Shown here: piece by piece, positions 1-64,000 of the stretch
Position numbering within the stretch: the first letter of the stretch is position 1
How the letters are laid out: every line of letters begins with the position of its first letter
Origin: Saccostrea cucullata
Lineage: Eukaryota
Direction: 5' to 3'
Assembly (NCBI RefSeq): GCF_032062105.1
Contig: NW_026938483.1
Span: 1 to 64,000 of the forward strand
DNA length: 64,000 bases
Position numbers and translations under genes: made by a program
The notes under the pieces: generated by a model
What the model was told of the DNA's origin: nothing
Databases searched by the model: none
What the model saw: the letters and a program-made list of their open reading frames with translations, nothing else

Positions 1-13610: not shown

Positions 13611-14360
13611 AACAAAGGAGATGGGTGAACATGACGAGAGATAAGTCCATAGCGCAACAAACATGAAGGTGAAAAATTAAATCTCAATTATATATATAAA
13701 AAAAAATTCCTTAATATTTCATCTAACATTGAAGTATACTTTATGTAAAATCTCTACAACTTGCACAAATCTCATGAAGATTGAAGTTATGTGCCTATGA
13801 AATATTATACACACACGAAAGAGGACAAAACGAGTCATTTTTTCACACTATAACACTATTTTTCGATATGAGTGGGTCTTCGCTCCATTTTTTGAAAATT
13901 AATCCTCAATGTTTGCATACAAACATACATATTTTGGTTTCCAAAATTATGGAGCAAGACCCCCTATACCTTAAAAATATAATTTTATATAATAACTTTC
14001 GTGTCTTTTCAAGAAATACTTAAAGTCCCTTAAGTCAATGGTCATATCACAAACATGATTTAAATGCCACACTTTATCAGGACTTGTGTAGCGTAGTGGT
14101 TAGCGTGCTAGTCTAAATAGAAAATGCAACTCAGGATTTTTATTGCTAGGGTTCGAACATAATGGATACCACATTATTGTTTTTTATAAAAGAATAAATT
14201 TTAACGAAAAATTTTCCTCAATTTTTTTTGTTTATCATGATTTCATAAAAATCAATTATGAGAACTTTACTCTAAATACTAAATTCACAATTTGAATTTG
14301 ATTTTTATATATCTGAAGCTAGTGGGCTTTCTGCACGCTAAGTTCACCCATGTCCTTGTT
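13611..14360. mobile_element. TIR element (MITE) containing an internal tRNA-like A/B-box segment
   Basis: ~40-bp imperfect TIR aacaaaggagatgggtgaac / gttcacccatgtccttgtt; no clear TSD. Confidence 0.65.
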
Positions 14361-16842
14361 AGGTCGTTAAATCGTCTCTTTTCTGTCTGAATCGTCTAAT
14401 GATCTTTCCCTTTGCCAGATCGTGACAAGAAGCATAAAATAAATGTCACCGGTCAACATTGAGTATTTAATACTCCATGGCTTCTGAACCCACCTCTGAT
14501 AGTTTTTAGGGTCCATATTTGCTCTGCTTTCCAGCATCGTTCTGATAGACTCTTGAGTTTTATTACTGTTGGTTACTTTTTATAATTCTAACGGGAATGT
14601 GACCTGTTTTTAGCAGAAATGACTATTTTGAAATTGTGACTGTAATATTTGCATCCATGGAATTAAGACATTGTGTTCAACTTACTCTTTTTTTAATTGT
14701 ACCTTGACTTTGGGAAATGACATATATTAAGTAGAATGCACACTTATTTGCACTTCCATTATATGTATGGTATATACAACTGGCCAATATTCTATGCCAT
14801 GCATATGCAATTAGCTTTCATTTCACAATTATTATGAACAGACAAGTTTGCTATTTTACTGCAATGACTTATCTGATATTCTTTTGGATAACATGTAAAA
14901 ATGTACTAAACAATTTAAGATTAAATGTTATTTATCGGAAGTTTTGTAATTTCTTGCAATAAAGCAGTACATTAAACTACGAAACTTGCCATTTCTTTTT
15001 TGTTTTATTTTTCGATAAAGAGACTTTTATTTAGGTCGATAAAGGTAAAAATTCAAAGTTACCAAAATTTGCGCTCTACAAGCTGAGTCAGTTGGCGGCA
15101 TTGATATATACCGCACTTCAGCTTCTTCTAATATTTTTAAAGGTTTTGGACTTAAATATTATACTAGCCATCTATAAAGGGGGAAAATATATTTTGTAAT
15201 ATGCCATAAAAATGAACAAAGATTGTTCAAAATATCTAAAATGACAACTTGTGGTCTTAAATAATTTTCCCTTGGTATGATAAATATCAAAATAAACTCA
15301 GCAAGCAAAAAATAAACGGTTGGTTAAAACGCACATGCTCACGTTTCAGAATTCTTGGACCTAAACCAGTGATTAAAGAGCCAGATAATCAAACAATCTA
15401 TTGATGGTCTGAAAGGTCTCGGCTTGCTTGAATTTAAAGTCACAATTAAGGCAAAAACAGCAGCCGTTTTTATTAGATTCCGGAACCCAAAAACGAGTTT
15501 ATATTACCCAGACAGTTGTTTCATAAATCACTTTCTAAAAAAAGACAAACATGCCCAGAAAAGGAACTAGAGTCTCGCCATTTCTTATTGCATTACGTAA
15601 GCGACCGAAAACCTCTCTTAATCTTTCGCCAAATTGTACTAATGTAAACGATGATTTCTTCGTACTTTTTGAACGTTTTTTCTTCTTTCTTTCTTTTATT
15701 TTAATTGTAAAAGAATCTTTACAATTGCGTTTAAGTTTAAAAAATTAAATGAATCGTAAAATGAAACATATGGGGATAACGAACAGTATTGAAGTTAAAC
15801 AGTCCATAGAAGAATACAACAGAGCAAACACGGACCTCCAATACATAAAAGATGTAAGAAAGTCTTATGCGTTTTAATTGCATCGTATACAGAACAAAGA
15901 ACTCCCTGAAAACACCAGCAGGTTCATTTCAAGTACCTCAGTGTAATAAATCTATTTATAAAAAAAGTTAAAAATCATTTTAATTGCATTGTTTCATGTC
16001 ACATTTGAAAATCTAATAATTCTCAAATTACTTAATCATATAGAAATTAGAATAGCTTTTCTTGCATGCAACACCATACAGGGTTGGAATAAAAGACTTA
16101 AGTTTGTCATTCAATTTGTTAAGCCATTATTTAAACCACAGGTAAATTGTCTCGACGGATTTGCCTTTACTTTCCGATAATGAAAAGGAGCACAGGCGAG
16201 TGTGAACAGTCGGCAGGGGATGCTCACTCCTCCATGACACCTGATCCCACCTCTGATGTTTTAGAGGTCCGTGTTTGCTCTGCTTTTGATTTGTATTGTT
16301 TTATGGACTTTGGGGCTTGCATGAATACTGCTCGTTATCTCCATACATTTCATTTATAAGAACATAATCCGTTTCATTCCAATCCCCTTGATTTCTCTTA
16401 TTACAAGTTTTGAATTCTTGGAGCAATTGTTATTTCATCTTGTTTCTAAGTTAAATTTATCTGGGCCCAAGAAGAGATGTATTCCTAAATTCAGTATACT
16501 CAAACAATATGAGAAACTTCCATCAATACATGCCTCATTATCTGAGTACACTGCATACAATCCGCCTACGTACACACTAAATGACCTTAAGGTCACTTGA
16601 AAAGTTAAAGGAATTAAAAACTTTTTAAAAAGAATAGGGATCTTAATTGCTGAGCGTCAGTTGGTAAAATATGTCCACAAAGCAAGAACTGTAAGAAGGT
16701 TAAATCAATGATTGCTTTACCCAGATGTATATTCCCATTAATTAGGAAAGCATGCACACTCTATCACAAGGAGAACATACATCTTCATTCTCTCCTCGAT
16801 CAATATAGTCTATTCATTTCCATAATTACAAGTACTGATCTA

Positions 16843-17397
16843 AACAAGAGATGCTTGTAAAACATTTATGCCCCCCCCTCCCCCCAAATTGGAATTTTTC
16901 CAAGTCCAAAAGGGCATAACTCTGTCAAAAATGGTGCGATTGTACCCAAAACAGAAATTGACCAAGATATTTATCTGATAAATCTGTATACCAAATTTCA
17001 TCTCAGTATGTGCAACCTCTGCAAAGAAAATGAAAGGAAACTGCAAATAATTGGAATTTTTTCTAAGTCCAAGGGGCATTACTCTGTCAAAGATGGTGCA
17101 ATCGTACCCAAAACATAACTTGACCTAGATATTTATCTGATAAATCTGTATACAAAATTTCGTCACAGTATGTGCAACAATTGTGAAGAAAATGAACATA
17201 AACTGCAAATAATTGGAATTTTTCTAAGTCCAAGGGGCATAACTTGACCTAGATACTCATGTGATATATCTGTATACCAAATTTCATTTCAGTATGTGCA
17301 ACGGTTGCGAAGAAAATGAACGGAAACTAAGTGGACCGACAGACCGACCGACAGCAGCAAAGCAATATGCCCTCCCTTCTTCGAAGGGGGGCATAAT
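16843..17397 (+). mobile_element. Helentron/HINE with ~162-bp internal repeats
   Basis: AACAAG start; repeats phased at 16889, 17051, 17213; GACC/GACA microsatellite; terminal hairpin gccctccctt-c-ttcgaaggggggc then ataa. Confidence 0.8.
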
Positions 17398-17614
17398 AAA
17401 AGACAATGTTCCTAAAAATGTGAAGGAAATGATAGAAATTTCTATCACAAGTCCTTCTGAAGTCCTATATTCAAAACACAGAGCAGATATGAAAGTTAGA
17501 ATAATCTAAACACTGAATCTTAAACATATTGTATAGAGTGCGTGTAGAGGATCCATTTCCTACCTCTAGTCAAAACATAGACAACTGGCAATATCCAGCA
17601 AAAGTTTAAAACGT

Positions 17615-17937
17615 TGAGATAACGAACATTGATCGAACTAGAGAAAAAAACTACAAAGAAGACATGTACAAATCTGTATATAAATGGGTACAAAAATTTA
17701 CTTCCGATTGGTCACACCCGCCATGTGTTCCATATCATGATCGGGAAATAACGGAAAAATCCGTCGTCAATTCAGTGTATGAATAATGGACTATCAATTA
17801 GTATGAAAAACGTCAGTCAGCATTTGACTCAATAAATAAGGTCATTGTATCGACCATAGAACTTACGAAATGATGACTTTAAAACGGGACTGCTTATATT
17901 CTTGTTTCATCAACTTGTTTGTCAATAATTTTACCCC
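17615..17937 (-). mobile_element. Penelope-like 3' fragment
   Basis: Homologous to 21340-21575. Confidence 0.65.
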
Positions 17938-20229
17938 TTATATTCCAGAGGTGGGAAGACGTGCCAGTAGCAAGGGGGAGAACATTGGGGCATCCCCTGT
18001 TCATCGTTCTTCCGCCGTGGGTATTGAGTAGATAGTCAGAATATTCAAATTAATTAGACTTAAGTATTTTTTTTTAAAAAAGGCCTTGCAATTGGTATGA
18101 AAAAAATTCAACCTAAATACAAACCACTTTTAGGTTATATTTTTTTTTCAGAGGTCATTACAACGACCATAGAATTTACCAAAATGCTGATTTCAAAGGC
18201 ATTCTTAAAATTCCTACAACATCAACTTATCTGTCAATATCCTGTCTCGGTTTAAAAACCGATTCTTATCGGAGCATGCTCTAACGTATTGAATAAGTTA
18301 GGAGGCGTAAACACCAAATACAATCAAAAGCGGAAACAGTGAGTAAAGATCCAAATATGAAACATATGCAGTAGACTTTGACAACTGAAAACCGACAATA
18401 TTTATACATCTAGCTAAAATATAGACATCTGATAATATCTACAACTCTACCTCCAGTCAGAACATAGACAATTCTTCTCTTCTTCCTCTATCCCCAACCA
18501 GAGCAGACAATATGAAGATAAACAGTGATCATGCTCAAAAGTCTGTTGATTTTAAACGAGTCTGTTGATTTTCTTGCAATTGTGTCATCCACTTATTTGT
18601 TAAAAGCGTGTCTCATTTTAGATATTGTTGATTGTTTAGAGCATAGAATCACAGAATCAATTCGGAGACCCAAAACTTTCATGTCATACATATTTATTGC
18701 TATATAATTATAAATAGTTGAGGAACAATAGGAAATTGATGTCATCAAGTTAGTCATAGAGTTTTTATTAGGTTGTCATTCATATTTTTCCAGTAAAATA
18801 GCCAAACAGATGAATCAAATTCTGTATTGTTTTGTTTTGTTTGCTTTTTTTTAGTTCAAGCCGATGAATCACATTATTGTAAGAAGGATAATGAGTGTTG
18901 TGAATTGATTTAACATTGCCGATAAACGATTTCCGGGGGCTACATTTGACTAGTAATTTTATTTTATTTCTCGAATTTTTTTCAATTTTATCAATATTCT
19001 GTTTCCATCCAATTGAAGTTATTGTTGATAACTTTAAATCTTGAAATCTGATTATGTTTAATGAATTAACTCTTTCATTCACGAAAACTGGATCCAAACT
19101 ACTTAGAAAACGGAATATATAAATGTCGTCATCACTAGAAGAGACATTATTTATCCCTTAACCTATTTCAAAATGGTCAGTTTAATTGAGAATAAAAATG
19201 TTAAAAGGTAACGTTAGACAATAAAAAGCAATAAATTATTATTATATTAAAACATCGCACTCTTGGGTATTCAGGTCGTTTTCATTTAAGTAAGAATGGG
19301 AAAAAATATTACGGTTTACATCGTTTTCATTTCAAAGTCCACTGTAAACGTTAACAACCGTTCAAGAAACAAAACATGAGCCTATCCTAAAATCTTCAGT
19401 TCATCTCCATGAGTCGGTGCTGTGAATGGTTTATGTAATTTGTTTTGTTAATTCAGCTATTATTCTGTAGGCTTCCTGTAGACTGAAGTCTTTGTACAGG
19501 TTGTCCAGGCGGTTAAACACAGACTTCGTGTAATTAGCTCTCAGAGCAACACGACTCTTAATGATCTACATACAGAAAATCAATGGATTCAATCTCCACA
19601 GCGGTAGAAGGAACACTTAATTTACCTAACTTATCCCAAAATTAAGACAAAACGTGACTTTGTTCATCAATCAAACAAGTCTTACAATGTTGCCTTAAAA
19701 CAAACATCCGTTGTTTTTCTCTTTTTTTCAATTTTAATTAAAACAGATGAAAGTTATTGTAACTGTATTATGCCACCCACTGTAACATTAAGGAACTATA
19801 ATCTCATTAAACAGAACTTTGATTTTAAAGCAAATTACTCCAAAGGAAAAAGAAGTACAAGACAATGGCATGTCAATTGCAAGACCTCAAATCCGCAACT
19901 TACTTCGAGTGCATTGGAGGACTCGTAGATAGTTCAACTGACAGCGGAAAAGTGTTGAAATCCTACCTTCATATAATAATTAATTACATGTAAATTTATG
20001 CAAACGGGTTCAAATTCTCGATCGAGACTGGCCTCAACAATTGATTATCCCTAAGGGGAACAAACTTAGAATTTGGATTTTATGCTTAACAAGCAATTAT
20101 GTCTTAGCAGACTGAAAGTAATCCAGTCCATCAACTCTATGGCAAGATAGTAGTAACTCTACTGCTTTTGATTTCGAATACTGTTTGGTGAAGCTAATCA
20201 TACAAAAATGAAACTCGGTCATTGGTCGT

Positions 20230-21150
20230 TTGTAAATTTAATCTGATTATAGATTGCACAAGCTCTCTAAAGTATATTTTAAAAAGATGCTTGAGTTTCT
20301 GGTTGACGATTTCTAAGTAGTTTTGGAAGATCAGGTCTTCACAATCTGTTGAAATTCTTATGGGTACCATGCACTTGGTTATTAATAGACCTGTTTTTGT
20401 ATTCATGTGAAGCAGAATTTATTCTAAAACTTCTAAATAGGAAAAAGGAAATACTAATTTCAACTTGACATTAAAATGTAGCGATGACGTATTATCAATT
20501 AACAAAAGTTACTTCCAATCATACCCACCTGATCTTGGAATAAAAGACACCACAGAGTCTGACACGTCTGTTTCATATTTGAATAGTTTACCAGGAAATG
20601 ACAAATTAATGATAACCTAACAAAACTTTACGATCATCTTGATGGCTTTGACTTTTCAATCGTGAGCTTCCCTTAATTACGAAGGAATTTATCCTTATCA
20701 CTAGCAAATGGGGTTTATTTTCCCAGTTGCTTCGATACGCAACAGTATACTCTACACACGACCAATTTTTTTAACTGTGAGAAGCTTCAAACCAACAAGA
20801 TGAAACAATGATAACAACAGTCTTGTTTGAATTCCTCATTTCGCAAGTTCTATGGTCGAAACAATGGCCTTATCAATATCAACAAATACAATGTATCGTT
20901 AGGTCAATACTGACTAACATTTTTCATACTCATTGTTAGGTCATGATTTATACACTGAAATTTATATGAAATTTTCTGTTAAACCAATCATGACAAGCAG
21001 CATACGGTGGATGTGACCAGTCTGCAGGGGATGCTTACACCTCCATATGGCACCTAATCCCGTCTCTGATGATTTTTGAGGTCCATGTTTGCTCTACTTT
21101 CAATTTTTATTATACATATGGGCTATGAGCTTGAAAACTGTTAGTTATCT
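20230..21150 (+). mobile_element. Old Penelope-like RT fragment with tail
   Basis: KMLEFLVDD, LMGT, DDVLSIN, KFYGR remnants plus diverged tail. Confidence 0.7.
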
Positions 21151-21204
21151 GAATTCACTTATCTCCAATTTTCATAAGGCAAATTTAAATTTCTATAAAC
21201 TTAC

Positions 21205-22672
21205 GGAGATAACGAACAGTATTCAAGATCAAAAGTCCATAAAACAATACAAAAAAGGAGCAGAGCAAACACAGATCTCCAAAACATCAGAGGTGGTATC
21301 AGATGCCACAGAGGAGTGAGCATCCCCTGCCAACCGGTCTCACCCACCGTGTGCTCCTTTTCATGATCTTGAAATAACGGAAAATTCGTCGTCAATTCAG
21401 TGTATAAAAAATGGACTAACAATAAGTATGAAAAACTTCAGTCACCATTTGACTCAATGATAAATTTTATTTGATGACAAGGTCATTGTTTCAACCATAG
21501 AACTTACGAAATGATGACTTTAAATGAGACTGTTGAAAGTCTTGTTTCATCAACTTGTTCGTCAATAATTTACCTCGTTTTAGACATTGTTCATACGTAG
21601 AGCATGCTCTTGCATATCGAATCAACTGAGATATATAAACTCCTTACGCAGGTGATGAAGGTATATTGCTGCATAAGTAAGGAAAGTTGACAAAAGAAAA
21701 ATTAAAGTCTTCACGTTTATCAAAGAGCTTGGTTGTTAGATTACCATTAACGTCTTTTTCAAGTAAAATATCCAAATACATGTATGAAAAAAATTTGTCA
21801 GACTATGAGGTACCCTTACCTCAAGCTCAGCAGGATATATCATATCGACATACAGAATTGTAAGAATGGAAATTACTATTGTTACAATACGTCATCGATA
21901 TCTAAATGCCGAGTTGAAGGCCACAGCATGTGTTTTCTTCTTTTCATGCATAAGATTTTGCACAAATTCTTCTTCATATGAATACAAAAATAGGTCTGCT
22001 AATAACAGGGTGCAACTTGTACCCATGGGAATTCCAATAGATTGTTGGAACACCTAATCTCCAAAAACAACATAGATATTGTCAAACAGAAACTCAAGCA
22101 TCTTTTTCATGTCAACTTCAGAGTACTTTTGTGTACAATCAGAATGTTTTTTTTAATAAAATAATTTTGCAAATAACCAATGACAAGGTAAGTAAATTTA
22201 CGATTTCCATTTTTATTGAAAAAGCTGCTGTCAATGATATCAAAAAGCCTTGATTTTAATCTATTGTGGGGAATGCTTGTGTATAAAGTTAAAAAAGTCA
22301 TAAGTTTTTGAGAAGTTAATTTTGGTAAAACCTTGTTACTTCAAATTGTCCAAGTTCCTTGAAATTTTTAATTATCCACAACTGATTAACACCACTTCGT
22401 AAGTTCTATGGTGGATACAATGACCTTGTCAGCAAATACAATTTTTCATTGAGTCAAATTCAGAATGACGTTTTTCATACTAATTGTTAGTCCATTATTT
22501 ATACACTGAATTGACAACTGATTTTTCCGTTATTTCCCGATCATGAAAAGGAGCACACGGCGGGTGAGGCCGGTCCACAAGGGAATGCTCACTCCTCCAT
22601 GGCACCTGATCTAACCTCTGATGTTTTGGAGGTCTGTGTTTGCTCTGCTCCTATTTTGTATTGTTATCTCCA
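21205..22672 (-). mobile_element. Penelope-like element (minus, 21205-~22398) fused to an inverted partial copy (plus, ~22396-22672)
   Basis: Minus strand SGVNQLWIIKN, LYTSIPHNRLKSRL, GIPMGTSCTLLLADLFLYSYEEEF, FRYIDDVL; directly abuts a plus-strand copy of its own 3' end. Confidence 0.8.
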
Positions 22673-24032
22673 TATGTTTCATTATCAGGAAGAACATTAA
22701 AATAACAAAAGGTTGTGATCTGAGGACTTTTAAAACAAGATTCTTGAATACTCTGCATTGTATCTCAATTTAAAATTGACTGCATAGAACATTCTCTTGC
22801 AAGCCAAATTATTTGGGAATAACAACTGATAGTTTCAACACTCTAATGAAAAATTCTGTTTGAAACGGTCTGCTTATGATAAAAACACAATTACTGCCCA
22901 TCAGAATTTCAACAGATTGATAGGAAGAACAGACTACATGTTCTTAGATATTGGTAAACAGGAATTCCAGCATCCTTTTTACATTAATTCCAAGGAACGT
23001 GTGTACATATTCAGTGGGTTTTTTTTTTTTTTGGTTTCATTTAACATTTAGCAATTTATTTAAGATCAGCTATGGAAAAATACTTTCTTCTATTAAAGTG
23101 AAGGAGACAACTCTAATTATTAACATTAAAAGTAGTGTAGCAATTTGTATCCAGTCTTAAAATCTACTTGTTAATTTCAATCTAACACAAGAATCTAACA
23201 TTTTATACAAAAGTCATGAATATGAGTAACCACTGTAACAGCTCAAAATTGAATGTAACTAAATGTAAAATGACTTGGATTTGAAAAAAATATGATTTTG
23301 CAGTATGTTTAAATATATGTTATACTGTTGCACTACATTTCTTGAGAAGATATATTGAATATTTTCCATGTGATTGTCTACACTGTATTAGAACTTTATC
23401 CCATATTTGGTCCAACTCTCTTCATGGTTAACATTTGTTTAGGAATGTTAGCCTCTATTACCTAGGGATTGATGATTAAGTTGTTCAGAAAAAACCATAC
23501 AGATTCATATAATATAAACTTCAAGTCTACCATAAACAATGTTTAAAGGCTTGATGCAAGTATTTTTTTTATATCTACAATACAGATAAAGTTTTTAAAT
23601 AACTTTCATATACTTGGCTGAAAAAGAAATTTCTAAGGCAGAAATACAAAAAAATATTGAAAAAAAGTGAAAATTTGGCACTTTTCCAAATTATTCCCCA
23701 TAGGGTCCAATAGTAATATTTGAACTTTTGAGATGGCCCTCTCAGAAATCAGGATGGTAAACATTCCATTTTTAATCTTAAAACAATAAATTTATAAGAA
23801 AAATTAATTCAAGAAAATTTATCAAAATCTCTAGGGTAGAAATAATTAGACTTGGCCTCGTTTTATTGAGATTCTAAAGTTAGACATTACACAGTCAAAT
23901 TAATGTGTATGTAATCTATACAAAATCAAGATGTTAACAACACAATATTAAATGTGACTGTGTTTAATATCAAAAAATTCAATAAAAAACATATCAAAAA
24001 AATATAAAAGTATATTGCACAAGCAGGTCTTA

Positions 24033-24038
24033 TTTATT
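24033..24038 (-). terminator. Candidate heparanase polyadenylation signal
   Basis: AATAAA on minus strand ~75 nt after the stop codon. Confidence 0.4.
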
Positions 24039-24112
24039 ATAATTATGCACCAATCTTTGAAGCATTAGTTTGCCATCAGGATATATGCCCAGTTCTCCAT
24101 TATGTTTTCCTG

Positions 24113-27100
24113 TCAATGGATGCACTCTTTACTGTAAGTCTTTTCATCAGCCACAATAAAAATATAGGAGAAAGGAGGCAGGTAGACAGGTCTGGTGCCT
24201 ATTCTCGGGATCAACTGGGGCAAACTGGTGTCAGAGGTCATCTCCAAGGTAATGCCATTCAAATTCACAAATCTAAACAAAAAATATAATACCCCTGCTT
24301 TGCCAAATGCAAAAAAATAAAGTCCAAGGAAAATATGGTAAAAATACAGCGAAATGGAATTCTTTTACCACTAAATGTCCAGTACACAATACATTTTGTT
24401 GTGGATAAATTTTAAATATGAAAATCTCTAACTTATATTTTGCAGTTTTCTACTTTTATGAAAATATTTATTACAACGCTTTCACAAGATTTTTTTTTTT
24501 TTTTTTTTTACATCAAATCAATATGTCAATGTAAACTGCATCATCAGATCTAGTGTTGTGAAGGAAAATCAGGAAAATGATCAAAGACTGTTTTCAGCAA
24601 GACAGGCTTACTGTGGAATAAACTGATATGACTTAATTTGTCAAAATTTTCCAAAAAAAAAATATTTTGGAATGACCTGTACAAAAAATTGAATTAAGGA
24701 GGAAAAGCGTACCTATAAATATTATATTATAGCAAAATACCTTGACTTCAGATCTTGGTTTGGAGGTGTCAGGAGATAAATTTTTAACTGTCCATCAAGC
24801 TGAGGAAATGTCACATTTACTCCATCAGAAAGTAGATTCATACCATATAATGTTACAGAGCCTAGTGGAAACCTGAAAGGGACAGCATACTTGTAGCTCT
24901 GTGGTGAGCATCATTCATTAGTTTTAGAAATTTGTCATACAAAAATGCTACTGTCCTGATATATTTTTGAAAATTTGTGTTAATTTCTGTGATCGTACAG
25001 TCGGTGTTTTTCTACTTCTGTTCCTTTTGTGTTTGGCAAGTGTTAGACAGTTAACAACTTTAATACTGTGACTTTTATTTAGATAATGACCTTTCTGAAG
25101 AACAGTGGGCGTAAAATCTCACATCCCGGGAACTTGGAGAGGATGATATATTAAAGACTTTGTTTCCAACCAATTGTTTGTACAGCACGGTCAACCAGTA
25201 ATCCTGCACAAAAATAAAGAAATTATTTCATCAGAAAAGAAGAAAATTCTGTTGGAAAAATATACCCAATTGCAGTGTATTAAGTAAACAATATTTTGTT
25301 TTAGTCTTACAGGATTGGGGTCCACTGTTGTGGCGTCCAACAGGGCATATTTACCACCATAGAAACTCTGTCTCAGGACGACGTCCACGCTGTTTTTAGC
25401 CGCCATACCCAGCTTGTCCAGCCACCTATTGGGAATAGCAGTGATGAAGGTAACAATTTATTTAAAGATCTCAAAATGTAAGATTTTGAACTGACTTTAT
25501 TTTTCAAAAGAATTAGAATTGTAACAATTTTTTTCAGATTTCAAATCTAAGTTTTTGAACTGACTCAGTTTTTTTGAAAGTATCAGAAAACAGTTCTCAA
25601 TTTGCGTAAGTTTTGTAATATTTTTCCTAAATGTTCAGAGGTCAAACTAAAAGAAAAATGTATTTTGTTAATTTGGTATACACAATCTAACAAAGAATTT
25701 ATACAGAATTATTCTGAATTTCAGATATAGCCAAGTCAAGAGTTACCAGTTCTCAAAACTACACTTTAATCAAGTTCTACTGATGCATTTTGTTAAGCAC
25801 TAGTCTACAAATACTTCTTTCAATTCACAACATATGTGGTGTACGTATTCTGGACTTACATGAAAGCAGCCACAAAAGCGTCTGAGAGCCCCTCGGCTCC
25901 CCCTCCATAAGCCGAGCTCGTCTCCCCCAGCCACAGTTTCCTTTTGTCCCCCGTTCCCTGGATGATCCTGTTCCCAGTTTTCAGCTCCTCCTCAAAACTG
26001 TCCAGGATTTCAGAGTTTGTGAAATCATTTACTGTAGCAGTTCTTCCATTGACATAGTATCTGTAAATATAGCAGGTTTAATATAAAAGCTAGTCAAGTG
26101 TAGAGTTTTACTGATAATGTGTTATGGTATAGCTTCAAAAAGCACAATTATTTTATTTATTACAACCTATCTGATATTTACCAATTATCACATTTTTATT
26201 ATTATTATTATTATTTTTTTTTTTTTTTTTTGAAGTTAAAACTTTACTCCTTTGATAAGAAAAATCTTAGATAATTACTAAAATACCCCTAATTTGTTTC
26301 ATCGAAGTCCTAAAAGAAAGTCCTCAAAAATCTCTTATTTAACACTATTTGAACAATGAATTTTTAAACCTGCATAACAAAAAGCTTTGTCACTAAGCAC
26401 AATTTTATAGTCAGGTTGAATGATTGACATCCTAAATTAAAAATCCTATTTGTGATCAAAACAAATTCCTATTCAACTAAAAAAGACTGAATTTTCTGTT
26501 TATTGCTTTTTGTAATACACTGTCATAAGCTACATGGCCTCATAGTTGAGCAGTTGGGACATCATAGCTATAAGTTATGTGAGATTGAAAATATTGTAAA
26601 CATGTATTTTCAACAACATAATTAAGAAACTTTGGCAATTTTAGTGTCTGTCAGAATGGTTTATTTAGTCTGGATATCTTGAATCCATGGATATCTCAAA
26701 GTACTTCGGAGATAACAAGATTTGACTGTGTATACTTACTGATGAAAATTTGGAGAGGTCACTGTTCCACCTCCCTGTGTTTTCAGGAATCTACAAAAAT
26801 TTAACAACTTATTTAATTTTTCTGTCAAGAAAATGAAAATGATGAATTCATCCATGGGATGTAAAAGTACAATTTTATAATAATGGTACAATATTTTTAT
26901 TGATAACACCATTTCACGCTCACCCGAGTTGATGGCTCAGGTGAGCTTCTCTGAGCAAAAAATGTTCTGCACCTGTCTGTGATGTGTTCTCTGTAAACCT
27001 TTAACATTTTTTTAATACTTCTCTGAAACCACTAAGCCAATTTTAACCAAACTTGCCAATAATCATCCTTTGGTGAAGGAAATTCATCTTTTTTCACATG

Positions 27101-30100
27101 AAGCCCTCCCCCCCCCCTCTTTTATGGGGAAATACCTGGTATTAAGAATTAGTGAGATGGAATCCTTTCAAAATCTTCTTCTTCTTGAATTACTTGGTAA
27201 AAAAGATAAGACTTTGGTTAATTAAAGCTTCTGATCAATACATTAAAATTTGTTCAAATGAGGGCCCCCAGCAAGTTATCTGCATAAGTCAGGTTAACAG
27301 AATAGTACTACAGTCTGTACACAGTGACTACAATATGATGAAACAGTTGACTTACTCTGTAAAATAACGTACTGTGGGCTCTTTGTTCAGCTGTGTCGTG
27401 CTTGGTCCAGTGAAAATTCTTCCTTGAATTTGGGGAAATTTGGCCAACATTTGTGAAAGCTGAAAATAAGCTTGTCCTAGACTCTCTGCAGTTATATTTA
27501 TAGATGAATTCAAATGGTGAAAACTATTGGGCTCTGGAATAAATTAAATGTGTTTCACTTTGAAAAGATAAAATCATTCAGTGTTAAAGATATCATGTTT
27601 CATTTCTATTGAGTTTCTTACGATATTGTTGAATTGCCACAAAAATGCTAAATGTAAATTTTCTCTGTATGAATTTCGAGTTTATATCTTTACATAAAAA
27701 TCATGTTTTTATCAAGTGTGCAAATATTACTGTATCCTCTTTAAAATGTTCCCATTTTTTTTTTAACATTCAACAAGAAATTTTATTGAAGGGACTCTGT
27801 TTTTTAAACATATTTGATTGTCAATGTGACACTAAGATTTGAAATGAGTTCCAAAATTATAGATATTCTTCTCCTACATTTCTAGACTGTTTCTGAAAGT
27901 GATCTAAGCCTAGTTAATCATTTGATTACCATTTCCCAGTTCCCAGCCTGCCATTCTATAGCCCCTGGACTGTGTGTACTTCAGCAATAGTTCTGCGTTT
28001 GAGCTGTTCCATTGGTCATCTTTTGTTCGTAAAAGAACATTGAGGTCAAAAATCAGATCCAAGCTGGCCTTCTGCACAAATTCATGGATTTCATCCCACA
28101 TTCTAGCTGTAATAAACAAATCATATGATGATTGGTAATAAATGCTGAAACAATTCTTAATAAAAATAACTCACCTGCGTCACCAAGACCCTACTGTTCT
28201 TCATCAATAAAAGTTTTCCCTAAGTTAACTAGAATCTACACTACCTGAGAAGGGTTTCCATTAAATGATTCATATGGTTTGGTTGTTCTTGAGAAGATTT
28301 TAATTATATGTACTAATAATAGAGTCCATCTATAATATTATACATGTATGTTCCTATGCAAAACTTTAATTCCCTAATGCAGCCCCATGCTACCCTATGG
28401 GTCCTGATTTAAACAAACTTGATTCTACATTATTTTATAAAGTTCTCACATAAGTTTCCTCTTCTCTAATCCAGTGGTGGCTCTTGAGAAGAATGTAAAA
28501 AAAATTCTAACAAATTCTCATGAGTTCTCAATTATATCTTGTAGCTCTGCAGCTGAACAAACTTCATCACCTTCATCTTAGGATACTCTGTGACAAGTTT
28601 GGTTGAAATTGCCCTGGTGATCCTGGAGAAGGCATTGAAAATGTGAGAGGTTTACAGACAGATGAACAGACAGACCTCTGACACCTTTCAATCAAAAAAG
28701 CTCAGGTGGAATAAAAATTCACTGTCATATAGATTCATAAAATATCTGATACAGAGGTCACTTTGTGATTATGTAATATCAACATATACCCACCTGTCAT
28801 ATAGAACTCGGTTAGATTTTTGTGTTTATTCCTGAGGAATTCATATAATAGATCCTGTCTCTCCCATTTTCTCCCATGCTTCTTCGTGACATTAAAATGA
28901 TTATTGACATCTGATAATGTGAAGGTACAAAAATCGGCAGCGGTTCCACCAAGTCTCAGGTATGTATTGGTGTATGGTGAAAGACCTTTAGCTAAAGTTA
29001 ATACTTTTGAAGAACTGCAAAGGAAGATATGAAAAAAAAAGTTTTATACAGAGCTAGATAAATTTCGATTCATAGTAGGCAAAAACTATTGAACAAAACA
29101 GATCCATCATGAATCTTCTGTACAGACAACCCTATTCCATGTGTTCAACAAAATTGTTTTGAGAACATCGTTGTTGGCATGTTGGCATATGTAGGTTCCA
29201 TTGTTCGTTCGCCCTAAAAATTGCATGATACGCCCGTCAAATATATTGTTCAATAATCATAAATTGGTTAAGGTGCAAGAAAATCAGATAACCTTGATTA
29301 ACAGATTAACACAGATTTCAATGATCTAATTTCCCGTTCATGTTTAAAATATATTGTACATACATCTCTAAGAGATACAGTGTAGGGATTAATTATAACA
29401 AATAATACATCATATAATTCTAAACTGGCTGTGTTAGAACTTAACAAATATCCATCTGCTCGCCCTAAAACTTGTTCCAGTTACAGTGTATTGAATTTGA
29501 TTCATGTTTTAAGCCAGATGCTATATGGCATTCACAATTTTGAAAGGGCACCATTGATCATCATAACAATTTAATGTTACTGAATAACCATAAATAAAAT
29601 CTAATGAATTTCTTTCCACATTTTTAGGTTGCACAAATTTTTAAAAGGCACCCTTAAAATTGCCTATCAAAAAGTAAATAAATGAAATAATTAATTCATT
29701 TTCAGTATATACGTAGAGCCCCCCCCCCCCCACTCCTGACCCTGGGGCCTTGAAATTCACAATTCTGCAAGATTAGGGCCCTTGTTCATCATAACTATAT
29801 AGGTAGTTCATCTGTCATATGCATATTGCCACAAATGGTCACACTCAATGCATGACCTGTCAAAGACCTGAAGACCTGTTTGGAGATTTTTTTTTGAGAT
29901 CAAAGGGAGATTCTTCAACGGTAAAACCTTCAACATCCGCTGTTCATTTCTATAATGGACCTTTTAACATCTCAGTCCTTTAATTGTTTTCAAAACATAG
30001 CGCAATTCGTAAAAATAACACGGATGTTTCCCCCTAATTAACATTGATATTTATCATATTAGTCATCTAATTAACTATAGTGCAAACACTAAGACATTCA

Positions 30101-31277
30101 AAAAAATTAGAATCAAATCAAAAATTAATTAAGACTAAATAAACATTGTTCCTCATATCAAAATTTGAGAAAAAATATTCCAAGTTCGTAAAGGAAATAA
30201 ATAGAAAAAATGATATAGGCCTATGTTATTTTTTAATTCATATCAGTTTATATATACAAATATATCTATATAAGTATTGGGCGAACCACATATAGGGCGA
30301 ACAAGATATTGGGCGAGAAATATGTACCCCGGTAATTTTATTTCAATGAACACATGTTTAAAGTTTTCATTATATTATACAATACTAATTTAGTTTTTAA
30401 TCATACATTAAACATCAATTTGTATGATTTGTCAGACATGAAGTTCATTAATATTTCCCTCCAAAATTTTTTTGTTTACATTTCACAATGGAGAATGATG
30501 ATAGTTTGATAGTTTGATAGTCATATTTGTGTTTTAATAAATCTACTTTTTCTTGATATAGTTCTACTAATCTTTCATTTTGTTCGGGCGATTAATTGAT
30601 ATTGAACGAAAAATTCACATTACATGTTAGTTCTTCTTTATATAGATCAACCTCTTTGACCTTGTCAATGATTGGTTAAAACCTGCGACGAACGGACTCC
30701 CGCTGTCTTATGATTTTCCTATTTAACAGTGTAGATCAGGCAAATGAACCCGTTACCGCATATGTACATAGAGTGGGTCAGTGGGTTTAGAATCTTTTAA
30801 TTATCAGTTTAAGCTCTGGTTTCTATTTGGGGAGGGGGTGCAATGTCTGTCTTCAAGATCCTGTGGAAAGGATACTTCCACTTTTTTGCAAAATAAAGCC
30901 ACCTATCTAAAGTCACCTGAAAATTTGATTTGTTTAGGAGACGTTGTACAGTACTTTACCTTAAGTTGAGTTTCTCCCATTTGTGCTGGATGAGCCCGGA
31001 GTCAAGTGTAATGCCTACAAATTGACTTGATGTTGTCGAAATTATCGTGTCAAAAGTAATCAGTCATCTAATTAACTATAGTGCAAACACTAAGACATTA
31101 AAAAAAATTAGAATCAAATCAAAAATTAATTAAGACTAAATAAACATTGTTCCTCTCAAAATTTGATCCCAAGTTCATGGCATCTGACTGGATCAGTCGT
31201 ACAAGCAGTGAGAAAAGTACGATATATCCACTAAATTTCTGTCTAAAATGATTGATGAAAACTTTCATTTCCCTCAT
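24113..31277 (-). CDS. HPSE: Heparanase (GH79 endo-beta-glucuronidase), 10 exons; exon 1 interrupted by a 94-bp insertion in this sequence
   Basis: Exons with GT-AG ends and consistent phases: 31277-30960 (insert at 31155-31062), 29014-28794, 28106-27930, 27533-27356, 26790-26740, 26060-25860, 25425-25311, 25203-25091, 24872-24741, 24272-24113. Motifs [32 protein letters not shown] (acid/base Glu), [14 protein letters not shown] (nucleophile Glu), [24 protein letters not shown]. 523 aa without the insert; hydrophobic N-terminal signal-like stretch. Confidence 0.93.
26918..27270. mobile_element. Degenerate CvA/pearl-like HINE in heparanase intron 4
   Basis: gctcacc..gctcaggtgagc hairpin end, aaccaaacttg and ttgttcaaatga motifs. 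Confidence 0.55.
28180..28715. mobile_element. Degenerate CvA/pearl-like HINE in heparanase intron 2
   Basis: aagtttggttgaaattg, (acag)n and gctcaggtg end motifs. Confidence 0.55.
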
Positions 31278-32329
31278 TCTGCATTTTGTTTTGATTTTGA
31301 AATGTACTTCGATTCCGATTGAATTTGCCACTCAATTCGATCCCGATTATAATTAGGCACAAAGTTTTCTCTCTTCTGGTAAGAGGGATGGAGGGTGGCA
31401 GAATTCTTTGAAAAGCACAAATTACATTTGTTTACAGACATGCAGGCAATAGTAGAAGGTAGAATATTCATTTCATTACAAGTATCAAAAGAGTTCACTA
31501 CTAAGAAATTAATTCTATAATAAAACCAACAATGAACCATATTTTTTCCCCTGCTTAAATTGCACAAGGCCACTGGTCTCTCAGTCTGTCTGTCACAAAA
31601 TATTTAATCTTGGTCATAACTTTTGACTGAGAAGAGACAGGACCTTCACATTTCCTGTGACCTTACCAAACATGTTTTTACTTGACCCCATGACCTTGAC
31701 CTTATTTTTTTTACTTACTATTCAAAAATTTTAATATACTTGGTCATAACTTTTGAATGAGAAAAAAATATGGATTTTATATTTCACATGTATATAACTT
31801 GTGAAAAAGAGACATTTTCAAATAAATTTACATTTTGCATAATGTGACCTTGAAAATGATGTTTGACCTTCTTTTTCATATAAAATGAACAGATGTGTAA
31901 ATAAGACATTGACTTTTTTTCAAATGTACTATGTACTTTGACCTGTGATTTGATGTTTGGCATAATTATCAAAAATGCTTAAAATTGCATGACCATTTTT
32001 TTTTAACGAGAAGATTGGGTGGTTAAAACTTGTGCATTACCTTACATAAGGTGTTTTTTTCCAAATGTACTATCATGCAGGGATTTTCAATTTACAACTT
32101 TACTATCTTTGTGACTTTATGACCTTGACCTAGAAGTTTCACCTACTTATTTGACCTCAGTTCCTTGATCTTGAAGTAATTAACTTGCAATTTTAAAAGC
32201 AATTTTATTATAGATTCAATTTTATTTTCTATCTAGATCTTGTGTATAATGGACAGACATAAAAGGACATGTACACATGGACAAGAGAGTTACAATACCC
32301 TGTGCAATATTGCATTCCAACCACCATGG

Positions 32330-32660
32330 AACATACCATAATTCTTTTAAATTTGCAGTAAAGGAGTTGTAACAGTAACAGAAAGGGAGTAAAATGTGAT
32401 AGACCAGAATCAAGGCCCTCGGAATATTCATCCAGTCATGTGTTCTTCCAATTAAACTATCAGACTATATGGGTGATCAAATCTGTCCGACAACATTCCT
32501 TCCTTCAGACACTAACCCACTGGCAGGGTCTTTTAGTGCATGGTATGGCACCAAATGAAAGGAAAAAGAAGGTGATGAACCAGACCAGTATTTGAACCCA
32601 GACCCACTAAATCTTGAGTCAGGTGCTCTAGTCCAACTGAGCCACTGGTGATTGATTCTG
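32330..32660 (-). mobile_element. tRNA-derived SINE-like remnant
   Basis: Minus strand A box tggctcagttgg and B box ggttcaaatac at ~32645-32587; second decayed tRNA-like head at ~32465-32400. Confidence 0.5.
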
Positions 32661-35525
32661 TCAGTCAACCACATTATAAACAGTAAAACTACACATATGT
32701 ACCTGTTTGTGTTCATAACACTTTAACGCTTGTCTTGCATACAATTTTAATCACTTCTAGATAAACAGACTAAACGTTTCGCCAAACAATGTATGTATAT
32801 TTATATATCAACACAAAACATTCCCATACCCCTCGCTTTACAAAACAGTATATATATAATAATTATATAAATAAAATATGCATATTATAGACCTCCATTT
32901 GTTTAAATAGACTAAATACTGGAATGGGATTAAGAATATTGTATTTCTAATCACACCTTCATTATTTCCTTGAGTTGTTTTTTTTTTTTTTACATAAAGT
33001 CCCTATCTATCCCAGTCTGAGACTAACATATATTGTGTAACCAAAAGAAAAAATATTAAAATGGACACATTATCAAGATAATGGTTGTAAAATTCAGATG
33101 TCTCATTCACAATTTTCAAACATTTTTTTAAAAATTAATTTAGGTTTTGATTCTAAATCAGGAGGTCTTTTGATATTGTATTCAAGGCAATACACCCATA
33201 TCTGCATATGATAGCTGCTAACCGCCTTAATGGTTCTGAATAAGATATGCCTTTTCAAAATGATACTTTTCATCAATCTATCAAAAAATGAATATTATAA
33301 ATGTATTTGAGGAAACATAGCAAGATTTGCATTTAATAAATAATTTATACTCGGAAATATTATTATTGGGGATTTTATCCATTGACCGAGTTTAAAATAC
33401 TTTACAGGATTCTATCATCTAAATAAGTAAACTCCTTGGGATTATAATTAAATATAAGCACTGTCAACGAGATATTAGTCCTCTAAATTATAAACTGAAT
33501 AGAAGCCAACTAAAGACCTACCTAAAACACTGATTAGAAAGAAATATACAGCAGTCATAAGGAAAAGGGGAAATCAATTTACAAGTACAACAGATTGTTA
33601 GAGAACTTAAACTGTGCTAAACTAAATTGGAATTCACTGGAAAACATTGTAAATTAATATCAAAATATATTTGCTGCTAAAAATAAGAAAAAATTTACAA
33701 AACAAGCATAATCAATAATGAAAACAAACAAAAAACATAAATCTAAAAACTGGCAGGTTATACAGTGTAGGTACACAGCCATTCACCAACCCCAAACTTA
33801 ATACACTCAGGTATTTAATATTCAGTTTTTACTATAAAACTGACACGACATTCTACAATTGTATCTACCATTAAACTTAACCCTGGCAGATATACAATTT
33901 AAACAATTGGAAATATACACACTCTGTATAATTAAGATCTTTGTATTATGCAATCATCACATGTACTGGTACAACACATTGAAAGCTAGGTAGTATGAGC
34001 TCAAAATAAATTACAGGAATACACATTTAGTCTGTATGTATAGTCAGTATGTATAACTTAACTAAATAGTATCTGTTTTATTTCAGTTGATACCTCGATC
34101 CTATATTTGAAAAACAGATCAACGTACATGTACTTGTTTATAAAAAGAAAAAAAATACAGAAACTTTGCATGCATAATGAACATTTCTTTTCAGACGGTA
34201 TAAAATCTTAAAAACAGTTTTTATCCAGCAGTGTATAGGTATAGATCATCCAGTGTCCTTCCTGCAAGAGACCATTGACAGGAACCCTATGTACATGTAC
34301 ATCTATTTAGTAACAGAAGTTGAAATCATTTTCAGATGAGGCTGAGAATTTTAGCAGTTGCTCAAAAAACATTATTAAAAGCTGATTTCAAGAATTAGTG
34401 AACATCTAAGCAAAAGAGTATATTGTAAACCATAAAATGAGAACAACTTTAAAGACTGCATCAAATGGTTAAATACTGCATGTACCAGGATCATTTTTTG
34501 TCTGCATAACTTAAATTGGTAAATCAATAAAACATATATCGCTAAGTAACAAATATTGGTGAGGACAGAAAAAACATATGTCCAAAATACATGTACATGT
34601 AATTTTTTTCATTTTAAAATGGATAAAAACTCCAAATATACATTGTCAAGTAAAGATATTTTCATAAAGATAATTTGACTTCAGAAACTTACAGTAACTC
34701 AAAGTTGACACTACTTTACCATATTATCAGGCGAGCAATATATGTTCAACAGTGTTCTGAAATAAATGTAATATAATGTCTATTAACATTTGCATATTGA
34801 CTACTTTTTTTTGCTTCACTGCATGTACATACATGTATCTGGTATTTTTTTTAAAATGCTTTAAAAAGTCTATATAAAAGTTATGTTCTATTTTTTTCCT
34901 TTTCATCATACATACATAATGTATATATGGGTTCTTAGCTTTCCCAATATGACAATAGCTGCTTGGTTGTTTACAAACTATCTGCAGGAGTAAAAATTCT
35001 GGTCTCGCAATTACATTACTGAATTACATATAATTCAGATTTATACCGGTACATACAATGTATTTAGTCTGGAATCTTATAGGCACTTTTTGTTAGGTCT
35101 GAGAGATTTTACTATAAATAAAAGCAGGTGGGCAAACAGAAGTTTTTTTGGAAGACCTATTGAATGAAATCATAGCGAGCAGATTTCACATTGAGTTGGG
35201 CCCAGTTTTCTATCTGACTACTGTATTGGACACAATATAGGACAACCAATGTTCTGTTGGATTAAATACTGTAAAAAAGTGAAAAATATCATCTACAATT
35301 CAACAATAAAAAATTCTTAATAAAAAAAAAATTAATAATATATTAATCATCAGCTAATTTATCATCAAAATATGAATTGTCAAATACTAACTACATTTGT
35401 AATCTCCATCTAGAATTCTATACAAAATGCTGTAAACTGTTAGCGAGCGACCTAATTCTGAGAATCGTTCTATTAATAGTAATACTACACTGGGCCTGTC
35501 CCTCTCTCTGACATCAGTCCATCGC

Positions 35526-38500
35526 TTAGAATCCCTGCCAATCACTGTGTGCGTCTGAATCCTCGTCAGTATCTACCTTGTAACACTTGATTCCATTCTT
35601 CAATGCTGGAGTCCCTTTTCCTTTACCTTTAACGAAAAAACCATAAGCATTAATAATTAACTGGCACTCATACATTGTAATGAGGACATAACAAATAATA
35701 CAAAATATATTTATCATCGCGTGTTTAATTCCTTACAATCTGGCTTGTTACAATTTTTAATTTCTTCTGTTGGTCTTTGCTGTCTATTGCCTGTATTTAT
35801 CATTTTTGACTTTAAATCACCTAGAACTCTTTAGTTTGTATAGCAAACTTTATTCTCTTCTTTCGGTCTTTGTGGTATATATCTATCATTATGTGTTATA
35901 TTACCTAGAACTCTGGCATGTATAACAATCTTGAGTCTTGTCTGTTGGTCTTTGCTGTATATATTTATCATTTTGTTTTATATTACCTAGAACTCTGGCA
36001 TGTATAACAATCTTGAGTCTTGTCTGTTGGTCTTTGCTGTATATATTTATCATTTCTGTCAGCAGTTTCTCACGATGAGCATTAAAATGCAGCACCAGCT
36101 CATGTCCCTTACCTACAAGTGTATTATGTGAAAAATAAACAAGAGATGTACTTGAAACATTTATCCACCCTTTACATCTTCTTCAAAGAGGAGCATAAAA
36201 TCATACAATTTTCTAAAAATGATCATTGACCAAAAATGCAGAGCAACAAATTCGTAAATGATAAAAATACATGTACATTATGTAATTCTCATTCCCTAAT
36301 AAAAGGGAGACAATATGAAAACTACTGATAAGCCACATAAGATATTCAACATATAAGCATATGTAGTACATGTTTATCCTTATAATCAAAACTTTGTGGA
36401 AAAAAAAAACAAAACTGCCCCTACCATCTTCTGTAGGAGTGACTTTCTGGATTTCGACATGGAGGTTTTCCCTTTTATCATAATCAACCTCCTCTCCCAG
36501 ACTATCACTGACACAGAAACAGACCACGTAGTGATGGTGGACCTGTAGAAATCCCAGGTGGACGTCCGCCTTACCCTCACTCTGCTTCACGTGAATCTCC
36601 AGATTATGGTCCTTCAGCTGTTCTGCCTCAAAATGGACATGGTCTTTCCCATGGTCTTTGCAGTTGGAAGCTGGAAATCAGATTTAATACAGTGTTAAAT
36701 AAAATATGTATATCATGTATATTATATACAGTCAAAGCTTGTTCATAGACCAAGATTAAACTTTGAGATACCTGAGGATTCAAGATGTTAAGGTTAAAAA
36801 TCATATTAGAGAAACAATGGTTGTGACTTCCAAATCACTTCAAAACATCCCTGATTATCTCTGGTATTATACTGATAAGACATTACTGTTCAAAATGACA
36901 AAATTCAACTGTACATGTAAACATTATCAAAAAGTATAGCAATTCTAACAACATACAACATGTGTATCACAAATGACATGTGAACATTAATTGTTCCTAT
37001 ATATGGAAGTCCCCATCTTTAGAGTACCTGGTAGTAAATATACCAGTAATTAAATCAAAAGTGAATTCATGTGAATTATGTGACATTTAGATAGTGTTTT
37101 ACTCAAGAACTATTTGTGTATATTCTTTTTTTTTGCATGTTATGCAAGCATGGACTAAAATATGCAATTTTCAAGACCAGAAAAAAATATCCAGCATGTC
37201 TGAAATGTATCTCAAACAAGTGTGCTTGCAATTAAGTAGGTCAAGGTGAAAAGATAAAATGCATATTGTAACTTTTGCCAAGGTATGGTTATTTTGCACA
37301 AGATATATTTTGAATTATAAAAACAAATTCAGAATTGTTTCATGTCTTTTTTCACTAAAAGCAGCAACTTCATTTAAGTGTGACTACGGATTTTGCTAGG
37401 GTTTACAAAAACTTACTGTAAAATCACATATTTTCAAGGGGTCATAAATTTATGGGTTTCTCAATACCTTGGAAACATCTATATTTAACCCCCACAATAA
37501 TCAGTGATTTCATAGTAGTTGAACTACATATTTCTTGTGCAAATAATAGACACCAGAACACAATACAAACAGAACAATCACATGACATAGGAACACAATC
37601 CAAACAGAACAATCAAATGACACCAGAGCACAATCCATACAGAACAATCACATGACAACAGGACACAATCTAAACAGAACAATCACATGACATCAGAGCA
37701 CAATACAAACAAAACAATCACATGACAACAGGACACAATCCATACAGAACAATCACATGACAACAGAACACAAGCCAAACAGAACAATCACATAACAACA
37801 GAACACAATCCATACAGAACAATCACATGACAACAGAACACAATCCATACAGAACAATCACATGACACCAGAACACAATACAAACAGAATAATCAAATGA
37901 CATCAGAACACAATCCATACAGAACAATCACATGACACCAGAACACAATCCAAACAGAACAATCACATGACACCAGAACACAATACAAACAGAACAATCA
38001 CATGACACCAGAACACAATCCAAACAGAATAATCACATGACACCAGAACACAATCCATATAGAATTATCACATGACAACAGGACACAATCTAAACAGAAC
38101 AATCACATGACCACAGAACACAATACAAACAGAACAATCACATGACAACAGGACACAATCCATACAGAACAATCACATGACAACAGAACACAATCCAAAC
38201 AGAACAATCACATGACAACAGGACACAATCCATACAGAACAATCACATGACAACTGAACACAATCCAAACAGAACAATCACATGACAACAGGACACAATC
38301 CATACAGAACAATCATATGACAAGAGGACACAATCCATACAGAACAATCACATGACAACAGAACACAACCCAAACAGAACAATCACATGACAGCAGAACA
38401 CAACCCAAACAGAACAATCACATGACAACAGAACACAATCCAAACAGAACAATCACATGACAACAGAACACAATCTAATCAGAACAATCATATGACAAAA

Positions 38501-38970
38501 GATCAATCACATGACAACAGAACACAATCCAAACAAGAATACAACACTACAAATTGATAATAATGAGTATGAAAGAATGATCAATAAATGAAATGAAATA
38601 ATGAATTTTTTTCTTAAGTTGTTTACCATTTACATGATCTAATTTGTACTAATAAAATTATGACTATGAACAAATTTTGAAAAAAAAAAAAATAAATAAA
38701 TGTACAGACAGAACGATGTGCATCCAAATCTCTGATTATACAGTTATAGGGGCATAACAAGGGTTTGTCACCCTGTGACATTTATTTGCTTAGATTTTCA
38801 TTTTTTTAACGTTTAAATAAAAGAAGGAGCCAACAAAATACTATAAATTCTGCATATCTCATACACTACTTCAACTAAAGAGGCTACATGCATGAAATGA
38901 TGTATCCTACGATAGTAATGGGAAAAGATAATTAACTTCACTTACCAGGTTTCTCCTGAATTGTTTCCAT
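35526..38970 (-). CDS. ADISSP: Adipose-secreted signaling protein / UPF0687 C20orf27 homolog, 4 exons, 165 aa
   Basis: Exons 38970-38946, 36670-36425, 36112-35987, 35626-35526 (all introns phase 1; 498 nt). Motifs HVHFE, VHLGFLQVHHHY, FNAHREKLL, IHARVLGKGKGTPALKNGIKC and C-terminal DSDAHSDWQGF match my recollection of C20orf27. Confidence 0.88.
36729..36911. mobile_element. Tc1/mariner-type MITE remnant
   Basis: TA|cagt ... actg|TA ends; related fragments near 26670-26730 and 51172-51260. Confidence 0.5.
37548..38535. repeat. 35-bp minisatellite, ~28 copies, in ADISSP intron 1
   Basis: Unit gacaacagaacacaatccaaacagaacaatcacat. Confidence 0.95.
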
Positions 38971-39595
38971 TATTAAGATTTAATGTATAGAGAGAAGCCT
39001 GTATTCCTTTGATTCTCTTTCTTGGTGGCTTCGTTGTAACTGGTGGGCTCTTGGTTTCACAATAACTTTGAAACAATTTACTCTCTAATCAGTAATGGTG
39101 AAACGCAGAAAGCTTTACATATCTCTGAAAATAGAACAACCTCATTTTGAAAAAGAAATCAACTCCATTTCTTTGAAAATATATAATTGCACGAAGGTCA
39201 ATAACTATAGACTTCGTTTTTCTCTGTTTTACATTTACCAATGAATAATTAATCTGTTTAAAAGTCCTGAGGAAATTCAAGTTTCTGAGAAATTAATTTT
39301 GAACTTCGATTCCGAGTTAAGAAAATGTATAAACATCATAAAATTATGCCTTTTAATCTTTTCTTTACGTTATTATAAAAATGTTAGAATATGAAAAATA
39401 ATCGTTTTCAAAGTGGAGTGATTTGTTGATATAAGCCACGGGGATATACATTTGATTTCCATACGTTTCGAAGAAAAAGATTAAATTCATCGGGATCGAA
39501 ATTCTCAATTACACTTTCGAGCTTCTTTGGAGTTTTCATTCCAGAATCAATGAGTTAGAGATTTTCCGAGTAAAATTATTAGCATATCGATCAAG
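38971..39595. promoter_or_regulatory. Probable bidirectional promoter / 5' UTR region between ADISSP and RSF1
   Basis: Divergent start codons 625 bp apart with no recognisable repeat between them. Confidence 0.65.
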
Positions 39596-42500
39596 ATGGC
39601 GACGGCGTCAGAAAATGATTGCCTTAATGATCCAAACTTTGCAGTAATATGCAATTTTTTGGACCGCTTTGGTGAAATAATAGGTCTTGGTGATATATCT
39701 TACACAGATCTCCAAACATGGCTGGAAGACACGAAGCATGGTCCGTTGGAAATTAATTTTTTTGTATTGTTTACATCATGAACAACAAAATATCTTTGTT
39801 TATCTTTTGTAATTACTGCACTGCCTATCAATTCAAATCATTATTGCATTAACGAATTTGACTCTTTCGTTTTCGTAGTTTGCTGTTCAAATGTAACACT
39901 TTTACCAGTTACGCTTTTCTTCAAGCATTTGAGAGAAATCATGAAAACAAAGAGCATATAATGAATAAATATTGAACTTAATCAGAACTTTATGCATATA
40001 TACCATTCGTTTTGAACACATAAACTTTATATTTCTTGATTGAACAAATACATTTTTATTTAGAACAAAATTATGATTATCCATAATTCAATATTTAAAC
40101 TGAATTTGTTTTGCAGTACCCTCATTTTTAGTCGATTTGCATGTGAAACTTCTAAGAAGAATGGGGAAAAGTTCAGTGTCGACTGACAAATGGGAGCGAT
40201 ATGTCATTAAGGTAGAACATTCATTATAATGTCGTATTAGGTATATGCTCATGGAAAGATCCATTTTGACATTTATATATACAGTAAAACTTGTTTAGTA
40301 CTAACACGGATATTGTGAATTCATGGATATAGCAAGTTATCTTTGATCCCCAGCTATATAGATTGAACAAATTTCTTAAACGGATATAATAAATTATGGA
40401 TATAGCAAAGTAATTTCATACAAACATGGCTATTGCAAATTCACGGATATAGTGAAGTTATCTTTGATCCCCAGCTATATAAATTGAACGAATTTCTTAA
40501 AAAGATGTAACGAATTATCACGGATATAGCGAAGTGATTTCATAGGTCCCAGTGACTTTGTTATAACCGAGTTTTACTGTATTCCTTATCAATAGCAAGC
40601 AAGCAAACGAGTGTCATGCTTCCCCAATCTCCATGGCTCTATTTATTTAAAAATTATCATCATGTAACATACTAAAGATCTATTACAATTCACTTCATAT
40701 AACCATTGACACATAATTCGAAATGCACTTAGTATATGCCTTGAACCAGATATATTATCTTAAAATACTTGGTATAAATTTCCAGCTATTGTATACTTTA
40801 TGATTTATGGATTCTTTTTATTCCTTTGTTTAGTTCATACACACCTACTCCAGTGTTGATGCCTGGGAGGTAGAGAGATTTGGATACAAGCATTGCAAAA
40901 TAGCAACGAAACTAACAATCTTAAAGGTATGTTTACTGTACTAATAAAGATTAATTCTGCAGATAAAGAGATTATTCAATAGAGGTAATTTATAAGAGAC
41001 TGGTGATTTTGTATTGATATAGTAACTTTCCAATATGGAATTGATAAACACGTAATTTTTGTATGATATTTAAGAAATTAAAATGAAGATTCATTGTAAA
41101 TGGCTAACAGATGATTAATTTAATTTAGAACCTCCTTGAGAAGCAGTTTGACTTCAACTCAAAGTTTAAAGAACAGATAAATGCCAAGCCTGCTGAGGAT
41201 ATGAGGTTTGAGCCACTTGGTCGAGATAGAAATGGATTAGCCTACTGGTATCTCATTGTAAGTAACGAGCATTCTTAGAAAAAAGCCAAGTCTACAATCT
41301 GTCTAGGATATTTTTGTAATATAGTGAAAGTAAGATGGACTTCCTAAGCAATTGCTGAAAAGCTTTAAGAAAATCTACCTGATCATAATAATTCTTTTGG
41401 TGTTTTATATGACTTCCTTTAAATAGAAAAAAAAGTTTGGGATTTAAACTACTTTTGACAGTGAATTGATTCTAAAATTTCATGATTTACTCTCTAAACT
41501 TTGAAATTTTGTATTGAACTAAAGTGGATCATGTATTGGTATATAACCCTCTTTATGGTTGTTTGTTTACGCAGGATAAGGAGTTCAATGTCCGCGTGTA
41601 CAGAGAAGATCAGGATGACATTGACGCAGAAACCTGGGAAGTTGTTTGCAAGTAAGAAATGAAAAATAACAGACATATCATAAAAATAAAACCATAGGGT
41701 CAATAAGTAAGCTATGAAAAATAGCCCATATGTCATAAATACATCTGTGATTAACATATTTTCAGGCATTACAGAAGTAATATAACTTTAATTAACTTAT
41801 AATCTCCCTCACTTCATTTGTCTGATTACAGATTTATCATACTTGAATGATACCAAGAGACATCACATAGGAAAGCCATTCACTTCAACATTAATTATTT
41901 TCAGCATTTTTTAGCATGTACATGTATATATACCAACATGTGCATCACAGCACTTATTGACACATGTATCATCTGACAAACTCAACAGTGTTCCAGCTAG
42001 GATCTGAAAATGGAGGGGTGCAAGAGAAAGGCACTTTTTTGCGACTTGCCGTTAATTTGTCGCGAGCTTTTGTTACATAGGCATATCTCATCACTTCACC
42101 GTTATAAAAATGAATTACTTCAAATATCATTAATTTAACCTTATTGATTTGAAAGATAATTACATAAACACATACTGATAAACTCATTTAAAAGTATATT
42201 TATTAGCTAAGTAATTTAAACATTTAAGAATTATAATTTCAATTAACTCTTTTCCCCTTAGACCTTTCCCTCCTTTACCCCTTAATGACGACTTTTGACG
42301 CCTAGCCCCCAACCCTTAATGATGACTTTTGACGCACCTGTATTTCATTGTTGAATTGACTTGAAATTACCGCTTGTTTACAAAATATCAGAGCACAGGT
42401 GGCCACCTGCAGGTTAACAATAGATGATTGCATCATACTACAGTTAGAAATCACGTGATTTACCTGTGTAAACAAACAATAGAATCTTGGAAAGTCCCAC

Positions 42501-45500
42501 CAAAATTCAAAATGGCGGACTGTTACATACGATGTTTTTTGAGCATATAACTCAGTAAATACGCAATATTTTCTTATCCAGTAAAGCATTACATGAAATT
42601 CGAGCTATAAACTACCTATTTCTTGAAAGGTTTGAAAATTATAATGATCTATATGTGTAATATACTCCAACATAAGTTATGAAAATTCTGTGAAGTTCGG
42701 GACCGCGCAGTGCCGATTTCGTTACCTGCTTCTCACAAATTCAGAAGATACCTTCCATTTTACACATATTTATAAATGTAAAGGTGTAGAAAATAATTAT
42801 TTTAATAGAATTGGATCATTAAAGTATCCAAAAACGTTCAGAAATCAAGTTTTAGGATGCAAGTCTGAAAATTTGTCGGCGAGATAATCAGATTGACATT
42901 GAAGAAGCACTACAATTTATTGATTTCTGAGTAATTAAACTTATAAAATTGATAATAAATAATAATTTAACCATCAATTATATCATCACACATATTCTTT
43001 ATTTATACAGGCAATTTTGGCTTATTAAAGCCGTTTTACATGTTGAAAATATCTATTTTTCTATTTACACCTGCTTTTACCTGAATTATTTTTTAACAGA
43101 AAATTCCGATCTAAATTATGTAAAAAGATTTGAAAAATTTAATTTATTACGAATACAATGATATATAATACATACCGGTAGTATAAATGAAATATTTTGA
43201 CCCTTAATAGTTCAGTTTTAAACTGCACTCCAATTCTTCTAAAACGCTCTAAGGGGCAGCCAGGCAAACACTCTAAGGATATGGCCAGTGCGTCAAATCG
43301 TGGCATTAAGGGGTAAAGAGTTAAAGATCATCTTAGGATAAGTGTTACTTTTCTTCCATCATTTTCAATCATGTATTGCTTCAAATATTTGAATATTAAT
43401 AGCTAGTCCATGATTTGTTGTATGAGATATACGTCTCTTTCTACATATTTTGGAGGGGCACGTGAATGTAGGATTTTATATATGCTTGATTAAATTTTTT
43501 ATTAGTGTTTTATGAAATTAGATAGATTTTAAATAAAAAAACTAATTAAAAAACATTCTGCTCAAAGTTCTACTTTCAACTTCCCGTGCTGAGCAAGGGA
43601 ACTTGTCTTTTGCATGTATATGTCGTACTTTAAATAATGTAAACTTTTATATGTAGGGGTAATGTAACGTTTTTTGTAGCAGTAATGACCATGTAGCGGT
43701 AATGAAAATTTTTAAAATATAACGGTAATGATACGCACCCAATTGAATGTTGGGACCTGTACAGTATACAGGTACTGTAATGCGAGTTCATTACGTAATC
43801 GTTTATGGCAGGAGGTGTGAATTGTTGATAGGCCTCAGGTATTCTGCTTTGGCACACATTAATTATTTTAATGAGTGAAAAGGACAGTCAGAATGATACA
43901 GGACACAAACAAGGGACATAGGGACGCCTGCTAGGGGCACAGGGGTGCACTGATTTGAGGGCGAGGCGCGGTGCCTCTCCATTTCCCTCTAGCTGGAACA
44001 CTGCTCAAGGAACATATTAAAACTCACCCAAGCAGAAAATAATTACCTGCATTTCATTTTCCTTTTTGCATTAAGATGAGGGGATTATGGATTATCTGTT
44101 TTGTTTATAAGGAACAGGAATGACCTGGCTGAGTTGATTGACTCGCTGGAGGATCAGATCGCTGGTAATGAGGTCAAGGAGGACAGCGAGTCCGAGGCTG
44201 GTAAGTCAGGGTACGACAGTCAACCAGGTATTGTTCTGGGTACGACAGTCGACCAGCTAATGTCCTGGGGAGAAAAAGGCCATAAGGCAAAAGAAGATTG
44301 AAAATTAAGAATATTTCTGTTCATGTACTGCAGATAATAGAATAGTGTGTGATTTTATTTTCAGATACCTATTATATTTGATAAAAATAAGTTTATGGCA
44401 ATCAGCGTCAATATTTGATAGGGTTATGCATGTACATACTTGTATACTAATGAACCTGATCGCTATGTAAATCTCTTTTTGATAAAGTTGTACGTTCATG
44501 AATACTTATGAATATGATCCAATTTTTACATTAAACAGTATCATTGACAGAGAACACAAATGGTGCAGTCAAGAAAGAAGAGAAGGTGGATTCAGCTGAG
44601 GAGGAGGTGAACGGTTCATCCACCGTGAAGAAGGAACCAGATAAGATGGACGAAGTAGACGGAGCAACGGAAGAAAAGGATGATAACACAGAGGAAAAGA
44701 AAAATGTTGACGCAGTAAAATGTGAAAGTAAGGACCCAAAACAGAAAGTGAAAGTAGAGGTCAAAAGTGAAGATTCTGTACAGGAGGAAAAGAATGTCAA
44801 GATGAAAGAAGAACCTCATCAAGAAGTGAAATTAGAGAATTCTGTAAAGGTTGAAGAATCTTCTACTAAAGAGGAGAAAATTAAAGATAAAGAAATTAGT
44901 GTTAAAAGTGAGATCCCTGAAGAACAGGGAGGAAAAGAGGAAAAGGGGGGTAATAATGAAGACACTGTGACAGTGAAACTGGAAAAAACAGATATTAAGG
45001 AAGAAAGGCCCACAAAGATAGACATGCAAGATAGAGTGGAAGAGGCAGAAATTAAAAAGGAAGAATCCACAGATGTGGATGCATGTACAATGAGTAAAGC
45101 AGAAGAAGCAGAAATCCCAAAGGAAAATGAATTGGCAGATACCTCACACAAGGGAAAGGAGGGGGCACCTGATGAAGACGACCACAGCAAGGGGGGAGAG
45201 ACAGGAGAAACTAAAACTGAGAAATCTGTAGAGGCTAGTGCTTCAGGTGATGAACCTTTGGAGACTAGTGCTTCAGGAGTTAAAGATACTGAACCAGAAA
45301 ATAGTAAAACAGATGGAATGAAAAAGGGAGAGCAATCAGAGGTAGCGACCTCAGTGAAAGAGACCAGGGAAACTGACACATCAGGTAGCAATGTCTCAGT
45401 GAGTAGTAATGATAAAGCAGTGGGTGGGGAGAACAGGGAACAGGAAAGGTTAACTGGGACTGATACGGTAGAATGCACTGATAATAAGACAACTGAGGCT

Positions 45501-48500
45501 GATAAAACTGTCAAGTGTGATTCTGTAAAAGAAAAGGGTGATCCTGAAGATCGAAATTCTAACAATATTGAACCTAATGAAGCAAACAATCACAGTAAAA
45601 GTAGTACTGTCACTGAAAATAAGACAGAAATTGATACTGAAAAAGAAGATATTCTGAAAAAAGATGATAGTGAATTAAAGTTAAGTCCTGAAAAAAATGT
45701 GAATGACACTTATAATGAGAGTAAAGAAAAAGCACCTGAAGAGGAAAGCCACAAAGAAGAAGAAAAAGTGAAGTTAAAGGACAATAAAGATTTGAAAGAT
45801 TCAGGGAAGGAGGATAAATCAGGGAATATCCCTGAGAAAAGTCCAGCTACAAAGTTGTCTGGTGATGGTGAGGTAGAATCTCCAAACTCAGAAAGTAAAG
45901 AAACACAGAAAACCGAAAATAAGGAAACCAAAGAAAATACACAGAGTGATGTCTCTGCAGAAATTACAGAGAGAGAAACACAGGAAAGTACAGAAAATGG
46001 AGAAGCTGGAACAGTAGATGCCAATAAGAGAGAAAGCAACATAGAGGTTACATCAGAGGAGGCAGGCAAAGGTAAACATGATCAAACATCAGAGAAGCCT
46101 GACCTTACATCCAATAAGTCTGAGGTTTCAACAGAGAAACCTGACCATACAACAGATAAGTCTGATATTACATCCAGTAAGTCACAGCAGTCTGCAGAGA
46201 AACCTGACCATACAACAGATAAGTCTGACGTAACATCCAATAAGTCTGAGGTTTCCACAGAGAAACCTGACCATACAACAGATAAGTCTGATATTACATC
46301 CAATAAGTCACAGCAGTCTGCAGAGAAACCTGACCATACAACAGATAAGTCTGAGGATTCTACAGAGAAGAAAAAGGAGAAAAATGATGATGACAGTGAA
46401 AATAAATCAGCTGAGAAAACAGAAGAATCTACTAAGGAATCAAAAGAAGCGCATTCTGAGAATGATTCTAATGCTCTGAAACTGAAAGAGAAAACAAAGA
46501 AACCAAACCTTAAAGGGGGCCGTAAGAGAGGGATAGAGTACGAAGAATCAGCTGAAGATTCCCCCGTAGAACCCAACTCCAAAAAAGCCAAGGATGGCAA
46601 GAAAATCATTCCACGGGGAAAACGCAGGACTCCAAAGAAAGTGGACTCCTCTTCTGACAGCGATGATGTACCACTGAGTAAAATAGGGGCCAAGAATGGG
46701 GACTCCAACAGAAAACGCCCCGAGTCATCCCCCAATGTACCCTCCAGGAAAAGTAACAGACCTGTCAAGGTAATCAAAGAAATTACATTCCATTTGTAGG
46801 TTCTCTTGAACATTTCTTAGCCCATTACACGTAATAATTATTATAGTAACAGAGTTTCAAATTTCTAGATCAGTGTTGTTAGCTGATACCTTATATCTCC
46901 TTTCAAATACTTGCAATACTTTTTATATATGAATTGAATTTATTTCAAAGCTAAAATCAGTATGACAGCAATTTCTTTACAATTGCAAAATCAGTAAAAT
47001 AAAATTAAGATCTAATTCTGTCCAAGAACTATATAGTTGTTTAATGGTGCTAACTAATCGATAATATGTTTACAGAAGAAGAAAATTTCCAGTGAAGAAG
47101 AGGATGAGAGTCCAAAGAAAACAAAGTCTAAACGAAAAAATAATATGGAGAAAGGGAGTGATAGTGAGGAGGAAGGGAGCCCAGCACCAAAGAAAAACTC
47201 CAAGAAATCAAAACCACCCACCAAAAAGACAAAGAAACAAGAACCGGACTCTAGTGATGAAGATGTCCCACTCAAAAATACGAAAAATGCTAAAAACAAA
47301 CCAAAACCGAAGTCTGAGGAAGCTGTTCCTAGCGACGAGGACGACCAGGGGAGGAGGAGGAGTGCTCGCGTGAGGAACATGAGACAGAGAAAGGAGCCAA
47401 CACCTGAGCCCTCGAGCTTCGAGGAGGACAATGTGGACAGCGAGTTTGAGATCGGCTCAGAACAGGAAACTACGGACGACGAATTTACTCCAACCAAAGG
47501 ACGCAATGCACAAAGACAAGAAGCCCGTAAACGTAAGTTAGAATCTACAGGTATGAAGTTTTTAAGTGCTATGGCAGAACTCCAGAAATTTTTTTCAAAG
47601 CAGTTGGTACATTAAGATTTTTTTTTCTCAAAGATGACAGGAATATAGAAATTCTTTTTGATGTCTTGGCATTCATGATGCCAAAGATGTCTGTTCCTTC
47701 CTTAAATTTTTTTAAAAATCAAAACCTTTACAGAAATGTCCCCTTTCTGTTTGTAGGTCAGTTAGAAGAAGACGAAGCAGAAGAAGATATTCCTAATGAT
47801 ACACCGTGCTGTAAATGTCAGAAAACTCATCAGCCAGAATGGGTAAAACATTTACCTTTTGTATTATAAATATAGTCAACACAAGCAAGCTACGAAAATA
47901 GTAACATAGCAATAGCATATACTAAATTTTCTTTAAGATTCAGTATGTGTTAATTATGTGTTTCGTTGATCATTATACCGTGGCTTTCTACACTGCCTGT
48001 TTTAAACCTCCACAGAAAATTAGATTTCTGTTTCATTTTTACTGTGTGCCTGTCTTAGATCACCACTGATAATTAACTCTGTTTCAGTTATTATTGTGTG
48101 ATAAATGTGATGCAGCCTTCCACACCGCTTGTCTCCGACCACCACTTATGATTATTCCGGACGGAGATTGGTACTGCCCGCCCTGTGAACATGTGAGTCT
48201 CGAACCTTAAATTGTTAATAACGAAAAGTTTCCAAGTGTTGTTTCCATAGTAAATGTCATATAAATATTGTATATATACCTCAGAAATAATTCTAAAAAA
48301 AAGAATTCAGAGTCATGGACATATCGTAACAGTTGCTTATTGAGATGAACACATAGTACATGTAGTTGATCATTGAATACATTTCAGAAATCTCTGGTCA
48401 CTCGGTTACAAGAAAATCTTAAAGACTTAGATACCAATCTAAAGAAGCATGAGAGAATTATTAAAAGGTAAACCTGAAGGAAATTCAGATGCATAAGTAT

Positions 48501-51500
48501 CTCTGCCATTTGAATTTTTTTTTATAATATTCTTGATGAGAAGAGCAGAAAAAAAATGAATTTAACTTGTCTATTAATCTTCTTTTTTCATTTATTAACT
48601 CTTGTGTCAATAATTTTGACATGATGAGGGACAAACTGAGAATTAAATACACATTTTGATATACTCTCATTCACATGTTAATTGTAAAAACTGTCCAAAA
48701 TGTCATAAAGTATACAAATTAGTAGCATTTTTGTTTATCTTATGGAGATTGTCAATGGAGAATAATAATCTAAGCTGTTATTTATAAAGCTGTAAAAAAA
48801 TTTATTTTCCAGAAAACAGAGGCTAGCATATGTTGGAATTAGTTTAGACAACATTCTGAAAGAGGTAAGTCCTGTTTTGTTCTGTTTTATTCAGTAATGG
48901 TTTATATCTGTACCTCAACTTTAGGTTCATCATCCAAATGTTAACAAGTAAAACTTAACACATGATTTTCCAGAGGTAATGCACACAGTTTAAGCATAGA
49001 TTTGTTTATACCTTTTGGGCACAAATTGTGCCGAAACGTTTAAAATATTATATAAATGAAAAAAAAGATATTAATCCATTGAGAGTTATCCCCCTTATCA
49101 ATGTAGGTTTACCTTAATGAAGCCCCTGATTTTTACCAGTTCTTTCCTTTGTTTATAATTTTAATGAACTGTTTTTAGGAGTACAAGGAGAGGAAGGAGA
49201 ATATAGCCCCAGAGGAGGAATACGAGAGTGAGGAGGAAAGCCGCGACAGTTTTAACCCCAAACCCCGCAAAAGTAAATACATCAAACGCTCGTGTAGACA
49301 GCGGAACACCATCAGCTACAAGTTTGAGGACTTTGATGATCTGATTGACAAGGCCATTAAACAGGAGGTGGAGGAGGTTAAAGAGTACAAGAAACATAAC
49401 TACGGTGGGTAATATAGGGGAGTCCAGAAACATAAGTATAACGATGGTAGTCAAGACACATAACTATGATGGGTCTTATAGGGGAGTCAAGAAACTATGG
49501 CTGGTGGATTAGTGTAGTCAGAATTGTATGTAAAAAGTACATTTTTAGAATAAGTGTAATATAAAAAATGAACTGTTTACATGTATGTTCATATATTTGC
49601 AATTTCAGGTGTAATTTGCAATGCCATTCAGCACATTACAAAGTTGCATTATTTTTGCAACTGCAGACAAGCAAACCACACAAGAGATTTGTGAATTTCC
49701 TTTCTGACAAAGGATTTGTTCTTTTTCCAGGTCGCAGTCGAGGTAAGGACATGGCCAATATTTACGAAGCTGAGGGTCGTGAATACGTACCCTCCGATGA
49801 AGAGAAATCTGACAAGCCACCACCAGTGGTCAGCAGGAAAAAGCGAGCCCGACGACTGACGACACTGGACAGCGACGATGACAATGACGAGGGAGATGAA
49901 AGTGAAGAGTTCCATCTCTCAGAGTAAGACCTGTCTGATGAAATTCTGTGTCAAAGTTTGATCTTTATCATTTTTTGAAATAAATCAACAGAATAACAAA
50001 ATTGTACTCACCTGGAAGTACCCATGAACTAGGTACCAGTACCTCTGCTCTCCTTCAAAAAGTACTGATTAGAAAAAATAACAGTCTACAGCTGACTTTA
50101 AAATCCACACAGATACAAGTATTACTTGAAATTGGTCAATCAGCTTGCATTAGTGTTATGCTTATCCTTATCATAAACAAAGGGAAACACCCATTGTCTT
50201 TCATTTGATTCTTATCTGAAATGTTTGACAAATTTCATCTTAGGGTTGTTGGAAGTTATGATTGCCTACTTTCTGTTTGATAGTGAGACTGTGTCTGAGA
50301 TAACTCCCTACTTTCTGTTTGACAGTAAGACTGTGTCTGAGATAGTTCCCTACTTTCTGTTTGACAGTGAGACTGTGTCTGAGATAGTTCCCTACTTTCT
50401 GTTTGACAGTAAGACCGTGTCTGAAGTTATAACCCCATACTTTCTGTTTGACAGTGAGACCGTGTCTGAGGTTATAACCCCTTACTTTCTGTTTGACAGT
50501 GAGACCGTGTCTGAGGTAGTTCCCTACTTTCTGTTTGACAGTGAGACCGTGTCTGAAGTTATAACCCCTTACTTTCTGTTTGACAGTGAGACTGTGTCTG
50601 AGGTTATAGCCCCTTACTTTCTGTTTGACAGTGAGACCGTGTCTGAAGTTATAACCCCTTACTTTCTGTTTGACAGTGAGACCTTGTCTGAGATAATTGT
50701 CTACTTTCTGTTTGACAGTGAGACTGTGTCTGAGATAATTCCCTACTTTCTGTTTGACAGTGGATATAACTCCCTACTTTCTATTTGACAGTGAGACCGT
50801 GTCTGAGGTCCCTGAGGAGGAGCAGGAGGACAGTGAGGATGATGAGGATGAGGTGTCAGACTACAGCGAGGACGGAGAGGGCTGGAGGTCATGTCGAAGG
50901 TCATCCAGGTACGGGAAACCCACCAGGAGGAGCTCACGCAAACGAGGACGACACTCCATCTTCAAAGACTTTGGTAAGAGATCTTTCATTTGTTTTTAAC
51001 TCAGCTCAATGAAGTCAATATGAGATAATGCTATTTCCCCCCACCCACTCCTTACCCCTGAAGCCTTGGCTTTGGTGTCAGGGTTGGCATCATACTTACA
51101 GTTTTAAAGTAAATTTCCTGCCATTTACATGTAATTATTAGAGAGTACATCATGACCCAGAACCAAGGCTATACAGTTAAAATTTGGTATCTCAAACATT
51201 GATATTTGAATACTGTGGATACGTCTAAGTGAATTAGTAGTAGTCCTAATACTTATTCTCTAAAGCATTGATACTTGATAAATCTTTTCAAATGAAATCA
51301 AACCTCTGTTTACTTTAAAGCATTGATACTTGATAAATCTATTTAATGCTATCAAACCTGACATTTCTATTTATAGTTGTTGATGAGGATGAGGACAGTG
51401 AGGACAACAGGAGGACGGCCCGGAGGTCAGTGAGGAAGAGGGCGACCTATAGAGACCCGTCCAGTGAGGAGGAAGAGGAAACAGAGGAGGAGACGGAGGA

Positions 51501-54500
51501 GAGCTTCGACAGCGAAGATCTGTGTTCCGAGGACAGCGACACCAAAAACAAAAAGGGCAAACAGAAGAACGACATCACAAAAAAGAAGAAGATTGAAAGT
51601 AATTCAGAGACCGAGGAGGAAAGTGATGAATCTCGTACAAAAAAGAAATTCAAACCCTCAAAGAAAAAGGCAAAAAAGAAAGTAGAAGAAAGTGAAAGTG
51701 ATTCTGAGGATGACCACCAGAGAAGGTCACGAAGGAATGTGAAGAAAATTGACTTCAAATCACTTATGTTGTCTGAAACTGAGAGTGAAGATGGAGGGAA
51801 AAGCAGCAAAAAGAAGAAGAAGATTTCTAGCAGTGAGAGTGATGTTAGTGATGAGACGGGATCAGAGAGTGAGAATGAGGAGGTCGTGAAGAAGAAGAAG
51901 AACGTCATCCGAGACGAATCCTCAGGAACGGATGAATACGAACCCGAGGAAAAGGAAAGCAAAGAGGATAAGAGTGAAGCCAATGATAAAAATGAGGATG
52001 CAAAACCAAAGGACAAGGTGGAGGAAAAAATTGATGAAACGTCTGTTGACAGTTCTGTTGTAAATAATACATCTAATAACAATGAACAAACTGAAAATGC
52101 AGGTGTGATGAAATCTCAAGAAACACCACTATCTCATCCAAATGTTCCTCTTACAGTCACTAGTGAACATTCAAGTGCCCCTGTGAATAGGAGATTTGAG
52201 GATCAAGGCATTCCTCCAAATATGCCTCCTCAGCAGGAAAACATGTTTCCAAACTTTCCAAATATACCTCAAGTCCAACAGAATGTTGGCTTTCAACCGC
52301 CTGGACAGCAGTTTCCAAACCAAAGACCACCTTTCCCAGGAATGGAACGACCTAGTTTTCATCCTCAGCCTGGTCCACTGAAAAGCCCCCCTCATGTACC
52401 CAGCAATCCCCCCAGTCATCCACATATCCACAATCAGCGACACATATCAAGTCCATCCCAGGGGATGTCAAGTCCCCCTCCATTCCAGAACCGAATGGTC
52501 AGTCCACCACATCAGATGACCAGTCCTTCCCACAATCAAGCCCCTCCCCACAATCAGATGAATCAATGCATGCCCTACCCCTCCAATCAGATGGGACTTC
52601 GTTCTGGTGACCCTCAGCGCTTCCCTATAGGTTCCCCTCCTGTTCCATCGTCCCAGGCCACTCAGATGCCTTTTGATTTAAGGATGAATCCTAACAGAAT
52701 GCCCATGGATTTCAGAGGACCACATCCAAGGATGATGAATAGCTCAAACTCGTATCCACAGTATGGACCCAACATTGGAAATGTTCCACCAGGATCCCAA
52801 GCTACAAACTTTCAAAACCAAATGAGAATGCATGGTCCTATGCAGTCTAGGATGGAAGGCCCAGGACAAATGGAACCTGTAACTTCTTCACCAGGTGGCC
52901 CTTTGACATCACTTGGACAAATGGTTGCACCTGGATATCAGAGTCAACCACAGCAAATGCCTAGACAAGGTGTCCCTCCAAATTCCATGAATATGGGAAT
53001 GCCAAGACATAATATGCCACAAACACAGCAAAAGCCTCATGGTATGCCCCCAACTACTGCAACTCCAAACACTGGTATGCTGCCAAATACTCAAGGACAG
53101 CATATGCCTCCAAACTTGCCCATGCATAACATGCCACATTCTGGTTCTCAAGGCATGGGATTCAATATGCCAGGTCAGGGGGGAATGCCACCTGCCTATC
53201 CAGGGCAAACTCCCTCCTTCAACAGCCCTAATCAAGGCACAGCACCACCATCAGCTGAAACTCCAAAGACAAAATCTAAGCGAGGCAGACCTAAAGGCAG
53301 CAAAACAAAAAAGAAAAAGGATGCTCCAATAGAAAATGATGATTCTTCCAAATCTCCAGGGTCTTCTCCCCAAGTAGACCCTCCAAAACTTCCCTTCCCT
53401 GCCTCACACACAGGAGAAATGGATCAGAGACAGATGCATCCAGCGGGTGTTCCAGAAGGTCTGCAGAGACCAATGATGCCACCTGGTGGTCCAGAGGGGG
53501 TACATAGACCCATGATGCCTGGAAATGAAAATAGGTCAAAGCCCCCACCATATGTTCATAGAAATGAAGCAAGTCAGAGACCTCCAGTCAGCCATGTTCC
53601 CCCAAGTGATTTTGGTAGCAGACCTCCTGATTCAAATACATCATCGACTGAAGCAAGTCAAAGAGTAAAAGATAGTGAAAAACGTAAAAATTCAATAGAC
53701 AGTGATAAAGGGCCTGTGGATGAGACCAATCCAAGCCCAGCCAGTAATGTAGTAGTACAAAAAACCCCAACAAGTGAAGGCAGCAGCAAACAGGCAGGAG
53801 AAACTGAAGTTAGTAACAGGTCAACTAGTCATAGGCCACCACCAATGGGTTTAATGGGTCAAAGACCACCTGGTCCAGAAATTGGTCATAGACCGCATGC
53901 TCCAGAAATTGGTCATAGACCACATGCTCCAGAAATTGGTCATAGACCACATGCTCCAGAAATTGGTCATAGACCACATGCTCCAGAAATTGGTCATAGA
54001 CCACATGCTCCAGAAATTGGTCATAGACCACATGCTTCAGATATGGGCTCACGGCTGATGGTTCCCACTTCTGGCCAGATGGGTCAGCCTCCTATGCCAC
54101 CACAGTTCAGCGAGATGGGTCAAAGACCAATTCATCCAGGCATGATGCCTCCTAGAATGATGGACCCTAGAGGCATGATGATGTCACAAGGGCACCCAGT
54201 GAGAGCACCAATGCCCTATCCAGGGTATCATTATAACAGGGAGCACTTTGGTATCAATGGACACCCAGCGTCGGTACACTCTTCTCTACAGGATCCTGGG
54301 TTTCCAGGCATGAACCCACCTATGATGAGCTCACCTCATCAGAACCCAATCATGCACCCCAGTCAAGTGGCCCAACCCTTGGGAGGAGGACGGGGTTTTA
54401 TGATAGACAATCTGTTAGAGAAAAACCAAAAATCTGGGATGTCTTCATTCTCTGAAAATATGGAGGAGGGAGGTTCTAATGCTGAGGAAAGCAAAGCGGA

Positions 54501-55009
54501 CCCACCACAGATGGAGCAGGAATACGGGTCAGGTTTCCAAGGTGACCAGGAGGAGGAGGGGGTGTCAGACATTGCTGACATTGTCAAGTAAGTCAGGACT
54601 CTATGTTTACAGGAAAATGTATTGCAAGTGACAGTAATTGAACAGTTATTTATAGTTTGGTTTGGAAAGGCAGACTGTCTCATCTTGAATAGTACTTCAA
54701 TCATTTTGCCATTTATTGCTTTGTTCGATAGATGGTTGCTACCATTCATAATTGTGAGTCAAGAAAACAAATAAAGAATCTCTCCTATTTCTTTTATGAA
54801 AAACAAATCTGACAGAGAATGTTTTTACGTTTTTGCCATTTTTTGAACAAAATCATCATAAATTGAGATAAAACACATATCTGTTTTGTTTGAAACTAAA
54901 TGAAATGAGATTGATATGTAGATAGAAAAGTGTAAGCTATTAAGGTATTCTGTACTTACAGAGATTTGTAATGAATGTTGTTTTTGTTTATAGGTGTTTT
55001 AAGGCATAG
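39596..55009 (+). CDS. RSF1: Remodeling and spacing factor 1 (DDT/WHIM N-terminus, PHD finger), 17 exons, ~2494 aa
   Basis: Exons 39596-39740, 40117-40211, 40834-40926, 41129-41257, 41575-41651, 44112-44200, 44539-46769, 47076-47550, 47757-47842, 48088-48192, 48388-48467, 48813-48864, 49179-49404, 49731-49923, 50792-50973, 51377-54587, 54994-55009; phases join into one ORF. Motifs [105 protein letters not shown]. Confidence 0.93.
40282..40579. mobile_element. Tc1/mariner (pogo-like) MITE with internal ~120-bp duplication
   Basis: TA|cagtaaaact ... agttttactg|TA; repeated cacggatatagc motifs. Confidence 0.75.
41986..44003. mobile_element. Non-autonomous hAT-like (hAT5-type) element in RSF1 intron 5
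   Basis: Perfect 15-bp TIR cagtgttccagctag / ctagctggaacactg; 5-bp TSD ctcaa (41981-41985, 44004-44008). Confidence 0.85.
42247..43320. mobile_element. piggyBac-like MITE nested in the hAT-like element
   Basis: TTAA on both flanks; TIR ctcttttcccctta / taaggggtaaagag; repeated subterminal cccttaatgacgacttttgacgc. Confidence 0.75.
44539..46769 (+). CDS. RSF1: RSF1 exon 7 (acidic E/K-rich disordered region)
   Basis: 751-aa ORF bounded by acceptor aaacag|TA and donor AAG|gtaatc, in phase with flanking exons. Confidence 0.9.
46087..46360 (+). repeat. Coding tandem repeat, 63-nt unit alternating as a 126-nt dimer ([11 protein letters not shown](I/V)TS(S/N)KS...)
   Basis: Visible in the RSF1 exon 7 translation. 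Confidence 0.9.
50262..50807 (+). repeat. 42/45-bp tandem array of a duplicated RSF1 splice acceptor plus exon start (13 copies)
   Basis: Unit ccctactttctgtttgacag|tgagaccgtgtctgag; acceptor G at 50283, 50325, 50367, 50409, 50454, 50499, 50541, 50586, 50631, 50676, 50718, 50760, 50791. Confidence 0.95.
51377..54587 (+). CDS. RSF1: RSF1 exon 16 (acidic/basic region, then P/Q/G/M-rich low-complexity domain with AT-hook)
   Basis: 1081-aa ORF; acceptor ttatag|TT, donor AA|gtaagt; KRGRPK at ~53278-53295. Confidence 0.9.
53875..54036 (+). repeat. Coding 27-nt repeat (PEIGHRPHA)x6
   Basis: Near-perfect ccagaaattggtcatagaccacatgct repeats. Confidence 0.95.
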
Positions 55010-57132
55010 GAAGCTGATTTTCTTGTGTCACATGACCTGTCTTCCTGGTGATCGTCATGGAGAACCAGCTTAACCAATCAGAAGCTGCTGCTACAGTATT
55101 CAAATAGTACGTACTCAATAGACGCTCCTACTACCAAGAAGGACATCCCAATGAAGAGGTTACAGTTTGCTGCAGTATAAAGTCCCCTATAGACAAAGTC
55201 AAACTGGTCTATAGCAGCTTTGATTGGTGGTTAACAGTGTTATCATGTATTCACATTTGAGCTCGTTTCCAGTATGAAGAGGAAAGAATTGAAGAAAATT
55301 AAGCTGTGCAATCCTTCTTGTACATATACACTTGTATTGCATTTAATCAGCTGATTGACAGAAGGAATGTACATGTGTGCCCTCTCTTTCTGTTGCAGTC
55401 ATTAAATCATACATTTAGAGTCATCTTTTATAACTGCCTATAGGGTTGTGATTGCATTTTTTAAAAAAAAATTTTGTACAAATATATAATGTACTTAATT
55501 TTGCAGTGCTTTGTGTAAGGATTTGATGAGATGATTTCCCCCATCTCCAAATACTGGTAGTTTCAGTTCCAAATTGTGTACATGTGCAATCATGTTTAGG
55601 TTGAAAATATGTTATTTTCCTATTTTGCCAGTAGCTGTTTATATATTATGTAAACAGTATTTGTTCTACTTTTAAGATATTATTGTTGACTTTATTTACA
55701 AGTGTTACTGATTTTATGAAAAAAAAAAATCTCCCATTTTGAATTGCATCTCGTCACTTTTTAAAAGTTCATTGTGTGTTTTGATAATTTGTATTGTTTA
55801 CAACATTGTTATTTAAGTGTAACTTAGACCTTAGTTTACTTTGTTTATTGAAATTGACCAGGAACTTTCTATACAAGGAATGATCCTGATTCACACACAT
55901 TTATGTATATAAAAATGGGGGGGGGGGGGATTATGTTAACTTTGTTCCAAAATGGATCATGTACAAACAAGCTTTACCAAGGCATTGACTTCTACATGTA
56001 TTTCACGTAGATCATGTTTTAGTGTGTATTTTGTACGATGTATTTTGCACTAAATTTTTTTTGCATATAGAAGAGGTGCTCAACATTTATACTACTTACA
56101 TATATATTGTAAATTATGTAACATATATGTAAATACAATTTTTTTTTACTTATATAAATAGTAGACCATGTATCATTCATTCTTTTTGTAAATTTAAGAT
56201 CATATAGAGCTTGTTACAAGTTGTGTATTTTTTACATCATTCTGAGACTGAAGGGCAAAGCTTTTCATTGTTATTTGTTTATCACCATTTGCTACTCCGA
56301 AAAATTCTGGTCGATAGCAATGCATTTTCTAGTTTTAGAGGCATTACATGCAATTTTTTTTCATATACTTGTCATATAAGTGCAAGTTATAATTAGTTAT
56401 TTGTCTTATTAGCCATTTTAAAATAAGTTCCTTTTTCAGCAAAAAAGAGCAGAAATAGTTGAGGGGGACAAGGGAAATAACTCTAATTATAGAGGAGTAA
56501 ATTTTGTGTCAGAAGAGGTAAAGCAGAAAACTGATCTTTTCTATGTATGATAGAGAGTATATATTTTTATATTATAATATTGTTAGCTTTTCAGATTTAC
56601 AATGAAATGTACATGATCAGATGTAATTACAGTCTTGTGGTACAGACTCACCAAATATATGGGAATTTTTTAAATATAAAAACCTACAGAAAAACTTACA
56701 AAACTGACAGTTTTCCTTTGATAAGAAATGTTGTTTTTTCTTTGCATTGCCTTAACCATATTTTTATAGTTGACAGGAAACAGTTGGAAATTTAGAGATT
56801 CAATTTCTTTCTTTAAACATTAGTGAAGTAAGCCTATAGGGTTTTTTTTTTCACCGGGAAGGGGGGGGGGGGGGGGTAATTGACTTTCCTTTTAGGTGCT
56901 ATATGTTATTCTGTTCGAGTATCTGTATCATTATGTTAATTGTCCATCTGAATTGTCCACTGTCTGCTTTGGTACAGCTACCCGCCGCTGTATCTGCTGT
57001 GTTTAAGCTTTGTCTGTTGTCTGTGTGTTAGATCTGATGTTTTTTGTTGATCTCAGGACTTCCCTGTATTTAGTAGCATCTGAAATCCTCATATCGCAGT
57101 GTCACTTAGATATATTCATGTTTTCATGAATC

Positions 57133-57138
57133 AATAAA
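57133..57138 (+). terminator. Candidate RSF1 polyadenylation signal
   Basis: AATAAA after ~2.1 kb of U-rich 3' UTR-like sequence, followed by a GT-rich stretch. Confidence 0.5.
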
Positions 57139-58299
57139 TTCTAAAAAGATTTCAAAGTGTCTTAGTCGTGTGATCTCTGAACGTAATGCTTATTAATTGC
57201 ACAGAGTCAGTGTTGCAAGTTCAATGGTACTTATCCTCTGATGTTTTGCCGTGTGATGGGATTGAGGGAGATAGGGATTATGTTATTTATGACTTTTTCC
57301 CATGTGGAATGCTTTCTTGAAACCGTGGAACTCTGTTTCCGGAATGTGTTTTAGCACAGTGGACTTGTAGCCTTAAGCTTGTGAAAGAAATTCATTGTAG
57401 CGGGGGAGCAAGAGTTTTTAATGCTAATTAAAAGTGATGAATTTGAAATTAAAAATAAAAAACGTATAGCTTTTCAATAATTGTATTAAATTTGCTATTT
57501 AATACAAGAATTATTCAAGAAGATGGTGTCATTTCAAACAGTATACATAATTTTTAGATGTGATTATCTTCATACAGAAAGAAATTTACATGAAATCAAA
57601 TCCACCAGAGGAATTTAATCCTACCGACTGGTTGTTAATACCATGTGAAAGAGTTCAATGTAACGGAGAGTTGGACGGTTGATGAGAGCACGCAAAAGCC
57701 GGAAATTGCTGAAAAGTCTAAGACATAAATTATTTTATTTTGTCATGTAATGGAAACATGTTCGAAACAAAGACACAAAATGCAAAGTAAATTCAAAGAT
57801 TTAACATTATGTTGAATAAAAATACAGTGATAAGGCCATCTTTAAAAAAATGTTTGCTTGCCCCCTCCCAACTCGGTAAAATTATAATTATTGGGTCGGT
57901 AGGTATTAGGGAATTTTTTTCCCAGAATATTATTTTTGTCCACAGGTTTAGAGGAATAAAAATGATACCGTGTTCTGGAATGTCGAAAACAAGTTTTGAG
58001 TCGGACTATTAATAGTCAGTCGGTTAGAAGAAGGCAAACCAAACAATTTTAAAAGCTAGGTCTAATCTCCGTTTTGCATATAGGCTTATTTCTATCATGT
58101 CTATTTAAGGAAAACTTATAGCTAAAAGATAAATATGACCAATGTTATGATAATTTAGAAAAATTAATAGTCAGATCTCGTTGGAAAGTATCTGGAGTTT
58201 GGCTATCGTTAAATGCCCTAACCGTATACTAAAGGAAAACGATGTGAACATTCATTATTTTTAAAGGAAAATCGTTTATGCTTTAATGATAGATCAATT

Positions 58300-58680
58300 G
58301 CAAAATGATGACTTTAAACGAGACTGTTGACATCCTTGTTTCATCAACTTGTTTGTCAATAGCTTGCTTTGATTTAAAAATTGTACGTAGAACATGTCTT
58401 GTGTATCGAATCAAGGCCTAATCCCCATATGTATGTGATATAAGTGTACAAATTGTTACACAAGTAAAGGAAGTTGACGATAGAACAATTGCAGCCATAA
58501 AGTTTTTGTTGTTGAATACCAAAATCTACTTTTTTCCAATGAAACAGATTTGTTCCTCTCTGCGGTTTGTCTTATTACATATCGAATCGACATATGAATG
58601 GAAGTAATTACTATTGATTGAAAGTATGGCGTCGTTATATCTAAATGTCGAGTCGAAGGCTACAGAAAGTGTTTTCTATT
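58300..58680 (-). mobile_element. Degenerate Penelope-like RT fragment
   Basis: gccttcgactcgacatttagatataacgacg and aacagtctcgtttaaagtcatcattttgc on the minus strand, homologous to other copies. Confidence 0.6.
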
Positions 58681-58909
58681 GTTTTTTTTAAATAAATTCT
58701 GATACATCTGGTACAATATATATGCAAAATTGCAGATCATATCACTTTCTTAAACATTCACAATGATGTTATATTCTATTATACGAAAGAGACAACATAT
58801 GAATATATCTTATAAAATAGATTATCATATTGTCCCTGAATAGCTGACCAATAATATTGTAAGAAAATGATTATACTAAAAAAGGTAATTAAATTAGTGA
58901 AATCCTATT

Positions 58910-60489
58910 TCAATATTTGTTGTGTTTAGACGAACATTTTATGACAGTTTTGAAAGCCCTTAGAAAGTCCTTATTTGAGTAGGCATAAAGAACAGGATTT
59001 AGGGTAGAATTAATGTAGGTCATCCAAAAGAAAAAGGTGTACAGCCAATCAGGGACCAGAGCGGGTTCCCAGGCGTAAATATCCCATGCCACGTAGAACG
59101 GGAACCAGCAAATCAGGTAACTAGTTATCACGTAGGTCAAAGTTCGGAAAATCCTGTGCTCTCTGTTACCATGGTTACTGGATTTAACCGTTACCGCTTT
59201 ATCTGATGACGTGGACGAAGCCCAACTGGATGGCGGGGGCGTGGTCGAGATAATGGACAGCGTGGGCTCGGTTAATAAAGATCGGTCTCTTGTTGTGCAA
59301 TCAACCATTAAGTGAGTGCTTGGTTTGACGTTGATAGTGGTTGGCCCGCTGCCTCTGTGACCTACTTTTTTAGACCGATTCTTCATCACCAGGTAAACTT
59401 TCAGGTAAGCGACGACGATCAGCAGACAGGGGATGTAGTGGCCGATGATATCGACGACGATGATGAATTCGCGGTTGTCGGAGGGCTCCCAGATGCACTT
59501 GTTGACCTCTTGATGCTTTAGACGGTCACCGATAAAGGGTGGTGTCCAAATGATGAAGACACAAACCCTGGAAGTGTGAAAAATTACAATGGTTATTCAA
59601 GGAATAAAAAGTATTTAATGACGAAGTTTTAAATTATTCTATAGAAATGATCATATAACATGTACACGATATAAAGCCCTTCTCTATTCAACCTTCAGAC
59701 ACATGAAGATCTGTTGTCCCTCACTATTCTGAGAAAAGTGGGGCGGTATTCTAGAAGTTTATTCCAAAAACGTCGTCGCCTATGGAAAACTTTGGCCAGT
59801 TCAACAAAAACTTAAAAAATTTCAGTAAATTAGAAGTTAAAAATATCTTTAAAGCATATTTAATCCAGCAAATTTTTGTGTAACAATTGGTTTTTCAGAT
59901 TAGAGACTAGTTTTACTAGATTAGTTTGATATAAGCAAAACACAAAATAAGAGCAAAGCAACATACGAACCTCCAAAAACATCAGAGGACGTCTATAGGG
60001 TCAGGAGCCATGGAGGAGTGAGCATCCCCTGTCGACCTGTCACACCCACCGTGTACTCCTTGTCATGATCGGAAAAATAAAAAAAATGACTTACCACACA
60101 ATGGTCAAGATAATGATGTTCTTTCTCTTCCCGTTAATTTGCTTGTACTGCATCGCCCATGTGACAGACCAAAAGCGATCTAATGAGATGGCCACGATTG
60201 TAAAAACACTGGCAAAAGTCATAGCATAGTCAACATAGATCCAGAACCCGCAGATAATGGTCCCAAACGGCCAGTACCCCAGGAGGGTGTCTATCGTATA
60301 AAACGACATGGCGAAGAGGGCCACCAAAAAGTCCGTGACCGCAAGGTTAACAATAAAGTAATTAAAAGGCTGTCTAAGTCTGGAATCTAATGCAAAGGAC
60401 AGCATGACCAAAAAGTTTCCCACGATGGTGACCAACACAATGATAGAAAGCGTCAAAGTGATGAGGATGTTCTTGACCGTCACTTCCAT
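58910..60489 (-). CDS. Class A (rhodopsin-like) biogenic-amine-type GPCR, 2 coding exons, ~350 aa
   Basis: Exons 60489-60095 and 59567-58910 (phase 2). TM1 GNFLV, TM2 NLAVTD, TM3 CGFWIYVDY (D3.32) and LDRFW, TM5 HYIP, TM6 CWFPF, TM7 WMTYINSTLNPVLY. Confidence 0.9.
59935..60075 (-). mobile_element. Penelope-like 3' tail inside the GPCR intron
   Basis: Tail motif begins ~20 nt after the GPCR donor site, sense to the gene. Confidence 0.7.
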
Positions 60490-62574
60490 GATTATCTGAT
60501 ATGTTCTATATGCCTGATAATATTCTCTGTCACTAAGGACGCGTGGACGAGAGAATTTATAAGAAACCGACTGTAAACAAATAAACCACGTGTTCTCATA
60601 TCTAAAGCTGTCAATGCCATGATCTTACAATTGCTATATTTTGCTAGCAAAGACATTTTTCATTTGATTAATTTCAAGTTTAAATTTTATTTGTGTCACG
60701 TGATATTTTTTAAGTTGGCAATTCCAACTGTAAAGTTGCAATTCAGGAAGATGAAAAAGCCAAAAGTAGCTATGAATTACCAACTTAATTTGAAAAAAAA
60801 AATAGAGGTATTAACGTGCACGCTTAAGTAGACAAAAATGGTTAGAATTTAAGGAAGTCTAAATATACGCATATGCTGTGTATAATATCTTTTAAAACTC
60901 TTTATATACAATACAACAGGCCTGGGGTGGGGTGGGGGGATAAATTTGATCTTAGTAAGATTATACCGTAATGGTAAAATGTTTCATGTGTCCGTTCATT
61001 AATTAAAAAAAGAATTAACGTGTAAATGTATTGTGATTGAGAACTGAAAGTGATGCTGATTTAGAACTAAAGATGTCAATCCATAGCTACTAGACCGCCC
61101 CGTTGTTAATATCTTTTACCAAATCAGCTAGAATATGGTGGGAGATGGGCAGCATTATTGGATATGTTTATATCTAAGCAAAGCAGATGATTGGTCTATT
61201 TTATCATTACTTGGCACCTGATCCCAACTGGAATTCCCAGGAGTCCGAGTGTTACGTCTTACAAAGGCCTGTTGACATTTGTAATATACAGAGCATTCAT
61301 TAATTTGAAAAAAAAATCCTCGAAATTCCGGAATTCCGGCTATAACCGATTCCACAATCACCCTGCGAAGGCTATATCCTGTTTAATTTTTTTTTCCAAA
61401 CTGCAGACGACGTGGGAATTTTTGAAACTTTGAATTGCTAAAGAAAAAAATACAAATGGGTGATTTTTCGCCTATCTATTTGGGTAAGCAATGAGTCCAA
61501 TAGATTTAAAACAAGATATTTAGGCTAGCTGCCGTGCATTTATGACTCCCTAGTTTGCAAACTTTGCAATATCTGGCGTTTTCCTGGTTTTTACGATTTT
61601 GATATTCTATAATATGCAAGTTTTCCTGGCATGCAAAATACCAAGTTGAAATCGTAAAAAAGGCCTGGAAAACGTAAGATATTTTGGACTATTGAACCTC
61701 CTGTGCATTTACGAAAGCAGAAATAGGCAAATAACACATGGAATAGTGAGAATATCCCAAAAGATTGTACACTCTATGAACTCAGATATGACCAGATATT
61801 GAGTGGAAATTCAATATTATTATACCTTTTGTAAAATAATACAGTGAGGTTTACAAGAAAAATAAGTTTAATAGAAATCTATAAACAAAACTTTACGATA
61901 AAAGTTATGATTTTAACTCTCGGAGTTTCCTAATTTATGGTAGCAGTATACTGTATATATCATTTATATTACCTGCAAGGCTGCATATGGAACAGTGTCC
62001 AAGTCGATATTATTTCTAAAGCAAGGCAGGCTGTAATCAAATGAGTTGATGCTACAAAGATATCAAGAGCTCTGTTTATTGTCAACGCTACACATATTTT
62101 ATTTATTCCAAACAATGACACATGCAAATATAATCAGTAAATCAAATGTTGACGAGAGATCATTATACACTATTATTACTATTCTGAAAATTTTTTAAAT
62201 ATATTTTTTCTGTTGTTCGAAAAATACTTACATTTCATAGGAAGACGACCATTTAATTTTGAGACTGGGGTTTTGATTTAATGTGCAATGAATACATCTA
62301 AGAATTTTTTTTTTTTTTCAGAAATAATATCGAAGTAAGTACAAGTACATTTACATTATTTTAAGGAAGTGGACTTGATTATCAAATTATTTTGATTTTG
62401 TTTACAAGATTATTTTAAGAATTGAATTTGACTAATAATAAATTTTATCATTATTTTTAAATAACAACCGGTGTACGTAATAAATTCAAATTTATAACTG
62501 CTAGAAGATTAACTCATAGTAAAATAAGTAACCGATGTTCTAAGGTATCGGTTTCAAAAAGTAACTTTACTACT

Positions 62575-62990
62575 TTTTGTCCCCCGCTTGAAAAGTGGGG
62601 GATATTAATTTGGGTTTGTCCGTCCGTCTGTCCGTCCGTCCGTCTTTCTGTCTGTCTGTAACGCTTTCGTTTCCACACGATATCTCGAGAACCCTTTGAG
62701 CTTTTGCAATGAAATTTTGAGGTCAAAAGGTCAAAGGTCAAGGTCATAAATTCGCAAATTCTGTCTGTTATAACACTAGTCTTTCATTTCCGCAAGATAT
62801 CTCAAGAACCCTTTGAGCTTTTGCAATGAAATTTTACATAACAGCTCCCTGCGGCCTAAGGGAGACCCCTATTGATTTTGAGGTCAAAAGGTCAAAGTTC
62901 AAGGTCATAAATGTATACATTCTGTTTGTGTGTAACACTATTCTTTTCGGGCGATATCTCAAGAGTATTTTGAGCTTTTGCAATGTAATT
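62575..62990 (-). mobile_element. Helentron/HINE fragment
   Basis: Hairpin tcccccgctt-ga-aaagtggggga, (GTCC/GTCT)n microsatellite, repeated gaggtcaaaaggtcaaag units. Confidence 0.7.
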
Positions 62991-63267
62991 TTATACCAAA
63001 AGTCCCTAGGACCTCTCTCACCCCTCTCAAAGAGTCCCGACCCGTTTGTTTTAATAGTATTTTATGTATTACATGTCGCTATTTTTAGCACAGGGGCATG
63101 GAGGAGAGTTATTACGTATAAAACAGGTTCCCAGCGGACTTTATATTTCTTATTACATCTATCAGAACTGTTTAATAAAGCTTAAATTAAGACACCATAC
63201 ATTGTGTAAAATATTGACAATATATCAAACGTGAATATATACAAGTATGTGACTTCATATGTATATA

Positions 63268-63338
63268 TAATTGTCCATAGTATGGTATATCTCTCGCTTC
63301 ATAGACGAGAGGGCCCGGGTTCGATTCCCCGATAATTC
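63268..63338 (+). tRNA. tRNA-like pseudogene or repeat head (nominal CAT anticodon)
   Basis: B box gggttcgattccc; ctctcg/cgagag anticodon arm; aattgt/ataatt acceptor-like pairing; D arm and T stem defective. Confidence 0.35.
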
Positions 63339-64000
63339 ATTTTTTTCCCGAAACTTTTTTTTTTTAACTAAGTGATAGTATTCAGCATGTGAAATGAAAG
63401 ATTTCTGAGGTCTGGCTTGTACAAACTCATAAAATCATCATAACATGTGATAAATATTCTTTATAAAAAGGATCTTCTACACACAAAGAATAATCAATCA
63501 AACCTTTATATCATATTGGCATATTTTATTTGCTTCAGTATACATTTAATAATTCTAAAAATTCAGTCAAGGGGATTTACCCCCCCCCCCCCTCCCCGAA
63601 CTGTGCATGGTTTACTTTTTCCCTAAGCGGGGGACACAAATTCTCTGAATTAGCTTGTTCTAGACAATTTTGCTTCCATTAGTATTATTAAAATGGTAAA
63701 TATGAAAGACAAAAAAACCCATTTATTACTAAAAATGACAACAAATAATATTTTAGTCTTGAGAGAACTCTTGCCGAGGGACGTAAAGCATCTAACGTGG
63801 ATATCCAGGTTATGTTCCAGTGCATATCAAGATGTCGTTTTCTGGTCCAGCAGCTAATTAAAAAGGAGGGGGACCAATTCTACAAGGTACGGACAACAAA
63901 AATCAAAATCCCAGAGAATTTGTAATTGTTGACAAAGCCTTTAGAAAAATTAATACTCGTTAGAAATTGCACTGTAAGTTGGTGTGTAATTTTGACACAC

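What the first reader, a model, noticed from the sequence alone, without database searches (positions are those of the whole stretch)
30061..31166. Heparanase exon 1 broken by a 94-bp templated insertion copied from its own intron 1
31062-31155 is a 93/94-identical direct copy of 30061-30154, exactly 1001 bp away. Both are followed by tcaaaatttga (after 3 extra bases at the source), an 11-nt microhomology. The insert stops the signal-peptide frame (TGA 31121-31119) and puts a TGA (31066-31064) just before the downstream frame, so using an AG inside the insert as acceptor cannot rescue it. Deleting exactly 94 nt gives ...[28 protein letters not shown]... and a 523-aa protein whose other nine exons and both catalytic Glu are intact. 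This points to a very recent null allele made by microhomology-primed template switching (Pol theta-type repair), or to an assembly chimera.
Basis: partly seen in the sequence, partly recalled or inferred. Interest (0 to 1): 0.8.

Follow-up and report, generated by a model that had tools for sequence, protein, structure and literature searches.

The report
Repeat fragment breaks one heparanase allele
In this assembly, exon 1 of an invertebrate heparanase gene carries a 112-base piece of a common genomic repeat, most like the copy 1 kb away in intron 1; transcripts from public runs lack it, so it is one broken allele (or an assembly error), not a lost gene.

Summary
The repeat is real: 30058-30154 and 31059-31155 match at 95/97, 1001 bp apart.

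1. The sequence is not unique. It belongs to a dispersed repeat of about 506 nt with more than 150-200 copies. The intron copy (29818-30323) is full length. The exon piece is internal (element positions 247-370).

2. The insert is 112 nt (31065-31176), not 94. The "11-nt microhomology" tcaaaatttga and the codons for MNLGSNFE are part of the insert. Spliced RNA contigs from two organisms join 31177 directly to 31064/31062, giving ...SDA-IL-ITFDT.... Removing the 112 nt gives an open 514-aa GH79 heparanase. The true junction microhomologies are 2 and 3 nt.

3. A second contig, C6852, covers the same locus at 90-98% identity. It also lacks the insert. Its exons 2-10 are intact (25 synonymous against 13 non-synonymous differences).

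The insert is closest to the intron-1 copy (110/112, plus private 3-nt and 9-nt gaps), then to that copy's counterpart on C6852. It has no element end and no target-site duplication.

Best reading: a polymorphic or private null allele, made when a break was repaired by copying the nearby repeat. An assembly artefact is not excluded, because no genomic reads of this individual were available. Interest is modest.

The parts
31065..31176 (-). 112-nt insert in exon 1, a fragment of an interspersed repeat (element positions 247-370 of about 506). It shifts the frame.
   Evidence: Absent from the spliced RNA contigs X10 record 6 and X1 record 3. Aligns to the intron copy 30064-30187 with 110 matches, 2 mismatches and gaps of 3 and 9 nt. 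Absent from contig C6852.
30064..30187 (.). Closest genomic relative of the insert and its likely template (or an allele of the template). It lies inside the intron-1 repeat copy, in the same orientation as the insert.
   Evidence: Best hit of the insert in the whole assembly. It shares with the insert the variant TCAAAATTTG, seen in none of the 35 other copies aligned.
29818..30323 (.). Full-length copy of the roughly 506-nt dispersed repeat, in intron 1.
   Evidence: The boundaries are shared with other full-length copies. At least 213 candidate matches genome-wide. No tRNA or Rfam match.
31177..31268 (-). Exon 1, first part: ATG at 31268 and a signal-peptide-like stretch [30 protein letters not shown], then the first two bases (AT) of the next codon (Ile in the wild-type reading).
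   Evidence: Translations. Covered by RNA contig X10 record 6, 31177-31278.
30960..31064 (-). Exon 1, second part: [35 protein letters not shown], with the splice donor after 30960.
   Evidence: RNA contigs X1, X9 and X10. Joint 29014/30960 with GT..AG on the sense strand.
31119..31121 (-). Premature TGA in the start-codon frame, created by the insert.
29015..30959 (-). Intron 1.
   Evidence: Joint 29014 to 30960 in three runs, ends CT..AC on the + strand.
24113..29014 (-). Exons 2-10 of the heparanase gene: 29014-28794, 28106-27930, 27533-27356, 26790-26740, 26060-25860, 25425-25311, 25203-25091, 24872-24741, 24272-24113.
   Evidence: Exons 2-6 from RNA joints. Exons 7-10 from the open frame and splice sites. 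Pfam PF03662 on exons 3 and 6. Matches to the human heparanase 50 kDa chain.

Best explanation
The window carries one allele of a functional, expressed GH79 heparanase gene in which 112 nt are inserted between GCCAT and ACTGATTAC of exon 1, just after the signal-peptide-like stretch. The extra DNA is an internal piece of a roughly 506-nt interspersed repeat. It is most like the copy 1 kb downstream in intron 1, in the same orientation. I infer that a double-strand break in exon 1 was repaired by end joining with filler synthesis. One 3' end paired through 2-3 nt with the nearby repeat copy or its allele. About 124 nt were copied, with two slippage losses of 3 and 9 nt. The new strand then rejoined the other end. 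The result is a +1 frameshift with a stop 19 codons into the insert, and no route to a secreted enzyme, so the allele is a null. It is not fixed: insert-free transcripts exist, and the second contig of the locus also lacks the insert.

Shown: the extent of the insert, its repeat origin and nearest relative, the loss of frame, and the wild-type junction. Inferred: the break and the copying mechanism, and that the insert is a real allele rather than an assembly error.
For: The insert is defined by RNA. X10 record 6 runs ...30960-31062 | AT | 31177-31278. X1 record 3 runs ...30960-31064, and its last 84 nt fall in bin 31123-31321 (24.2 x 84/199 = 10.2, exactly as tabulated), with nothing on 31065-31122.

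Removing 31065-31176 gives an open 1545-nt CDS with GNEPN and [11 protein letters not shown].

Repeat family. The insert's nearest relative is the intron copy (110/112 plus 2 gaps), then the C6852 copy (108/112). No other copy carries both gaps.

The variants TAAGA, AATTAGAA and TAGTC are, with two single-copy exceptions, confined to these three sequences. TCAAAATTTG is private to the insert and the intron copy.

The fragment lacks both element ends (positions 247-370 of 506) and has no target duplication. The wild-type flanks are contiguous. Microhomology is AT and ACT.

The skipped piece ends GA..TG, so it is not an intron.

C6852 lacks 31179-31064. Its exons 2-10 are open, with 25 synonymous and 13 non-synonymous differences.

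No other gap of 12 nt or more between the two contigs has a local template. That argues against a pervasive assembler habit at this locus.
Against: No genomic reads of the assembled individual were found. All runs held 12% or less of the sampled words, and only contigs could be laid, so the insert has no read-level support.

112-124 nt copied from 1 kb away is longer and more distant than the usual polymerase-theta templated inserts, which come from sequence in close proximity to the break (PMC4490562). The MMBIR insert search of PMC8421209 looks for templates only within 100 bp of the insertion.

The upstream 2-nt microhomology holds only for the C6852-type allele of the repeat (TTAT), not for the present intron copy (TTAC).

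The insert is not identical to any copy in the assembly, so the exact template is not in hand.

Only 40 of about 155 candidate copies were scored, so a closer unscored or unassembled copy cannot be ruled out.

X1's junction is inferred from depth arithmetic, not read directly.
Confidence: 0.55

Rival explanations
1. Assembly or consensus artefact. The individual has only insert-free exon 1, and the 112 nt were introduced by mis-consensus or polishing at a structurally heterozygous, repeat-rich spot.
For: The only transcripts seen lack the insert. The companion contig C6852 shows a clearly abnormal patch exactly here. Across 31345-30770 there are 19 small deletions plus the 116-nt gap, essentially no mismatches and no insertions. 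The rest of that contig shows the usual mix. Intron 1 is also rearranged there. So consensus quality around exon 1 is doubtful in this assembly. The insert's private 3-nt and 9-nt gaps are the same deletion-only kind of difference. Other first-stage notes on this genome report exon-breaking local copies (unchecked).
Against: The window's exon 1 flanks agree with RNA contigs without gaps: 0 differences over 30960-31064 in X1, and 3 over 31177-31278 in X10. The insert is not a verbatim copy of any assembled sequence. It has clean junctions with no loss of flanking bases. That is not what collapsed or chimeric consensus usually gives. No other templated gap was found in 20 kb of contig-to-contig comparison.
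Confidence: 0.22
2. Ordinary mobile-element event. A family member, from the intron copy by local hopping or from elsewhere, inserted into exon 1 and was later trimmed. Alternatively, a fragment of repeat RNA or cDNA was captured at a break.
For: The sequence belongs to a family of more than 150 copies, many of them variously truncated. The insert differs from the intron copy at 2 sites where it carries the state of other copies. Only part of the family was scored.
Against: The fragment contains neither end of the element (positions 247-370 of 506). There is no target-site duplication and no poly(A). The wild-type flanks are retained to the base, so two later deletions would each have had to stop exactly at the original target. 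The best and second-best matches are the copy in the same gene and its counterpart on the allelic contig. By chance that is expected roughly 1-2 times in 150.
Confidence: 0.15
3. One reading: a 94-nt insert (31062-31155) primed on an 11-nt microhomology tcaaaatttga that pre-existed in the exon.
Against: RNA contigs lack 31156-31176 as well. Similarity to the repeat continues through tcaaaatttga into atcccaagttc. C6852 lacks that stretch too. The paralogue on C11275 aligns from 'IL-ITFD' onward; the match begins at the junction, so it shows no extra residues there but does not span it.
Confidence: 0.03

Closest known systems
Templated (filler) insertions of polymerase-theta-mediated end joining (PMC4490562; PMC7165422)
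   Same: The inserted DNA matches sequence near the break. Microhomology at the junctions is short. The flanks are kept almost intact. It is a germline event that creates heritable indels.
   Different: The inserts described are usually short and copied from sequence in close proximity to the break. Here 112-124 nt were copied from about 1 kb away, with two internal slippage gaps. Dependence on the polymerase cannot be tested here.
MMBIR / template-switch insertions (PMC8421209)
   Same: A template switch at microhomology gives an insert of tens to hundreds of bases copied from a nearby template. Multi-step or imperfect copying is common.
   Different: The detection signature described there is an inverted copy within 100 bp. 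Here the copy is direct and 1 kb away, and there is no associated copy-number change.
Canonical transposon or retroposon insertion into an exon
   Same: The inserted DNA is a member of a high-copy interspersed repeat, and it knocks out the reading frame.
   Different: No element terminus, no target-site duplication and no tail. The fragment is internal.
Human heparanase HPSE, GH79 (PDB 5E8M and related entries)
   Same: Exons 3 and 6 align to the 50 kDa subunit (E 1.6e-14 and 5e-19). The motifs WELGN|EP and [13 protein letters not shown], which hold the two catalytic Glu, are present. The gene has a multi-exon structure and the protein an N-terminal signal-like peptide.
   Different: An invertebrate paralogue, one of at least two heparanase-like genes in this genome (the window locus with its allelic contig C6852, plus C11275). 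The N-terminal region shows no detectable match to solved chains. Linker processing was not examined.

Membership tests
GH79 heparanase | Glyco_hydro_79n domain | tested here: met
   PF03662 on exon 3 (42.1 bits, E 7e-11) and exon 6 (24.9 bits), both over the 23.1-bit cut-off. Also found in the genome scan.
GH79 heparanase | Catalytic proton-donor Glu (N-E-P) and nucleophile Glu (G-E-T/S) | tested here: met
   GWELGNEPNSF and [13 protein letters not shown] in the spliced translation. The second aligns to [13 protein letters not shown] of the human 50 kDa chain. The roles of the residues come from established knowledge of human heparanase.
GH79 heparanase | Secretory signal peptide | tested here: inconclusive
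   [30 protein letters not shown] has the basic, hydrophobic and small-residue pattern. No predictor was available.
Polymerase-theta-type templated insertion | Insert matches a nearby template | tested here: met
   110/112 to 30064-30187, 1 kb away in the same orientation. It is the best hit in the assembly.
Polymerase-theta-type templated insertion | Microhomology between break ends and template at both junctions | tested here: inconclusive
   3 nt (ACT) downstream. 2 nt (AT) upstream only with the C6852-type allele, and 0 with the present intron copy.
Polymerase-theta-type templated insertion | Short insert, template in close proximity to the break | tested here: not met
   112 nt from 1001 bp away. 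[quoted passage not shown] PMC8421209 searches within 100 bp.
Polymerase-theta-type templated insertion | Dependence on POLQ | not testable with these tools
   Needs genetics.
Canonical transposable-element insertion | Element terminus or termini present, and target-site duplication | tested here: not met
   The fragment spans positions 247-370 of 506. The flanks GCCAT|ACTGATTAC are contiguous in wild-type RNA, with no duplicated bases.
Spliceosomal intron (as an explanation of the 112-nt skip in RNA) | GT-AG (or GC-AG / AT-AC) ends | tested here: not met
   The skipped piece begins GA and ends TG on the sense strand. Its boundaries cannot be shifted.

The most novel reading that the evidence does not exclude
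A natural germline example of long-range templated break repair in a marine invertebrate. More than 100 nt were copied, with polymerase slippage, from a repeat 1 kb away in the same gene. The result is a segregating loss-of-function allele of a secreted heparanase, which the animal tolerates because a paralogue exists.
Probability: 0.45. Interest if true: 0.35.

Novelty: new member of a known kind. Interest (0 to 1): 0.25.

Why it matters
The main value is as a correction. The gene is not lost: it is expressed and under purifying selection. The lesion is a single-allele event or an assembly flaw. An annotator using this contig would wrongly call a pseudogene or a truncated protein. If the allele is real, it is a fully readable natural case of filler-DNA repair using an intronic repeat as template. 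It is larger and more distant than the usual polymerase-theta scars. That is of some use for cataloguing how repeats inside genes feed loss-of-function variation in highly polymorphic invertebrates. It opens no long-standing question.

Tried and rejected
1. Cryptic splicing of the insert: rejected. The ends are GA..TG and cannot be shifted.

2. C6852 as a second, independently decayed null allele, and its 4-nt loss at the insert site as a deletion between AGATGCC and AGATGAC of an insert-bearing ancestor. I considered this. The exon-1 zone of C6852 differs from the window by deletions only (19 small deletions plus the 116-nt gap, about 0 mismatches, microhomology 0-1). One deletion overlapping the site is therefore not surprising. 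The patch looks like bad consensus, so I draw nothing from it except absence of the insert.

3. SINE classification of the repeat: no tRNA or Rfam match. It remains unclassified.

4. Search for the 49-aa truncated ORF in public protein sets, to find the insert allele elsewhere: no candidates. This is uninformative, because short ORFs are probably not held.

5. Looking for genomic reads of the assembled individual: none served. The best run held 12% of the words.

6. Testing whether templated gaps are common between the two contigs: none among 11 gaps of 12 nt or more.

7. Solved-structure search with exon 1b: no hit.

Searches were exon by exon, by reference. The joined CDS was used only inside local scripts, for frame checks and a local tblastn against the paralogous contig.
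Full report
**Observation.** The window shows a 97-nt direct repeat, 30058-30154 against 31059-31155, 95/97 identical and spaced exactly 1001 bp.

**It is a member of a repeat family.** The 97 nt has at least 153 candidate matches in this 1.17-Gb, 23,869-contig assembly, and 40 were scored at 89-98% identity.
- The intron copy extends to a roughly 506-nt unit (29818-30323). Other copies share its boundaries. One search found 213 candidates.
- The unit has no tRNA-like or Rfam-recognised part. I leave it unclassified.
- The exon piece corresponds to element positions 247-370. It is internal and holds neither end.

**True extent of the insert.** Only assembled contigs of public runs could be laid. 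No run held more than 12% of the sampled words.
- RNA-seq run X10 (organism B) has a 1104-nt contig laid as 25858-26060 | 27356-27533 | 27930-28106 | 28794-29014 | 30960-31062 | two letters AT | 31177-31278.
- Run X1 (organism A) is labelled 'DNA?' but its contig is spliced, so it is cDNA. It differs by 0-3 bases per exon, the closest of the four runs to the window.
- The 867-nt X1 contig ends ...28794-29014 | 30960-31064. Its remaining 84 nt fall in bin 31123-31321. Depth there is 24.2 x 84/199 = 10.2, as tabulated. The 12.8 in bin 30924-31122 equals 105 nt, so nothing lies on 31065-31122.
- Both transcripts therefore lack 31065-31176. The wild-type junctions read GCCAT|ACTGATTAC (organism A) and GCCATATTGATTAC (organism B). 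Both encode ...SDA-IL-ITFDT....
- The skipped piece starts GA and ends TG, and its boundaries cannot be shifted. It is not an intron. These RNAs come from insert-free alleles.

Independent support comes from the repeat family. Similarity of the exon piece to the family continues past tcaaaatttga into atcccaagttc. The 94-nt cut restored the frame only because 94 and 112 are both 1 mod 3.

**The gene.** With 31065-31176 removed, ten exons give an open 1545-nt CDS of 514 aa.
- Introns 1-5 are confirmed by RNA joints with GT..AG ends.
- Exons 3 and 6 hit Pfam PF03662. They also hit the human heparanase 50 kDa chain at E 1.6e-14 and 5e-19.
- GNEPN and [11 protein letters not shown] are present.
- As assembled, the ATG frame stops at 31121-31119, 19 codons into the insert. 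The downstream frame is closed by TGA 31066-31064 and has no Met in exon 1b. The allele therefore cannot give a secreted enzyme.
- The joined model was used only in local scripts. All database searches were exon by exon, by reference.

**The second contig.** C6852 (24.3 kb) is colinear with window 36054-15571 at 90-98% identity.
- Its exons 2-10 have no indels, intact splice sites and an open frame. They differ from the window at 25 synonymous and 13 non-synonymous codons, which indicates purifying selection.
- The X1 transcript carries a mosaic of window-type and C6852-type variants. I therefore read the two contigs as alleles of one locus in one species.
- C6852 lacks the insert, with a gap at 31179-31064.
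- Its exon-1 zone is abnormal. Between 31345 and 30770 it differs from the window by 19 small deletions (1-23 nt) plus the 116-nt gap at the insert site, with essentially no mismatches, no insertions and 0-1 nt of microhomology. The rest of the contig shows ordinary mixed divergence.
- Intron 1 is also rearranged there.
- I take this patch as probably poor consensus. I use it only as a second witness that an insert-free form exists.
- No third copy of exon 1 is present in the assembly.
- A more distant heparanase paralogue lies on C11275. Its exon 1 aligns from 'IL-ITFD' onward; because the match begins at the junction, it shows no extra residues there but does not span it.

**Origin of the insert.** Against 36 family copies and the genome-wide ranking, the insert is closest to the intron-1 copy: 110 matches, 2 mismatches, gaps of 3 and 9 nt. 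Next is the copy on C6852 (108/4). All others score lower, and no copy carries both gaps.
- The variants TAAGA, AATTAGAA and TAGTC are, with two single-copy exceptions, confined to these three sequences.
- TCAAAATTTG is shared only by the insert and the intron copy.
- At its two mismatches the insert carries the C6852-copy state. The template was therefore probably an allele of the intron-1 element, not the exact sequence now in the window.
- Junctions on the sense strand are GCCAT|GAACTT (element ...TTAT| or ...TTAC|) and ...TTAGATG|ACTGAT (element ACTAAT). That gives 2 and 3 nt of microhomology.
- There is no target duplication, no loss of flanking bases and no element terminus.

**Mechanism.** These features fit repair of a break by end joining with filler synthesis on a nearby template: templated insertion in the polymerase-theta or template-switch sense (PMC4490562, PMC7165422, PMC8421209). 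Two slippage gaps occurred during copying. The features do not fit transposition. The size (112-124 nt) and distance (1 kb) exceed what those papers describe as typical. I therefore say it works like such repair and do not file it as a proven polymerase-theta product. Among 11 other gaps of 12 nt or more between the two contigs, none has a local template. The event is therefore not part of an obvious local pattern.

**Artefact or allele.** No genomic reads of the assembled animal were available. The case for a real allele:
- The exon flanks agree exactly with RNA.
- The junctions are clean.
- The insert is identical to no other assembled sequence.

The case for an artefact:
- Only insert-free transcripts were seen.
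- Consensus quality in the companion contig is doubtful at exactly this spot.
- Earlier unchecked notes report exon-breaking local copies elsewhere in this genome. One of these loci does show a 75-nt direct repeat 100 nt apart, next to an RNA_pol_L_2 (RPB11-type domain) match.

I put the real-allele reading at about 0.7. The whole best explanation, including the mechanism, is at 0.55.

**Verdict.** It also missed the repeat family and the allelic contig. This is an ordinary kind of lesion, an exon disrupted by copied repeat DNA, in one allele of an otherwise healthy gene. Interest is modest.

Noticed in passing
G000:C6852:1-24313 (L011-L013) against window 36054-15571: An unpurged second contig of the same locus at 90-98% identity, with the heparanase gene on its + strand. 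It looks like the other haplotype kept as a separate contig.
   Followed up: yes
C6852 about 4990-5340, against window 31345-30770: A patch with 19 small deletions (1-23 nt) plus a 116-nt gap at the insert site, essentially no mismatches and no insertions. The splice donor of exon 1 is lost. Flanking kilobases show normal mixed divergence. Probably a bad consensus patch, but unexplained.
   Followed up: partly
C6852 5340-9700, against window 30730-29590: Intron 1 is structurally different between the two contigs. On C6852 the repeat copy sits about 170 nt after exon 1 (5360-5849). A second copy of 30730-30322 follows at 6978-7503, with no repeat at the orthologous site.
   Followed up: partly
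window 29530-29810; C6852 7923-9606: A tandem repeat of about 170 nt in intron 1. It is present as one or two units in the window and expanded to about ten units on C6852. It is also very deep in the DNA contigs of run X2.
   Followed up: no
G000:C11275 about 17090-30112 (L014, L015), minus strand: A second, more distant heparanase-like gene, 29-61% identical by aligned exon segment. At least five exons were detected, with an intron of about 10 kb. It could cover for loss of the window gene.
   Followed up: partly
window 51346-54591 (+) and 44544-46799 (+): Two long open frames of 1081 and 751 aa with no Pfam match. The first is acidic and Ser-rich, then Pro/Gln/Met-rich, with six tandem PHAPEIGHR units. 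It is probably a large disordered exon of a nuclear protein.
   Followed up: partly
run X1: The tool labels it 'DNA?', but its 867-nt contig is spliced across five introns, so the run is cDNA/RNA. Its variants are a mosaic of the two assembled haplotypes.
   Followed up: partly
L048:1325-1499 (G000:C2706:110592-110766): A 75-nt direct repeat, 95% identical and 100 nt apart, immediately upstream of an RNA_pol_L_2 (RPB11-type domain) match. This is a local tandem-type duplication, not a dispersed-repeat fragment.
   Followed up: partly

What the first reader, a model, noticed from the sequence alone, without database searches (positions are those of the whole stretch)
50262..50807. Array of 13 splice acceptors in RSF1: 12 in-frame decoys lead to one premature stop and only the last is productive
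Every unit keeps a pyrimidine tract and YAG, and 11 consecutive spacings are 42 or 45 nt (multiples of 3) with no stops. Splicing exon 14 (phase 2) to any of acceptors 1-12 stays in frame, adds 0-11 repeats of the SETVSE(V)ITPYFLFD type and ends at TGA 50786-50788, because the last spacing is 31 nt. That stop is ~185 nt upstream of the next junction (likely NMD) and removes ~1135 C-terminal residues while keeping DDT/WHIM/PHD. Only the AG at 50791 gives full-length RSF1. Most units also overlap a donor-like ACA|GTGAGA or ACA|GTAAGA, and some have GAG|GT. Hypothesis: a copy-number-tunable poison-acceptor control on a chromatin remodeller, or a strong natural test of exon definition.
Basis: partly seen in the sequence, partly recalled or inferred. 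Interest (0 to 1): 0.8.

Follow-up and report, generated by a model that had tools for sequence, protein, structure and literature searches.

The report
Duplicated splice-junction minisatellite in oyster RSF1
A short stretch spanning one intron-exon border of an oyster chromatin gene has been copied 13 times in a row; the repeat is real, but such splice-site repeats ("mirages") are already described and turn up repeatedly in mollusc genes, so it is most likely harmless repeat growth, not a control switch.

Summary
The array is real: 13 acceptor-like AGs (50283-50791) before exon 15 of RSF1; the window matches Saccostrea cucullata. Only the last AG gives the conserved protein; the other 12 end at TGA 50786-50788. 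It is a tandem duplication of the intron 14/exon 15 border (founder 45 nt, 5-nt microhomology): an acceptor-type "mirage" as in amphioxus BflGb6, akin to human CBS 844ins68. The poison-switch reading is not supported. S. echinata and the other orthologs checked have one acceptor here. 16 of 222 RSF1 splice sites in seven molluscs carry such copies, mostly at different sites (Dreissena: 17 x 55 nt, out of frame), as do 4 of 140 sites in unrelated genes of this genome; both are 1.6-1.9 times intronic background. The 3n spacings reduce to one founder length plus one 3-nt indel; a premature stop is the default for such decoys (about 85% in simulation). A congener's RNA joins only 49923 to 50792, but no reads of this species were available, so decoy silence is inferred. 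Earlier scan notes found the same kind at other genes of this genome and supplied the name.

The parts
50252..50809 (+). Tandem array of the intron 14 end plus exon 15 start (unit 45 nt = 32 intron + 13 exon, or 42 nt after a 3-nt deletion); 13 acceptor AGs; bounded by a 5-nt microhomology at 50252-50256 and 50805-50809
50252..50760 (+). Decoy acceptors AG1-AG12 (AG ends 50283 to 50760), units 81-100% identical (mean 90%); each followed by at most 16 nt of exon copy
50761..50791 (+). Last spacer, 31 nt (11-nt deletion of the exon copy); holds the tract and AG of the productive acceptor and, in the decoy frame, TGA 50786-50788
50792..50973 (+). RSF1 exon 15 (182 nt), starts at AG13
   Evidence: ortholog peptides, RefSeq model P0044, congener RNA joint 49923-50792
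49731..49923 (+). RSF1 exon 14; phase-2 donor at 49923
39596..55009 (+). RSF1 gene, 17 coding exons, 2488 aa (exon 8 ends at 47532; last exon starts at 54994)
49385..49500 (+). Decayed duplication of the exon 13 donor (same kind of event)
   Evidence: tandem copies in the congener (loose ends at 49390 and 49439)
47960..48110 (+). Decayed copies of the exon 10 acceptor and exon start; a 4-copy 81-nt version stands in S. echinata
35760..36060 (-). 82-nt duplication array of an exon end plus donor in the neighbouring DUF4517 gene (2 intact, 1-2 decayed copies)

Best explanation
A lineage-specific minisatellite seeded on the RSF1 intron 14/exon 15 border (an acceptor-type 'mirage'). Steps: (1) a 45-nt segment, 32 nt of intron plus 13 nt of exon, was duplicated between two 5-nt microhomologies (sequence shown; slippage or template switching inferred); (2) it grew to 13 copies by slippage or unequal exchange, picking up one 3-nt and one 11-nt deletion, with the two end units most distinct (shown; mechanism inferred); (3) only the last copy is followed by the whole exon, so the spliceosome defines exon 15 from the AG nearest its donor and treats the upstream copies as intron (inferred from exon definition, CBS 844ins68 and amphioxus RT-PCR; not shown in this species); (4) rare mis-splicing to a decoy or to 41-125-nt cryptic cassettes always ends in a premature stop and is probably cleared by NMD (stop shown, decay inferred); (5) such arrays are near-neutral and decay, as older copies at exons 10 and 13 show. 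No regulatory role.
For: Single acceptor at this intron in S. echinata, another oyster contig, Mytilus and Pinctada. 16/222 RSF1 splice sites in 7 molluscs duplicated, mostly at different sites, including a 17 x 55-nt acceptor array and a 16 x 45-nt donor array in Dreissena. 4/140 sites in myosin, kinesin and HECT exons of this genome, including a 15 x 33-nt donor array. Background for founding units 4.5% and 1.5%. Unit length is 3n in 3/11 acceptor and 4/9 donor cases; simulated duplications are 3n and stop-free in 15%; 23 of 24 decoys in the other arrays where it could be scored also give a premature stop. Congener RNA in 3 studies joins 49923 to 50792 only. Amphioxus mirages do not disturb splicing (PMC3087553, PMC3902484); the distal site is strongly favoured in CBS 844ins68 (PMC2630376).
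Against: No RNA of this species was served, the congener probably lacks the array or its state is unclear, and contigs drop rare variants. The RefSeq model that picks AG13 likely comes from this same assembly. Decoys score as well as the real site. The tract-plus-AG core is nearly invariant across units (1 of 12 variable columns in the last 17 nt), which is post hoc but could reflect constraint. Human CBS intron 13 and 6-16 donor minisatellites do leak to pseudo-sites (PMC1557585).
Confidence: 0.8

Rival explanations
1. Same origin, but leaky: a constant share of transcripts uses upstream AGs and is lost to NMD, so RSF1 output falls with copy number. A mild mutational load or splicing QTL, not an adaptation.
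For: Decoys match or beat the real acceptor by PWM; intron-centric proximity favours the upstream 3' site under intron definition (PMC9225289); CBS and 6-16 donor VNTRs leak.
Against: Intron 14 (868 nt; 360 nt to AG1) is long enough for exon definition; each decoy carries at most 16 nt of exon; amphioxus acceptor mirages give no aberrant mRNA; RSF1 tolerates such arrays in several species.
Confidence: 0.11
2. One reading: a selected, regulated poison-acceptor array whose copy number and 31-nt last unit tune RSF1 through NMD.
For: All 12 decoys funnel to one stop; the acceptor core is intact in every unit; the 11-nt deletion sits in the last spacer.
Against: Not conserved in the sister species; funnel to a stop is the default; frame pattern needs only two events, about 15% by chance; same arrays occur at many unrelated genes; no coding constraint; no database protein with the repeat peptide (a weak, length-limited blank).
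Confidence: 0.04
3. The array, its copy number or the 31-nt unit is an assembly artefact, or one haplotype of a polymorphic locus.
For: One assembly only; no second haplotype found; no reads of this species. Copy number differs between haplotypes in amphioxus.
Against: 11 of the 12 spacers are distinct sequences, with shared variants and clean 3-nt and 11-nt indels; the flanking CDS has 0 mismatches to RefSeq and no stops; like arrays stand in independent assemblies of other molluscs. Polymorphism in copy number is likely and fits the best explanation; only outright artefact is scored here.
Confidence: 0.04

Closest known systems
Amphioxus 'mirages' (Adh3, troponin C, globin BflGb6 and BflGb9, PGBD5; PMC3087553, PMC3902484)
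   Same: Minisatellite-like tandem copies of an intron-exon border; BflGb6 is the acceptor type (intron 3' end plus exon 5' start); units 81-100% identical; copies keep AG; end units differ from the inner ones; one end copy is the authentic site.
   Different: Oyster, 13 copies of 42-45 nt against 3-6 copies of 150-160 nt in BflGb6; length instability and normal splicing were shown in amphioxus, not here.
Human CBS 844ins68 (PMC2630376, citing Romano et al. 2002)
   Same: Duplicated intron end plus exon start gives two acceptors; the downstream one is strongly favoured and the upstream copy is spliced out.
   Different: Two copies of 68 nt, a polymorphism with tested splicing; here 13 copies and untested.
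Human donor minisatellites F7 IVS7 (37 nt), CBS IVS13 (31 nt), LMNB2, PDGF, 6-16 (PMC1557585)
   Same: First unit spans an exon border and repeats the splice site many times; pseudo-sites are mostly silent.
   Different: Donor side, not acceptor side; two of them leak to the nearest pseudo-sites.
Poison exons and alternative 3' sites coupled to NMD (own knowledge, e.g. SR-protein autoregulation)
   Same: An alternative splice would add a premature stop more than 50 nt before the next junction.
   Different: Those are deeply conserved and regulated; this array is missing in the sister species and no use of the decoys is shown.

Membership tests
Mirage (intron-exon border minisatellite) | Head-to-tail repeats whose unit spans an exon-intron border and includes the splice signal | tested here: met
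   Unit = 32 nt intron + AG + 13 nt exon, 13 copies
Mirage (intron-exon border minisatellite) | The end copy next to the exon is the authentic site; the other copies lie in the intron | tested here: met
   Only AG13 gives the ortholog peptide; congener RNA joint 49923-50792
Mirage (intron-exon border minisatellite) | Minisatellite turnover: diverged units, end units set apart, lineage-specific | tested here: met
   81-100% unit identity, end units carry private variants; absent in S. echinata
Mirage (intron-exon border minisatellite) | Copy number varies between haplotypes or individuals | not testable with these tools
   One copy in the assembly; no runs of this species served
Mirage (intron-exon border minisatellite) | Regular splicing is undisturbed | tested here: inconclusive
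   Only a congener's contigs could be laid; they show the normal joint, but it is unclear whether that species has the array
Regulated poison splice event (AS-NMD) | Alternative junction creates a premature stop over 50 nt upstream of a later junction | tested here: met
   TGA 50786-50788, 185 nt before 50973
Regulated poison splice event (AS-NMD) | Conserved across related species | tested here: not met
   Single acceptor in S. echinata, L017, Mytilus, Pinctada
Regulated poison splice event (AS-NMD) | The alternative junction is seen in RNA and is regulated | tested here: inconclusive
   No joint to AG1-12 in 3 congener RNA runs; no own-species RNA
Recursive splice site (AG|GT ratchet point) | Splicing to the AG regenerates a GT donor at the new junction | tested here: not met
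   Every AG is followed by T; the GT overlaps the AG's own G and is lost on splicing
Intron gain by tandem duplication (Rogers model) | Duplicated AG|GT proto-site lets the extra copy be spliced out without loss or gain of coding bases | tested here: not met
   Using ACA|GT with a later AG drops one base; all such cassettes are 3n-1 and end in a stop

The most novel reading that the evidence does not exclude
Decoy acceptors are used at a measurable rate that rises with copy number, so a length-variable minisatellite sets the NMD-lost share of RSF1 mRNA; since a few percent of splice sites in this and other mollusc genomes carry such arrays, they would form a genome-wide class of repeat-driven splicing QTLs.
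Probability: 0.08. Interest if true: 0.6.

Novelty: new member of a known kind. Interest (0 to 1): 0.22.

Why it matters
As a single locus it matters little: one more mirage. Its use is as a ready-made test of 3' splice-site choice, with 13 near-equal acceptors of which only the last is productive and all errors easy to count under NMD block. The wider point is that mirages, which I found described only for amphioxus and a few human genes, occur at roughly 3-7% of splice sites in the molluscs sampled here. That affects gene annotation, and it offers many natural replicates for exon-definition and intron-gain questions.

Tried and rejected
Second haplotype or paralog in the assembly: none. Runs of this species: none served, best share of words 0.15, so read laying tested only a congener; its DNA contigs leave 49965-50417 empty and put short pieces of uneven depth on 50418-50719, which cannot be read as presence or absence of an array. 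Repeat peptide in the protein collection: no hit (limited to 0.55-1.75 times the query length); Pfam hits to it are below cut-off. RNA structure hiding the decoys: z = -1.29, not significant. Recursive splicing and Rogers-type intron gain rejected on junction geometry. Coding constraint on the units not significant. My first background (share of intron covered by repeats, 5-38%) made splice sites look depleted; the fairer founding-unit background gives 1.6-1.9-fold excess, p=0.04 and 0.17, sites not independent. In one search some 'PTC' calls ran into an intron; one search corrects them (the last Liolophura row there may reflect an unresolved junction and is not counted). My first exon 8 donor (47550) was wrong; RefSeq and congener RNA give 47532. 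Genomic loci of C. gigas, S. cucullata and Mercenaria proteins were not on record. The big protein search was not needed.

Full report
Observation. The window holds 13 copies of a pyrimidine tract plus YAG between 50252 and 50809, with AG ends spaced 42, 42, 42, 45, 45, 42, 45, 45, 45, 42, 42 and 31 nt (TRF 12.8 copies). The motif forms an array nowhere else in the 1.17-Gb assembly, and the region is single-copy. Joining the donor at 49923 to AG1-12 reads 0-11 repeats and stops at TGA 50786-50788, 185 nt before the exon 15 donor; joining to AG13 (50791) gives the peptide found in C. gigas and S. echinata.

Gene and organism. A 17-exon model from 39596 to 55009 is open and has no mismatch to the RefSeq RSF1 of Saccostrea cucullata (P0044, 2488 aa), so the window is most likely that assembly. 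1135 residues follow the junction. Pfam gives a PHD finger and a sub-threshold WSD match before the junction. RefSeq picks AG13, but it was probably annotated on this same DNA and is no independent proof. The spliced model was built only inside scripts; searches went by reference, exon by exon or with stored proteins.

Anatomy. The unit is 32 nt of intron end plus the first 13 nt of exon 15. Its ends fall in a 5-nt microhomology: GAAGT at 50252-50256 in the intron, GAGGT at 50805-50809 in the exon, which reads GAAGT in S. echinata and in four of the units. The 42-nt units lack three bases of the 45-nt unit; the last spacer lacks a further 11. So the 'eleven multiples of three' come from a founder length and one indel. 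Units are 81-100% identical, and the first and last acceptors carry private variants. Changes among units are 5 synonymous and 7 non-synonymous against 26% expected synonymous (p=0.17). The donor-like ACA|GTGAGA is the AG plus the exon's first bases and stands in single-acceptor orthologs too; it cannot act as a recursive site, and cassettes cut at it are all 3n-1 and end in a stop. With a weight matrix from 111 mollusc RSF1 introns the real acceptor scores 6.2, AG2-12 6.4-7.3 and AG1 3.6, so sequence strength does not pick AG13. The array has no unusual RNA structure (z = -1.29).

Relatives. S. echinata (L018), another oyster contig (L017), Mytilus and Pinctada have one acceptor at this intron. 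Yet the same kind of event is common. Of 222 RSF1 splice sites in seven molluscs, 16 have a near-identical copy in the adjacent intron, mostly at different sites. Dreissena has 17 copies of a 55-nt acceptor unit, not a multiple of three, and 16 copies of a 45-nt donor unit. In this genome, 4 of 140 predicted sites in myosin, kinesin and HECT exons are duplicated, one 15-fold, and the neighbouring DUF4517 gene has an 82-nt donor array. Against intronic positions that lie in a founding unit (4.5% and 1.5%) this is a 1.6-1.9-fold excess (p=0.04 and 0.17; small samples, sites not independent). Unit length is a multiple of three in 3 of 11 acceptor and 4 of 9 donor cases. Simulated acceptor duplications are in frame and stop-free in 15%, and 23 of 24 scorable decoys in the other arrays also lead to a premature stop. 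A stop after decoy use is thus the default, not a design. Decayed copies at exons 10 and 13 show the usual fate.

Transcripts. No run of this species was served; the best held 13-15% of the words, i.e. a congener. Its RNA contigs from three studies confirm the junctions of exons 9-16 and join 49923 to 50792 with no joint to an upstream AG. This fixes the ancestral junction but does not test the array: its DNA contigs do not cover 49965-50417, the short pieces on 50418-50719 cannot be interpreted, and contigs drop rare variants. No protein with the repeat peptide was found (weak blank).

Mechanism. Most likely (0.8): microhomology-seeded duplication and minisatellite growth; exon 15 is defined from the AG nearest its own donor, because only that copy is followed by the full exon; the rest is intron, and rare errors go to NMD. 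The origin and the stop are read from the sequence; site choice and decay are inferred from an exon-centric proximity rule for exon-defined exons (PMC9225289), from CBS 844ins68, where the distal of two duplicated acceptors is strongly favoured (PMC2630376), and from amphioxus. Rivals: constant leak that scales with copy number (0.11), regulated poison switch (0.04), assembly artefact (0.04).

Known kinds. Earlier scan notes on other genes of this genome pointed to amphioxus 'mirages'; I checked the papers. BflGb6 carries tandem copies of an intron 3' end plus exon 5' start, 3 or 6 by haplotype, 81-100% identical, with end units set apart, and RT-PCR suggests normal splicing (PMC3087553); Adh and troponin C mirages give no aberrant mRNA (PMC3902484). 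Human donor minisatellites (F7, CBS intron 13, LMNB2, PDGF) are the 5' counterpart, mostly silent, two leaky (PMC1557585). The oyster array meets the three structural features of a mirage; copy-number variation and undisturbed splicing could not be tested. It fails the conservation test of a regulated poison event.

Verdict. Real, correctly described, a new member of a known kind; the regulatory reading is unsupported. Interest 0.22. The most novel reading left open, copy-number-dependent leak acting as a splicing QTL across many mollusc genes, has probability about 0.08.

Noticed in passing
window 35760-36060 (-): 82-nt array of an exon end plus donor in the DUF4517 gene: two intact copies, one or two decayed.
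   Followed up: partly
window 47960-48087 and 49385-49500: Older, decayed border duplications at the RSF1 exon 10 acceptor and exon 13 donor; the exon 10 one is shared with S. echinata, the exon 13 one with the congener, where depth near 10,000 hints at a long array.
   Followed up: partly
L018:14664-14830, 14926-15297, 17022-17193: S. echinata RSF1 has its own border duplications: exon 9 donor x2 (83 nt), exon 10 acceptor x4 (81 nt; the nearest decoy is in frame and open, would repeat 27 aa of the PHD finger), exon 14 acceptor x2 (94 nt).
   Followed up: partly
L078:19942-20662 and 22787-23721: Dreissena RSF1 has a 16 x 45-nt donor array and a 17 x 55-nt acceptor array; the exon 14 acceptor is thus duplicated independently in Dreissena and S. 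echinata.
   Followed up: partly
L067:2854-3350: 15 x 33-nt donor array after a HECT-domain exon in this genome.
   Followed up: partly
window 50971-50973 / 51377: Congener RNA shows two forms at the exon 15-16 joint; they differ in the letters next to the joint and look like alleles, not alternative splicing.
   Followed up: no
window 46074-46354 and 53853-54041: Coding tandem repeats in RSF1 (63-nt and 27-nt units) that are longer than, or absent from, S. echinata.
   Followed up: no
window 7060-8279 and 37549-38502: 108-nt (11 copies) and 35-nt (27 copies) arrays; the first resembles a repeat in S. echinata intron 15; not checked for exon overlap.
   Followed up: no
window 58910-60489 (-): Two ORFs that read like pieces of a rhodopsin-family GPCR.
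   Followed up: no
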